A stretch of DNA of 53,453 bases from Bacteroidales bacterium (lineage in GTDB: Bacteria > Bacteroidota > Bacteroidia > Bacteroidales > UBA7960): NCBI GenBank assembly GCA_003559475.1, contig PWLF01000193.1:1-53453 (forward strand), read 5' to 3'. A program made the translations under genes and the position numbers. Below the pieces are notes generated by a model. That model saw nothing but the letters and a program-made list of their open reading frames with translations. It was not told the origin of the DNA and ran no database searches. Of this stretch, positions 1 through 53,453 are shown piece after piece. The first letter of the stretch is position 1. The number at the start of each line of letters is the position of its first letter.

Positions 1-43
1 AATTCATTTTTGATAAAAGAAATTTTAGGCAGAAATTATCGCC

Positions 44-613
44 TTACAACTTTTTGTTCTTATGCGGAAATTTCATTTTATAATTAACATCAATATTTCC
101 TTTTGATATAGCATTTAACTTTCTTTTTAGAAGTTGCCGCTTGAAAGGTGATACTTTATCAATTAATACCTTGCCTTCCAAATGGTCATATTCATGTTGG
201 ATAATACGTGCAACAATGCCACCATATTTTTTTTCAATTAAATTGAAGTTCTCGTCATAATATTTTATAAAAACTTCACTTTTTCTTCTCACATCTTCTC
301 TGATAAGAGGAAAACTCAAACAGCCTTCGTTAAAAGTCCACTCTTTTCCACTTTCTTCTATAATAACCGGATTGATAAAAACTTTTTTGAATCCATCAAG
401 TTTTTCATTTTCTTCCTTGAAAGGTGTTGCATCTATTACAAAAAGTCTTATGCTTAAGCCAACCTGAGGTGCTGCTAATCCAACACCTTGAGCGTTGTAC
501 ATAGTTTCAAACATGTTGTTTATAAGATCATCCAATTCAGGATAATCTTTGTTTATTTCAGAGGTCTTGTTTTTTAAAACCTGATTTCCATGCGCAATAA
601 TGGGTAATATCAT
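44..613 (-). CDS. def: Peptide deformylase
   Basis: Motifs GVGLAAPQVG, EGCLS and QHEYDHLEG. Confidence 0.97.
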   Translation of the reverse strand: MILPIIAHGNQVLKNKTSEINKDYPELDDLINNMFETMYNAQGVGLAAPQVGLSIRLFVIDATPFKEENEKLDGFKKVFINPVIIEESGKEWTFNEGCLSFPLIREDVRRKSEVFIKYYDENFNLIEKKYGGIVARIIQHEYDHLEGKVLIDKVSPFKRQLLKRKLNAISKGNIDVNYKMKFPHKNKKL

Positions 614-615
614 GA

Positions 616-1038
616 TTAATCTTTATTATTTAATTTTTCCATATAAGATTGGAGCATAATAGTAGCACTAATAGTATCAACAAGCGACTTATTTTGCCGT
701 GCTTTCCTTTTTAATCCAGCATCTTGCATTGTTTTTAGTGCCAATTGTGATGTGAACCGCTCATCTATACGTTCAACAGATATTTTGGGAAATTGTTTTT
801 TAACTTGTTTAACAAATGGTTCAATAAATCTTGATGCATCTGAGTCTTTACTCTTCATATCTAATGGTTTGCCGATTACAATACATTCAACATCTTCTTT
901 TTCAATATATTCTTTTAAAAATGACATTATGTCTTTTACATGTATTGTTGCCAAGCCATTAGCTATAATCTTATTTTTATCGGTAACGGCTATGCCGACA
1001 CGCTTTTGCCCGTAATCAATTGCAAGTATTCGCCCCAC
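616..1038 (-). CDS. ruvX: YqgF/RuvX RNase H-fold nuclease (pre-16S rRNA maturation)
   Basis: RILAIDYGQKRVGIA, DERFTS and VDTISATIMLQ; adjacent to def as usual in Bacteroidota. Confidence 0.93.
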   Translation of the reverse strand: MGRILAIDYGQKRVGIAVTDKNKIIANGLATIHVKDIMSFLKEYIEKEDVECIVIGKPLDMKSKDSDASRFIEPFVKQVKKQFPKISVERIDERFTSQLALKTMQDAGLKRKARQNKSLVDTISATIMLQSYMEKLNNKD

Positions 1039-1160
1039 AGTTAATGTTTTAATTTTTTGCTAAATTATAAAAATCAATTAAATTATTACTAATAAAAGAA
1101 TGTTAATTAAATAATAGATATTGTTTATAAGTTTATATTGTCTAATTAAAAGTGTTTAAT

Positions 1161-1168
1161 TAATTTTG
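1161..1168 (+). promoter_or_regulatory. Putative Bacteroidota -7 promoter element for mutS
   Basis: TAATTTTG matches TAnnTTTG, 26 nt before the TTG start; the AT-rich background limits specificity. Confidence 0.45.
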
Positions 1169-1194
1169 TTTTTGAATTAAAAAAAGTATAAGTT

Positions 1195-3819
1195 TTGTCA
1201 AAAGGAGAAGAAAAAGAAGTTGCAACGCCTTTGATGCGCCAATATAACACCATAAAGGCAAAATATCCTGACTCGTTATTATTATTCAGGGTAGGAGATT
1301 TTTATGAAACTTTCGGCGAGGATGCTGTTAAAACATCACAAATTTTAGGAATAATATTGACAAAACGTGCTAATGGCGCTGCGTCCAGCGTTGAGTTAGC
1401 AGGGTTCCCTTATCATGCACTTGAATCATATTTGCCGAAGTTGGTAAAAGCAGGTCAACGTGTTGCAATATGTGATCAACTTGAAGACCCTAAGAAAGCG
1501 AAGAAAATTGTAAAAAGAGGTGTAACTGAGCTTGTAACTCCGGGAATAGCTTTTAATGACAGAGTGCTGGATGTGAAAGAGAATAATTTTTTAGCGGCTA
1601 TTCATTTTAGTGATAATAATTTAATTGGGATATCTTTTTTGGATGTTTCTACAGGTGAATTTCTATTAGAACAAGGCAACTTTGAATATATAGATAAGCT
1701 GATACAAAGTTTTAAGCCAAGTGAAATTGTTGTTCAGAAAAATAAGGTTAAAAAATTTCACGAAATATTTTCGGGGAAATTTTATACGACAACTCTTGAT
1801 GATTGGGCTTTTACAAAAGATTTTGCTGATGATATTCTTTTAAAACACTTTGATACTTTGTCTTTTAAAGGTTTTGGTGTTGAAGGTATTGATGAAGGAA
1901 TTATTTCTGCAGGAGCAATAATGCATTACTTGTCAGAAACTCACCATGACAAGCTTCATCATATTACAAAAATATCCCGTATAGATCAAGAGCAGTATGT
2001 ATGGCTGGATAAATTTACTATGAGAAATCTTGAGCTTCTTTATAGTCCAAATGAAGAGGCATCAACATTAATAAATGTTATTGATCATACAATATCTCCA
2101 ATGGGTAGCCGACTACTCAAACGTTGGACTGCAATGCCTTTGAAAGAAAAAACTTCAATTGAAGAGAGACATGACGTAGTAGAGTATTTGTTAAAAGATT
2201 ATGATTTATCAGAAAATCTTAGCAATTGGATAAAATCTATAGGTGATCTCGAAAGGCTTATTTCAAAAGTTGCAGTAAGAAAAATTAATCCTCGTGAAGT
2301 GCTTCAAATTAAAAAAGCTCTTGAATCTGTAGAGCCAATGAAAAAAGAGCTTGAAAAAACAGACAGCTATCCTCTGCAAAAAATATCGGAGCAGTTGAAT
2401 CCTTGTTCAATAATAAAAGACAGAATATCAAAAGAAATTAAAGAAGAACCTTCGGTTCTTATATCTAAAGGAAATGTTATAAATGATGGCGTTTCAGAAG
2501 AGCTTGATGAGCTTCGCTCAATACTTAATTCAGCAAAAGATTATTTGCTTGGTTTAAAACAAAGAGAACTAGAAAGAACAGGAATTCCATCATTAAAAAT
2601 TGCGCATAATAATGTTTTTGGTTATTATATCGAAGTTACTAATACGCATAAAAATAAAGTGCCTGAGGAATGGGAACGAAAGCAAACCCTTGTTAACGCC
2701 GAAAGATATATAACGCCGGAATTAAAAGAATACGAACATAAAATACTTGGTGCCGAAGAAAAAATATTAGTGCTGGAAGAAAAAATTTATACGGAGCTAT
2801 TACATGCACTTGAAGAATATATTCAACCAATTCAAATAAATGCTAATTTGGTTGCTAAACTTGATTGCTTGTTGTGCTTTGCGAATATTGCTAAGCAGTA
2901 CAACTATGTCAGACCTGAAATAAATGATAGTTATGTGATTGATATTAAAGAGGGACGACATCCGGTAATAGAACAAAGATTGCCGGTAGGAGAAGAATAT
3001 GTTGCCAATGATGTGTATTTGGATAATGAGACTCAGCAAATAATGATAATTACTGGTCCTAACATGTCAGGAAAGTCAGCTTTATTGCGACAGACTGCTT
3101 TGATAGTTTTGCTTTCACAAATGGGGAGTTTTGTTCCGGCTAAAAAGGCATCAATAGGTTTTGTTGATAAGATTTTTACCCGCGTTGGAGCATCCGATAA
3201 TATCTCTTCAGGAGAGTCCACTTTTATGGTGGAAATGAATGAAACAGCTTCAATTTTAAATAATATTTCCAACAGAAGTCTGATATTGCTTGATGAAATA
3301 GGCAGGGGAACAAGCACTTATGACGGCATAAGCATTGCATGGGCAATAGCAGAATATTTGCATGAACACCCGCTTTTCAAAGCTAAAACGCTTTTTGCTA
3401 CTCATTATCACGAATTAAATGAACTTGCAAGTTCATTTTCAAGAATAAAAAACTATAATGTAACAGTAAAAGAATTGCAAAATAAGGTCATATTTTTACG
3501 AAAATTAGCTAAAGGAGGAAGTGAACACTCATTTGGAATTCATGTTGCCCGTATGGCAGGAATTCCATCCATTGTTGTTGATAGAGCAAAATCTTTGCTG
3601 TCCGGTTTGGAAAAATCACATGCAAATGAAAATATATCAGGCTCTCCTAAGAAAAAAAATAATAAAAAAGAGGATTATCAATTAAGTTTTATACAACTTG
3701 ATGACCCTTTATTAGAACAAATTAAAGAGGATATTCTTAATACCGACATTGATACTCTTACACCTGTTGAAGCCCTTATGAAACTTAATGAGATAAAGAG
3801 ATTACTCGGGAAAAAGTAA
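1195..3819 (+). CDS. mutS: DNA mismatch repair protein MutS
   Basis: [15 protein letters not shown], Walker [23 protein letters not shown]; TTG start. Confidence 0.98.
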
Positions 3820-3975
3820 CACTTAAGTTTATTTTTTTGCTAAAGTTGTTTTTTTAAATGAACTTTGCAAACATTTTTTAAATTACTCGGTTTAAAGTAT
3901 TAAATCAATTTATATTTTTTTATAGAGTAAATTGCAAAATTTGTGGCATACTAAGCGATTATAAAATTTATACCG

Positions 3976-6840
3976 ATGAAGGATCCGTTTTTGTTTACAG
4001 GTAATGAAACGTTAAAAATATATGGCGCTAGAGAACACAATCTAAAGGATATTGATGTTGCTATTCCAAGAAATACTCTAACTGTAATAACCGGTTTGAG
4101 TGGTTCAGGTAAAACTTCATTAGCTTTTGATACAATATATGCTGAGGGTCAAAGACGTTATATAGAAACTTTTTCTTCCTATGCAAGGCAATTTATGGGG
4201 AATATGGAAAGACCCGATGTTGATAAAATTGAAGGTTTAAGCCCTGTAATAAGCATTGAGCAAAAAACTACCGGCAAAAATCCTCGTTCTACCGTTGGGA
4301 CAGTCACGGAAATATATGATTATCTAAGGTTGTTGTTTGCCAGAACAGCTTATGCATATTCGTATATAACCGGTAAAAAGATGATAAAATATAGTGATGA
4401 GAAAATTATAGACCTTATATTAAAGAAGCATCACAAAAAAAAAGTCATTCTTCTTGCGCCTTTGGTAAAGGGTAGGAAAGGTCACTATAGAGAGCTTTTT
4501 GAACAAATTTTGAGGCAAGGTTTTTTGAAAGTAAGAATAAATGGAGAAATAAAAGATTTGACTTATGGGATGAAACTTGACCGATATAAAACGCATGATA
4601 TTGAAATTGTTATTGATAAAATAAGTATAAATAATGAAAATCTTAAAAGATTAAATCAGTCTCTTCAAACAGCCATGAAGTATGGCAAAGGTTTGATAAT
4701 GCTCGTTGATGAAGAAAGCGGGGAGGTTTTTCATTTCAGCAGGAATCTTATGTGCCCGGAAACAGGTTTAGCATACGATGACCCCGAACCAAACACATTT
4801 TCTTTTAATTCGCCTTATGGTGCTTGCTCAAGGTGCAATGGACTTGGCTTTGTCAATGAAATCAGCATTAATAAAATTATCCCTGAAAATAAAAAATCTA
4901 TTCGTAATGGTGCAATAGTACCGCTTGGTAGCTATAAAAACAATTGGATTTTTAAGCAAATTGAAGCAATATTATTCAAGCATGGTTTTAATCTTGATAC
5001 GGAAGTAAAAAAATTGACTCAGGATACTTTAAATGATATAATGTATGGTGCAGATGAAATGGTAAAGATAAAAAATGAGAGCCTGGGAATAACAAATGTA
5101 TATACGCTTGATTTTGAAGGTATAGTTAATTTTATGGAAGATCAATATGATAATAGTTCTTCGAAAAATTTGCGTAAATGGGCGTATAAGTTTATGAAGA
5201 AAATGCCATGCCCCGAATGTAAGGGACAAAGATTAAAAAAAGAATCATTACACTTCAAAATTAATGATAAAAATATTGCTGATTTGGCAGAGATGGATTT
5301 GAAATCTCTTAAAGATGAATTAAATTCAATAGACAATAGTTTTGATAAAAGAAGAAAGAAGATTTCTAAAGAGTTGATTAGAGAACTTAATAACAGGTTA
5401 AAGTTTTTGCTTGAAGTAGGGTTGGGTTATTTGTCTTTGAATCGCTCTGTTAGAAGTTTATCTGGAGGGGAAAGTCAGAGAATCAGATTAGCAACGCAAA
5501 TAGGTACTCAACTGACAGGGGTGCTATATATACTTGACGAGCCAAGCATTGGTTTACATCAAAGAGATAACAGGCAGTTGACAAATTCATTAAAAAATCT
5601 CAGGGATATTGGGAACTCAATAATAGTTATAGAACATGACAGAGATATTATTTTATCGGCTGATTATATTATCGATATGGGACCCGGTGCCGGAAATAAA
5701 GGAGGGGAGATTATATCCCAGGGTTCTCCGGATGAGATTGTTAAACATAATACATTGACTTCACAATATCTTAAGAATAAAAAAGATATTGCTTTGCCGG
5801 AAAATAGAAGAAAAGGTAATGGTAATGTTATAAAACTAAAAGGTGCGAAAGGACATAATTTAAAAAATGTTAATGTGTCAATGCCTTTAGGTACACTTGT
5901 ATGTGTTACAGGTGTTTCCTGAAGCGGAAAATCTTCTTTAATTAACGAAACTCTTTATCCTTTGCTGAGTAATCACTTCTACAGATCAGATAAATCTGTT
6001 TTGCCATATAGCTCCATTGAAGGTATAAAAAATATTGACAAGGTAATAGAGATAGACCAGTCACCTATAGGTCGAACTCCTCGTTCTAATCCTGCTACAT
6101 ATACTAAAGTATTTGATGAAATTCGTAGAATTTTCGCTTCTTTACCTGAATCTCAGGTTAGAGGCTATAAGCCCGGGCGGTTTTCGTTTAATGTAAAAGG
6201 AGGTCGCTGTGAAACATGCAAAGGAGGAGGGAAAAAGGTTGTAGAAATGAATTTTTTGCCTGATGTACATGTGTTGTGTGAAACATGTCATGGACTTCGA
6301 TATAATAGAGAGACTTTAGAAGTTAGATATAAAGGCAAATCAATAAGTGATGTTTTAAATATGAACATAGATCAAGCATTATCGTTTTTTGAAAATGTTC
6401 CATTAATAGTTCAGAAGCTGAAAACATTGTCGGCAGTTGGTTTGGGTTATCTTACTCTTGGTCAAAGCAGCACATCTTTGTCGGGAGGCGAGGCTCAAAG
6501 AGTTAAACTGGCTGCTGAACTTTCAAAAAAAGATACGGGTAAAACTTTTTATATCCTTGATGAGCCAACAACCGGATTGCATTTTGATGATGTAAGAGTA
6601 TTGATGGGCGTTCTTAATAATCTTGTAGATAAAGGAAATACGGTTTTAATTATTGAACATAATATGGATGTAATAAAAGTTGCTGACTATATAATAGACC
6701 TTGGTCCTGAAGGAGGAAAAGACGGAGGTAAAGTAGTTTTTAGTGGAACACCCGAAGAGTTGTTAAAAATAAATAATAATCATACTGCTTATTTTTTAAA
6801 AGAAGCAATAGGAAGTTCTCAAAAAAATAAAAAAATGTAG
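3976..6840 (+). pseudogene. uvrA: Excinuclease ABC subunit A interrupted by one in-frame TGA (nonsense allele or sequencing error)
   Basis: ORFs 3976-5922 and 5962-6840 are in the same frame. The junction reads [16 protein letters not shown], where the consensus is GVSGSGKS. Zn fingers and both ABC signatures are intact; read-through length is 954 codons. Confidence 0.9.
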
Positions 6841-6842
6841 CG

Positions 6843-7661
6843 TTATTCCTTTATTTTATGCATATATTTTCTGACGTCAAAACTAAAAGTTCTATCTACA
6901 ACCCACTGATTTAAATTGTTATCTATTTCAAAAAATCTTATATTGTCATTATTTAAAACTCCAATAACGCCCGGCTCGAATGGAATAATGGCCTCATAAT
7001 CATCTTCCATTTTCAAAACTATATCATTTTCGAAAATCCATTCTCCTTCATTATTTAAAAAATAGAATCCAATTTTGTTATCAAAAGCTATACCCATTTG
7101 CATATCTCCAATTGCAAAATATTCTTCAACTCCTTCCGGTACATTAAATAAGATATTTTCCATTTTTTGCCACTTACCATCACCTCCTAAATGATAAAAG
7201 GAGACAATGCCATCATTTTCAATACCAACGATACCCATATCATAAGTCATTTTCATAACAGTCAGCTTGTCAAATTTTTCAGGTAAAACAAGCATCATCC
7301 TGCTTTCTTTTGCCCACTGAAATTGACGATCAATATAGTAGAAATCAACAACATTGTCGTGAACAGCTCCCACATAACCCATTCCCAATCCAATAATACC
7401 GTCTAATCCTTCAGGTAAAATAAACTGTGATGCTCTGTCTAATTTCCATGTACGGTCACTTGAATAATAAAAAATGTGAAGCTTGTTTTCGCGAATCAAC
7501 CCAATTGTCCCTTGACCCGGAGTAATAATCTTATGAGCTTTTTCATTATGCTTTTGCTCAATGTTAATATTTGAAGGGGTGTCATCTTTACAAGAAATTA
7601 ATATTGTAAAAATAAATAGAACAAAAATTAAACCCTTAATAAAAAATACTTTGTTTGTCAT
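6843..7661 (-). CDS. Hypothetical lipoprotein with five ~44-aa repeats (probable beta-propeller)
   Basis: Lipobox LISC followed by KDD; five repeats of pattern G-x-hG-h..N-hh-F(Y/F)....W......h-hPE. Confidence 0.75.
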   Translation of the reverse strand: MTNKVFFIKGLIFVLFIFTILISCKDDTPSNINIEQKHNEKAHKIITPGQGTIGLIRENKLHIFYYSSDRTWKLDRASQFILPEGLDGIIGLGMGYVGAVHDNVVDFYYIDRQFQWAKESRMMLVLPEKFDKLTVMKMTYDMGIVGIENDGIVSFYHLGGDGKWQKMENILFNVPEGVEEYFAIGDMQMGIAFDNKIGFYFLNNEGEWIFENDIVLKMEDDYEAIIPFEPGVIGVLNNDNIRFFEIDNNLNQWVVDRTFSFDVRKYMHKIKE

Positions 7662-7713
7662 TTTAATATTTATATGATTATGGAGTTAAATAAAGAATAT
7701 TCAAAATATTTTG

Positions 7714-7721
7714 CAAAAATA
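7714..7721 (-). promoter_or_regulatory. Putative -7 promoter element for the lipoprotein gene
   Basis: The minus strand reads TATTTTTG(CA), about 50 nt upstream of the ATG. Confidence 0.4.
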
Positions 7722-7962
7722 GCAGAAATATTTTTTTAGTCAAAATAAACTTCTTGATTTATATGACGGTAATATTTAATAACCATAGCATAGCTTTTTT
7801 TATAATATCCTAATTCCGAGTTGAAATTAAACTACCTCCATAATTTTTTCATTGCTTGTGGGCGTTAGTTCTAATAAAAATGTAGTTGCTAAAAAAACAC
7901 TAATAATAATCGCTTAAAAAAGTTTTTAACAAATAAATAAGCTGTCAATTGCTTGATTTTTT

Positions 7963-7970
7963 TAATTTTG
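7963..7970 (+). promoter_or_regulatory. Putative -7 promoter element for aspS
   Basis: TAATTTTG(CA), 25 nt upstream of the start. Confidence 0.5.
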
Positions 7971-7995
7971 CATATTACTAACAAAATAAAATATT

Positions 7996-9750
7996 ATGAC
8001 TATGAGAACACATACATGTGGAGAACTAAGAATAGAAGATACCGGTAAAGAAGTTGTTTTGTGTGGTTGGGTTCAGCGTTCAAGAGATCTTGGAGGGATG
8101 GTTTTTGTTGATTTAAGAGATAGATATGGAATAACTCAATTGGTTTTTAGTGACAGTATAGACGAAGAGTTATACAAAAAAGCTAAAACTTTAGGAAGGG
8201 AGTTTGTTATTAAGGCTAAAGGGACAGTGGTTGAGCGAACTAATAAAAATCTTGAAATATCAACCGGTTATATAGAGATAGTTTCTAAATCACTTGAAAT
8301 ACTTAGTGAATCAGAAAATGTCCCTTTTACTATTGAAGAGGAAACAGATGGTGGTGAAGAATTAAGGATGAAATATAGGTATTTGGATTTAAGGCGAAAT
8401 GTTGTTCAAAATAATCTCATAATAAGACATCATTTGGCTTTTGAAGTGAGAAACTTTTTAAATCAATTTAGTTTTTTAGAAGTAGAAACGCCTGTTTTAA
8501 TAAAATCAACCCCTGAAGGAGCTCGCGATTTTCTTGTTCCTTCAAGACTAAATCCGGGACAGTTTTATGCACTGCCTCAATCTCCTCAAACTTTTAAGCA
8601 ATTGCTTATGGTTGGAGGAATTGATAAGTATTTTCAAATTGTAAAATGCTTTAGAGATGAAGATTTTAGAGCTGACCGCCAACCCGAATTTTCACAGATT
8701 GATTGTGAAATGTCTTTTGTTACAAAAGAAAAAATATATGAAATTTTTGAAAGCTTAGTTCGTCATCTTTTTGTTAGAATAAAAGGTTTTGAACCGGAAA
8801 AATTTTATGTAATGAAATATGACGATGCTATAAAATACTATGGCACAGATAAACCGGATACCCGCTTTGATATGAAATTTGTTGAACTTGACAAATTTGC
8901 TAAAGGTAAAGGTTTTAAAGTATTTGATGATGCTGAACTGGTTGTAGGGATAAAAATCCCCGGATGTGCTGATTATTCAAGAAAGCAGTTAGATTCACTT
9001 ACCGAATGGGTTAAAAGACCTCAAATAGGAGCAAAAGGATTGGTATATGTTAAAATAAATAGTGATGGCACTTATAAATCTTCGGTAGATAAATTTTTTA
9101 GCAATGAGGATATAAAAGAATGGGCTGATGCTTTTAATGCAGAAGAAGGCGATTTATTGCTGATTTTAGCAGGAGAAAATAAGCATACTCGTAAAGCTCT
9201 GGGAGAACTTAGATTGGAAATGGGAAATAGATTAGAATTAAGAGATAATAAAAAATACAAATGCCTTTGGGTTGAAGATTTTCCACTCCTTGAGTGGGAT
9301 GAGGAAACAAGCAGGTATTATGCTATGCATCACCCATTTACTACTCCTTTAGAAGAAGATATTCCTAAACTTGATAAAGACCCCGGAAATGTTCGTGCTA
9401 ATGCTTATGACCTTGTAATTAACGGTGTTGAGATTGCCGGAGGATCTTTAAGAATAAACAACAGAGAGTTGCAGTCAAAAATGTTTGAAGCTCTCGGAAT
9501 ATCAAAAGAGGAAGCAGAAAAACAGTTTGGGTTTTTATTGAATGCATTTAAATATGGTGTTCCACCACATGGAGGAATAGCTTTTGGATTTGATAGATTA
9601 TGTGCCTTGTTTGCAGGTACCGATTCTATAAGAGATGTTATTGCTTTTCCTAAAAATAACGCAGGACGTGATATTATGATAGACTCGCCGGCAGCTATAG
9701 ATGAAAAACAACTCAATGATATAAAGTTAAAGATTGACATTAAGAAATAA
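7996..9750 (+). CDS. aspS: Aspartate--tRNA ligase
   Basis: [54 protein letters not shown]. Confidence 0.98.
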
Positions 9751-9761
9751 GAAAACCGAAA

Positions 9762-11714
9762 ATGATCATCGTTAACAAAATTTCTGTTCACTTTTCAGGA
9801 GATTACCTGTTTGAAGATGTATCTTTCATAATTAATAATAAAGATAGAATTGGGCTTGTCGGGAAAAATGGAGCAGGGAAAACTACTTTAATGAAAATTT
9901 TAAATAAGAATCTTTCCCCAGAGCAAGGTAATATCGAAATTCCAAAAAATGTAAAAATTGGTTATTTACCTCAAGAAATAAAGTTGAGAAGTGATAAAAG
10001 TGTTATTGATGAAACATTAACAGCTTTTAAGGAAGAACTTAAACTTCAAAATGATATTGATGAGCTGAACAATTTAATTTCTAAAAGAGATGATTATCAA
10101 TCTGATGAATATAACAAGTTGGTGCAAAAACTTGCCGAACTTACAGAACGTTTTGATATTCTTGATGGTCCAAGAATTGAGGTGAAGTCTCGGCAGGTAT
10201 TGCGTGGCTTAGGTTTTCTGGAGAGTGATATGAATGCCCCCTTGTGCAAATTTAGCGGTGGATGGCAAATGAGAGTTGAACTTGCAAAAATTCTTTTGAA
10301 AGAACCTCAACTACTAATGCTTGACGAGCCAACTAATCATTTGGATATCCAATCAATTACATGGCTGGAAAATTATTTGGCTGAATACCCCGGAGCGGTT
10401 ATTATTGTTTCGCATGATAGAGCTTTTCTTGATAATATAACAACAAGAACCCTGGATATTTCTAAAGCAAAAATATATGACTATAAAGCTTCTTTCTCAG
10501 AGTATGAAATAATGAGAAAAGAGAGGCTTGAGCTTGAAATTGCTGCAGCAAATAATCAGCAAAAACAAATTGAGCAAATAGAAAGATTTATTGAACGGTT
10601 TAGATATAAAGCAACAAAGGCAAAACAAGTCCAATCTAAAATCAAAATGCTTGATAAAATAGATAAAGCAGAAGTTGATGAAATGGATCAAAGCTCAATA
10701 TCTTTTCGATTTCCGCAAGCCGAACATTCAGGTAAAGTAGTGATAGAAGCATCAAATATAACTAAGAGCTATGGAGAAAAAAAAGTCCTTGATAACTTAA
10801 ACTTTATGATTAACAGAGGCGAGAGAATTGCTTTTGTTGGCAAAAACGGAGAAGGAAAAACAACATTATCAAGGATTATTGTTAAAGATCTTGATTATGA
10901 AGGAAATATTAAGCCCGGACATAATGTTAAAATAGGGTATTTTGCTCAAAATCAAGATGAATTACTCGATAAAGAAAAAACAGTTTTTCAATCTCTTGAT
11001 AGTGTCGCAGTTGGAGAAGTAAGGAAGAGAATACGAACTATCCTTGGTGGCTTTTTGTTTACAGGTGAAGATGTTGATAAAAAAGTAAAAGTGCTTTCAG
11101 GTGGTGAAAAATCCAGACTTGCAATTGCAAAAATGTTGCTCTCTCCCGTAAACTTCTTAGTGCTCGATGAACCTACAAATCATCTGGATATGCGTTCTAA
11201 AGATATACTAAAAAGTGCTTTACTCCAATTTGATGGTACTTTGATAGTTGTTTCTCATGATAGAGATTTTTTAAATGGTCTGACAAATAAAGTTTTTGAA
11301 TTTAAAAATAGACAAATAAAAGAGTATATCGGGGATATATATGATTTTATTGAAAATAGAAAATTAGATGATCTTGATGATCTTGAAACCGGAAAAATAA
11401 AGCAAAATGAAACGGTAAGCAAAAGGGCAAATAAAACGTCAGATAGCAAGAGTGAATGGCTTGATAGAAAACGAGCTGAAAGTGAAAAAAGAAAGTTGCT
11501 TAATAAAGTATCCGGCTCCGAAAAAAGAATAGAGAGTCTTGAAGTAAAGATAAAGGATATTGAAAAAGAATTATCCCGCCCGCAAAATAATTCCGATTTT
11601 CAAAATTCTGATGAAGTATTTGAAGAGTATAATAAACTAAAAGAAGCTCTGAAGGAAGAACTAGAATACTGGGAGAAGTTTAATTTGGAGTTGGAAAAGT
11701 TTCAATCAGAATAA
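9762..11714 (+). CDS. ABC-F family ribosome-associated ATPase
   Basis: Two ABC domains (GKNGAGKT and GKNGEGKT, LDEPTNHLD twice), no TM segments, C-terminal coiled coil. Confidence 0.95.
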   Translation: MIIVNKISVHFSGDYLFEDVSFIINNKDRIGLVGKNGAGKTTLMKILNKNLSPEQGNIEIPKNVKIGYLPQEIKLRSDKSVIDETLTAFKEELKLQNDIDELNNLISKRDDYQSDEYNKLVQKLAELTERFDILDGPRIEVKSRQVLRGLGFLESDMNAPLCKFSGGWQMRVELAKILLKEPQLLMLDEPTNHLDIQSITWLENYLAEYPGAVIIVSHDRAFLDNITTRTLDISKAKIYDYKASFSEYEIMRKERLELEIAAANNQQKQIEQIERFIERFRYKATKAKQVQSKIKMLDKIDKAEVDEMDQSSISFRFPQAEHSGKVVIEASNITKSYGEKKVLDNLNFMINRGERIAFVGKNGEGKTTLSRIIVKDLDYEGNIKPGHNVKIGYFAQNQDELLDKEKTVFQSLDSVAVGEVRKRIRTILGGFLFTGEDVDKKVKVLSGGEKSRLAIAKMLLSPVNFLVLDEPTNHLDMRSKDILKSALLQFDGTLIVVSHDRDFLNGLTNKVFEFKNRQIKEYIGDIYDFIENRKLDDLDDLETGKIKQNETVSKRANKTSDSKSEWLDRKRAESEKRKLLNKVSGSEKRIESLEVKIKDIEKELSRPQNNSDFQNSDEVFEEYNKLKEALKEELEYWEKFNLELEKFQSE

Positions 11715-11997
11715 AAAATAAATATTTTTTAAAATCAGATCAAAGCAATATAGCCTAAAACTTCTACTTAGATAAAAAAAATATATATAAATAACGCTTT
11801 TAACAAATTTTAACTTTTCAATATAGGGTTTTAAAAAAAAAAATTGTTTTTATTTGCATAGTATTTTATATTTTATTGTTGATAAAATTATTTTTTAGTT
11901 CGTTTAAACAATTTAAAAGATTGATTTTTAATTATTTTAACTAATTGTTTTTTTAAAACTTTTTATTATCAATTTATTTTATTAAGTTCACTAAAAA

Positions 11998-12005
11998 AAG
12001 GAGGT
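11998..12005 (+). promoter_or_regulatory. Canonical Shine-Dalgarno sequence AAGGAGGT
   Basis: AAGGAGGT-ATAA-ATG before the 12010 ORF. Confidence 0.5.
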
Positions 12006-12009
12006 ATAA

Positions 12010-12549
12010 ATGAGACACAAGTTTACTAAAACATTTAATCTTAAGGGATTTAAATATTTAGGCATTTTTATAATAATGCTTTTTGCTTTTTCGGTTTCAA
12101 TAATTGTTTCAGCTCAGGAAGCTATACCGGCAACAGGCGGGGATGCTTCAGGTAGTGGTGGCTCAGTGAGTTATACTATTGGGCAAGTTTTTTATACAAC
12201 GTCAACCGGAACCGAAGGATCAGTTGCTCAAGGTGTACAACAACCTTATGAGATTTATGTTATTAGCTCAATTGAAGAAGTGTCGGAAATTGAACTAACT
12301 TTTTCTGCCTATCCTAATCCAACCAGAGATTTCTTACAGTTGGAAGTTGAATTAGAAAATCTTCAACTATTATCAGATGATAATATAAAATATCAGCTTT
12401 TTGATATGAATGGAAAGTTGATTAAATCTGACAAAGTTGAAGATAATCTTACGACTATTACCATGAATGAACTTAACCCCTCAACTTACTTTTTGAGGGT
12501 AATAAGTGGTAATAAGTATTTAAAAACATTTAGAATTATTAAAAATTAA
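12010..12549 (+). CDS. Small T9SS type A cargo protein
   Basis: Signal peptide ending VSA|Q; ~50-aa GGDASGSGGSVSYTIGQ domain; CTD with AYPNP...FDMNGK...YFLRV...RIIKN. Confidence 0.88.
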   Translation: MRHKFTKTFNLKGFKYLGIFIIMLFAFSVSIIVSAQEAIPATGGDASGSGGSVSYTIGQVFYTTSTGTEGSVAQGVQQPYEIYVISSIEEVSEIELTFSAYPNPTRDFLQLEVELENLQLLSDDNIKYQLFDMNGKLIKSDKVEDNLTTITMNELNPSTYFLRVISGNKYLKTFRIIKN

Positions 12550-12550
12550 T

Positions 12551-12609
12551 AGTTCAATTATTGTCAATATTTTTTACTGATTTTGATTCTTAGTAATATT
12601 GACAGAACT
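12551..12609. repeat. Imperfect intergenic hairpin
   Basis: TGTCAATATT (12562-12571) pairs with AATATTGACA (12595-12604); outer AGTTC/GAACT. Confidence 0.6.
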
Positions 12610-12679
12610 GAATTATTTATAAATTAATATGTTGAAGTTATTATATATTTAAATTTTTATAAATTAAAAACATAAAACT

Positions 12680-15600
12680 ATGAAAAGAAAAAATTACAAA
12701 CTAAAAAATTTACTGCTACTTACATTAGCAAATATGTTAATGATTACATCAATTATTTCACAAGCTCCCGCAAAAATGAGCTATCAGGCTGTGATTAGAG
12801 ATAATTCAGATAATCTTATTACTGAACAAGAGATTGGTGTGCAAATTAGTATTTTGCAAGGTTCTGAAGTTGGGACAGCAGTTTTTGTTGAAACTCATAC
12901 TGCTACAACTAATAAAAACGGTTTGGTGACTCTTATGATTGGTGATGGAACTGTTCAGCAAGGTGAACTAGAAAATATAGATTGGCAGGATGGTCCTTAT
13001 GTTATAAAAACAGAGACTGATGTTGACGGAGGAACTAATTATACTATTACAAGTTCAAGTATGTTGCAGAGTGTTCCTTATGCTATGCATTCAACAACAG
13101 CAGAAATCTTAACAGGTGAGATAACAGAAATAGATCCGCTTTTTAATGCAAGCCCTGCAGCTGATATCGAAACCACAGATATTGACAATTGGAATGAAGC
13201 TCATGGCTGGGGCGACCATTCAACAGAAGGGTACTTGACAGACTATGTTGTTACAGAAGAAGATGTTACTCAACATGAAGATGCTCTTAGTATTACTGAA
13301 AGCCAAATTTCTGATTTGCAAAATTATCTTACTTCGGACGATTATCAGGACTTACACCTTGATGATGGTACAGGTATTTTAACAATTACTCATTTAACAG
13401 ATCCAACAGAAATTAATCTTACTCCTTTTCTTGGTGAAAATACTGATAACCAGCAGTTATCTATTGATGGCAATGAGTTAAGTATTGAAAGAGGAAATAC
13501 TGTTACACTTCCTGATGAGACAGATCCTTTATTCACAGCATCGCCAGCTTCAGGAATAGAAACAGAGGATATTGATAATTGGGATGAAGCTCATGGCTGG
13601 GGTGACCACTCAACAGAAGGATATTTGACAGAATATGATGAGACAGATCCTTTATTCACAGCATCGCCTGCTTCAGGAATAGAAACAGAGGATATTGATA
13701 ACTGGGATGAAGCTCATGGTTGGGGCGATCATTCAACAGAAGGATATTTGACAGAATATGATGAGACGGATCCTTTATTCACGGCATCGCCTGCTTCAGG
13801 AATAGAAACAGAGGATATTGATAACTGGGATGAAGCTCATGGTTGGGGCGATCATTCAACAGAAGGATATTTGACAGAATATGATGAGACAGACCCTTTG
13901 TTCACAGCATCGCCTGCTTCAGGAATTGAAACAGAAGATATTGATGACTGGAATATGGCATACAGTTGGGGAGATCATTCAGCACAAGGATATATAACAG
14001 ATTATGTTGTTACAGAAGGAGATGTTACTCAACATGAAGCTGCTATTAACATAACAGAAAGTCAAATTACTGATTTGCAGGATTATTTATTGGATATAAC
14101 GGATGAAGATATAGATGATTTAAATAATGTGAATATTTTTGATATTGAACATGGAGAGATTCTTGTATATGACGAATCAGAGAGTGAGTGGATTAATGCT
14201 TTATTATCTGATAAAGAAACGGACCCTTTGTTTACTGCATGGGATAGGTCAGAAGGTATTGAGATAACTGAAAGTCAAATCACTGACTTAGAGGATTATT
14301 ATTTAGCTTCTAACCCACAAAACTATATTACCAATTTAGATGAAACTGATCCTGTATTTTCAGCATCACCTGCTGCCGGTATTGAAGCAGCTCATATTAG
14401 TATCTGGAATCTTGCTTACAGTTGGGGCGACCATTCAGAAGAAGGATATATAACAGATTATGTTGTTACAGAAGGAGATGTTACTCAACATGAAGCTGCT
14501 ATTAACATAACTGAAAGTCAAATCACCGACTTTGGAACTTATTATTTAGCTTCTAACCCTGCGGGATATATTTCAAATGCAGAAGAGACTGACCCTCTTT
14601 TTAGTGCATCTGCTGCAGCAGGAATTATAGCTGCTGATATAGATAACTGGAATGATGCTTATGATTGGGGAGATCATTCAGCAGAGGGATATCTTACCGG
14701 TTTTACCGAAGCTGACCCCACGTGGTCAGGAGCTCCCAATTTAGTTGGAAGTATTGGTAGAATGGGAGATGTTGGTATTGGAACCGATGACCCTCAAGCT
14801 AAACTGGAAGTAAGGGATAATGATGCTCTTATACATGGTATTACTGTTGGTAGAGGAAGTGGGGATGATGACAGGAATACTGTTTTTGGAAATCAAGCTT
14901 TGGCAGATAATACGTCAGGAAATAACATTGTTGCGATAGGTCTTAATGCACTTAATAGGAATATAGATGGTGATATGAATACTGCAATTGGAGCTAGTGC
15001 ATTAGCTTTAAATGAAACTTCCAATTATAATACAGCTGTTGGTTATGCTGCTTTATATTATAATGTTTCAGGTACAGGTAATAATACTGCTGTTGGTAAT
15101 CGTGCTTTGAAGTTTAATCTATCAGGATCTAATAATACAGCCGTTGGTTATCATGCTCTTAGAAATAGTCTTGGTTTTCAAAATGTTGCTATTGGAAGCT
15201 ATGCTATGGATGAAGGTACAGGTAATTATGCTACAGCCGTTGGCTATCAATCGCTTGAGCGAGTTTCGGGAGCTTATAATTCCGCTTTTGGACATCGTGC
15301 TCTTCAAAATACTACTTCAGGAGAACATAATACAGCCGCTGGTCACAGAGCTCTTGCAGATAATACTACCGGTCAAGGAAACACTTCAGTTGGCTATGCC
15401 TCCGGAGTAAATAACAATGATATGGTAAATACTACATTTGTTGGTAAATGGGCTTATGCAGTTGATGCAGCAGGGATATCTAATTCGGGTTCCTTCGGAT
15501 ATAACTCCAGGGTGAATGCCAGTAATCAATTAAGATTTGGAAATTCTTCTGTTAATGATATTGGAGGCCATGCCGCATGGTCAAATCTTTCTGATGAAAG

Positions 15601-16045
15601 GTTTAAAAATAATGTTAGAGATGATGTAGCCGGTCTTGATTTTATTATGAAATTACGCCCTGTAACATACAACTTGGATGCTCATAAGCTTGCAGGTTTT
15701 CTTCAGGAAGATAGAAAAATTGATGAAGATGGAAATGTTCTTTACGAAAAGAGTCAAGTTGATATAAAAGCTAGAGATGAAAAATCTGCTGTTACACAAA
15801 CAGGATTTATTGCTCAGCAAGTTGAGAAAGCTGCAAATGAGGCAGGTTTTGATTTTAGCGGTATTGTTAAGCCTGAAAATGAAAAAAGTCATTATAGCTT
15901 AAGATATTCTGAATTTGTTGTACCAATGGTTAAAGCTATGCAAGAACAGCAAGCTATAATTGAACAACAACAGCAACAAATTAATGACTTGCAAAGACAA
16001 GTTAATGAAATGAGGACAAATAGTCAATTTGAATCAAGTAACTAA
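12680..16045 (+). CDS. Secreted tail-fibre-like protein with C-terminal peptidase S74 intramolecular chaperone
   Basis: Signal peptide, then QAPAKMSYQAVIRD domain, ETDP repeats, NTAVG..AL beta-roll repeats, SDERFK autocleavage motif, GFIAQQV and a terminal coiled coil. Confidence 0.88.
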   Translation: MKRKNYKLKNLLLLTLANMLMITSIISQAPAKMSYQAVIRDNSDNLITEQEIGVQISILQGSEVGTAVFVETHTATTNKNGLVTLMIGDGTVQQGELENIDWQDGPYVIKTETDVDGGTNYTITSSSMLQSVPYAMHSTTAEILTGEITEIDPLFNASPAADIETTDIDNWNEAHGWGDHSTEGYLTDYVVTEEDVTQHEDALSITESQISDLQNYLTSDDYQDLHLDDGTGILTITHLTDPTEINLTPFLGENTDNQQLSIDGNELSIERGNTVTLPDETDPLFTASPASGIETEDIDNWDEAHGWGDHSTEGYLTEYDETDPLFTASPASGIETEDIDNWDEAHGWGDHSTEGYLTEYDETDPLFTASPASGIETEDIDNWDEAHGWGDHSTEGYLTEYDETDPLFTASPASGIETEDIDDWNMAYSWGDHSAQGYITDYVVTEGDVTQHEAAINITESQITDLQDYLLDITDEDIDDLNNVNIFDIEHGEILVYDESESEWINALLSDKETDPLFTAWDRSEGIEITESQITDLEDYYLASNPQNYITNLDETDPVFSASPAAGIEAAHISIWNLAYSWGDHSEEGYITDYVVTEGDVTQHEAAINITESQITDFGTYYLASNPAGYISNAEETDPLFSASAAAGIIAADIDNWNDAYDWGDHSAEGYLTGFTEADPTWSGAPNLVGSIGRMGDVGIGTDDPQAKLEVRDNDALIHGITVGRGSGDDDRNTVFGNQALADNTSGNNIVAIGLNALNRNIDGDMNTAIGASALALNETSNYNTAVGYAALYYNVSGTGNNTAVGNRALKFNLSGSNNTAVGYHALRNSLGFQNVAIGSYAMDEGTGNYATAVGYQSLERVSGAYNSAFGHRALQNTTSGEHNTAAGHRALADNTTGQGNTSVGYASGVNNNDMVNTTFVGKWAYAVDAAGISNSGSFGYNSRVNASNQLRFGNSSVNDIGGHAAWSNLSDERFKNNVRDDVAGLDFIMKLRPVTYNLDAHKLAGFLQEDRKIDEDGNVLYEKSQVDIKARDEKSAVTQTGFIAQQVEKAANEAGFDFSGIVKPENEKSHYSLRYSEFVVPMVKAMQEQQAIIEQQQQQINDLQRQVNEMRTNSQFESSN
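13514..13945 (+). repeat. 123-bp (41-aa) near-identical coding tandem repeat, ~3.5 copies
   Basis: Units start at 13514, 13637, 13760 and 13883 and encode DETDPLFTASPASGIETEDIDNWDEAHGWGDHSTEGYLTEY. Confidence 0.97.
13986..14523 (+). repeat. Dispersed ~80-bp direct repeat encoding GYITDYVVTEGDVTQHEAAINITESQI
   Basis: Near-identical copies start at 13986 and 14442; a diverged copy lies near 13230. Confidence 0.9.
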
Positions 16046-16093
16046 AAAATTTTTTTTAACTTAAATTTATTGTTTAACTAAATATAATTAATT

Positions 16094-19000
16094 ATGAGAA
16101 GATTTAAAGTATTTTTATCCGTTTTTTTATTACTTTTTGCAATTAATGCACAATCTAATGATGAAGTAATAAAGTTAACTTTTAGTGCAACTTATGATGG
16201 AGAATGGACTCCTTTGGACAGGGTTTTACTGGAAAACTTGTCCCAAGGGGGAGAATATACCATTTTTTATCCCGATACAGTAATGGAATTGCCGACTCAT
16301 ACCGGTATTGGAGATATTCATGGAGAATATAAAAATCTGTATGTGTCGCAAAACTATCCAAACCCTTTCTCAAAAAAAACAAATATTAATGTGGGAGTGG
16401 TTGAGAAAGATGATTTTACAATTAATATTTATGACGTTGCAGGTAGAGAATTAGCAACTTATGAAGTAGAATTAGAACCGAATCTTCATAATTTCACATT
16501 TTATGCTTGTAGTGAGCAGATGTATATATTAACTGTAAAATCTAAAAAACACCTGGAAAAACAATTGATGATACAAACAGGTCCGGGTGGAGATAATTCA
16601 AAGATTGTTTATAACGGAACTGTCGCGAGAACAGAAAGCGGAGAACAATCATCAAAGACTTTCCCTTTCAAACCCGGAGATGTTTTAAGATTTACCGGAT
16701 ATAAAGGAGAGCAAAGTGAAGAGAAAGTTGACACACCAAATAAAGATACTGAATATACTTTTAAATTTAAGAGTTGTGAGCCTAATGCTCCTGTTGCAAA
16801 AGTTGCTTCAGATATTCAGGGTGATTCGTTTAAGGCAAACTGGAATTCTGTAACTGCTGACCCTGCTGTTACCAAGTATCTCCTTGATGTATCAGAGGAT
16901 GATGACTTTAGTACCTATATCTATGAACAAGAAGATGTTGGAAATAATACAGAATATACAGTTTCAGGATTGGATACTGAAACAGAATATTATTACAGAG
17001 TTTATGCTGTAAATAATTGCGGGGAATCAAAATCTTCAAATGTTATTTCTGTTATGACAACAACAGGATGTGTAAAGCCTGATGCTCCTGTTGCTACAGC
17101 CGCAACAAATATTGAAGGTCTTGAGTTTACGGCAAATTGGGATGCAGTAACTTCTGATCCTGCAGTTACTCATTATTTATTAGATGTTTCAGAAGATAGT
17201 GATTTTAGTACTTTTATTCTTGAAAAAGAGAATGTGGGTGATGTTACAGACTATGTCGTAACAGGACTAACTACTGATACTGAATATTTTTACAGAGTAT
17301 TTGCAGTAAATAGTTGTGGACAGTCAGATGCATCAAATGAAATTTCAGTTACGACTATATGTCCGCTACCTGATGCACCTGTTGCTACAGAAGCTACATA
17401 TGTTGATGAAACTGAGTTTACGGCAAATTGGGATGCAGTAATATCTCTTCCCGCTGTTACTCATTACTTATTGGATGTTTCAGAAGATAGTGATTTTAGT
17501 ACTTATGTGCTTGAAAAAGAAGACGTTGGTGATGTTACAGAGTATGAGTTAACAGACTTGGATGAAGAAACTCAGTATTTCTATAGAGTCTTTGCAGTTA
17601 ATGAATGTGGTCAGTCTGATGCATCAAATGTTATTGATGTTGAAACAGCAGTATGTCCTACTCCTGATGAAGCTCCTATTGCTGATCCGGCTACGGATGT
17701 TAATGCTGATCAGTTTAAAGCAAACTGGCAAGAAGTGACTTTTGACCCTGAAATAACAAGCTATCTTATAGATGTTTCAACAGAAAGTGATTTTAGTAGC
17801 TATATTTATGAAAAAGAAAATGTCGGAGATGTTACTGAATATATTGTAACAGGATTAGATGCAGGCACTGAGTATTTTTATAGAGTATATGCTTTTAATA
17901 TGTGTGGAGAGTCTGATCCGTCTAATGAGATATCAGTTACTACAACATGCCCTGTGCCATCTGCTGTAAATGTAAAAGATGCTTCAGATATCGGCGTAGA
18001 TGAGTTTAGAGCAAACTGGCTTGCTGTAACTTCAAGTCCTGAAGTAACTCATTACTTATTAGATGTTTCATTAGAAGAAGATTTTGGTTCTTATGTTTAT
18101 GAAAATGTAAATGTTGGAAATAATACAGAATATCTTGTTGACGGACTAGATGCCGGGACGGAGTATTATTACAGAGTTTTTGCTGTTAACTCTTGTGGAG
18201 TATCAGATCCTTCAAAAGGTGTTTCTGTTGAAACTGTATGTCCTGTTCCGGGACAGCCTGTTGCTACAGATGCTACAGATATAGAAAATGATAGATTTAC
18301 GGCAAACTGGGAAGATGTTACTGCAGACCCGGCTGTAACACACTATTTATTGGATGTTACTACTGATAGTGAATTTGATGTATATAACAGAATTAATGTA
18401 GGAGATAATACAGAATATGTTGTTGAAGGACTAGATATCGGGACTGATTATTTTTACAGGGTTTTTGCTGTAAATAGTTGCGGGACATCTAAACCTTCAA
18501 TAGTTGTTGATGTTACTACTTTATGTGATGTTGTGCCTGATGCTCCTGTTGCACAAGATGCTACGGACATCGGAGCTGTTTCTTTTGTGGCAAACTGGGA
18601 TGCTGTAGTTTCTGTACCGGAAGTAACCGGTTATAATTTAAGAGTTAGGGAAGTCAAAGGTGGTACACCAACTATAGTATTTAACCAAAATGTAGGAAAT
18701 GTTACAGAATATAAAGTTGGGGATTTAAACCCGGATACTGATTATATTTATATTGTTATAGCAATTAACCCATGTGGTACATCTGATATATCAAATGAAA
18801 TAGATGTAACTACTTTGTGTCCTGAGCCGGATGCTCCTACTGCCAATGAAGCCGGAAAAATCGAAGCTACTTCTTTTGTGGCAAACTGGGATGCTGTAGT
18901 TTCTGTACCGGAAGTAACCGATTATAATTTAGTAGTTGTAAAAAATCCTAATGGAGTTCCTACACAAGTATTTAATTCCGATGTAGGGGATGTTACACAA

Positions 19001-20047
19001 TATGAAGTTGAGGATTTAGAACCGGGTACTGAATATGGATATATTGTAAGAGCAATTAACTCATGTGGTAACTCTACTTTTTCAGACCCGGAAATACTTG
19101 TAACTACTTTATGCCCTACTCCTGATGAACCAACAGCTAACCCTGCTTCTAATATCGAGTATAACTCATTTGTGGCAAACTGGGATGCAGTAGTTTCTGA
19201 ACCGGAAGTAACCGATTATAATTTAAGAGTTATAGAAGACCCTAATGGGACTCCTAAACAAATATTTAATTCCAATGTAGGGAATGTTACAGAATATATA
19301 GTTGATGGTTTAGATCCGGATACTGAATATGCATATGTTGTAAGAGCAATTAATCCATGTGGTAACTCTTCTTTTTCAAACCCGGAGATATATGTAACTA
19401 CTTTGGAAGATCCTTGTAATGATCCCTCCAGTGGAGATATAACTTTTACTTATAATGGCGAGGAAGTCACTTATGGTATAGTTAGAAGCGGTAACAGATG
19501 CTGGCTTGATAGAAACCTGGGAGCTTCACAAGTTGCAACAGCAATAGATGATGAAGATGCTTACGGAGATCTTTTCCAGTGGGGTAGAGAAGATGATGGT
19601 CATCAAGAAAGAGATTCTGATGAGACCTCTACTTTAGCTGATTCTGACCAGCCCGGTCATGATGAATTTATTAAAGCTGTTGATCATCCTAATGATTGGC
19701 GTGAAGGTAATAATGATAACAGATGGAATGCTGATCCTATGGTTAATAACCCTTGCCCTCTTAGCTGGGCTGTTCCTAGTGTAGAAGATTGGAATTATGA
19801 AGTGGACAGGTGGAGCAGTAATGATAGTGAAGGTGCTTTTAATTCACCTCTTAAACTAACAGCCGGAGGTTATCGTGGGGTTTTAGGTTCTGTTTCAGGT
19901 GAAGGAACATCAGGGGCTTACTGGAGTAGCTCAGTTTTGTCAACAGCATCTAATCGTTTATATTTTGATGATGATAGCTCTAATACTAATTCACAACATC
20001 GTGTACGTGGTTCTTCAGTTCGTTGTATTATGGATAAAAAGAAATAA
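16094..20047 (+). CDS. Secreted protein with internal T9SS CTD-like domain, nine fibronectin type III repeats and C-terminal FISUMP-like domain
   Basis: Signal peptide; SQNYPNPF...IYDVAGRE near the N-terminus; nine F.ANW...YRV.A.N.CG.S units; C-terminal WLDRNLGA, GDLFQWGR, PCP..W.VP, YWSSS and SVRCI. Confidence 0.88.
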   Translation: MRRFKVFLSVFLLLFAINAQSNDEVIKLTFSATYDGEWTPLDRVLLENLSQGGEYTIFYPDTVMELPTHTGIGDIHGEYKNLYVSQNYPNPFSKKTNINVGVVEKDDFTINIYDVAGRELATYEVELEPNLHNFTFYACSEQMYILTVKSKKHLEKQLMIQTGPGGDNSKIVYNGTVARTESGEQSSKTFPFKPGDVLRFTGYKGEQSEEKVDTPNKDTEYTFKFKSCEPNAPVAKVASDIQGDSFKANWNSVTADPAVTKYLLDVSEDDDFSTYIYEQEDVGNNTEYTVSGLDTETEYYYRVYAVNNCGESKSSNVISVMTTTGCVKPDAPVATAATNIEGLEFTANWDAVTSDPAVTHYLLDVSEDSDFSTFILEKENVGDVTDYVVTGLTTDTEYFYRVFAVNSCGQSDASNEISVTTICPLPDAPVATEATYVDETEFTANWDAVISLPAVTHYLLDVSEDSDFSTYVLEKEDVGDVTEYELTDLDEETQYFYRVFAVNECGQSDASNVIDVETAVCPTPDEAPIADPATDVNADQFKANWQEVTFDPEITSYLIDVSTESDFSSYIYEKENVGDVTEYIVTGLDAGTEYFYRVYAFNMCGESDPSNEISVTTTCPVPSAVNVKDASDIGVDEFRANWLAVTSSPEVTHYLLDVSLEEDFGSYVYENVNVGNNTEYLVDGLDAGTEYYYRVFAVNSCGVSDPSKGVSVETVCPVPGQPVATDATDIENDRFTANWEDVTADPAVTHYLLDVTTDSEFDVYNRINVGDNTEYVVEGLDIGTDYFYRVFAVNSCGTSKPSIVVDVTTLCDVVPDAPVAQDATDIGAVSFVANWDAVVSVPEVTGYNLRVREVKGGTPTIVFNQNVGNVTEYKVGDLNPDTDYIYIVIAINPCGTSDISNEIDVTTLCPEPDAPTANEAGKIEATSFVANWDAVVSVPEVTDYNLVVVKNPNGVPTQVFNSDVGDVTQYEVEDLEPGTEYGYIVRAINSCGNSTFSDPEILVTTLCPTPDEPTANPASNIEYNSFVANWDAVVSEPEVTDYNLRVIEDPNGTPKQIFNSNVGNVTEYIVDGLDPDTEYAYVVRAINPCGNSSFSNPEIYVTTLEDPCNDPSSGDITFTYNGEEVTYGIVRSGNRCWLDRNLGASQVATAIDDEDAYGDLFQWGREDDGHQERDSDETSTLADSDQPGHDEFIKAVDHPNDWREGNNDNRWNADPMVNNPCPLSWAVPSVEDWNYEVDRWSSNDSEGAFNSPLKLTAGGYRGVLGSVSGEGTSGAYWSSSVLSTASNRLYFDDDSSNTNSQHRVRGSSVRCIMDKKK
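16775..19410 (+). repeat. Nine ~96-98-aa FN3 coding repeats
   Basis: Periodic GCAAAYTGG (ANW) motif; the last three units share long near-identical DNA stretches. Confidence 0.92.
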
Positions 20048-20080
20048 GAATTACCGGAAATTAGATTAGGTAATAGTTTT

Positions 20081-20120
20081 AAAAAAGCTTTGGCTCAGAT
20101 TTCTGAGCCAAAGCTTTTTT
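20081..20120. terminator. Bidirectional intrinsic terminator
   Basis: AAAAAAGCTTTGGCTCAGA-TT-TCTGAGCCAAAGCTTTTTT, a perfect inverted repeat with A/T tails between convergent genes. Confidence 0.93.
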
Positions 20121-20196
20121 TATAAATCAAGAAAAATTAAAATATAATGATTTATATAAATAATATTTTACGTATTGCAATATCTCCTTAATAATT

Positions 20197-21144
20197 CTAC
20201 TTAACTCTTAATAATGTCTTATATATACGAAACACTAATTTTAAAACTAATGGCATTCGGTTAATTATTAAAGTTTGATAGTTAAGTTTTTTACTTCCAA
20301 AACCTTTGTAAAAATAAGCTGTTCCCGGGTGGTTAGATCCCTCAAAGTCAAGAATTAGCGAACTGCCGGCATTGTTATTTATAAAATCATCAATTAAATG
20401 ATTCATGGCTCCGGTTTCTTTTGCCTTCTCATCAGATCCTGAAAATAAAAAAATAATTCGGTTATGGCTTTTAACTAGTATCATACCACCACAAATATTA
20501 TTTTTATCTGTGTAAACAGAATGTATAAAAGCAATACCTTTATGTATGCATGAATATGCAAGATGCTTTAAGTTATTATACTCCGAATCTTTTATGGTTT
20601 TTAGTTTCTTTCCCTTGTTGTCCCTGAATAAAGTAATTATTTGTTCAGGTCTGTCAGCATAAGTTATAAATAAGTCGCTCTTTTTTGCTTTTTTTATGTT
20701 TCTTTTATTGTTTGTTGAATAGTTATCTTTTATTTTATCATATTGTTCTGATAAATCTAATTCAAAAGTTTGATTGTCAATTATCTTAAATTTTTTATTT
20801 ATAGGTAATTCGTTTTGAGTATTAAAGTTATAATAAATAAACTTAAATTTTTCGGGAATGGATTCTATAAATTTATTTATAAGTTCAGTATCGGCTTTTT
20901 CTTTTGAAAAGACTCCCAACTGCTGAACAAAAGCAGGTTGATAAATATAGTTAATGCCAAATTTTTTTCGGCAAGGCAGTGGCATAACGGCTTGATAATC
21001 ATCTTTTACCAAAGCATCCCAGTAATGCGATGTTATATCAAGATACCATGAATATCCGTATATAATTCCATTATGAGCATTTTCTATGCATTTGTCCCAT
21101 TTTTCAAAATCAATTTCTTTATGCTTTAAGTATCGTATTGTCAT
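20197..21144 (-). CDS. GNAT-fold (FemAB-like) acyl/aminoacyl transferase
   Basis: YSWYLD, AVMPLP, YQP.F.QQLG, NNKRNIKKA, LDFEGS and FYKGFG, typical of tandem-GNAT proteins near polysaccharide genes. Confidence 0.78.
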   Translation of the reverse strand: MTIRYLKHKEIDFEKWDKCIENAHNGIIYGYSWYLDITSHYWDALVKDDYQAVMPLPCRKKFGINYIYQPAFVQQLGVFSKEKADTELINKFIESIPEKFKFIYYNFNTQNELPINKKFKIIDNQTFELDLSEQYDKIKDNYSTNNKRNIKKAKKSDLFITYADRPEQIITLFRDNKGKKLKTIKDSEYNNLKHLAYSCIHKGIAFIHSVYTDKNNICGGMILVKSHNRIIFLFSGSDEKAKETGAMNHLIDDFINNNAGSSLILDFEGSNHPGTAYFYKGFGSKKLNYQTLIINRMPLVLKLVFRIYKTLLRVK

Positions 21145-21250
21145 AAATTATAATACTTTTGTTGAATATACTTTTTTGCAAAATAAAGGTTACTAAATAT
21201 GATTAGAATTATTTAGTTTTTTCTAAATGTGAAATTACTGAATTATTCCA

Positions 21251-21258
21251 TAAATTTG
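21251..21258 (+). promoter_or_regulatory. Putative -7 promoter element for the glycan operon
   Basis: TAAATTTG(CC), 39 nt upstream of the ATG. Confidence 0.5.
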
Positions 21259-21297
21259 CCTTTTATTTAAAAATATTAAAAGAATAATGCTTTATTA

Positions 21298-22587
21298 ATG
21301 AGTTTCAAATTTAAGAAAATATTTGGTAATGAAGTCTTTAAGAATATAATGACTTTGTTTTCGGGTTCTACTTTGGCTCAACTTATTCCTTTTTTGATAT
21401 ATCCTCTACTTTCAAGGTTATATACTCCGGAAGAGTTTGGCACATTAGCATTATTTTCATCTTTAATGGTAATATTATCAATTTTTTCAACGCTTAAGTA
21501 TGATTTGGCGATAATGTTGCCTGAAGAAAAGGGAAAAGCAATTAATATTGCCGGGTTTTGTTTGTTTTTTATTGGTGTTTTTTGGGTATTGATTTCGGTT
21601 ATAGTGTTAATTTTCGGGAATCAGATTACGCAAATTTTGGGTGATGAGGGGCTGTACCCATGGATTTATTTATTGCCGTTTTCGGTAGTCTTCTTTTCTT
21701 CTTTTCAGGTATTAACTGCCGTTATGAACAGGCAAAAATCCTACACTGCAATGGCCACGAGCAGAGTGCTTCAAAGTATTACTGCCTCAGGAACAAAACT
21801 AAGTGGCGGATTCTTAAAATTCGGTAGTGTTGGCTTAATAATTGGTTCAGTATTTGGACATTTAGTCTCGTCGGCATATTTATTTATTCGTTTTATTAAA
21901 TCAAATAAAAATTGGCTGAAAATCATATCAAAGAGAACAATTAAGGAACAACTAATTAAATATAATAGATTTCCAAAGTTCTCTATGCTTCATTTTTTAT
22001 TTAACTCTTTGTCTGCAGCTCTGCCGATATTTATATTCACTCGATTTTTTACAGGGCATGATACAGGATTATATTCAATGAGTTATAATCTCATTTTTAT
22101 TCCTGTTTCATTGTTTTCAGGTGCAGTTGGACAAGTATTATATCAAAATATATCGGAGAAATTTAATTTAAAACAAAGATTAACGCCACTTGTTAAAGAT
22201 ACGACTATAACTATTGCATTAGTTTTTTTAATTCCGTTTGCTGTTTTGTTTGTTTTTTCTCCTGCTATTCTTGGTTTTGTTTTGGGCGAAGAGTGGTCAA
22301 CATCCGGTGAATATCAAAGAATAATATTGCCCTGGCTGTTTATGGTGCTTCTTTCAGCTCCGCTTTCTTTTATTCCTAATATTTTTGGAAGACAGAAGAA
22401 GACAATGTTGATAGAATTTGTTAGTTTTGTGTTTAGGTTTATAGCTTTATATGTTGGGGCCTATTTTAATGATATTTTATTAGGGTTGGTTTTATTTTCA
22501 ATAGTCAGCTTTACTAAAGTAAGCTATTATACATATTGGTGTTTTTATTTGTTGATTTCTTTTGATAAAAAAATAAGTAAAGAATGA
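21298..22587 (+). CDS. Wzx-type polysaccharide flippase
   Basis: About 12 TM segments; LSRLYTPEEFG, LKYDLAIMLP, GEEW..SG. Confidence 0.9.
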   Translation: MSFKFKKIFGNEVFKNIMTLFSGSTLAQLIPFLIYPLLSRLYTPEEFGTLALFSSLMVILSIFSTLKYDLAIMLPEEKGKAINIAGFCLFFIGVFWVLISVIVLIFGNQITQILGDEGLYPWIYLLPFSVVFFSSFQVLTAVMNRQKSYTAMATSRVLQSITASGTKLSGGFLKFGSVGLIIGSVFGHLVSSAYLFIRFIKSNKNWLKIISKRTIKEQLIKYNRFPKFSMLHFLFNSLSAALPIFIFTRFFTGHDTGLYSMSYNLIFIPVSLFSGAVGQVLYQNISEKFNLKQRLTPLVKDTTITIALVFLIPFAVLFVFSPAILGFVLGEEWSTSGEYQRIILPWLFMVLLSAPLSFIPNIFGRQKKTMLIEFVSFVFRFIALYVGAYFNDILLGLVLFSIVSFTKVSYYTYWCFYLLISFDKKISKE

Positions 22588-23753
22588 AGGTTTTAGTTAT
22601 CCCTTCCTGGTATCCTCCTGACGGGGGTTCTTTTTTTCGTGAGCAAAGCGAAGCAATTGCTCAACAAGGCGTCAAGATTGATGTTTTGTCATTAAGAATA
22701 AAAGGGATTAAAGATATTTTCAAAAATCCCTTGTTGATAAAAAAACGCAATATATTAAAGAATAAAGAGGATAACCTTAATGTCTTCAGAGCAGTGTTTT
22801 TTAAATATCCTTTGACAGAAAAATATAATATCAAGCCCTGGTCGAAAAAATTGTTGCGTATTTTTGAAAGATATGTCAAAAAGGAAGGATATCCTGATGT
22901 TATTCATATTCATAGTTGCCTTTGGGCAGGTTATGCAGCGTCAATGATTGCAAAAAAATATAATATCCCTTATGTTTTAACAGAACATAGAAGCAGGTTT
23001 GTTGAAAATAATGTTTTTGCTCAAAAAAAGGTTAAACCGTTTCATGTTGAATGTGTTAAAAAGTCACTAAAAGATGCTTCAAAAATTATTCTCGTAAGCG
23101 AAAAGTTAAAAAAAACTTTATTGAATATAGAACCGGAAATTGGTAATCGCACAATAGTTATTCCCAATTTTATTGATACCGGTTTTTTCAAGCCAAATGA
23201 TATTGAATTGCCAAAGCGTCCATTTGTGTTTTTTAGTCTTGGAAACTTAGTTTATACCAAAGGTATGGATATTTTAATTAAAGCTTTTGCCATTTTAAAA
23301 CAAAATTATAAGCAAGATGTTTTGTTGAAGATAGGAGGTGGCGGAAATGAGTTATCTAAGTTGAAGAAGTTAACTGCCAAATATGGATTGATGCAGGATA
23401 TTGATTTTAAAGGCAGTTTAACAAGGCAGCAGGTGGTTGATGAGATGAATAATTCTCATGCTTTTGTCCTTGCTACAAGATTTGAAGCGTTTGGAGTTGT
23501 TCTTATTGAAGCAATGTCTTGTGGATTGCCTGTTGTTTGCACAAAATCAGGAGGCCCGGAAAATATAATCAATCCTGAAAACGGATATATAGTGCCGGTA
23601 AATGCCCCAACTGAATTGGCAATTGCAATGCAATCAATGATTGAAAATTACAGTAATTTTGATAAAGAAAAAATCAGAGATGATGTTATTGAAAAGTATG
23701 GTCAGGATAATGTTGCCAATAGAGTTATTAGTGTCTATAAAGAGTTAGTTTGA
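22584..23753 (+). CDS. Glycosyltransferase family 4
   Basis: PSWYP, DVIHIH, EAFGVVLIEAMSCGLPVV; ATGA overlap with the flippase. Confidence 0.93.
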   Translation: MKVLVIPSWYPPDGGSFFREQSEAIAQQGVKIDVLSLRIKGIKDIFKNPLLIKKRNILKNKEDNLNVFRAVFFKYPLTEKYNIKPWSKKLLRIFERYVKKEGYPDVIHIHSCLWAGYAASMIAKKYNIPYVLTEHRSRFVENNVFAQKKVKPFHVECVKKSLKDASKIILVSEKLKKTLLNIEPEIGNRTIVIPNFIDTGFFKPNDIELPKRPFVFFSLGNLVYTKGMDILIKAFAILKQNYKQDVLLKIGGGGNELSKLKKLTAKYGLMQDIDFKGSLTRQQVVDEMNNSHAFVLATRFEAFGVVLIEAMSCGLPVVCTKSGGPENIINPENGYIVPVNAPTELAIAMQSMIENYSNFDKEKIRDDVIEKYGQDNVANRVISVYKELV

Positions 23754-25345
23754 TGATTGATGTCAGGTTAAAATATAATCATGGATATAAATGGCATTCA
23801 TATAAAAATATAAGTGCTAAAGGTTATCTTTTTGATAGTAAAGGGGAATTATGGAAAGGGGAGAAGCTTCCGCAGTTTTTTAGCGATTGCATGAATGTTG
23901 AAAGTTTTAAGAAAAAGCTTGAAGAAAGCAATGGGCTTTTTAGCGTAGTGATTAAAGAAGATGCTTTCTTGTTGGCGGCAGTTGATAAAATTAGAATGTT
24001 CCCGCTTTTTTATAAAATATCAAATTCAGATATTACTTTATCTGACAAATCTGAAATTTTTGCAGAGAACTTTTCTTTAAATCAGTTGTCTGTTCCGGAA
24101 TTCCTTTCTTTAGGATTTGTTTCAAGCAACGAAACTTTAATAGAAAATGTTTGTCAGATAGAAGCCGGTCAATTACTTTTATTTGAAAAAAATCAACATA
24201 GATCATTATGGTATGATAAGGTTGAAGGTAATGATGTTCGTGAAAAAGATTATCAAAAAAACGAAAAATGCCTTATTGAAAAAATTGAAGAGATGTTTTT
24301 TCGTACAAGCAAACTTCTTTCCAACAGAAAAATTGCAGTTCCCCTTAGTGGTGGTTATGATAGCAGATTGATAGCTTTGATGCTGAAAAAAAACGGGTTT
24401 GAGAATGTGCTTTGTTTTTCTTATGGAAGAAAAGATAATCCTGAATCTGTTATCTCGGAAAAGATTGCAAGAAAACTCGGATTTCAATGGGAGTTTGTCG
24501 AATACAATAAAGATATTTATGATAATTATCTTAATGAAAAAGATTTTAATGACTTTGCTGTTTTTTCTTCAAATTTCTGCTCAATGCCTTTTTTGCAGGA
24601 ATACTTCGCTGTAAAATATCTGAAAGAAAATAATTTTATTGATGAAAATACTGTTTTTGTGCCCGGCCATTCTATCGGCTCAATGGTTGGGGGCTCAACA
24701 ACACCTGAAAAAAGTAATAAGGAAAATATTGATGATATTACAAGTGTAATTTTTAATGATAATTATATTTTAAATAAAGTGTCGAAAGATTCAAAATTCA
24801 AACTTATTAATAAGATAAAATCTCATCAATTAAAACTGTTTAACAGTGATTTTTCAAGCAGTATTGATTTGTTTTTGAATTGGAGTATGAAGGAGCGACA
24901 GGCAAAATTTGTGGGTAACTCAACAAATGTATATAATTGGTTTGGATTTGAACATACTTTGCCTTTTATAAACTTGGATTTTGTCAAATTTTATGCTTCA
25001 ATGAGTCCTGATTTTATATACTACAAAAAGTTTTATGCGGATGTTCTGAGAAGCAAATATTTCCTTCCTAATAGCTTGTTATTAGATAAAGAAATTCAGC
25101 CAAAACCTGCTGATTTTAAAAAACATGCCGTCAAAAAAAGATTTAAAGCTATAGTCCCAAAATCCATATTAAAAAAGAAACTTGCAAAATATGATACAAT
25201 ATGTTATAATGAGCTTACTAAAAAAATGGAAAAACAATTAGACAACGATAATGTTATAGTTAAAAGGTCTTTTAACAGTTATAATGAAATAATTGTAAAA
25301 TGGTTTGTTGATTTTTTGAAAAAGAAGTATAATGTGGATTTATAA
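23750..25345 (+). CDS. Asparagine synthetase-like ATP-dependent amide ligase (glycan modification)
   Basis: NGLFS...AVDKIRMFPLFY and PP-loop PLSGGYDSR; no N-terminal catalytic Cys. Confidence 0.82.
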   Translation: MMIDVRLKYNHGYKWHSYKNISAKGYLFDSKGELWKGEKLPQFFSDCMNVESFKKKLEESNGLFSVVIKEDAFLLAAVDKIRMFPLFYKISNSDITLSDKSEIFAENFSLNQLSVPEFLSLGFVSSNETLIENVCQIEAGQLLLFEKNQHRSLWYDKVEGNDVREKDYQKNEKCLIEKIEEMFFRTSKLLSNRKIAVPLSGGYDSRLIALMLKKNGFENVLCFSYGRKDNPESVISEKIARKLGFQWEFVEYNKDIYDNYLNEKDFNDFAVFSSNFCSMPFLQEYFAVKYLKENNFIDENTVFVPGHSIGSMVGGSTTPEKSNKENIDDITSVIFNDNYILNKVSKDSKFKLINKIKSHQLKLFNSDFSSSIDLFLNWSMKERQAKFVGNSTNVYNWFGFEHTLPFINLDFVKFYASMSPDFIYYKKFYADVLRSKYFLPNSLLLDKEIQPKPADFKKHAVKKRFKAIVPKSILKKKLAKYDTICYNELTKKMEKQLDNDNVIVKRSFNSYNEIIVKWFVDFLKKKYNVDL

Positions 25346-25347
25346 TT

Positions 25348-25950
25348 TTGGAAATGATAAGTGCAAAAAATATATCCGTGTCCTATAATAATACTAATGT
25401 TATTCAAAATTTATCTTTTGATATCGGATTGGGAGATCATGCTTGTTTTTTCGGTCCGTCAGGCAGAGGAAAGTCGTCATTGTTGAAAATGCTTCAGGGG
25501 TATTTAGTGCCATCAACCGGTTATGTTAAAATAAAAGACATGGAGTTAAATCCGGTCAATATTAAAAATGTCAGGTCTTTGATGGCTTATATCCCTCAAA
25601 ATATAAATTTACCTACCGATAATGGCAGTGAGTTATTAAAGATGATGGATGCGTCAAAACGGGTTGAGAAAGTTGAATACTTTATTAACAGACTTGGAAT
25701 GTCTCTTGAAATGATTGAAAGCAGGTTTGATGAGATTAGCGGAGGACAAAAACAGCGAATAGTAATTGCTTTATGCTTATCGCTTGACAAAGAAATAGTA
25801 TTGTTTGATGAACCAACATCTTCTCTTGATTCAAATTCGATTAAAAAACTTTTAGATGTTATCAAAGAAGATATGAAGGATAAAACGGTTATTTCTGCGT
25901 CTCATAATTCTGAATGGATAAATTCGGCATCAAAAAAAATATATATTTAA
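25348..25950 (+). CDS. ABC transporter ATP-binding protein (FetA/YbbL-like)
   Basis: GPSGRGKS, ISGGQKQR, FDEPTSSLD; upstream of a UPF0014 permease; the start may be ATG 25354. Confidence 0.85.
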   Translation: MEMISAKNISVSYNNTNVIQNLSFDIGLGDHACFFGPSGRGKSSLLKMLQGYLVPSTGYVKIKDMELNPVNIKNVRSLMAYIPQNINLPTDNGSELLKMMDASKRVEKVEYFINRLGMSLEMIESRFDEISGGQKQRIVIALCLSLDKEIVLFDEPTSSLDSNSIKKLLDVIKEDMKDKTVISASHNSEWINSASKKIYI

Positions 25951-25960
25951 AAGTAAGATT

Positions 25961-26755
25961 ATGGCTGATATTGGCTTTTGGGATTTGGCTTTTGGATTTA
26001 CTATATTGGCAATACCATTATTTGTATTTATTTATTATAAAGTAAAGCTGGTAAATGATTTGCTTGTTAGTGTTATCAGGATGATAGCACAACTCTTTTT
26101 AGTTGCGGTTTACCTTGAATGGATATTTGAGATGAACAATGCATTAATAAATTCTTTATGGTTAGTGATAATGGTTATAGTTGGTGCCGGCACAACCGTT
26201 TACAGAGTAAAACTTAACTGGAAAGTATTTTTGATACCTTTTATAATAGCAGGACTTATTTCTATTACAATAATTGATCTTTTCTTTATTGGTCTGGTAA
26301 TCAGGTTAGATTATTTTTTTGATGCAAGATATTTAATTCCGATATCCGGTATGATACTTGGTAATTCAATGAATCATAATATAGTCGGATTAACTGCCTA
26401 CTTTGATGGATTATCTAAAAGCAAGGAGCTTTATTACTTTATTCTGACTAATAGCGGCAGCAGAAAGCAAGCTGTGCGCCCTTATATTCAGGAAGCGATA
26501 AGAAAAGGACTTAATCCTATGCTGGCTAATATGTCGGTAGTTGGCTTGATATCTTTGCCGGGCATGATGACAGGGCAAATTTTAGGTGGTGCGACTCCGG
26601 TTACTGCAATAAAATATCAAATAATGATTATGGTGGCAATATTGGCAGGTTGCACGCTAATCCTTATATTGAGTATTTTATATTCGAATTTTCTGGTTTT
26701 TGATTCGTATGGAAATATTAAAAATATTAGGTCAATTAATAAAAACAATAATTAA
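25961..26755 (+). CDS. ABC transporter permease, UPF0014 (FetB/YbbM-like)
   Basis: RMIAQL, IPISGMILGNSM, GLISLPGMMTGQILGG, AIKYQI. Confidence 0.9.
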   Translation: MADIGFWDLAFGFTILAIPLFVFIYYKVKLVNDLLVSVIRMIAQLFLVAVYLEWIFEMNNALINSLWLVIMVIVGAGTTVYRVKLNWKVFLIPFIIAGLISITIIDLFFIGLVIRLDYFFDARYLIPISGMILGNSMNHNIVGLTAYFDGLSKSKELYYFILTNSGSRKQAVRPYIQEAIRKGLNPMLANMSVVGLISLPGMMTGQILGGATPVTAIKYQIMIMVAILAGCTLILILSILYSNFLVFDSYGNIKNIRSINKNNN

Positions 26756-26954
26756 CTTCTAATGCCTGTGTATCTTAATATAAGAGGCATAGTAAAGCTT
26801 AGTTTTAACACGTTGAGTATTTAGCTATTTAATTAGGTATAATTATTTAGTTTAGTTTTTTTAATTTTTCCAATAATTTTGTTTTTTAAAGCAAAATTTC
26901 GCCATAATAATATAAAATGGCGTAAAAATTGCACTATGTTTTTAAAAAAAAGCT

Positions 26955-26962
26955 TATATTTG
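26955..26962 (+). promoter_or_regulatory. Putative -7 promoter element for the OmpA-domain gene
   Basis: TATATTTG in the intergenic region. Confidence 0.4.
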
Positions 26963-27071
26963 AGTTTTATTATATGGTTTGATGTAACCAACGAAATCAG
27001 ATAATTTATAAATAATCAATTAATTGGCTTTTTTAATAAAATGGTAATTCTTATTAATTAAAAATTATATA

Positions 27072-29015
27072 ATGAATAAATTAGTTTTTATTTTTATTTT
27101 GGCTTTGTTTTTTTCGGCTAATGATGTTTCTTCTCAGGAATCAGGGAGGGAATTAACTACATCTATACGAAGAGCTGAGCAAGCGTATTCAAATGCCTTT
27201 AATCAATTGCGTATGAGAAATGTGCAAGGGGCTAAAAAAGAGTTTCTCAGGGCTATAGAGATTGATCCTTATTTTGTTGAACCTTATGTCGTTTTAGGAG
27301 AACTCTCTTTTGATACTCGTGAGTATGAAAAATGTATTGAATATAATAGAGAGGCTATTAGAATAGATAAGGATTTTTATCCTAATAAGCACTATTACCT
27401 TTCTATTTGTAAATTAAGAACAGGTGATTACGAGAATTCAAAGTCTCGTATAAAAACTTTTTTACAATATGAGGATATAAGTGAAGGTATGGAGAGTAGA
27501 GCTGAAGCTATACTAGAAACTTGCAGGTTTGCTATTGAAGCTAAGAAAAATCCCGTACCTTTTGACCCTATAAATATTGGAGACAATATTAATACAGAAA
27601 ATGCTGAATATAGTCCGTCTCTAACTGCTGATGAGAGTACTATATATTTTACCAGAAAAAGGCAGAGGGAAACAAAATCTGTTTTTGAATCTGCAGATTT
27701 TGAAGATTTATACTCCAGTGTTAAGGTAGATGGTGTATGGCAACCGGCTGAAAATATTGGCTCTCCGGTTAATACATCAAACAATGAAGGGTTTTTAAGC
27801 ATATCGGCTGATGGTCAACATCTTTTTTATACAGCTTGTAATCGTCCTGAAGGTGTTGGTAGCTGTGATATCTATTATTCGCGACGAAGAGGTGGAAAGT
27901 GGGATGAGCCTGAAAATATGGGAACACCTGTTAATAGCAGCAGGTGGGATTCTCAGCCAAGTTCTACAGCTGATGGGAAAATTTTATACTTCTCAAGTGC
28001 CAGAGCCGGTAGTTTTGGAGAAATGGATATTTGGAGAACGGAGTTTAATGAACAGGATTCAACATGGAAAACGCCTGTAAACTTAGGCACTGTTATCAAT
28101 ACAACTGGAAGTGAAATGTCGCCCTTTATTCACCCTGATGATCAAACATTGTATTTCGCATCTGACGGACATCAAGGAATGGGTGGTTTGGATATCTTTT
28201 ACTCAAGGAGAGGAGAGGATGGTAAATGGCAAAAACCGGTTAACCTTGGTTATCCAATTAATACTCATAGAGATGAATTTGCACTATTTGTAGGAGCAAG
28301 CGGAAAGACAGCTTATTTTGCATCAGATTTTGAACAAGAAACAGGGCAAACAGATATTTATTATTTTGAGCTTTATGAAGAAGCCAGACCTGACCCGCTT
28401 ACATACATGAGAGGGAAAGTCTATGATAAATATACAGGAGAGCCCCTGGAGGCTAATTTTGAAGTTATTGACCTAAAAACCGACAGAGTGATTATTACCT
28501 CATCATCGGATGAAACCGATGGAAGCTTTTTGATCTCTATACCTACGGGAGTTAACGTAGGTATTAATGCTTCAAAAGAAGGATATTTGTTCTTCTCTGA
28601 GAATTTTTCTTTTGATAAAGCTTATACAGGAATCGAGCCATATCACGCAGATATACCGCTTAGACCTATTAAAACCGGAGAATCTACTATACTTAGAAAT
28701 ATTTTCTTTGAGTATGATAAATATGAACTAAAACCGGAGTCTAAAGCTGAACTTAACAGGCTTGTTGAAATGCTAAAGAACAACCCTGATGTTAATATTG
28801 AAATAGGTGGGCATACTGACAGCATAGGATCTTATGAATATAATATTAATCTATCGTTAAATAGAGCCAAGAGCGTCTATAACTATCTTGTTGAAAAAGG
28901 AATAAGTTCAGAAAGACTCAAATATAAAGGTTATGCTGATACAAAGCCTGTTGATACCAATGAAACGGAGGAAGGTAGAGCAAATAATCGGCGTACTGAA
29001 TTTACTATACTTTAG
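27072..29015 (+). CDS. TPR + PD40 propeller + OmpA-C peptidoglycan-binding protein (PorE-like architecture)
   Basis: N-terminal TPRs; repeated NLG..INT...E.SP...D...LYF.S; C-terminal GHTD, LSLNRA and NRRTEF. Confidence 0.9.
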   Translation: MNKLVFIFILALFFSANDVSSQESGRELTTSIRRAEQAYSNAFNQLRMRNVQGAKKEFLRAIEIDPYFVEPYVVLGELSFDTREYEKCIEYNREAIRIDKDFYPNKHYYLSICKLRTGDYENSKSRIKTFLQYEDISEGMESRAEAILETCRFAIEAKKNPVPFDPINIGDNINTENAEYSPSLTADESTIYFTRKRQRETKSVFESADFEDLYSSVKVDGVWQPAENIGSPVNTSNNEGFLSISADGQHLFYTACNRPEGVGSCDIYYSRRRGGKWDEPENMGTPVNSSRWDSQPSSTADGKILYFSSARAGSFGEMDIWRTEFNEQDSTWKTPVNLGTVINTTGSEMSPFIHPDDQTLYFASDGHQGMGGLDIFYSRRGEDGKWQKPVNLGYPINTHRDEFALFVGASGKTAYFASDFEQETGQTDIYYFELYEEARPDPLTYMRGKVYDKYTGEPLEANFEVIDLKTDRVIITSSSDETDGSFLISIPTGVNVGINASKEGYLFFSENFSFDKAYTGIEPYHADIPLRPIKTGESTILRNIFFEYDKYELKPESKAELNRLVEMLKNNPDVNIEIGGHTDSIGSYEYNINLSLNRAKSVYNYLVEKGISSERLKYKGYADTKPVDTNETEEGRANNRRTEFTIL

Positions 29016-29047
29016 TGAAATTAATGATTAAAAATTAAAGCTTTTTT

Positions 29048-29803
29048 ATGTCTGGAAGATTTGAAAATAAAGATAACTTGTACTATATTAATTTAGAAAA
29101 AATTCTTTTTTTGGATGTTGAAACAGTGCCAATGTGTTTTGAGTTTAAGGATTTGCCCGATAAGTTCAAGCCTTTATGGCAAAAGAAAATGAAAACTATT
29201 AGTAAACAAGAAGAAAAAACTCCTGAAGAGTTATACTTTGAAAAAGCAGGAATATATGCTGAGTTTGGTAAAATTGTTTGCATTTCTGTCGGATTTTTTA
29301 GAATCCTTGATGATAACACAAAAACTTTCAGAGTAAAATCATTTTCAAATGATGATGAAAAGGTAATTTTGGAAGAATTTAAATGTTTATTAGAAAATCA
29401 TTTTAATAGTGAAGATAATTTGTTGTGCGGGCATAATGGCAAGGAATTCGATTTTCCATATATTTCCAGGCGTATGCTTGTTAATGGTATTCTTTTGCCT
29501 GATATGCTAAATAACTTTGCAAAAAAACCATGGCAAACAAAATTTATTGACACTATGGAACTGTGGAAATTTGGTGATTATAAGAATTATACTTCTCTGA
29601 ATTTGCTAGCAGCTGTTTTTGATATTCCAACACCAAAAGATGATATATCAGGAGAGGATGTAGCTGAAGTTTACTGGAAAGAAAATAATCTTCCTCGCAT
29701 AGCCCATTATTGTAATAAGGATGTTATAACTACAGCCAGATTATTTCTTAAATTCAGAGGAGAAGAAACCCTTAGTGATGATAATATAATTGTTGCAGAA
29801 TAA
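29048..29803 (+). CDS. PolB-related 3'-5' exonuclease (DEDDy)
   Basis: FLDVET, GHNGKEFDFPY, YCNKDV. Confidence 0.88.
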   Translation: MSGRFENKDNLYYINLEKILFLDVETVPMCFEFKDLPDKFKPLWQKKMKTISKQEEKTPEELYFEKAGIYAEFGKIVCISVGFFRILDDNTKTFRVKSFSNDDEKVILEEFKCLLENHFNSEDNLLCGHNGKEFDFPYISRRMLVNGILLPDMLNNFAKKPWQTKFIDTMELWKFGDYKNYTSLNLLAAVFDIPTPKDDISGEDVAEVYWKENNLPRIAHYCNKDVITTARLFLKFRGEETLSDDNIIVAE

Positions 29804-29833
29804 ATATTTTTATTAATTTAAAATTTATTGATT

Positions 29834-30022
29834 ATGTATGATCTTTATTTATTATTTTTGATTGTAGGAATTATTGCTTATGTTTTAATAATTTTTACCT
29901 TTCTTACAGGTAAGAAAATTATTAAGGTTAGAAAATTTAGAACTCATAAGCATTTGGGGTTGTTTTCATTTATAGCAGCCTCTTTGCATGGGCTTTATAT
30001 GATTTATATTAACTTTTTTTAG
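29834..30022 (+). CDS. Small two-TM membrane protein with His residues at both ends of TM2
   Basis: Two hydrophobic helices, RTHKHLG...ASLHG; ATG 29834 preferred over TTG 29828. Confidence 0.7.
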   Translation: MYDLYLLFLIVGIIAYVLIIFTFLTGKKIIKVRKFRTHKHLGLFSFIAASLHGLYMIYINFF

Positions 30023-30082
30023 TTATTTTTCTTAAGTCCAAAATATTTATAAATCTATTTATTAACTTAAAATTTTATTAAA

Positions 30083-30427
30083 ATGAAAAAATTATTTTTT
30101 GTTGCTTTATTATGTTTGCCGGTAATGCTAAATGCTCATCCTCCTGGTGATATTAAACTTGGTTATGATAAAGATGAAGATGGCACTTATGTTCTTAGTA
30201 TTAATATTGAGCATAGTGTCAGGAATGTTGACAGACATTATATTGAGTCAATCACGGTAAGTATAAATGACGAGGTTTATGAAGAGCTTGAATACTCTTC
30301 TCAGCAGTCCAGTGATTCGCATAATATAAAGCTGGCACTTCCTTCAGGTATAAGTGAAGGTGATATTATAAAGGTGGATGCTGTATGCAGTAGAATAGGT
30401 TCCGATAGTGCAGAGTTTGAATTTTAA
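30083..30427 (+). CDS. Exported superoxide reductase/desulfoferrodoxin-like metal-binding protein
   Basis: Signal peptide LNA|HPP; EHSV, RHYIE and AVCSRIG spaced like SOR iron ligands. Confidence 0.6.
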   Translation: MKKLFFVALLCLPVMLNAHPPGDIKLGYDKDEDGTYVLSINIEHSVRNVDRHYIESITVSINDEVYEELEYSSQQSSDSHNIKLALPSGISEGDIIKVDAVCSRIGSDSAEFEF

Positions 30428-30435
30428 TATATTAT

Positions 30436-31296
30436 TCAGGGCTTACATTCGGGGTCTATTTCTTTTACATAGTTTTTTATAACGTTTAGTTTTGATGAAG
30501 TTTCAGAGCCATCAAAGCCGGAGATATCATTGTAACTTATTTTATTAATATAAGCTGTATAGTAATCATTAGCTACCGGCATATATGACCAGTGCCATTT
30601 TTCTTCCTCATAACCGCCACCTCTTTCTTTTCCATGAGGTGTGTATGGCTGACAGAATCCGTATTTTAATGCATTTTCCTGAAGCCATTGGTATATTTTT
30701 AAGCCATCACCACTTTTAAAGAAATTGTTGTTCAAACTGTTTAAATCAATGTCCGTGCCCCAATGATGCCTTGATGTGCCCGGCATTGCGCTAAAACGTA
30801 ATATTTCCAGAGCTCGCTTTGTAGGGCTTTCTATGTCTGTTGCATAAATATCTCCAAATAGTATTTGCCTGCCGTTCCACTTATTCTCCCATATTCTTTT
30901 TTGATGATCAAAAGTACGCATGGCAGAAATTATAATAAGATTAATGCCATCTTCTTGTGCAGCCTCATGCATCTTTTTAAAAGCCTCATAAGCTTCTTTG
31001 TGCATATATAAACCATCGCGGGATGAGTATATATTGCTGACTCTTGTCATTTTCGATGATTCAGCCGGAGTAACCTTTCCAAGCAAATAGTTTTTATCTA
31101 TATCAGGAACTATTTTCATATCATCTTGATTTATTTTCAAATCATTTACTTTGTTAGTATCAATTTTTTGTTCAACTTCCGAAGTTCTAAAAAAGGCTCT
31201 TTTTGCTCCTCTTTGCATTCTTGAAAGAACTAATATTACAGCAAGCAAAACTATTAATATTATAAGCCAATAGTTTACTTTGTTTTTTTTCTTCAT
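30436..31296 (-). CDS. M15B/VanY-type D-Ala-D-Ala carboxypeptidase
   Basis: SAMR, PGTSRHHWGTDID, EKWHWSY; N-terminal membrane anchor. Confidence 0.92.
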   Translation of the reverse strand: MKKKNKVNYWLIILIVLLAVILVLSRMQRGAKRAFFRTSEVEQKIDTNKVNDLKINQDDMKIVPDIDKNYLLGKVTPAESSKMTRVSNIYSSRDGLYMHKEAYEAFKKMHEAAQEDGINLIIISAMRTFDHQKRIWENKWNGRQILFGDIYATDIESPTKRALEILRFSAMPGTSRHHWGTDIDLNSLNNNFFKSGDGLKIYQWLQENALKYGFCQPYTPHGKERGGGYEEEKWHWSYMPVANDYYTAYINKISYNDISGFDGSETSSKLNVIKNYVKEIDPECKP

Positions 31297-31373
31297 TTGT
31301 AATAAAGTTAAAAGAAAGTTAAAAGATAAAAACTAAAAGTTAAATCGTAAGCTAACTACTTTAATTAAACAAC

Positions 31374-32384
31374 TTATTCTTTAAGTTTTTCAACTACTTT
31401 ATTCTCAATTTCTTCGAGCAATTCGGGATTATCATTAAGCATTTGTTTGACCGCATCTCTTCCTTGCCCAAGTTTTGTGTTTCCGTAGCTGAACCATGAA
31501 CCACTTTTTTTGACAATATCTTTGTCAGTAGCAATATCCAGCACTTCTCCGGTTTTAGATATTCCTTCTCCGTAAATGATATCAAATTCGGCTTGGCGGA
31601 ACGGAGGGGCAACTTTATTTTTCACTACTTTAACTCTAGCTCTGTTACCAACAACAACGTCGCCGTCTTTTATCTGGCTTAATCTTCTGATATCTAACCT
31701 AACAGATGAGTAGAATTTAAGAGCATTTCCACCTGTTGTGGTTTCAGGATTTCCAAACATTACGCCAATTTTTTCTCTAAGCTGATTAATAAATATGCAA
31801 CAACTATTGGTTTTGTTAACAGTTCCCGCAAGCTTTCGTAATGCTTGCGACATTAATCTTGCTTGCAACCCCATTTTTGAGTCACCCATATCACCTTCTA
31901 TCTCACTTCTGGGAGTTAGGGCTGCAACAGAATCAATTACAATAATATCAATAGCGCCTGAACGTATAAGGTTTTCAGTAATTTCCAGTGCTTGCTCACC
32001 ATTGTCGGGTTGACTTACCAAAAGGTTCTCAATATCAACTCCAAGCTTAGCAGCATAAGAACTATCAAAAGCATGTTCGGCATCAATAAATGCAGCAATA
32101 CCTCCCTTTTTTTGAGCTTCTGCTATAGCATGAATAGCTAGAGTTGTTTTTCCGGATGATTCAGGTCCGTATATCTCTATTACCCTGCCACGAGGGAAAC
32201 CACCCGTCCCAAGTGCATGATCAAGTGCAATTGAACCCGAAGGTATGCTCTCAACAGAAACAACAGCCGAATCCCCTAACTTCATTATAGAACCCTTACC
32301 ATAAGATTTTTCTATCTTATCCAGAGTCATCTTAAGTGCTTTTTGCTTTTCTGAATTTTCGTTTTTTGACTTTTCTTTACTCAT
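31374..32384 (-). CDS. recA: Recombinase RecA
   Basis: [53 protein letters not shown]. Confidence 0.99.
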
Positions 32385-32460
32385 AAAATATTTATAAAAG
32401 GTTAGACAATAAGGTTAATTAGTGTTTGATTTTTTATTTAAAAATGTTTAGATAATTATG

Positions 32461-32468
32461 CAAATATA
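32461..32468 (-). promoter_or_regulatory. Putative -7 promoter element for recA
   Basis: The minus strand reads TATATTTG(CA), 76 nt upstream of the ATG. Confidence 0.5.
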
Positions 32469-32515
32469 CATTAAAATATCCAAAATTTAATTTTTTTTTC
32501 AACGTTAGCAACATT

Positions 32516-32621
32516 CCACGCAAAGCACGCAAAATTATAAACACGGGAAGTTCATAAAGGAAGATAAAAATTAAGAACTTTGCGACCTTTAATATCTAAT
32601 CCCATCATTTTTTTGCGTGAA
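32516..32621. repeat. Degenerate palindromic intergenic element (CACGCAAAG-type)
   Basis: CACGCAAAGCACGCAAA on the left; CTTTGCG and TTTGCGTGAA on the right. Confidence 0.55.
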
Positions 32622-32679
32622 TTTTCTTTCTTATTATCCTGATTTAGCAATATTTCAAAATAATTTATAATACTTATTT

Positions 32680-33378
32680 TTATACTGAAAAATAATCCTC
32701 TATCTCTTTCAAATTTGCTTGAGTATTTCTAATATCTTTTATAATTAAACCCTTTTCCAGTAAAACGATACGTGAACATATAGATGCTATATGATGAAGA
32801 TTATGGCTTGAAATTATTATTGTTGTCTTTCTCTCTTCGTTTATTTTTTTTAAAATGCTATTTATTCTTATTTGTGATGTTGGATCAAGAAAGTTAAAGG
32901 GTTCATCTAAAATTAATAACTCAGGCTCTGTTATTAAAGCGGCAATTATCCCGGTTTTTTGCTTATTTCCGGTTGATAACTGACGAATATATTTTTTCTG
33001 ATTTAAAATTTCATTATTCATTAAAGGCTCGAGGGTTTTTAATCTTTCATCTATCTCTGACCTGCTTATTCCATAAACTTCACCGGTAAAATAAAAATAT
33101 TCTTCAGGCGTCATAAAATCTATTAAAAAACCTTCATCAAGATAGCTGCCGGTATGTGATTTCAAGTTTTGAGTGTTTTTTACGTTTTCATTATTTATTA
33201 AAACTTTTCCGTTTGTTGGCTCTAATAAGTCTAAAACTATTCTCAAGAGAGTTGTTTTTCCTGCTCCATTGTTTCCGACAATACCAACAAGTTCCCCTTT
33301 TGATATTTGAAGATTGGTAATATCTAAAGCTTTATTATTGCCATAATATTTTTGAAGTTGTTCAGCTGATATATTCAT
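32680..33378 (-). CDS. ABC transporter ATP-binding protein
   Basis: GNNGAGKTT, LSTGNKQK, LDEPFNFLDP. Confidence 0.92.
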   Translation of the reverse strand: MNISAEQLQKYYGNNKALDITNLQISKGELVGIVGNNGAGKTTLLRIVLDLLEPTNGKVLINNENVKNTQNLKSHTGSYLDEGFLIDFMTPEEYFYFTGEVYGISRSEIDERLKTLEPLMNNEILNQKKYIRQLSTGNKQKTGIIAALITEPELLILDEPFNFLDPTSQIRINSILKKINEERKTTIIISSHNLHHIASICSRIVLLEKGLIIKDIRNTQANLKEIEDYFSV

Positions 33379-33395
33379 ATTTTTTAAATTAAAAA

Positions 33396-34883
33396 TTAAT
33401 TTTCTCTGAATTTTTGCAATTTAATATATTTCTTCCCAAGAAAATAATTAACCGCTTTTTTTATCCAATAAGGATGTGTTATCCAAAATATAATTCCTGT
33501 AAATATTAAAGTATAATATACTCCATAATCCGTATTAATGATATGTCCGATTACTAAAAATGGTATTATTGAGCACATAATAACAAATATCATTAAAAAT
33601 TGTATGCCACTGATTCCTTCAAAATTCATAAACGCCTTTTGATTTGGGTTTATGCGTGTAGAGTGGCTTATGCCTGCAAATAACATTATGCAAAAAGCAG
33701 CTCCTATAGTGTATGTCATAATCGAGAAATAAACTAAAACGTAAAAAGGGTTTATGTAATATAAAAACGGTAATAAGATCAGAAACTGTATTAAAGCAAT
33801 GCAGCTGTAAAAATAGTATTTGGCTTTAAAAAAATCTTTAAAGTTGATATTTTTTGAAGCTATATAGTCAAAATAGCGACTTTCCCAGGAGAGAAAAAAC
33901 TGAAGATGAAAAAAACCGTAAGAACCGGCAAACAACATTAAAAATACAAGCATGTTTGATATTGTTTCAGCAGGATACCACCAAAAAAAGAATAATAATA
34001 CAGGAAGCATTATCGGAAACTGGTAAAAATTATTTTTTGACCTTTTGTTGCGTGTGATTAGCTTCCATTCTAAATCCCAAAATTTACCATAAACAGGTAT
34101 TTTGCTGAAAAAACCACCCATAAAAGTTGATCCTGCAAGTAATGTGCTCTTAGATTCGCTGTCTTCAAATAAAAAATAAAACCCTCTTTTAAGATTATAT
34201 TTTGATAAAACTTGCAAACAAATAATTGAAATAATAAAAATTGCGAAAGTCAGTTTTGAGCCGCTCATAAAGCTATTCCCCAGAAGCAGGGAGATGTTAA
34301 ATAATTGCTCGTAATGAAAATAGCCGATAATTGCTAAAACTAAAGCGATGATCATTAAAGCTGTTCTGATTATGTTATTTTTTATTGAAATGGTTTTTAG
34401 CACTATTATCAATGAATGATTTAGTCCTGATAAAACTATTATGCCGGCAATTGAGTATAAAAATGCTTCACCGGAAACGTTAAAAGCTATTGTGTAATAG
34501 AAAAAAGGGATAAAAAATACAAGCAGATAAATATTAAAAATATTAAACCATGCTCTAATGATGAAAAAGTTAGCTATACTGTTTTTAGAAATCGGATAAT
34601 GAAAATAAGGTAAAATATTCTGAGCGGGGATTTTTTGCATGAACCACCTTGTGATAAGGTCACCAAACATGATAAAAATCAATACTTTAAAAACTAATTC
34701 GTGGATTTTTTCTCCGGGAAAAAAGTCATGTAATAAATGCGGAAGAAGCATACCCGCCAACATTATATAAATAAGGAAAAAAAGTATGGCAAACCCGATA
34801 ATTATATTTACCGTAAGGTTCTTTTCAAAAAAATGAGCCCTGCGATATGCCAATAATGTATGTTTGAAAAATTTGAAAAACAT
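33396..34883 (-). CDS. ABC-2-type permease (DUF5687-like)
   Basis: About 12 TM segments; LEWKLITRNKR and WESRYFD; upstream of the cognate ATPase. Confidence 0.8.
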   Translation of the reverse strand: MFFKFFKHTLLAYRRAHFFEKNLTVNIIIGFAILFFLIYIMLAGMLLPHLLHDFFPGEKIHELVFKVLIFIMFGDLITRWFMQKIPAQNILPYFHYPISKNSIANFFIIRAWFNIFNIYLLVFFIPFFYYTIAFNVSGEAFLYSIAGIIVLSGLNHSLIIVLKTISIKNNIIRTALMIIALVLAIIGYFHYEQLFNISLLLGNSFMSGSKLTFAIFIISIICLQVLSKYNLKRGFYFLFEDSESKSTLLAGSTFMGGFFSKIPVYGKFWDLEWKLITRNKRSKNNFYQFPIMLPVLLFFFWWYPAETISNMLVFLMLFAGSYGFFHLQFFLSWESRYFDYIASKNINFKDFFKAKYYFYSCIALIQFLILLPFLYYINPFYVLVYFSIMTYTIGAAFCIMLFAGISHSTRINPNQKAFMNFEGISGIQFLMIFVIMCSIIPFLVIGHIINTDYGVYYTLIFTGIIFWITHPYWIKKAVNYFLGKKYIKLQKFREN

Positions 34884-34911
34884 TTACCCTGTCATTTTTG
34901 TTATAAAAAAA

Positions 34912-34919
34912 CAAAATTA
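34912..34919 (-). promoter_or_regulatory. Putative -7 promoter element for the permease operon
   Basis: The minus strand reads TAATTTTG, 28 nt upstream of the ATG. Confidence 0.4.
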
Positions 34920-35248
34920 ATTTTTTATTTTTAAATTTTACTTAATTATTGTAGTGTTAAGTTTAATAATTTCACCTAAAAGGTTCTATATTTAATAAGT
35001 TTGCAAATTTATATATTTTTAATCAGTCGATTACAATTTCAACTGTGACTAAAAAACAGTTCAAAATATAATATTAAATCTATGTTTTTTTTGTTTATAT
35101 AGATAATTTTTTAATATATTTGTAAACAAAAAGCATGTATTTATATAGAAAAATTATATTTTTGTAAATAAACAAAATTGATTTTTGTTATTTTTATATA
35201 ATTAATAGCATTTTTATCTATATACATTTATTTTTTTCAACATTTGGT

Positions 35249-38200
35249 ATGCGATTATTTAAAAGTAAGCAAAAAAAATTTATTTTGGTTTTTTTTATAA
35301 AAGCTTTACTACTACTTTATAATACAGTTATATCCTCGCCTCCCCCACCTAATGTTGTAGAACAGACTATTCAGGTTTTTTGTGGAGAAAATGCTGAGTT
35401 TGAAATAGACAACCAGGACCCTGATTATATTTATTTTTGGTTTTCTGATTCCGAAGGAGAAGAACAGGTAGGATTAGGTGAAATTTTTGAAACTTCGGTT
35501 TTAACTTCAAATACAAGCTATTGGGTTGGAGCTGCTGAAGGAGAGATAATATCTGAAGAATTTACATTTACCAATTGTGATGCTACCGGTCGTTTTGGGC
35601 CTGATCAAAGTGCTGTAGATTCAGAATACAATGGGACTAATTTGGAAGGAGATGTTACGGTTATTGGAGATGGAATACAGGAATGGATTGTTCCAAAAAC
35701 AGCTACATATACTATTACTACTTATGGAGCAGGTGCAGGATATATAAACGAACAAAAAGGAGCAAAAATATCCGGCGAATTTGAATTAGAAGAGGGGGAT
35801 ACTTTAAGAATTTTAGTTGGACAAGTTGGCTTAGGAGGTGATACTGATGATGACGGTCGCTTTTGTGGTTCTGGGATGACAGCTGTTGCTAAATATCAAG
35901 AGAACGATGATGACATTCCTTTAATAGTAGCAGGAGGAGCCGGTGGAGTATCAGACGGAAGTATATCATCCCCTGTACAATCTTTTGGTATAGCAACAGA
36001 AACAGCAAATAGTGGAACTTCAGGAGGAAATCCTGATAATTCGGAAGGAACAGATGGTAATGCAGGTAGAAGCGGAAGTACAGGTACATGGGCACATCCG
36101 GGTTCAGGATTTTATGAGTCGGAAACAGTTGGTACTGATGGGGATAGATCTCAGTCATTTATTGATGGTGGTGTAGGTGCTTCCGGAGATAATAATGCCG
36201 AAGGAGGTTTTGGAGGAGGAGGAGTTGGAAGACATAATCAAAGAATAGGAGGAGGTGGCGGTTATTCCGGCGGTGGCTCGGGTGGAAACTCAAATAATGA
36301 TGTTGGAGGAGGTGGGGGCTCCTATAATTCAGGAAAAAATCAAACTAATAAATCGGGATACCATCAAGGAAATGGTTTAGTTGTTATTTCTTTAGAAGTT
36401 CCGGAAGTTGGAGAATTAAGTGATTTAACTCAAGTAGATGTGGAAATTGAAGAATTAAGTATTCCGGATGTTTCTGAATTAAACCCTGATATTTACTGTG
36501 GGACGTCAATAACTTTATCCGCCTCAGGAAGTTCTTCCAACTATGTATGGTATAACGATGAAGATGATATAGTTGGCACAGGAGAAAATTTTACTACTCC
36601 AAGTCTAACCGAAAATACTACTTATTATGTCGAAGCAGTTGATACTGAACCGGAAAATGTGGTTTTAGAGTTTACCAATTGTAAAGCAACAGGCAGAACA
36701 GGTCCTTCTCAAGCAGACTGTGATTTTGAATATTTGGGAACAAATCTTGAAGGAAAGGTTAATATAACCGGTTATGGAATTCAACAGTGGGTTGTTCCTT
36801 ATACTGCAACATATACTATTGAAGCTTATGGGGCTCAGGGAGGGTCCGGAATAAGAGGAGGTATTGGTGGAAAAGGAGCAAAAATGTCCGGCGAGTTTGA
36901 ACTTGAAAAAGGGCAAAAATTAGATATTTTAGTTGGTCAACAAGGTCGAGGGGGGTATTCAAATCAAGTAGGTGGTGGCGGTGGTACTTTTGTAGTTATG
37001 AGTAATGCTATTTATGAGGAAGATATTTTAATAATTGCCGGTGGTGGTGGGGGTTATGGTGTAGGAACAACTACTGTTAATCAGGATAAAGCGTATGGTT
37101 CGGTTGATGTCAATGCAAAAGATGGGGTTGGCGGAGAGTCCTGGGGTGCGGGAGGTGTTGATGGAAATGGTGGAGATGCTGCAGACTCAAGAGGTTCCGG
37201 TGGAGGAGGGTTTTTTAGTGATGGAGAAGATGGCTCCGGAAACGGTGGGAGGGGTGTTTCTTATATAAAAGGAGGACTAGGAGGGCATGGTAATACTGTT
37301 GATGGTGGATTTGGTGGTGGTGGAGCTACAGATGAAAATACCGGATGGGGTGCAGCTAGTGGTGGTGGTGGTTATACCGGTGGTGGTGGTGGATACTCTG
37401 ATAGTGAAGATGATGAAGCTGCCGGAGGAGGAGGTGGTTCATTTAACTCAGGAATAAATCAAAATAATGAAGAAGGTGTTAAAACCGGTCATGGATTAGT
37501 AGTTATATCTTACTCTGTTGAACCTCAATGTGCTTCAGATAGAGCCCCAATAAATATAACAGTAGAAGAAATAGATACACCGGAAATAGTTGACCCAAAT
37601 CCCATTATATCTTGTGGAGGTAAAGCCACATTATCTGCATCAGGTAGTACAGGAGAATATGTATGGTATAACGATGAAGATGAAATTGTCGGTATAGGAG
37701 AAAACTTTACTACTTCAATCCTGACAGAAAATACAACTTATTATGTTGCGGCTGTTAATAGCGAACCTGCGAATAGTATTTGGCGATTTACAAATTGTAG
37801 AAAAGAAGGAAGATTAGGTCCTACTCAAGAAGATGCAGATAATGAATATGAAGGAACTAACCTAGAGGGAGAAGTCACAATAATTGGTGATGGCATTCAA
37901 CAATGGACTGTTCCCAAAACAGCTACTTACACAATTGAAGCTTATGGTGCACAAGGAGGTGCAGGGACGAGAGGTGGTATTGGAGGTAAAGGAGCAAAAA
38001 TGTCAGGTGATTTTGAACTTCAAGAAGGCGAAGTTATTGAAATCCTTGTTGGTCAACAAGGTGACGGTGGATATTCTCAAGAAATAGCAGGAGGTGGTGG
38101 TTCTTTTGTAGTAATGGGAAATGCCAGTAATAAGTCAGATATTTTGATTATAGCAGGTGGTGGAGGTGGTTATGGTGTTGGAACAACTACTATTCATCAG

Positions 38201-41200
38201 GATGTAGCACATGCGACAATAAATGATAATGCAAAAAACGGAATTGGAGGTACCTCTTTGGGTATAGGAGGAGTTGATGGAGCCGGCGGCGGAGATGCTG
38301 AATCTAGAGGTTCAGGAGGTGGTGGATTTATAAGTGATGGTGCTGACGGTTCAGGAAATGGTGGTGGCGGTAAATCATTTTTAAATGGCGGACAAGGAGG
38401 AGTGGGTAACACTGTTGATGGTGGATTTGGTGGTGGTGGAGCTACAGATGAAAATACCGGATGGGGTGCTGCAAGTGGTGGCGGTGGTTATTCAGGAGGT
38501 GGTGGAGGATACTCTGATAGTGATGATAATGAAGCAGCCGGAGGTGGAGGTAGCTCATATAACTCTGGTGCTAATCAAAATAATCAAGCCGGTGTTAGAG
38601 AAGGGCATGGATTGGTTATTATATCCTCAATAGTTGAAAAAAAATGTGCTTCTGATAAAGTCCCCATAAATATTACAGTAGAAGAACTAATCTCTCCGGA
38701 TGTTACAGAATCAGATCCCATTATTTCTTGTGGTTCATCCATAACACTAAACGCTTCAGGAAGCACAAATAATTATGTATGGTTTAATGAGAATGATGAA
38801 ATAATAGGTTATGGTAATAGCTTTACTACTCCCAGACTTAAAAATGACACAATATATAAGGTTGCTGCTATTGATTTTCAAACTGAAGTAATAGAATATG
38901 AATTTACAAATTGTGGAGTAGAAGGTAGATTTGGTCCTTTTCAATCAAATGTTAATTCTGAGTATTCAGGAACAAACCTTGAAGGAAATGTGACCGTGGT
39001 TGGATACGGAATTCAGAAGTGGGAAGTTCCTTATTCAGCAACATACAATATTCAAGCTTATGGTGCACAAGGAGGTGTTGGCCCTAGAAGTGGAATAGGA
39101 GGTAAAGGAGCAAAAATATCAGGTTATTTTGATCTTGAAAAAGGTGATGTATTAGAAATCTTAGTTGGTCAAAAAGGAGGTGGTAGTGATATTGATACAT
39201 TAGAAATTGGCGGTGGAGGAGGATCTTTTGTAGTAATGGAAAATGCCAGCTCAGAAGCCGATATTTTAATTATAGCCGGAGGAGGTGGTGGTTATGGTGT
39301 AGGAACATCTACTAATCAACAAAATATAGCTCATGCTACAACAGAAAACAATGCAAAAGATGGTTTTGGCGGTAATTCATGGGGTACGGGAGGAGTTGAT
39401 GGAAGTGGTGGAAATGCTGCAAATTCAAGAGGTTCAGGAGGTGGAGGATTTTTTACTGATGGTGAAGATGGCTCGGGAAATGGAGGTAGAGGAAGATCTT
39501 ATCTAAATGGTGGTGTTGGCGGAAGAGGATATAGTCTAGATGGCGGCTTTGGTGGAGGAGGAGCTACAGATGAAGCTACATCATCCTTTGGTGCTGCCGG
39601 CGGTGGTGGCGGATACTCCGGTGGAGGTGGAGGATATTCTTCTAGTAGTTCTAACGAAGCTGCAGGAGGAGGAGGAGGTTCTTTTAACTCAGGTTTTAAT
39701 CAAAATAATGAAGAAGCATACATTGAAGATAGACATGGACGAGTTATCATATCTTATGAGAGAGAATTTTTATGCTTATCAGAAAAGGTGTCGATTAATA
39801 TCACTATTGATGATATGGAAAGCCCAAATATAAACGAAACAAACCCTGCTATCTCATGTGGAGGAATTACTACTTTAACTGCCTCGGGAAGTACAGGATA
39901 TTATCTGTGGTATGATGAAGTAAACGAAATAGTTGGGACAGAAGACAGTTTTAATACTCCTGTTCTTACAGAAAATACAGATTATCAGCTTGAAGCTATT
40001 GATATTGAAAGTGAAGAGATAGAGTATGTATTCACAAATTGCGGAGTTGAAGGAAGAACAGGTCCTTCTCAATTAGACTGTGATACTGAATATTCAGGGA
40101 CAAATATTGAATCAGAAGTTACAATAAATAGTGATGGCATTCAGGAATGGGAAATACCCGAAACAGGAGTATATACTTTTACTGCATACGGTGCAAGAGG
40201 TGGAGGAAAAGATATAAATGTGGGAAGGCATGGTTATGGAGCAATTATACAAGCTGATTTTGAATTAAATAAAGGAGATGAAATACTGATTTTAGTTGGA
40301 CAAAAAGGTTCTGATTATTCAGATGAAAATGGTAATGCAGGTGGTGGAGGAACTTTTATAGTAAAAGTTGACCCACAAGGAGATTATTTTATGGATGATA
40401 ATAGTTACTTGGGTTTAAAAGTTACACCATTGTTAGTTGCCGGAGGAGGTGGCGGAGCATTTAATGATAATCCTATTGCTGATAACGATGGTCAAACAGA
40501 TAGTTATAGTGAATATCTCGGAGAGTGGACTGATCAAGGTGGATTTCATTGGGGAGCTACAGGTTCCGGGGAAGGTGCCGGAGGTGGATTTTCCGGAACC
40601 GGCGAAGAAGATGGCTCTGAACCCACAGGAGGAGGGAGTTTCTTAAATGGATATAAAGGAGACAGAAATTACGGAATTGGTGGATATTATCTGGAAGAGT
40701 CTTCAGATTATGGAGGTTTTGGCGGTGGTGGCGGTTATGGTATATTTAATTACGGATCAGGAGGAGGAGGATTCAGAGGTGGTGATTTTTGTCCATACAA
40801 TAGTAACACATGTAAGAGTGGTGGAGGAAGTTATATTCATAAAAGTGCAATATCAGCCGCTACTTCAGACGGTAATTTTAATACTACTAATTCCGACGGC
40901 TTTGATGTCTATGATGGTCCTGTTGATAACTTGAATGAATATAATGAAGATGATCATGGAATGGTTATAGTAACTTATGCTATAGAACCTATATGTTTCT
41001 CTGATAGAGATTTCGTAACGGTAGAAGTAGAATTTGACTACTATCAAACACTATCTTCCGGAGATTGGGATAATGAAAGTACATGGGAGGAGTGTTGTAT
41101 GACAACATGCAACCCGGCTGAGTCATCTCCCTTATCTTTATTTGACAGAGATATCTCTATAAGAGACGGGCATGTGATTGATATTGATGGCGATTGGACA

Positions 41201-42538
41201 AACAATGCAGATATCATTAAAGAACAGGATAGCGAAATAAATATTACCGGCAACTGGATTAATCAAGGAACTGTTGATACTGAATTAGGAGGAGTGTTTA
41301 GATTTAGTGGTTCTTCCCATCAAACTATTGACCCCGGCGACAGTGATTTTAATGATATTATATTTGAGAACACTACTGGGTTATGTGGAGATTTAGAAAT
41401 AACCTCTCCAATGGTAATAAACGGCAATGCAGATTTTGATGACGGAGTTGTCTATTTCTCTGATACTGGATCATTATTATTTACAGAAGATGCTACATCA
41501 AACGAAGGCTCTGAAGATAGCTTTGTTGACGGTGAAGTTGAAAAAGAAGGAACAGACGCTTTTGTTTTTCCTATAGGAGAAAGTTGCATTTATGCACCTT
41601 TAGGTATTTCTGAAGCATCAGGTGGAGACCAGGGCGAGTCATTTACTGCAAGGTATTATCATATAGATCCTGATCTAGCCGGACTTGATGTGACAAGCAA
41701 AGAAGCGTCAATTAATAATGTTTCCAGAATGGAATACTGGATTCTTGATAGATCTGACGGAGGAACAAATGAGGTTCAGGTAACCTTAAGCTGGGAGGAT
41801 TCTAGAAGCGGAGGCATTGGAAATCTTAATGACCTAATAGTTGCCCGCTGGGATGATACTCAATGGAATGATAAAGGACAGTCATCAATAACCGGTGATA
41901 TTATGTCAGGCACAATTACCTCAAACTTTATAAGTGATTTTAGCCCGTTTACTCTTAGCTCCGAATCATGGGATAATCCTCTTCCAATCGAACTTCTGAG
42001 CTTTGAAGCAGAATGCGATAAAGATGGGAATGCTTTAATAACCTGGGAAACAGCTACTGAGATAAATAATGACTATTTCATATTGGAAAAATCCAAAGAC
42101 GGAAAAGATTTTACAGAGATAGCTATGATTGAAGGTCAGGGTTATAGCAACAGAATTGTGGAGTATTCATATATTGATGAACACTTGTTTTTCGGAGATA
42201 ATTATTACAGATTAAAACAAGTAGATTTTGACGGTACAACAACAGAATATAACATAATTCACATAAATTGTGATAAAAAATCAGATGAAGCAAAATCAGT
42301 AGTTTACCCAAATCCTTTCAGGTCGGAAATAATTATATATCTTGAGAATATTGAAGATAATCATGTATATTTTGAGATATATAGCGAAACAGGTAGTTTA
42401 ATAACTCGCAAGAGATACGGTATTGAAAGAGATTCTGATAGCTATGTGTTTGAACTTGATGATCTAGAACCCTCAGCATACTTGCTTAGAATAATCTCAG
42501 ACAGGCATTTGTTTAATCATAAGATAATAAAGAATTAA
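35249..42538 (+). CDS. Giant T9SS cargo adhesin-like protein with five ALK/LTK-like glycine-rich domains in Ig-like modules
   Basis: Signal peptide; five FTNC...GR.GP...IQ.W.VP...YGA.GG...ILVGQ.G...GFGGG units; Ig-like WY...G..FTTP.LT..TTYYV.A; PLPIELLSF; CTD VYPNPF...KIIKN. Confidence 0.9.
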   Translation: MRLFKSKQKKFILVFFIKALLLLYNTVISSPPPPNVVEQTIQVFCGENAEFEIDNQDPDYIYFWFSDSEGEEQVGLGEIFETSVLTSNTSYWVGAAEGEIISEEFTFTNCDATGRFGPDQSAVDSEYNGTNLEGDVTVIGDGIQEWIVPKTATYTITTYGAGAGYINEQKGAKISGEFELEEGDTLRILVGQVGLGGDTDDDGRFCGSGMTAVAKYQENDDDIPLIVAGGAGGVSDGSISSPVQSFGIATETANSGTSGGNPDNSEGTDGNAGRSGSTGTWAHPGSGFYESETVGTDGDRSQSFIDGGVGASGDNNAEGGFGGGGVGRHNQRIGGGGGYSGGGSGGNSNNDVGGGGGSYNSGKNQTNKSGYHQGNGLVVISLEVPEVGELSDLTQVDVEIEELSIPDVSELNPDIYCGTSITLSASGSSSNYVWYNDEDDIVGTGENFTTPSLTENTTYYVEAVDTEPENVVLEFTNCKATGRTGPSQADCDFEYLGTNLEGKVNITGYGIQQWVVPYTATYTIEAYGAQGGSGIRGGIGGKGAKMSGEFELEKGQKLDILVGQQGRGGYSNQVGGGGGTFVVMSNAIYEEDILIIAGGGGGYGVGTTTVNQDKAYGSVDVNAKDGVGGESWGAGGVDGNGGDAADSRGSGGGGFFSDGEDGSGNGGRGVSYIKGGLGGHGNTVDGGFGGGGATDENTGWGAASGGGGYTGGGGGYSDSEDDEAAGGGGGSFNSGINQNNEEGVKTGHGLVVISYSVEPQCASDRAPINITVEEIDTPEIVDPNPIISCGGKATLSASGSTGEYVWYNDEDEIVGIGENFTTSILTENTTYYVAAVNSEPANSIWRFTNCRKEGRLGPTQEDADNEYEGTNLEGEVTIIGDGIQQWTVPKTATYTIEAYGAQGGAGTRGGIGGKGAKMSGDFELQEGEVIEILVGQQGDGGYSQEIAGGGGSFVVMGNASNKSDILIIAGGGGGYGVGTTTIHQDVAHATINDNAKNGIGGTSLGIGGVDGAGGGDAESRGSGGGGFISDGADGSGNGGGGKSFLNGGQGGVGNTVDGGFGGGGATDENTGWGAASGGGGYSGGGGGYSDSDDNEAAGGGGSSYNSGANQNNQAGVREGHGLVIISSIVEKKCASDKVPINITVEELISPDVTESDPIISCGSSITLNASGSTNNYVWFNENDEIIGYGNSFTTPRLKNDTIYKVAAIDFQTEVIEYEFTNCGVEGRFGPFQSNVNSEYSGTNLEGNVTVVGYGIQKWEVPYSATYNIQAYGAQGGVGPRSGIGGKGAKISGYFDLEKGDVLEILVGQKGGGSDIDTLEIGGGGGSFVVMENASSEADILIIAGGGGGYGVGTSTNQQNIAHATTENNAKDGFGGNSWGTGGVDGSGGNAANSRGSGGGGFFTDGEDGSGNGGRGRSYLNGGVGGRGYSLDGGFGGGGATDEATSSFGAAGGGGGYSGGGGGYSSSSSNEAAGGGGGSFNSGFNQNNEEAYIEDRHGRVIISYEREFLCLSEKVSINITIDDMESPNINETNPAISCGGITTLTASGSTGYYLWYDEVNEIVGTEDSFNTPVLTENTDYQLEAIDIESEEIEYVFTNCGVEGRTGPSQLDCDTEYSGTNIESEVTINSDGIQEWEIPETGVYTFTAYGARGGGKDINVGRHGYGAIIQADFELNKGDEILILVGQKGSDYSDENGNAGGGGTFIVKVDPQGDYFMDDNSYLGLKVTPLLVAGGGGGAFNDNPIADNDGQTDSYSEYLGEWTDQGGFHWGATGSGEGAGGGFSGTGEEDGSEPTGGGSFLNGYKGDRNYGIGGYYLEESSDYGGFGGGGGYGIFNYGSGGGGFRGGDFCPYNSNTCKSGGGSYIHKSAISAATSDGNFNTTNSDGFDVYDGPVDNLNEYNEDDHGMVIVTYAIEPICFSDRDFVTVEVEFDYYQTLSSGDWDNESTWEECCMTTCNPAESSPLSLFDRDISIRDGHVIDIDGDWTNNADIIKEQDSEINITGNWINQGTVDTELGGVFRFSGSSHQTIDPGDSDFNDIIFENTTGLCGDLEITSPMVINGNADFDDGVVYFSDTGSLLFTEDATSNEGSEDSFVDGEVEKEGTDAFVFPIGESCIYAPLGISEASGGDQGESFTARYYHIDPDLAGLDVTSKEASINNVSRMEYWILDRSDGGTNEVQVTLSWEDSRSGGIGNLNDLIVARWDDTQWNDKGQSSITGDIMSGTITSNFISDFSPFTLSSESWDNPLPIELLSFEAECDKDGNALITWETATEINNDYFILEKSKDGKDFTEIAMIEGQGYSNRIVEYSYIDEHLFFGDNYYRLKQVDFDGTTTEYNIIHINCDKKSDEAKSVVYPNPFRSEIIIYLENIEDNHVYFEIYSETGSLITRKRYGIERDSDSYVFELDDLEPSAYLLRIISDRHLFNHKIIKN
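35567..40980 (+). repeat. Five ~370-aa coding repeats
   Basis: FTNC motifs at 35567, 36671, 37787, 38903 and 40031 (spacings 1104, 1116, 1116 and 1128 nt). Confidence 0.95.
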
Positions 42539-42710
42539 AATTGTGAATCGGCAAGTTTAATATATTGATATTAAGTTTTTTAATAAAAAATTAATATTTC
42601 TAAAGATGTCTGATTAGAGTAAACTAACTTTATGATATTTCAACTTTATAACGTTTTAAAATCAATTCGATAACGCCAATTTTTTATACAATCATTTATA
42701 AAAGAGTTTT

Positions 42711-42718
42711 TAACTTTG
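42711..42718 (+). promoter_or_regulatory. Putative -7 promoter element for the FecCD operon
   Basis: TAACTTTG(CA). Confidence 0.45.
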
Positions 42719-42790
42719 CAATTTGTCAAAAAAACTTATTTTTGTTTTTGATTTAACTAAAAGATAAGGTTTTTTTATACAATTAGCAAA

Positions 42791-43804
42791 GTGAAGAATA
42801 AAATTATTAGATGGGGCATTTTCTTATTATCGCTTGTTTTTTTGGCGATAATAGCATTTTTGGTTGCAATCTCGACCGGAGAGTTTAAAATTTCAATTTT
42901 TGATATTCCTCGTATTCTTATTGAAAAAGAGGGAACGGAATATACGATTATCAATCATCTGAGATTACCCAGAATACTTTTAGGAATAGCCGTTGGAGGT
43001 GGTTTAAGTTTGTCGGGAGCTATACTTCAGGGGATATATAGAAATCCTTTGGTAGAGCCATATACTTTAGGAATTTCCGGTGGTGCCGCTTTTGGTGTCG
43101 CTATGGCTATAGTTTTTGCTTTACCGATGACAATCGGTTACTTTATATTGCCTCTTGCAGGGTTTACCGGTGCTTTAATTACAATTTTTCTAGTCTATTT
43201 TCTTGGAATACGTCAGGGAAATATTAATATCAATAATATGCTTCTGATAGGAGTGATGATCAGCTTTGTCTCTTCAGCAGCTATGATGCTTTTAATGGCT
43301 ATTACAACATCTGATAATCTTCACAGTATTGTTTTTTGGATGATGGGCTCTCTTGATGAGCCAAATATGAGCATAATCCGGATAACTATGATAGTATCTT
43401 TATCCGCCCTTATTTTATCTTTGTTTTTTTCTAACTCTTTGAATGCTTTGCGTTTAGGAGAAACAAATGCGAAGCATTTGGGAATAAATACCGGAGTTGC
43501 TATTCGGATATTATTTGTATTAGCATCGCTTCTGGCAGGTATTTGTGTCGCATCTGCCGGTGTTATCGGGTTTGTCGGACTCGTGATTCCTCATTTGATA
43601 AGGTTGATTGCAGGGTCCGATTTCAGAGTCTTGCTCCCCGGTTCTTTTTTGGGTGGAGCAACATTTTTAATTATATCCGACACTTTAGCACGTACAATAA
43701 TTTCACCCAACGAATTACCAATAGGTGTTATAACAGGAATAGTCGGAGGGATAATGTTTATAATTATTTTGAGTAGATCAAAATCAAACTTTAAAATGAG
43801 TTAA
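42791..43804 (+). CDS. FecCD/BtuC family ABC permease (iron chelate or cobalamin)
   Basis: LRLPR, RNPLVEPYTLGIS.GA, GVIGFVGLVIPH, ELPIGVIT; GTG start. Confidence 0.95.
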   Translation: MKNKIIRWGIFLLSLVFLAIIAFLVAISTGEFKISIFDIPRILIEKEGTEYTIINHLRLPRILLGIAVGGGLSLSGAILQGIYRNPLVEPYTLGISGGAAFGVAMAIVFALPMTIGYFILPLAGFTGALITIFLVYFLGIRQGNININNMLLIGVMISFVSSAAMMLLMAITTSDNLHSIVFWMMGSLDEPNMSIIRITMIVSLSALILSLFFSNSLNALRLGETNAKHLGINTGVAIRILFVLASLLAGICVASAGVIGFVGLVIPHLIRLIAGSDFRVLLPGSFLGGATFLIISDTLARTIISPNELPIGVITGIVGGIMFIIILSRSKSNFKMS

Positions 43805-43807
43805 AAT

Positions 43808-44614
43808 ATGCCATCTTTTTTTTCAATAAAAGATTTTTCTTGTGGTTATTCAAACCGGTATGTCTTGGAAAATATAAACTTTGATATAAGCAAAGGTGTG
43901 TTGTCAGGCATTATTGGTCCTAACGGCTCCGGGAAAACAACCCTTTTCAGAGGGATAACAGGGCAGTTGTCAACAAAAAAAGGGGAAGTTTATCTCAATG
44001 GCAATGATTTGCAAAGAATGACTTATAAAGAAAAAGCAAGGCATATTGCCGTTGTTTCTCAACATACAAACGCAACCGATATTACCGTCGAAGATTACGT
44101 TTTGATGGGAAGACTGCCTCATAGAAAAAAGATGAGATTTTTTGAAACCGCTGAAGACTATGAGATTGCGTATAAGTTTATGGAACTAACAAATGTTATC
44201 CACCTTAAAGATAAACTTATGTCGAAAATAAGTGGCGGAGAACAACAGTTAGCCAACATCGCAAGAGCCCTCACTCAACAACCTGATTTGTTGCTTCTTG
44301 ATGAACCAACATCTCACCTCGATATTACTCATCAGGTACAAATATTAAACCTGATTCAAAAATTAAATCATGAGATGGGGCTTTCCGTATTAATGATTAT
44401 TCACGACCTTAACCTCGCAGGAGAGTACTGTGATTACTTGATAATGCTTAATGACGGCAAAATACACAAAAAAGGTCTTCCCGAAAAGGTGCTAAATTAT
44501 AAAGATATTGAAGAAGTTTATAATACGGTAGTGGTTGTTAAACCAAACCCAATATCAGATAAACCCTCTGTGTTTCTGGTGTCAGAAAAAATATTAAATA
44601 AAATGGAAGATTAA
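43808..44614 (+). CDS. FecE/BtuD family ABC ATP-binding protein
   Basis: GPNGSGKTT, SGGEQQ, LDEPTSHLD, HDLNLA. Confidence 0.95.
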   Translation: MPSFFSIKDFSCGYSNRYVLENINFDISKGVLSGIIGPNGSGKTTLFRGITGQLSTKKGEVYLNGNDLQRMTYKEKARHIAVVSQHTNATDITVEDYVLMGRLPHRKKMRFFETAEDYEIAYKFMELTNVIHLKDKLMSKISGGEQQLANIARALTQQPDLLLLDEPTSHLDITHQVQILNLIQKLNHEMGLSVLMIIHDLNLAGEYCDYLIMLNDGKIHKKGLPEKVLNYKDIEEVYNTVVVVKPNPISDKPSVFLVSEKILNKMED

Positions 44615-44628
44615 AAGGATTATATAAA

Positions 44629-46086
44629 ATGGATGTAAATAATGACTCTGTTAAATTAGTTTCAAACTTGTTTGAAAAATGGAAAGGCAAACCTTGTGAT
44701 AAAATGGTTAAATTGCCTCAAACTGCTTCTGACAGAGAATATTACAGAATATTTTTTGATAAAGAATCTGTAATTGGGGCGTTTAACCCGAATATTGATG
44801 AAAATATTGCTTTTATTGAATTTACTAAACATTTTTCTAAGCATGAAATTCCCGTACCAACCGTAATCTGTGAAAATACTCCGCTAAACAGTTATTTGAT
44901 AAGTGATTTGGGTGATACAACTCTCTTTTCTCTTTTACCATTGACAAAAGAACAAACGGATTTTTCACAAGATGTCATTCATATTTATAAAAAAGTTTTG
45001 GAGTGGTTGCCGGAATTTCAAATTACGGCAGGAAAAGATATTAATTATGATGTTTGTTATCCGCGGAAAGCATTTGATAGCCGGTCTATGTTTTGGGATC
45101 TTAATTATTTCAAATACTTTTTTCTGAAACTTGGAGATATCTTTTTTGATGAAGAAAAACTTGAAGATGAGTTTGTCAAATTAGTAGGTTGGCTAAGCCA
45201 AGCTCCATCCGATTTTTTTATGTTCAGGGATTTTCAATCGAGAAACATAATGATTTTAGATAACAAACCGCGCTTTATCGATTATCAGGGAGGAAGAAAA
45301 GGACCGTTGCAGTACGACCTTGCTTCACTGCTATTTGATGCAAAAGCAAATATCCCTTTTGACCTGAGAATAGAACTTCTGGATTATTATATTAAGCAAA
45401 TAGAAAAATATATTACGGTTGACAAAAAACAGTTTATACATTATTTCTACGGGTTTGTATTGATAAGGATTTTTCAAGCAATGGGGGCTTATGGTTTTAG
45501 AGGATTTCACGAGAAAAAACCGCTGTTTTTGCAAAGTATATTTTATGCTCAAAATAACCTTAAATGGCTGATTGAAAATAATTGCTTTCCGAGAAATTTG
45601 CCTTACTTAAAGGATATTGCTAAGCAAATAATTGAAACCAAAAAGTTTGACAAATATACCTGCGGAGATTATGATCAAGAAAAATTAACGATAACAGTCA
45701 ATTCTTTTTCATATAAAAAAACGCATCCTGTTGATATGAGCGGAAACGGAGGTGGTTTTATGTTTGATTGTCGCGCCCTACCTAATCCCGGAAGGTATAG
45801 TGAGTTTAAGAATCTTTGTGGAAAAGATAAGCCTGTTATAGAATATCTTTCTAAAGAACCTGAGGTTAATGTTTTTATTGAAAAAACATCAGATATTGTG
45901 CTGTCTTCAGCAAAGAAATACATAGATAGGGGCTTTAAGAATTTAATGGTTTCTTATGGTTGTACCGGGGGGCAACATAGATCGGTGTTTTGTGCAGAGA
46001 AATTAGCCGGTATAATTAAAAGTAAACTTGATGTAAATGTTGAAATAAATCATCAACAAGAAGGACTTTCATGGTCTTGTGATTAA
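44629..46086 (+). CDS. AmgK-like anomeric sugar kinase (APH fold) fused to a RapZ C-terminal domain
   Basis: ASDREYYR, RDFQSRNIM, IDYQG, YDLASLL; C-terminal SFSYK, FDCRALPNPG and GCTGGQHRSV. Confidence 0.88.
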   Translation: MDVNNDSVKLVSNLFEKWKGKPCDKMVKLPQTASDREYYRIFFDKESVIGAFNPNIDENIAFIEFTKHFSKHEIPVPTVICENTPLNSYLISDLGDTTLFSLLPLTKEQTDFSQDVIHIYKKVLEWLPEFQITAGKDINYDVCYPRKAFDSRSMFWDLNYFKYFFLKLGDIFFDEEKLEDEFVKLVGWLSQAPSDFFMFRDFQSRNIMILDNKPRFIDYQGGRKGPLQYDLASLLFDAKANIPFDLRIELLDYYIKQIEKYITVDKKQFIHYFYGFVLIRIFQAMGAYGFRGFHEKKPLFLQSIFYAQNNLKWLIENNCFPRNLPYLKDIAKQIIETKKFDKYTCGDYDQEKLTITVNSFSYKKTHPVDMSGNGGGFMFDCRALPNPGRYSEFKNLCGKDKPVIEYLSKEPEVNVFIEKTSDIVLSSAKKYIDRGFKNLMVSYGCTGGQHRSVFCAEKLAGIIKSKLDVNVEINHQQEGLSWSCD

Positions 46087-46101
46087 TTAAAAAAACAAAT
46101 T

Positions 46102-46839
46102 ATGCCAAAAGCAATGATTTTTGCAGCCGGGTTGGGCAAAAGATTGATGCCTCTGACTACTGATAAACCAAAAGCATTAGTTGAAGTTGCAGGGAAACCG
46201 ATGTTGCATTGGGTGGTAGAAAAGCTTGTTAATAGTGGATTTAAGCAAATTGTGATAAATACACATCACTATGCTGAAAAGATGAGAGAGGCTATTGAAA
46301 AATTGCCTTATGATGCTGAATTTATCATTTCTGACGAAAAGAAAGAATTGTTAGATACAGGCGGCGGATTGCTTAAAGCTAAAGAATTTTTGCAAGGGGA
46401 AGAGCCATTTATTGTGCATAATGTTGACGTTTTTTCTGACTTGGATTTGAAACAATTATGGGATTTTCATATAAAAAATAAAGCTATCGCTACTCTTGCA
46501 ACCACAAATAGAAAGTCAACAAGGTATTTTCTCTGGCATAATAATCAATTAGCAGGTTGGGAAAATATTAGTACTAACGAAAAGATAATGACAAGAAACA
46601 TAAGCGAAAATTTTGAAAGAAAAGCTTTTAGCGGAATTCAGGTTTTAAGCCCTGAAGTATTTGATCATATTAATTTTTCAGGCAAATTTTCTATTAAAAA
46701 AGTTTATTTTAATTTAGCTGAGCAAAAAAATATTCTTTCGTTCAATCATAATTCTGATTTTTGGTTTGACCTCGGAACTATTGAAAAAATTAAAACTGCA
46801 GAGAAAATGATAAAGGAAAAAGATTTTTTAAATTATTAA
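46102..46839 (+). CDS. MurU-like sugar-1-phosphate nucleotidyltransferase
   Basis: KAMIFAAGLGKRLMPLT..PKAL, LLDTGGGL, HNVD, WFDLG; follows the amgK-like gene. Confidence 0.88.
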   Translation: MPKAMIFAAGLGKRLMPLTTDKPKALVEVAGKPMLHWVVEKLVNSGFKQIVINTHHYAEKMREAIEKLPYDAEFIISDEKKELLDTGGGLLKAKEFLQGEEPFIVHNVDVFSDLDLKQLWDFHIKNKAIATLATTNRKSTRYFLWHNNQLAGWENISTNEKIMTRNISENFERKAFSGIQVLSPEVFDHINFSGKFSIKKVYFNLAEQKNILSFNHNSDFWFDLGTIEKIKTAEKMIKEKDFLNY

Positions 46840-46841
46840 TA

Positions 46842-46849
46842 TAACTTTG
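46842..46849 (+). promoter_or_regulatory. -7 promoter element directly before the symporter start codon
   Basis: TAACTTTG-CTGAT-ATG. Confidence 0.55.
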
Positions 46850-46854
46850 CTGAT

Positions 46855-48087
46855 ATGACGTTTTTTAAAAATTTAAAAAAGATAAAGCTGCACTGGCAGA
46901 TATTAATTGCTTTAATTTTAAGTGTTTTTTTCGGTATATATTTTTCAGAGTATGTTGATTATGTAACCTGGATGGGTGACTTATTTTTGCGTGCTCTTGC
47001 GATGATTATTGTGCCTTTGATTTTCTCTTCAATAGTAACAGGCGTGTCGGGGATTGGAAGTGGTAAAAATCTTGGCAGGGTAGGGTTTAAGACTTTTGGT
47101 TATTACATTACCACAAGCTTGTTTGCTATATTTACCGGTTTGATATTGGTAAATTTGATTAGTCCGGGAGTTGGAGTGGATGCGTTAACTGAAAATGTTG
47201 AAGAGATTGAGCCTGTGCCTCTTCTTGATACAATAATAGGTATTGTTCCTTCAAATATTTTTCAGGCAATGGCTGAGGGTGATATGCTTGCAATAATTTT
47301 CTTTGCAATAATTTTCGGTTTTTTTACAACTCGTGTTTCTTCAAAATACAGTGCTCCGATAGAGAGTTTTTTTAAGGCGGTCTTTGAAGTAATGATGAAG
47401 GTAACAATGTTTGTTATCAGGTTTTCTCCGTTAGGGATTTTTGGTATAGTTTCCGGAACGGTAGCTGATCAAGCAGCTGACCCGGAAGCATTGCTTAATT
47501 TATTTGGTAGATTAGGGTTATACATGGCTACTGTTATTTTAGCATTGGCAATTCATTCAACTATTACTTTACCGCTCATTTTGGGAGGAATAGGCAGAGC
47601 AAATCCTCGTATTCACTTTAAGAATATGTCGGTACCTCTTCTAACAGCTTTTTCAACTTCATCGAGCAATGCAACTTTGCCACTTACTATGGATGCAGTT
47701 ACTACAAAAAGCGGTGTTTCAAAAAAAACATCCGGTTTTGTTTTACCTTTGGGCGCAACTATAAACATGGATGGAACTGCGCTTTATGAGTGCGTTGCTG
47801 TGATGTTTATAGCTCAGGCTTATGGGCATGATCTGGCATTTTTCGAGCAATTTTTAGTGGTTTTTACTGCACTTTTAGCATCTATTGGTGCTGCAGGAAT
47901 ACCTATGGCGGGCTTGGTTGTTATTACCATTATTCTTAGTGTTGTTGGAATACCATTGGAAGGAGTCGGGCTTATTCTTGCAGTTGACAGAATACTGGAT
48001 ATGTTCAGAACTTCGGTTAATGTATGGAGCGACTCTTGTGGTGCTGTCGTTATTGCCAAAAGTGAAAAAGAAGAACTAAAAGTTTGA
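46855..48087 (+). CDS. Dicarboxylate/amino acid:cation symporter (GltP/SDF family)
   Basis: AFSTSSSNATLP, LPLGATINMDG, ASIGAAGIP, VDRILDMFRTSVNV. Confidence 0.96.
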   Translation: MTFFKNLKKIKLHWQILIALILSVFFGIYFSEYVDYVTWMGDLFLRALAMIIVPLIFSSIVTGVSGIGSGKNLGRVGFKTFGYYITTSLFAIFTGLILVNLISPGVGVDALTENVEEIEPVPLLDTIIGIVPSNIFQAMAEGDMLAIIFFAIIFGFFTTRVSSKYSAPIESFFKAVFEVMMKVTMFVIRFSPLGIFGIVSGTVADQAADPEALLNLFGRLGLYMATVILALAIHSTITLPLILGGIGRANPRIHFKNMSVPLLTAFSTSSSNATLPLTMDAVTTKSGVSKKTSGFVLPLGATINMDGTALYECVAVMFIAQAYGHDLAFFEQFLVVFTALLASIGAAGIPMAGLVVITIILSVVGIPLEGVGLILAVDRILDMFRTSVNVWSDSCGAVVIAKSEKEELKV

Positions 48088-48091
48088 TTTT

Positions 48092-49666
48092 TTATTCAAA
48101 AGCATCTTCTTTTAATTTTTTAAGCTCCGGAATACCTTTTGTTTTATTATCTTTTATCAGAGCTTTAACAAGACTATAACAGCAAGCTAAAACAATTATA
48201 CTTTGCGGTAATCCTGCTGATATAGAAGCTGCTTGCAGAGAGCTCAAGCCTCCGGCTAAAAGTAATGCAGCCGCAGCAGCCCCCTCCGTTACACCCCAAA
48301 AAATACGTGTGCCGGTTAACGGATTTGGATTACCACCGGAAGTCATCATATCTGTTACTAAAGAACCCGAATCAGAAGATGTTATGAAAAATATTAGAAT
48401 AAGCAAAACTCCAAGCCATTGCGTAATTGTAGATATTGGCAAATGCCCCAATAATGCATGTAACGCCATGGCTTCATTATCCATAATAATATTTGATAAT
48501 CCACCATCACCGAAAATCTCAATGTTTAAAGCTGTCCCGCCGAATACCGAAAACCAAAAAAAGGTTACAATTGTTGGAATAAATAGTACGTAAAGAATAA
48601 ACTGTCGTATAGTCCTTCCCTTTGAAACGCGTGCTATAAAAATTCCTACAAAAGGACACCAGGAAAGCCACCAACCCCAATAAAATAAAGTCCAATTTGA
48701 CTGCCATTCAAAATCAGTACCAAAGTCAATCCTTAAGCTTGTACCTACTATGTTTTGAAGATAATCACCTAAAGTGCCTGTAAAAACACTTATTTGAAAT
48801 AATGTAGGACCAAAAATAAAAACAAACAGCATCAGCGAGAACATTAAAATTAAGTTTGTAATACTTAGATATTTTATGCCTCTGTGTAACCCCGTAACTA
48901 ATGAAACTACTGCTATGGCAGTTACTATTGTGATTATTATAACTTGTATATTGGTGCTGACAGGAATTCCTGTCAAAGCATTTATTCCCGAATTTAACTG
49001 CATGGCACCAAGCCCCAAAGAAGTAGCTACTCCCAATAATGTCGCGATTGTACAAAAAATATCTATAAAATGACCCGCCCAACCAAAAATCCTGTTACCA
49101 ATAATTGGATAAAACAGAGAGCGTGGCGCCAACGGAAGCTTATGACGAAAATGAAAGTATGAAATGCCAAGTGCAAAAATTATATATATCGCCCAGGGGT
49201 GAAAACCCCAATGAAAAAATGAATACCTCATAGACTCCCGAAAGGAATCCATGGTCTCAGGTTCAGATAAAGGTGGTTGTTTATAGTGCATTATCGGCTC
49301 GGCAACTCCCCAAAATACCAAACCCATGCCCATTCCGGCTGCAAATAGCATCGAAAACCACTCAAAGTTACTGAATTCAGGCTTTGAATCTACGCCACCA
49401 AGACGAATCTTGCCAAAACGACTCAAATATAACCATATAACAAATGTCAAAAATAATGATACTATAATAATATAATACCATCCAAAATTTTTTGATATAA
49501 AGTTTAAAACATTATTAAATAAAACTCCTGCCGACTCTGTCCAAATGGCTCCGTATAGAATTATTGAAAGTATGCCAATCGCTGCTCCAAGAAATACAGG
49601 TGGACTTACCTTATAAACCCATCCAAAAACTTTATTAAAAATTCTCTTAAATTGCCCGTTAATCAT
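48092..49666 (-). CDS. BCCT family betaine/choline/carnitine transporter
   Basis: WFSMLFAAGMGMGLVFWGVAEP, FHWGFHPWAIY, WTLFYWGWW, FFITSSDSG. Confidence 0.96.
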   Translation of the reverse strand: MINGQFKRIFNKVFGWVYKVSPPVFLGAAIGILSIILYGAIWTESAGVLFNNVLNFISKNFGWYYIIIVSLFLTFVIWLYLSRFGKIRLGGVDSKPEFSNFEWFSMLFAAGMGMGLVFWGVAEPIMHYKQPPLSEPETMDSFRESMRYSFFHWGFHPWAIYIIFALGISYFHFRHKLPLAPRSLFYPIIGNRIFGWAGHFIDIFCTIATLLGVATSLGLGAMQLNSGINALTGIPVSTNIQVIIITIVTAIAVVSLVTGLHRGIKYLSITNLILMFSLMLFVFIFGPTLFQISVFTGTLGDYLQNIVGTSLRIDFGTDFEWQSNWTLFYWGWWLSWCPFVGIFIARVSKGRTIRQFILYVLFIPTIVTFFWFSVFGGTALNIEIFGDGGLSNIIMDNEAMALHALLGHLPISTITQWLGVLLILIFFITSSDSGSLVTDMMTSGGNPNPLTGTRIFWGVTEGAAAAALLLAGGLSSLQAASISAGLPQSIIVLACCYSLVKALIKDNKTKGIPELKKLKEDAFE

Positions 49667-49834
49667 AAATAAAATGTGTTTTTTGATTTTTTCGGCTCGA
49701 AAAATACAAAGAATTAATCAAACTAAAAACTTAAATTGCAAAAGTTTTTAAGTTTAACAATGTAATTATTTGTAGAGGTAAAATAAAAAAATTATATATT
49801 TACAAAAGTTTTTGGAACAATATATTTCAAAATA

Positions 49835-50006
49835 CTATTGTCTGGTTAAAATTTCGAGATTTCTCTCTAGCGGTCGAAATGACGGTTTAATTAGCATAAC
49901 AGGGGAGGATGGGGTTAGTTGCGGCTTCGCCGCCACTAACCCCATCCTTAACGTCGCAAATAGTGGTCATCCTATATTTGCAAAATGTTATTTTTGTCGG
50001 ACATTG
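49835..50006. repeat. REP/MITE-like palindromic element
   Basis: GC-richer patch with GAGATTTCTCTCTAGCGGTCGAAATGAC, hairpin AGGATGGGGTTAGTTGCGGC-TTC-GCCGCCACTAACCCCATCCT (49906-49948) and weak terminal inverted ends ATTGTCTG/CGGACATT. Confidence 0.7.
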
Positions 50007-50027
50007 CTGATTTTAAAATTTAATATT

Positions 50028-51317
50028 ATGCTTAATTACTTTAATATTAATAAAAGGTGTTTGCCTAACGGGGCTTTAGTTTTAAAGCTGTTTTTGATTT
50101 TAATTGTAATGAATAGTTGTAAATCAATTACTCGTATCTCAGACAGAAATTTAAAGTTTTTATATTACCATGAAGAAAACATAATAGGAGCTGATTTTTT
50201 GGTGTTTCATAAATCTTTTGATAAAAGTTCTTTGTATTACAGAATAAATAGAAGCAGTTTGGAGTACCGCAAATCTTCAGAAGAAGAGCCTTTTGTCGCA
50301 TCTGTAAACTTAAGTTATGAAATATTCGATTCATATTCAAGTAATGAACTCGTAGATAGCTTAAGTATTACTGTTTTTGATACTTTGGATAACGATAAAA
50401 ACGCTCATGATGCTTATATTAAAGATTTTATAGCACTCAATATTCCTTCAGGGACTAATTATGTTATGAAAATTGACCTGCAGGATGTAAACAATAAAGA
50501 AACTCGAAAAAAAGCTATTATTGATGTAAATAAAACCGAAGATGACAATTCTCAATACTTTAAATTGTATTATGAAGAAGATTCTTTGATTTTTCCACCC
50601 AATTTTTTAAAAAAAGGTAATTACACTTTAAAATATAAGCATGAAATATCTGAAATATATGAAGTGAGTATTTTTAAAGATAGAAAAGAAATTGCTTTAC
50701 CGCCTTTTTCGGAGAAAGGTATTGATATAAAAGATATTACTCATGATGCTGTTTTTCAGTTAGATTTTGAAAAAGGGATAGCATCATTGCAAATAGAAGT
50801 TGATGGAATTTACAGAGTGTCAAATGAGGATAATGCAGGCTTTTATGTTTATAATTTTTATGATGGTTATCCTGCAATTGTTGATGATTATCAAATGCTG
50901 TTACCTCTAAGGTACCTCTCAACCGGTAAGGAGTTTGAAAAACTGCTTGATTATGATGATGCAGCTGTTGCTGTTGATGTTTTTTGGACAGAAATGGCAG
51001 GAACGCCTTTAAGAGGTCGCAAAAAGGTTGATAGATTTTATGATAATATTGAAAAATCAAATAAGCTTTTTACAACATGGAAAGAAGGATGGAAAACAGA
51101 CAGGGGTATGATATATTCTGTTTTTGGAAGTCCTGACCATATTATTAAAAATGATGAATCTGAAAGATGGATATATCACGGAGGATGGGAAATTCCAAGA
51201 ACAGAATTTACTTTTATCAAAACGGAAATAATGTCGGGGATGCATTGCTTTGTATTAGACAGAAAACCTGAGTATAGTGATATTTGGTTTAGAATGGTTG
51301 ATAATATTAGAAATTGA
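50028..51317 (+). CDS. GWxTD domain-containing putative lipoprotein
   Basis: EGWKTDRGMIYSVFGSPD and ERWIY; lipobox-like MNSC; start reassigned to ATG 50028 because the upstream extension translates the repeat element. Confidence 0.85.
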   Translation: MLNYFNINKRCLPNGALVLKLFLILIVMNSCKSITRISDRNLKFLYYHEENIIGADFLVFHKSFDKSSLYYRINRSSLEYRKSSEEEPFVASVNLSYEIFDSYSSNELVDSLSITVFDTLDNDKNAHDAYIKDFIALNIPSGTNYVMKIDLQDVNNKETRKKAIIDVNKTEDDNSQYFKLYYEEDSLIFPPNFLKKGNYTLKYKHEISEIYEVSIFKDRKEIALPPFSEKGIDIKDITHDAVFQLDFEKGIASLQIEVDGIYRVSNEDNAGFYVYNFYDGYPAIVDDYQMLLPLRYLSTGKEFEKLLDYDDAAVAVDVFWTEMAGTPLRGRKKVDRFYDNIEKSNKLFTTWKEGWKTDRGMIYSVFGSPDHIIKNDESERWIYHGGWEIPRTEFTFIKTEIMSGMHCFVLDRKPEYSDIWFRMVDNIRN

Positions 51318-51395
51318 GATTAGTTAAAAATACGGGTTTGTTAAAATAGGAATAAAACAATTGATTGATTATTTAATATTTTTAAATTTATTATT

Positions 51396-52130
51396 TTGGA
51401 AAATATAATTTATGGAATAAGGCCGGTTATAGAGGCTTTAAAAGAAGGAAGAAATACTGACAAGATTCTTATCCAAAAAGGTCTTACCGGAGATAATTAC
51501 GGCAGGCTTTTTAAGTATATAAGGGATAAAAACATTCACCATCAGTTGGTTCCTGCTGAAAAACTAAATAAAATAACAAAAAATAACCACCAGGGAGTAA
51601 TAGCTTATATCGCTCAGATAGATTATTGGAAGGTAGAAGATGTAATAACTAAAGCCTGGGATAGCGGAGAAACCCCCTTGCTGGTAATTCTTGATGGGAT
51701 TACCGATGTGCGTAATTTTGGAGCAATTGCACGAACGGTAGAATGTGCAGGAGCGCATGGTATTATAATACCAGCTAAAGGAAGTGTGACTGTAAATGAT
51801 GTTAGTGTTAAAACATCTGCAGGTGCGCTAAACAGAGTGCCTGTTTGTAAAGAAGATAACTTGCTGGAAACAATATCTTTTATAAAAGAATGTGGTCTAA
51901 AAGTTGTCGCAACATCAGAGAGAAGTAATAATGATATTTATAATTCTGAATTAAAAGAACCTATGGCTGTTATATTTGGCTCTGAAGATAGGGGAGTATC
52001 AAAAGCCTGCTTGAAACTGGCTGATAAATCAGTCTTTGTGCCTATGAGCGGGGAAACAGGATCTTTAAATGTCTCTGTTGCCACTGGCGTTGTTTTATTT
52101 GAAATAAACAGACAAAGAAAATATAAGTGA
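51396..52130 (+). CDS. rlmB: 23S rRNA (Gm2251) 2'-O-methyltransferase, TrmH/SpoU family
   Basis: HQGVIA, LDGITDVRNFGAIART, GSEDRGV, SLNVSVA; TTG start. Confidence 0.93.
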   Translation: MENIIYGIRPVIEALKEGRNTDKILIQKGLTGDNYGRLFKYIRDKNIHHQLVPAEKLNKITKNNHQGVIAYIAQIDYWKVEDVITKAWDSGETPLLVILDGITDVRNFGAIARTVECAGAHGIIIPAKGSVTVNDVSVKTSAGALNRVPVCKEDNLLETISFIKECGLKVVATSERSNNDIYNSELKEPMAVIFGSEDRGVSKACLKLADKSVFVPMSGETGSLNVSVATGVVLFEINRQRKYK

Positions 52131-52175
52131 TTATTTGTAAAGAATGTTTTTAATATTTTTTAAAAAAAGTGTAAA

Positions 52176-52901
52176 GTGAAAATTAATGAAGTTGACATAT
52201 TTATTCCTTGTTTTATTGATCAACTATATCCTGAAACCGGGGCAAATATGGTTAAAGTACTCGAAAAAGCCGGCGTTTCGGTAACTTATAATCCGAAACA
52301 AACATGCTGTGGTCAAGTAGCTTTTAATTCAGGATATTGGAAAGAAGCCCGCTGTGTGGCTGAAAAATTTATAAAAGATTTTGAAGGGAAATCTATTATT
52401 GTTACCCCTTCAGCATCTTGTGCAAGTATGGTTAAAAACTACTATAACGAACTGTTTGAAAATTCATCTTTTCATCACTCAAGCCAGCAAATAGGCGAAA
52501 ACTTGTATGAGTTTACGGACTTTATGGTAAATGTACTTCAGATAGATGATATAAAATCGGTTTTCAATACTAAAGCTACAATACATGATGCTTGTACTGC
52601 TATAAGAGAGTATGGGCTTAAAGACGAACTTAGAAAACTGCTTGCTAATGTGAAGGGTTTAGAGATTGTAGAAATGAAAGACAGTGATGTATGTTGTGGG
52701 TTTGGAGGTACCTTTTCTGTAAAAAATGAACCAATATCTGTTGCAATGACTCAACAAAAGGTTGAAAATGCAATAAACTCAGGTGCTGATGTTATAATAT
52801 CAACAGAGCAGTCTTGCCTTATGAATATTGAGAGTTATATTAAGCATAATAACCTCCCAATAAAAACCATGCACATTGTTGATGTTTTAGCGCGGTTTTA
52901 A
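52176..52901 (+). CDS. CCG-domain Fe-S protein (LutA/YkgE-like)
   Basis: FIPCFID, QTCCGQ, SASC, HDAC, CCGFGGTFSVK; GTG start. Confidence 0.9.
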   Translation: MKINEVDIFIPCFIDQLYPETGANMVKVLEKAGVSVTYNPKQTCCGQVAFNSGYWKEARCVAEKFIKDFEGKSIIVTPSASCASMVKNYYNELFENSSFHHSSQQIGENLYEFTDFMVNVLQIDDIKSVFNTKATIHDACTAIREYGLKDELRKLLANVKGLEIVEMKDSDVCCGFGGTFSVKNEPISVAMTQQKVENAINSGADVIISTEQSCLMNIESYIKHNNLPIKTMHIVDVLARF

Positions 52902-52928
52902 TTAAAAAAATAGTTTTTATAGAATTAA

Positions 52929-52958
52929 ATATGTCCTGATTCAGGAATCAGGACATAT
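52929..52958. terminator. Perfect 14-bp inverted repeat after the CCG gene (terminator or stabilising hairpin)
   Basis: ATATGTCCTGATTC-AG-GAATCAGGACATAT; no clear U tract. Confidence 0.55.
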
Positions 52959-53053
52959 CAATTAGTAAACTAAAATTCTGGTTATCAGTTTAATTAGTTA
53001 TATTTTGTTAGTATTTAAAAAATATTAAATATTAAACTATATTATTTTTTTTA

Positions 53054-53061
53054 TATATTTG
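53054..53061 (+). promoter_or_regulatory. Putative -7 promoter element for the final partial ORF
   Basis: TATATTTG, 59 nt upstream of ATG 53121. Confidence 0.4.
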
Positions 53062-53120
53062 AAGAATTAAATGATTTAATATCAAACAAAAACTATTATA
53101 AACAAAAATTAGATATAATT

Positions 53121-53453
53121 ATGCTTAAGAAAACTTTTACTTCGATTGTTTTAACGCTTGCTTTTATCTTTTCCGGTTATGCGCAAGTTTCAATAGGTCC
53201 TGATGGACAAGAAGCCCATGAATCAGCGATATTAGAATTAATATCCGGAGAAAAAGGATTTTTGATGACCAGAATTGCTGGTAACGACCAGATTGATAAT
53301 CCTGCAGAGGCACTAATAATTTATAACACTAACACAAACTGTTTTGAAATCTATCTCGAAGCCGAATGGCATGAGATATGGTGTTATGGAGGATGCATTG
53401 AATCTACAGACCCAACTGAAATTACCGGAGACGATCAAATTTGTGATGGTAGT
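53121..53453 (+). CDS. Partial secreted surface protein (runs off the window; absent from the ORF track)
   Basis: Open frame MLKKTFTSIVLTLAFIFSGYA|QVSIGPDGQEAHESAILELISGEKGFLMTR...IIYNTNTNCFEIY...W; a Bacteroidota SAIL..S..KG.L..R N-terminal module. Confidence 0.8.
   Translation, partial: MLKKTFTSIVLTLAFIFSGYAQVSIGPDGQEAHESAILELISGEKGFLMTRIAGNDQIDNPAEALIIYNTNTNCFEIYLEAEWHEIWCYGGCIESTDPTEITGDDQICDGS

Follow-up and report, generated by a model that had tools for sequence, protein, structure and literature searches.

The window analysed here is a 53,453-nt stretch of Bacteroidales DNA, and two adjacent genes on its plus strand are the subject of this report. Gene S (12010..12549) encodes a small T9SS cargo of 179 aa, and gene F (12680..16045) encodes a MAT-like chimeric fibre of 1121 aa that is without a CTD. 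The first 35 residues of S (12010..12114) constitute an N-terminal Sec signal peptide by inspection, with a hydrophobic helix at residues 12–35 in the AF2 model and a conserved A/Q junction in the alignment, where the peptide ends (VSA/QEA). The head that follows (residues 36–85; 12115..12264) is rich in Gly, Ser and Thr (21 of 50 residues) and is modelled as four short strands (42–48, 51–57, 63–67 and 70–74; pLDDT 56–71). It matches no Pfam family, and neither the head nor the whole of S matches any PHROG family. Beyond a linker that is disordered in the model (79–90) comes the type-A CTD (residues ~96–179; 12295..12546), a sandwich in AF2 (96–178, pLDDT >90). It matches Por_Secre_tail (PF18962) at residues 101–172 of 179 (E 8.4e-11; 42.5 bits against a cut-off of 27) and TIGR04183 (42.2 bits against 23), the latter match extending to residue 179, so that the curated cut-offs of both families are exceeded at the extreme C terminus. 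The initial annotation had described some 50 mature Gly/Ser/Thr-rich residues before a T9SS CTD, and the coordinates, both family matches and the AF2 model bear this out. Relatives of the S head form 2630 clusters at 90% identity, nearly all of ~160 aa, and identity within the type-1 S family is ~70% over the head. At source these proteins are named only "hypothetical" or "T9SS type A sorting domain-containing protein". In rare long forms (P0124 and P0125) the head is still at the N terminus and the CTD at the C terminus, separated by a spacer that varies, as would suit a head displayed on a stalk that the CTD anchors.

Behind its Sec signal, F opens with an N-domain (residues 28–134; 12761..13081) that AF2 folds confidently, on its own, as a beta-sandwich (residues 31–133, pLDDT >93). 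The model thus gives no hint of a fold left incomplete for a strand from another protein, and does not favour the earlier suggestion that S might bind by strand complementation. The stalk (13513..14006) consists of 4.0 copies of a 123-bp (41-aa) unit with 92% matches between copies (Tandem Repeats Finder), and it aligns with the tail fiber family phrog_9729 at E 6.4e-111. A distal repeat region (residues ~660–960; 14657..15559) matches phrog_23837, phrog_6002 and phrog_4636 and shows an 18-aa periodicity (54 bp × 2.6 copies at 15023–15157); a PHROG tail-spike match spans residues 832–1114. This region, previously called a beta-roll, is probably a trimeric beta-helix. The remainder (15590..16045) is an S74 intramolecular chaperone/protease domain with a C-terminal coiled tail. 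Peptidase_S74 (PF13884) matches residues 971–1056 (E 2.1e-10; 41.2 bits against a gathering score of 22), and SDERFK at residue 971 is the sole instance in F of SDxxxK, described as the catalytic signature of S74 (PMC10769870); Ser971 is the predicted self-cleavage site. In Pfam and NCBIfam, F matched neither a CTD family nor an autotransporter-barrel family at E<=0.01, and together with the repeat searches these results agree with the architecture first proposed for gene 2 (Sec signal, N-domain, repeat stalk and S74, with neither CTD nor autotransporter barrel). F is probably a Sec-exported, trimeric fibre.

As in S74 phage tail fibres and spikes, the stalk repeats, distal repeat region and S74 domain of F all match phage families, and stalk and tip together match 115 phage records. 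The locus might on these grounds be taken for a prophage or tailocin remnant and F for a plain phage tail fibre gene, a possibility that we regard as extremely improbable. F differs from S74 phage fibres in that a Sec signal and a non-phage N-domain replace the tail or baseplate attachment domain, and in that it is chromosomal with housekeeping neighbours. By Pfam, the 10 flanking ORFs include MutS, a UvrA-like protein, AspRS, an ABC-F ATPase, a polysaccharide flippase, a GT4 glycosyltransferase and an Asn-synthase-like protein; three have no Pfam family, and none is phage-like, as had been noted at the outset. The F N-domain is found in 0 of 50,697 phage records and has no significant PHROG match, and two scans of phage collections with N-domain queries gave no confirmed match. 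Patterns derived from S yielded 0 confirmed matches among viral contigs and 568 among genome contigs. With no phage structural neighbours and an N-domain absent from the phage records searched, F was not assigned to the prophage or tailocin tail fibres. A new point is that the phage collections searched contain no F N-domain, while the rest of F is phage-like; S, like this N-domain, is cellular and non-phage.

Judged by sequence, the F N-domain is distantly related to the N-domain of the mosaic adhesive trimer (MAT) fibres of Bdellovibrio bacteriovorus, which include an S74 subfamily (Caulton et al. 2024, PMC10769870); this too is a new point. The NCBI model for the MAT N-domain, NF053851, matches F at 45.5 bits (E 6.6e-12), significantly but under its cut-off of 60 and only over model positions 4–80 of 162, and F is hence a distant relative and not a member by NCBI's rule. 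All 50 members of the F N-domain alignment match the model, and in the window's own genome it matches at the seven F genes alone. The likeness extends to architecture: as described for the MAT fibres (PMC10769870), a conserved, beta-rich N-domain of ~130 aa comes immediately after the signal peptide and precedes a variable, phage-like stalk and tip, with S74 and non-S74 subfamilies, the SDxxxK motif, and many paralogues per genome with swapped tips. Two differences are that the host of F is a T9SS-bearing, Bacteroidota-type genome with no sign here of a predator, and that F has a dedicated small CTD gene upstream, whereas the parts of the MAT account on which we draw mention no such partner (PMC10769870). 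The F N-domain family is large, with 43,508 representative clusters (50% identity, E<=1e-3), and the N-domain of the window's F recurs in 132 of 133 F ORFs. The remainder of these ORFs is far from constant: their lengths range from 58 to 1125 aa (median 488), 18 of the 133 have an S74-like end and seven a FISUMP-like end, a pattern of constant N-domain and mosaic, exchangeable tips in S74 and non-S74 subfamilies that F has in common with the MAT fibres. The initial reading of F as a domesticated tail fibre needs correction. S is tied to the N-domain, a MAT-like and cellular module that the phage collections searched do not contain, and not to the phage-type S74 fibre, so that "MAT-like chimeric fibre" fits better.

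The association of S with F extends well beyond the window. In an even sample of 301 genomes, F lies directly downstream of 23 of 26 full-length S genes, the other three loci being two S-x-F and one F-S. In 80 named genome contigs, 78 S genes are followed by 500 bp or more of sequence; F comes directly after 72 of them, and 71 of these 72 F matches have E<1e-15. The gap between the genes has a median of 8.5 bp and is at most 20 bp in 53 of the 72 pairs. Of the six exceptions, three have the arrangement S-x-F or S-S-F. The linkage spans Bacteroidales, Flavobacteriales, Chitinophagales and "Chlorobiota" MAGs. Whether the small CTD gene occurs together with the gene for the fibre N-domain had been set beforehand as a check on the initial annotation, which described the pair as recurrent in Bacteroidota; the frequencies found are far above chance. 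The S–F pair is widespread, tightly linked and very common in Bacteroidota, and our literature search found no description of it.

Three of the four S genes in the window's own genome precede an F gene; an S paralogue there (C220) is followed by FISUMP lipoproteins and not by F. The paralogue could be cited in favour of S and F being functionally independent and merely co-transcribed, with S, for example, a small secreted peptide with a role of its own. This we consider very unlikely, as linkage at the rates given above, with gaps of a few bases and across many families, is not easily accounted for unless the two share a function. S and F also diverge together, with a correlation of 0.78–0.80 between their distance matrices.

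It is the N-domain of F, and not the S74 tip seen in only 18 of 133 F ORFs, that S accompanies, a point that had not been made before. The S head follows the F N-domain with a Spearman correlation of 0.78, against 0.80 for the S CTD, and within genomes the values are 0.49 and 0.76 (16 comparisons). As the head tracks the N-domain no better than the CTD does, it carries no specific co-evolution signal. This would fit an S that is an accessory, neither carrier nor anchor, such as a factor for assembly or quality control, a protein that caps or regulates the N-domain, or an independently secreted minor subunit, with F crossing the outer membrane by some other route. Tight operon linkage suits any obligate functional partnership, this one included, and phage fibres often depend for assembly on small, dedicated proteins whose genes lie alongside their own. 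A periplasmic assembly factor has no evident use for a T9SS export tag, however, and S lies upstream of F, whereas phage fibre chaperones are usually encoded downstream. The lack of PHROG matches to S or its head also speaks against such a role, which we judge unlikely.

We find that the S–F pair is best explained as a conserved two-gene surface-fibre module. F would be a Sec-exported fibre of the MAT kind, in which the N-domain is constant and lies nearest the cell and the stalk and tip, derived from phage, can be exchanged; the tip of the window's F would be of the S74-chaperoned type, with self-cleavage predicted at Ser971. S may be an adaptor or anchor, delivered by the T9SS, that keeps hold of the base of the fibre, a reading that we favour tentatively, at slightly short of an even chance. 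For this reading we infer co-translation of S and F, binding between them, export, a route for F across the outer membrane and attachment at the surface. The 50-residue S head would bind the F N-domain, the type-A CTD would carry S through the SprA translocon, and S, PorU-processed or still PorV-held, would fasten the base of the fibre to the cell's outer surface, the variable tip of F thereby pointing outward. The simplest option for F would be to cross the outer membrane riding with S through the T9SS. A CTD provided in trans at the N-terminal end would, by our reasoning, solve two problems: one placed at the C terminus of F would be lost with the S74 chaperone upon cleavage, and C-terminal anchoring would set the fibre upside-down. 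The host genome has both translocon and sortase, with SprA (TIGR04189, 2653 bits) and PorU (NF033707, 1266 bits) above their cut-offs.

A carrier/anchor role for S had been put forward from the outset, and it draws support from the gene linkage and from the presence of SprA and PorU, but S is not universal for F. When divergent S types missed by the first search are included, an S-like gene lies directly upstream of 66 of 99 F genes, while 30 of the 99 have no S in the operon. In one genome (G167) all 10 F genes listed are without S, and for five genomes including this one no full-length S-like match was found among the 150 matches listed (a further 379 exist). F is thus often found alone, and S is not a universal requirement for the F N-domain. 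To our knowledge, Bdellovibrio has no T9SS. If so, the MAT fibres on its cell surface (PMC10769870) indicate that this N-domain can work without a CTD partner. S might then be a carrier only, escorting F through the T9SS and afterwards being released or degraded, with the F N-domain binding an envelope component such as LPS or an outer-membrane protein. The same N-domain family has been proposed to bind a surface element in Bdellovibrio (PMC10769870), and the F genes that lack S, as well as S-F-F operons, in which two F genes share a single S (L021, L028 and L034), are compatible with such a role. It would leave unexplained how F without S is exported in T9SS-bearing genomes such as G167, which has hundreds of CTD candidates, and we think it quite unlikely. 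A further proposal, that the fibre acts as a phage decoy, gains nothing from PADLOC, which returned no matches.

Among known systems, S shares with type-A T9SS cargo, which are PorU-processed and PorV-carried, a signal peptide, a C-terminal type-A CTD and a genome with SprA and PorU; it departs from them in having a passenger of only ~50 residues that itself contains neither an enzymatic nor an adhesin domain, and in having a CTD-less gene as its partner in nearly every case. Mfa5 of the Porphyromonas gingivalis type V fimbriae offers a precedent for a subunit with a CTD among CTD-less partners in a filament: it is T9SS-targeted and joins the surface filament, while the other subunits, as described, lack a CTD and reach the filament by another route (PMC7835359). 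Mfa5 is large, contains a von Willebrand factor domain and occupies the tip, and the lipoproteins that are its partners assemble through strand exchange (PMC7835359), whereas S is a very small protein that would lie at the base of its fibre, with a phage-like trimer as partner. F has a long, repeat-rich and probably trimeric fibre with Asn/Gly/Ala-rich repeats, in which we take it to resemble the YadA-type trimeric autotransporter adhesins. It was not placed in that class, as it has no YadA-type barrel at E<=0.01 (Pfam/NCBIfam) and ends in S74; its polarity is also reversed, the conserved and presumably cell-proximal end being N-terminal. Export of one protein by means of another is known from Tat hitchhikers, where a signal-less partner is exported bound to a signal-bearing subunit (PMC4273604), and the T2SS exports folded complexes (PMC9251779). 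Our literature search found no T9SS equivalent of this principle and no description of T9SS carriage of a CTD-less partner; folded proteins are, however, reported to be moved by the T9SS (PMC9251779). That the T9SS exports and displays a CTD-less, folded trimeric fibre by way of a mini-adaptor supplying the CTD in trans, at the N-terminal end, is a possibility that we hold to be somewhat unlikely.

If this in-trans mode is real, it would be added to those of the T9SS as a new form of substrate recruitment, one that would concern tens of thousands of proteins. An adaptor role for S would explain how tip-out, C-terminally processed fibres can exist in Bacteroidota, whose T9SS recognises and anchors C termini. 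The S head and the MAT-type N-domain would, if the proposal is true, constitute the long-sought base attachment of MAT-like fibres, and S is a concrete candidate for the holder of the MAT N-domain, a question left by the Bdellovibrio work as described (PMC10769870). Given their exchangeable tips (S74-type helices, FISUMP and others), these modules likely determine what the bacteria stick to, and the S–F pair may show how such fibres are fixed to the cell.

Gene 3 (16094..20047, plus strand) begins 48 bp downstream of F and is possibly in the same operon, which does not imply that it belongs to the S–F module. Its product has a signal, an N-segment, a CTD-like domain at residues 88–159, Fn3 repeats (nine matched stretches) and a FISUMP tip. 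With a CTD-like domain near the N terminus, proteins of this type may be an in-cis counterpart of the S–F arrangement.

The small type IX secretion system (T9SS) cargo gene S (window 12010-12549, + strand, 179 aa) and the long fibre gene F (12680-16045, + strand, 1121 aa) have the domain layout first described for them. S ends in a type-A T9SS C-terminal domain (CTD) that scores above both curated cut-offs (PF18962, 42.5 bits versus 27; TIGR04183, 42.2 versus 23). Its AlphaFold2 model, built on an alignment of 59 sequences, places a signal helix (residues 12-35) before four short head strands of moderate pLDDT (residues 42-74, 56-71), a disordered linker (residues 79-90) and a confidently predicted CTD sandwich (residues 96-178). 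F begins with a hydrophobic leader that runs up to an A/S-Q junction; then come a beta-sandwich N-domain modeled with confidence (residues 31-133, pLDDT >93), a repeat stalk (13513-14006; 4.0 copies of a 41-aa, 123-bp unit), a distal repeat region and a Peptidase_S74 (S74) domain (residues 971-1056; 41.2 bits versus a cut-off of 22), which starts exactly at SDERFK (residue 971), the sole SDxxxK motif in the protein. CTD families and autotransporter-anchor families are absent from F in Pfam and NCBIfam. Upstream, a strong Shine-Dalgarno-like AAAGGAGGT (window 11994-12009) adjoins the start codon of S and is preceded by a 295-bp AT-rich spacer; to our knowledge, Bacteroidota mostly lack Shine-Dalgarno sites, and a strong one here is unusual. 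A promoter and terminator scan gave counts no different from shuffled expectation.

The S-F pair recurs, as the initial annotation had stated, and a co-occurrence count shows how regularly. An even draw of 301 genomes across the phylum yielded 26 full-length S genes outside the genome that contains the window (the own genome, GCA_003559475.1). In 23 of these cases an F N-domain gene starts immediately after S, in the same orientation; of the remaining three, two are separated from F by another gene (S-x-F) and one is in the order F-S. An independent sample of 80 named contigs, the best 80 of 568 relatives confirmed by S patterns, contains 84 S genes. For 78 of these the contig continues for at least 500 bp past S, and F follows directly in 72 of the 78. 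The gap has a median of 8.5 bp and is 20 bp or less in 53 of the 72. The six exceptions comprise one S-x-F, two S-S-F, one S without F, one spurious S call and one S with a recombinase-like gene after it, the last called by eye from N-terminal sequence. The contigs are labeled Bacteroidales, Lentimicrobiaceae, Prolixibacteraceae, Marinilabiliaceae, Rikenellaceae, Paludibacteraceae, Chitinophagaceae, Saprospiraceae, Flavobacteri- and "Chlorobiota", and relatives of Flavobacterium, Draconibacterium and Maribellus are represented in the set. One F-like match, on own-genome contig C208, proved to be an unrelated membrane protein aligned through signal-peptide columns, and the strength of the adjacent F matches was therefore re-checked: 71 of the 72 lie at E<1e-15.

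The count was also made from F. Upstream of all 99 F matches (E<=6.8e-22, own genome excluded), an S-like gene with head and CTD lies directly adjacent in 66, many of them divergent types below the reach of the initial S search (E<=1e-12); three further F genes are the second in an S-F-F operon, and 30 have no S. The own genome has four S and seven F genes; three S precede an F, and four F lack an upstream S.

Several variants of the arrangement were seen. S-x-F occurs at L037 and L038 (loci in sampled genomes G215 and G103), with an intervening gene of 227-239 aa and unknown type, and at L092, with an inserted 114-aa gene. S-S-F occurs at L094 and L133, where the two head types differ, and S-F-F, with two fibres to one S, at L021, L028 and L034. 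At the Flavobacterium-labeled L094 (5359-6735, + strand), an extra small domain precedes the F N-domain, which begins at residue 90, and the S gene ahead of F (256 aa) has an additional domain separating head from CTD. One own-genome S paralogue (C220, 4119-4616, - strand) is followed by two FISUMP-ended lipoprotein-like genes (2180-3760 and 504-2135, - strand) and by no F. Two contigs with typical S-F pairs are filed under a Thermoplasmata archaeon MAG (L058) and a Sulfuricurvum MAG (L108); in all likelihood both come from Bacteroidota and were binned wrongly.

Judged by sequence, S is a stand-alone mini-protein: its head matches 2,630 clusters of ~160 aa versus five longer proteins. In two of the five (P0124 and P0125) the head is N-terminal and the CTD C-terminal, with spacer domains between; on inspection, P0121 resembles a gene-call fusion, and P0122 a chimera that joins S to a FISUMP-type tail. 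No "Rosetta stone" fusion of S to F was found among these five. The head (residues 36-85) is 21/50 Gly, Ser or Thr, and as an ESM Atlas query it returned just short unnamed Bacteroidota clusters, all with scores <0.9. A pattern-limited scan of 2.9 million viral contigs with the S patterns confirmed no relative; the genome contigs gave the 568 confirmed relatives.

F, in turn, appears from its matches to be a chimera whose N-domain is of non-phage origin. Residues 151-1121 match PHROG tail-fibre and tail-spike families (phrog_9729, E 6.4e-111; phrog_4636, E 2.5e-57) and have matches in 115 of 50,697 phage records. None of the 50,697 records matches residues 28-150, no PHROG does so significantly, and two pattern-limited scans of viral contigs confirmed no N-domain. 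F ORFs (n = 133, median length 488 aa) have S74-like ends in just 18 cases and FISUMP-like ends, as in the neighboring gene 3, in seven, so that the phage-type S74 fibre of the window represents a single tip variant within a mosaic family. BLASTP finds the N-domain of the window's F in 132 of the 133, and it is evidently this N-domain, not the S74 tip, that S accompanies. That the whole locus is a prophage remnant is very improbable, as 0/10 flanking ORFs are phage-like, in agreement with the initial annotation; these ten are housekeeping or polysaccharide-synthesis genes. PADLOC returned no matches.

In carrying mosaic tips on a shared N-domain, the F family resembles the mosaic adhesive trimer (MAT) fibres displayed by Bdellovibrio (PMC10769870). 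NF053851, the NCBIfam model of the MAT fibre N-domain, matches the F N-domain significantly yet below its curated cut-off (E 6.6e-12; 45.5 bits versus 60; model positions 4-80 of 162). It is matched by 50/50 members of the F N-domain alignment and, in the own genome, by exactly the seven F paralogues and no other gene. The N-domain model, searched against the PDB with Foldseek, brought up generic Ig-like sandwiches but no match at E<=0.001, and phmmer with full F and with its last 221 residues gave no meaningful match to PDB sequences. With the N-domain as a profile, 43,508 representative clusters match at E<=1e-3, of which 17,879 also reach E<=1e-30. The 150 best profile matches are proteins of 168 to 2436 aa, and in 148 of them the best match begins no later than residue 25; the other two contain more than one matched stretch.

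We tentatively propose, at somewhat short of an even chance, that S uses its head to bind the F N-domain while SprA and PorV route S outward via its CTD, and that S then anchors the fibre base onto the cell surface. Apart from its T9SS address, S has no recognizable function, and its small, conserved head is N-terminal throughout. The gene nearly always lies a few bases ahead of F, a Sec-exported protein; the conserved end of F is likewise N-terminal and its C-terminus is the variable end. SprA and the PorU sortase are encoded in the own genome. The F C-terminus would be the functional end, self-cleaved in S74 types, and having S provide the CTD in trans, at the fibre's N-terminal end, would sidestep two conflicts: a CTD at the C-terminus of F would be lost when the S74 chaperone is cleaved off, and a fibre anchored by its C-terminus would be inverted. 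The simplest route would have F ride along bound to S, since folded proteins are T9SS substrates (PMC9251779). A precedent is Mfa5, which bears a CTD and becomes part of a filament although the remaining subunits of that filament take another route (PMC7835359). The alternative that S serves as a carrier only, with no part in anchoring, we regard as unlikely. The initial annotation had suggested that S might bind the F N-domain by strand complementation; this is not suggested by the structure model, because the N-domain is predicted to be a complete fold by itself.

Across 106 S-F pairs, distance matrices correlate for head and F N-domain (Spearman 0.78), for CTD and F N-domain (0.80) and for head and CTD (0.85). 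With the CTD controlled for, head and F N-domain keep a partial correlation of 0.32, a value reached by 0/500 permutations; the within-genome version (16 comparisons; head 0.49, CTD 0.76) does not discriminate. S and F are thus inherited together, for which shared phylogeny alone could suffice; the head is tied to F no closer than the CTD is, and is not indicated as the contact. A 1:1 complex prediction with F residues 28-160 and S residues 36-100 scored 0.29 against a mark of 0.32, with no folded controls, and counts neither for nor against binding. That S and F are independent proteins, merely co-transcribed, is improbable in our estimate.

Against the adaptor model, one third of F genes have no S, and some whole genomes have none. 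Bdellovibrio, too, displays MAT fibres and is not known to have a T9SS, which again counts against it. In the 6-Mb genome G167, none of ten F genes, which fall within the 30 of 99, has an upstream S (loci L046, at G167:C1:5335000-5351000, L170, L173, L174, L180 and L186). Five of the ten form a tandem array and all five are of the S74 type; CTD candidates in this genome number in the hundreds. In a dedicated search of five genomes including G167, no full-length S-like match stood among the 150 matches listed; 379 more lay beyond the listing. An accessory or assembly role for S is a minority possibility, a little likelier than that of a carrier only. Synteny of another kind is seen at L165, L182 and L187 (G103, G107 and G087; family f13), where the S-less F lies 110-197 bp downstream of a conserved, unrelated, Cys-rich gene of ~190 aa.

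Neither MAT fibres nor T9SS cargo are new as such. Literature searches on MAT fibres in Bdellovibrio, on T9SS with tail fibres and on T9SS with Peptidase_S74 returned no description of a conserved operon of a minimal CTD protein and a MAT-like fibre in Bacteroidota and no experimental or expression data on it, and a search on hitchhiker and piggyback export listed no T9SS case. That the pair represents both a new mode of T9SS recruitment in trans and, with it, the anchor still missing for MAT-like fibres is a realistic if minority prospect.

Gene 3, which begins 48 bp downstream of F (window 16094-20047, + strand) and has a FISUMP tip, contains a CTD-like domain near its N-terminus (residues 88-159 of 1317; Pfam, 29.7 bits versus 27). 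Eight own-genome paralogues including gene 3 (the others at C78 14734-16764; C62 5783-7906 and 2380-5736; C111 16951-19290; C60 9079-15600; C232 805-2454; C223 7265-9517) share a signal, a ~45-aa conserved segment, a CTD-like domain at ~65-160 and a long variable part. Among 67 own-genome CTD-like matches, 58 are C-terminal and these eight N-terminal. Five of the eight have a C-terminus of the ..S[V/I]RC[V/I].. type, resembling in its last residues the FISUMP end of gene 3, the one member covered by the family scan. The layout resembles S plus fibre joined in cis. The N-terminal module is rare elsewhere (three proteins in a near-length homologue search), and the C78 paralogue lies directly upstream of an S-less F. 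Farther along the window, a 2429-aa ORF (35249-42538, + strand) with a C-terminal T9SS CTD match (42287-42535) is a putative giant T9SS cargo, and its region has strong GC skew and the window's highest G+C (0.39-0.42 versus about 0.31-0.35 elsewhere).

Follow-up and report, generated by a model that had tools for sequence, protein, structure and literature searches.

A predicted T9SS cargo protein of a Bacteroidales bacterium carries five tandem units homologous to the ligand-binding domain of ALK/LTK

The window analysed here, a stretch of 53,453 nucleotides, stems from a low-GC Bacteroidota genome (Bacteroidales bacterium, contig PWLF01000193.1) and contains a region of five tandem glycine-rich units, which is covered completely by a single intact open reading frame of 2429 amino acids at positions 35249-42538 on the + strand. 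The features of this gene are as follows.

35249-42538, + strand: whole gene (P0001), comprising a signal segment, five modules of Ig_7 plus ALK-like unit, a beta-sandwich module and a T9SS sorting domain
35249-35338, + strand: N-terminal signal-peptide-like segment, residues 1 to about 30, with a basic start, a hydrophobic core and no Cys (by eye)
35339-35536, + strand: Ig_7 domain 1, residues 31-96 (PF19081, 37.2 bits against a cut-off of 27.3 on the N-terminal piece)
35561-36400, + strand: unit 1, TNF-like plus glycine-rich, residues 105-384 (PF12810, 25.7 bits; own profile, E 4.0e-112)
36401-36664, + strand: Ig_7 domain 2, residues 385-472 (best Pfam Ig_7 stretch at residues 414-466)
36665-37516, + strand: unit 2, the modelled unit, residues 473-756 (PDB ALK, E 1.4e-15; AF2 pLDDT 94.6; Z 34-35 to ALK/LTK)
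37517-37780, + strand: Ig_7 domain 3, residues 757-844 (Pfam Ig_7; linker identity)
37781-38632, + strand: unit 3, residues 845-1128 (73% identity to unit 2)
38633-38896, + strand: Ig_7 domain 4, residues 1129-1216 (Pfam Ig_7; linker identity)
38897-39760, + strand: unit 4, residues 1217-1504 (68-69% identity to units 2 and 3)
39761-40024, + strand: Ig_7 domain 5, residues 1505-1592 (Pfam Ig_7; linker identity)
40025-40981, + strand: unit 5, residues 1593-1911, the most divergent, with three insertions (PF12810, 39.5 bits, profile positions 6-241 of 243)
40982-42301, + strand: C-terminal all-beta module, residues 1912-2351, without a Pfam family (AF2 pLDDT 84)
42302-42535, + strand: T9SS type A C-terminal sorting domain, residues 2352-2429 (PF18962, TIGR04183)

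Each unit opens with the motif FTNC (residues 107, 475, 847, 1219 and 1595, corresponding to nucleotides 35567, 36671, 37787, 38903 and 40031), and units 2-5 are closed by HGxV(I/V), ending at nucleotides 37510, 38626, 39754 and 40975, while unit 1 ends at about 36385. The limits of 35567-40980 given for the array in an earlier note, made from the letters alone, are exact by these starts and ends, and all of the ordered motifs listed there for each unit are present. A total of 75 columns is invariant across the five units, including FTNC, GR.GP.Q, GIQ.W, Y..YGA, ILVGQ.G and the glycine runs, with glycine making up 23-30% of the units. Every unit is preceded by an Ig_7 domain, of which a Pfam scan of the whole 2429-residue protein finds five stretches, and four of these linkers are mutually 43-56% identical. 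Besides Ig_7, only ALK_LTK_GRD, Por_Secre_tail and a sub-threshold DUF1410 are found by Pfam on the whole protein. The C-terminal all-beta module has 1029 relatives of 284-907 amino acids, named only 'T9SS type A sorting domain-containing protein', and its AlphaFold2 model gives only generic tandem FnIII-like matches in fold comparison.

Homology of the units to the ligand-binding domain of the receptors ALK and LTK is real. The Pfam family PF12810 (ALK_LTK_GRD) scores 83.6 bits on the whole protein against a gathering cut-off of 24.5 (E 2.9e-23); of the single units, two pass this cut-off (25.7 and 39.5) and three fall just under it (23.1, 20.8 and 15.6). In a phmmer search of unit 2 against PDB sequences, eight distinct ALK/LTK sequences are retrieved with E 1.4e-15 to 1.6e-13, and the next match follows at E 0.36. 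The best ALK stretch covers residues 3-133 of unit 2, with 45 of 96 aligned positions identical, 33 of which are not glycine (hand count), and the match to the human ALK/LTK chains runs mainly through the non-glycine N-terminal part. The ALK motifs named in the earlier note do occur in the ALK chains aligned with unit 2.

This likeness extends to the predicted fold. A template-free AlphaFold2 model of unit 2 (pLDDT 94.6, pTM 0.94) was compared with known structures, the matched ALK entries of the PDB having been released in 2021. Foldseek, proposed beforehand as a check, returned ALK/LTK ectodomain structures (E 1.6e-16, and lower-ranked ALK/LTK matches with TM 0.64-0.76). Superposition of the model on human LTK/ALK with VIA gives Z 34-35 and an rmsd of 1.8-2.1 Å over 243-249 of 284 residues, reaches across ALK 683-984 and shows 38-42% identity over 236-249 residues. 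Of the 48,161 representative chains compared, no more than six attain a Z of at least 5, namely three of ALK, one of nematode ALK, the Pam3 fibre (Z 8.2) and the Bxb1 tail tip (Z 7.9). Unit 2 lies at Z 34 and 41% identity to human ALK, compared to Z 22 and 27-28% for nematode ALK. DSSP assigns neither helix nor strand to the glycine runs of the model. Based on this comparison, the units are predicted to share the ALK/LTK fold, a TNF-like beta-sandwich with a polyglycine-II helix bundle, and the model matches the whole TNF-like plus glycine-rich domain, as the earlier note had supposed. A resemblance confined to low-complexity glycine, with a predicted fold lacking a PGII bundle, had been named there as speaking against this reading; the likeness found extends well beyond glycine.

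The TG domain of human ALK/LTK (PDB 7NX0, 7NX1, 7NWZ, 7N00, 7LRZ, 7LS0) has the same motif order and, by the model, the same whole-domain fold. In contrast, the receptors possess an EGF-like domain, a transmembrane helix and a tyrosine kinase, all three of which are missing from the bacterial protein (Pfam on the whole protein finds no kinase or EGF domain), and they carry a single copy of the domain instead of five tandem units with Ig_7 spacers and T9SS export. Moreover, the second Cys, which has an ALK Cys as its counterpart in the alignment, is confined to units 2 and 5. Judged from its sequence, the bacterial protein thus has a domain in common with ALK/LTK receptors but is not itself one of them. 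PDB titles call the matched ALK region the ligand-binding region, bound to ALKAL/AUG, and ALKAL-type ligands are described as a vertebrate innovation (bioRxiv 10.1101/795468).

Export of the protein is suggested by both of its ends. Its N-terminus, basic and then hydrophobic, looks like a signal peptide by eye. At the C-terminus, TIGR04183 scores 23.2 against a cut-off of 23, and PF18962 (cut-off 27) reaches 28.0 bits with the C-terminal piece as query and 31.2 when the genome is scanned, but 25.2 on the whole protein, which is under the cut-off. The same genome encodes SprA (SprA_N, 589.2 bits, contig C272) and contains 84 sorting-domain matches. By its sorting domain and the presence of SprA, the protein is assigned as a putative T9SS type A cargo, and it is probably an exported, surface-held multi-module binding protein. 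Of the surface display proposed in the earlier note, export is hence supported by the T9SS domain, the signal-like segment and SprA, while the choice of covalent anchoring over release is our inference.

The five units differ from each other mainly where the domain family as a whole is variable. Column conservation was derived from 400 non-redundant units of other proteins, giving 113 conserved and 75 variable columns. Between unit 1, units 2-4 and unit 5, identity is 66-77% in the conserved columns versus 11-17% in the variable ones, so that the loops have diverged between units on a conserved scaffold. Units 2-4 form a clade in the tree (support 0.96), and the nearest neighbours of unit 1 are units of other proteins. 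Units 2-4, with dS of 0.8-1.3, are under purifying selection (dN/dS 0.05-0.07 in the scaffold and 0.38-0.41 in the variable columns). As dN/dS stays below 1 in the variable columns as well, diversifying selection of the kind usual in phage receptor-binding loops is not apparent in units 2-4.

Taken together, the protein can on balance be regarded as a large acidic T9SS cargo, probably surface-held, that acts as a multivalent binder or adhesin through modules of ALK/LTK type. It would leave the cytoplasm by Sec export, pass through the T9SS and probably be held on the cell surface, where five modules strung on Ig-like spacers would be presented. In each module, as in the model, a TNF-like beta-sandwich would be joined to a polyglycine-II helix bundle, with a rigid conserved scaffold and connector loops between the glycine helices that vary by unit. 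These loops are the presumed binding surface and are assumed to make one binding face, so the modules may serve as binding sites of about three specificities (unit 1, units 2-4 and unit 5). The binding role is proposed by analogy, because in ALK/LTK this fold is what binds ALKAL/Augmentor, and it also occurs at the tips with which phage fibres recognise their host. ALKAL-type ligands arose in vertebrates, and hence the bacterial ligand must differ from them. No result of the analysis suggests a ligand, and no conserved gene neighbourhood hinting at a pathway was found.

Instead of binding, the protein might form a passive surface coat or spacer, i.e. a highly acidic, protease- and salt-resistant layer with no specific ligand. 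The computed pI of 4.0-4.4 for every segment except the sorting domain (5.0) would suit such a layer, as would the origin of the public runs holding the gene, which are labelled salt lake and soda lake metagenomes, the lack of visible positive selection in the variable loops and the string of generic beta-sandwiches in the C-terminal part. However, all relatives with a solved structure are modules that bind a ligand or a receptor, and close relatives should commonly possess a coat protein, whereas the gene was not found in any of 24 other genomes of the same family. Three distinct loop sets kept under purifying selection also fit specific functions better, which leaves the coat improbable, though it is the strongest competitor of the adhesin.

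A little less probable again is a released cargo, in which the same modules would form a soluble multivalent binder catching a particle or polymer from the medium. Both anchored and released cargo bear type A sorting domains, and the C-terminal module also stands alone as small T9SS proteins of about 455-465 aa. The sequence itself gives nothing to tell the two fates apart, but long Ig-spaced arrays are typical of cell-attached adhesins.

Apart from ALK, only two solved folds exceed Z 5, and both belong to phages: gp24 of cyanophage Pam3 (7YFW/7YPX; Z 7.7-8.2) and the tail-tip protein of mycobacteriophage Bxb1 (9D93; Z 7.9-8.1). They share the two-part architecture over 130-138 residues with 22-28% identity to unit 2, and are far more distant from it than ALK is. 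For Pam3 gp24, host-receptor recognition by its TNF-like domain along with the glycine-rich one, using distal loops that vary upon a glycine stem that is conserved, has been described and the likeness to nematode ALK remarked upon (PMC9608196); the resemblance of a phage fibre tip to ALK is therefore already published. Additionally, matches at E <= 1e-3 extend to 69 viral protein models, with virion structural proteins and a putative short tail fibre among them, and PF21722 (Gly_rich_2) gives weak scores of 15.5 bits on unit 2 and 9.9 on unit 5 against a cut-off of 24.3. This points to a distant relationship with the phage glycine-rich tips rather than to membership of that group. The phage proteins are trimeric fibre ends in need of a chaperone, in contrast to a single chain with five units and cellular export signals. 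A phage-derived module in cellular service, either as receptor-binding tips acting on other cells or as phage decoys, would accord with these viral matches and with a Peptidase_S74 gene (a phage-fibre chaperone domain) 19 kb upstream. It is nevertheless unlikely, as there are no flanking phage genes (the neighbours are recA, ABC transporters and FecCD), the non-glycine codon composition matches that of neighbouring genes, tblastn gives no match among 50,697 phage records, and the protein bears cellular export signals, not fibre attachment domains.

Binding of an inorganic surface such as ice or carbonate/mineral crystals by flat polyglycine-II faces, like in snow-flea antifreeze proteins, is more doubtful still. 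The helix type is shared (PMC13243192, bioRxiv 10.1101/2023.11.25.568672) and the habitat labels are mineral-rich, yet in ALK, to which the fold corresponds, the bundle lies against a TNF-like sandwich; conservation is found in the scaffold, and the units differ from one another in the loops. The snow-flea antifreeze protein and the phage S16 gp38 tip, described as glycine-rich polyproline-II-type helix bundles too, have different topologies without a TNF-like sandwich and are absent from the fold matches listed.

Contigs from public runs, one of which may be the window's own source, span each unit junction with 0-1 differing letters (X3 36404-36836; X1 37324-38440 and 38440-41207; X2 37539-39920), and modules 2-4 have a DNA identity of just 71.5-75.5%, the longest exact word in common being 59 nt; because of both, the array is unlikely to be an assembly artefact. 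That the whole feature is a chance likeness of low-complexity sequence or a misassembled repeat, for which the glycine content and the three units below the Pfam gathering score might be cited, is refuted to near certainty by the ALK match being strongest in the non-glycine part, a fold match spanning the whole domain, modules too diverged to collapse in assembly and the bridging contigs.

The ligand-binding domain of ALK/LTK is of medical importance, and its fold attracted attention on being solved in 2021. A bacterial unit with the same fold, predicted at high confidence, and about 40% identity bears on where this domain came from. Occurrences of the ALK-like domain are spread widely over bacteria, archaea, viruses and eukaryotes other than vertebrates. 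A protein of the choanoflagellate Monosiga brevicollis has five stretches matching unit 2, with two near-full units in the tree, and proteins of lancelet and coral carry the domain in non-kinase contexts. Because of these occurrences, and since unit 2 is nearer to human ALK than nematode ALK is, it may tentatively be proposed that the TNF-like plus polyglycine-II module is an old mobile microbial recognition module, and that the animal ALK/LTK domain descends from that pool. Members of this pool would be in use in the tips of phage fibres, in giant viruses and in surface proteins of bacteria and archaea, and the capture would have taken place on the line of descent towards animals. With its three loop sets, the bacterial chain would then be a multi-specific adhesin and correspond, on the cellular side, to the receptor-binding tip of a phage. 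With a spread as wide and patchy as this, over bacteria, archaea, viruses, a choanoflagellate, coral and lancelet, phylogeny could address where the ALK domain originated. Being small, cysteine-poor and numerous, the bacterial units may also be tractable models for polyglycine-II folding and binding. Any binding result for a cellular microbial member would be new, as to our knowledge no function is known for any of them and no paper on bacterial homologues was found in the literature searched, which lacks most subscription journals.

With regard to rarity, the earlier reading, supported in every testable part, has to be qualified, as the domain is common in microbes: a search with unit 2 matched 5211 protein clusters, and by sequence the present protein is one of thousands, with no special claim over the others. 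A near-identical protein was not found in the collections searched, where the best identity is 53-57% (P0003, 56% over the unit). Relatives have one to seven units per protein; among 221 fetched, 161 have at least two and 15 at least five. PF18962 is carried by 43 of 120 relatives listed (hand count). The protein shares PF12810, Ig_7 and Por_Secre_tail with multi-unit T9SS cargo from Flavobacteriia/Bacteroidota metagenome genomes, for instance P0006, P0062, P0094 and P0003, and some relatives are named "glycine-rich protein" in their source records. Some other relatives have fn3, PKD, cadherin or LamG as partners instead.

The large gene is a single intact open reading frame (35249-42538, + strand) encoding 2429 aa. 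Its parts and immediate neighbours, in window coordinates, are the following.

35567 (aa 107), + strand: FTNC start of unit 1
36671 (aa 475), + strand: FTNC start of unit 2
37787 (aa 847), + strand: FTNC start of unit 3
38903 (aa 1219), + strand: FTNC start of unit 4
40031 (aa 1595), + strand: FTNC start of unit 5, which closes at 40975
40982-42301, + strand: all-beta module of 440 aa without a Pfam family, after unit 5 and before the sorting domain
Last 78 aa, + strand: T9SS type A sorting domain (TIGR04183 23.2, cut-off 23; PF18962 28.0 and 31.2, cut-off 27)
Upstream, opposite strand: recA, VanY peptidase and ABC ATPase with DUF5687
Downstream: FecCD/ABC transporter

The earlier note had placed five tandem ALK/LTK-like domains of a secreted protein at 35567-40980. 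These coordinates are exact, all motifs named there are covered by the 75 invariant columns of the five-unit alignment, and overall the observation proved real and accurately described and its interpretation sound. Units 2-4 are 68-73% identical to one another, and every other pair of units shares 43-53%; without glycine columns, the values are 60-64% and 39-46%, respectively. Since an Ig-like domain of 88 aa (Pfam Ig_7, five stretches, E 1.8e-39) stands before each unit, the array repeats with a period of 368-376 aa. The N-terminus carries a basic and then a hydrophobic segment, which by eye is typical of a Sec signal.

The likeness of the units to ALK is real and is supported by three independent lines, namely profile, sequence and fold. 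On the whole protein, Pfam model PF12810 (ALK_LTK_GRD) scores 83.6 bits at a cut-off of 24.5; taken singly, units 1 and 5 exceed it (25.7 and 39.5), with units 2-4 slightly below (23.1, 20.8 and 15.6). Searched with phmmer against every chain sequence in the PDB, unit 2 retrieved eight distinct ALK/LTK sequences (E 1.4e-15 to 1.6e-13) and no other match below E 0.36. The top matching stretch is the glycine-poor N-terminal part of the unit (query 3-133), where, by hand count, 45 of 96 aligned positions are identical, 33 of the 45 being non-glycine; the ALK motifs given in the earlier note are present in the alignment to ALK chains. For the fold, unit 2 was modelled with AlphaFold2 from an alignment of this unit with the other four and 23 short relatives, using no templates (mean pLDDT 94.6, pTM 0.94). 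ALK and LTK chains occupy the top Foldseek ranks for this model (E 1.6e-16 to 7e-15, TM 0.64-0.76), and VIA-align superposes it on LTK with Z 35.2 (rmsd 1.8 Å, 243 residues, 38% identity) and on ALK residues 683-984 with Z 34.7 (2.1 Å, 249 residues, 41%). In a fold search independent of Foldseek, only six of 48,161 representative chains reached Z 5: human ALK three times (Z 34), nematode ALK (Z 22.1), the fibre of cyanophage Pam3 (Z 8.2) and a Bxb1 tail-tip protein (Z 7.9), followed by members of the TNF and C1q families at Z 3-4.6. As the ALK entries were released in 2021, later than the structures on which the AlphaFold2 weights were trained, this agreement represents prediction rather than memory. 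Glycine runs are left unassigned by DSSP and, together with the whole-domain superposition, point to a polyglycine-II bundle in the model. Similarity confined to glycine in a fold lacking such a bundle, named beforehand as the finding that would speak against the claim, is thus contradicted by the identity at non-glycine positions and the superposition of the modelled domain. Profile and fold both place the units in the ALK_LTK_GRD domain family. The large protein itself falls outside the ALK receptor family, as it lacks the EGF-like domain, membrane helix and kinase.

Across sequence space the ALK-like domain is very common; counted per genome, it is rare. Unit 2 matches 5211 clusters (50% identity) at E <= 1e-3 among 1.84 billion representatives, 2896 of them at <= 1e-10 and 330 at <= 1e-30, and 1039 of 8000 scored candidates among large proteins are matches as well. 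PF12810, which is weak on these units, gave no match in 40 related genomes, and genome counts were therefore based on a profile of the five units. This profile matched none of four same-genus genomes, none of 20 genomes from other genera of the family, one of 16 from other families of the order and five of 400 other genomes of the phylum (each at least 90% complete), counts that mean "not found" rather than absence because repeats and large genes often drop out of metagenome bins. The own genome (3.18 Mb, 298 contigs, 93.8% complete) encodes a second, partial protein with one ALK-like unit on contig C185 (801-1634, profile E 2.5e-67), preceded by a weak Ig_7 match; its open frame of 1510 aa, truncated by the contig start, runs to a T9SS sorting domain at C185:4284-4517. 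A relative in a complete genome is T9SS cargo with PKD, Ig_7 and sorting domains and adjoins ribosomal protein genes. Near-complete units occur in 221 of 227 fetched proteins, of which 60, 81, 50, 15, 13, 1 and 1 carry one to seven units, respectively, so that five units per protein lie at the high end and are not unique. Named bacterial and archaeal members include "glycine-rich protein" entries of Flavobacteriia and Bacteroidota, a cadherin-like protein of Verrucomicrobiota and two archaeal proteins; named eukaryotic members include lancelet TRIM-like proteins, a coral fibrillin-like protein and a Monosiga brevicollis protein. A scan of genome records keyed on the glycine-run pattern, which provides names only and no frequencies (relatives in 9 of 600 stretches listed), yielded Cryomorphaceae, Myxococcota, Pontibacter and an alphaproteobacterium among the matches listed. 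Several ALK-like units are also found in non-kinase eukaryotic proteins (P0041, P0042, P0050, P0055, P0076 and P0170), including lancelet RING/B-box (TRIM-like) proteins, an EGF-rich coral 'Fibrillin-2' and proteins from two protists, one of them Monosiga brevicollis; some are auto-named 'receptor protein-tyrosine kinase' in the source with no kinase domain listed. The same name is attached to many BFVD viral proteins with the unit fold, where it looks like an artefact of the ALK domain family and not like phage kinases.

Both Pfam and source names such as "glycine-rich protein" already imply that the domain occurs in bacteria; the large protein joins a known, functionally unstudied group. A likeness between phage proteins and ALK has been published (PMC9608196). 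The full-text literature searched, with most subscription journals outside its scope, yielded no study of cellular homologues in bacteria or archaea, and PF12810 is named only in a fungal paper, according to which the domain has no known function (PMC4859500). The word stem "bacteri" is absent from a review on ALK receptors (PMC10605310).

The history of the array was approached with a tree of 510 units that contains neither ALK nor LTK and whose tips are mostly without a taxon label. Units 2-4 group together as a clade (support 0.96), and the closest neighbours of units 1 and 5 belong to other proteins; the array therefore combines an old, differentiated set with an internal triplication. At the DNA level, units 2-4 are 71.5-75.5% identical with dS of 0.8-1.3, and the triplication itself is old. 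All three copies are under purifying selection: their dN/dS, 0.21-0.26 overall, is 0.05-0.07 for the scaffold and 0.38-0.41 for the variable columns; no sign of positive selection on the loops was seen in this comparison. Eukaryotic units are scattered over the tree at three or more separate positions, from which no direction of transfer is drawn owing to the unnamed tips and the absence of ALK.

Alignment of 400 non-redundant units from other proteins defines 113 strongly conserved columns, which correspond to the beta-strands of the sandwich and to the glycine runs (in unit 2, glycine occupies 61 of the 113), and 75 highly variable columns clustered in the connectors between glycine runs. 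Comparing units 1, 2-4 and 5, identity is 66-77% in scaffold and 11-17% in variable columns; among units 2-4 the respective values are 90-92% and 43-58%. The same pattern has been described for the Pam3 fibre with its conserved glycine stem and variable, host-recognising tip (PMC9608196). In ALK/LTK, this domain is the ligand-binding region according to the PDB titles. On these two likenesses, we lean towards reading the large protein as a multivalent binder exported by the T9SS, probably held at the surface and provided with about three loop-defined specificities. As a rival, it might form a passive acidic coat; it is strongly acidic throughout, with a pI of 4.0-4.4 in all parts except the sorting domain (5.0).

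Export by the type IX system is well supported. The earlier description as a secreted protein agrees with the C-terminal sorting domain, the SprA encoded in the own genome (589 bits) and the 84 sorting-domain matches found there; on the whole protein, PF18962 scores 25.2 at a cut-off of 27. Type A sorting domains are linked to covalent anchoring at the surface, and such anchoring may be expected here by analogy; a released binder is another rival. A phage-related role is a further one, to which 69 viral protein models with the unit fold (E <= 1e-3) are relevant, among them virion proteins of cyanophages and one putative short tail fibre; tblastn of unit 2 against 50,697 phage records gave no match at E 1e-5, to which the low-complexity filter of BLAST may contribute. 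Ice or mineral binding is the last rival. Neither the snow-flea antifreeze protein nor S16 gp38, both other polyglycine-II folds, is among the fold matches listed for unit 2.

At least 1029 relatives of the 440-aa module were found, 284-907 aa in length; the sources give them no name beyond "T9SS type A sorting domain-containing protein", and many occur as stand-alone proteins (~455-465 aa). Its model is all-beta (pLDDT 84). The fold search returned only generic tandem FnIII-like matches (TM <= 0.18) and PorU at E 1.5e-5, and the ESM Atlas only unnamed T9SS-tail clusters; no specific fold or function was assigned. The second protein on contig C185 shows weak similarity to the module (E 7e-5).

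The neighbours of the large gene do not suggest an operon or pathway. Immediately upstream lies the divergent gene pair for the ABC ATPase and DUF5687 (249 bits; 32680-34883, - strand), with no evident link. The FecCD gene is kept in two same-genus genomes (78-80% identity), the genes upstream of it being unrelated, and no match to the large protein was found within 12 kb. Synteny with these two loci breaks directly upstream of the transporter genes (42791-44614), which are 68-80% identical, and the preceding 12 kb differs. The GC content of the large gene is raised (0.39-0.42) owing to glycine codons; its non-glycine codons (GC 0.318, GC3 0.197) lie within the range of the neighbours, so that composition was rejected as a sign of recent transfer.

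The gene recurs almost letter for letter in contigs from three DNA runs; the two samples behind these are labelled as metagenomes of a salt lake (2012) and a soda lake (2019). The contigs of the public runs, one of which may be the source of the window, span every unit junction. Joints with short sides of 21-37 letters at 90% likeness were rejected as array variants and taken as repeats or other organisms. None of the public runs listed as holding the gene is an RNA run; the single RNA-run contig lies over the sorting domain, differs at 20 of 243 letters and probably stems from another organism. A promoter scan gave 7 sites at 5.6 expected and is uninformative; the promoters of Bacteroidota differ from the consensus used.

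Two further proteins encoded in the window are of note. A chromosomal protein of 1121 aa (12680-16045) contains near its C-terminus a Peptidase_S74 domain (aa 971-1056); in phages, this domain serves endosialidases and tail-fibre proteins as an intramolecular chaperone. A protein of 1317 aa (16094-20047) combines nine fn3 stretches with a Por_Secre_tail-like domain in an unusual place: it lies near the N-terminus (aa 88-159), directly behind a signal-like start, and not at the C-terminal end.
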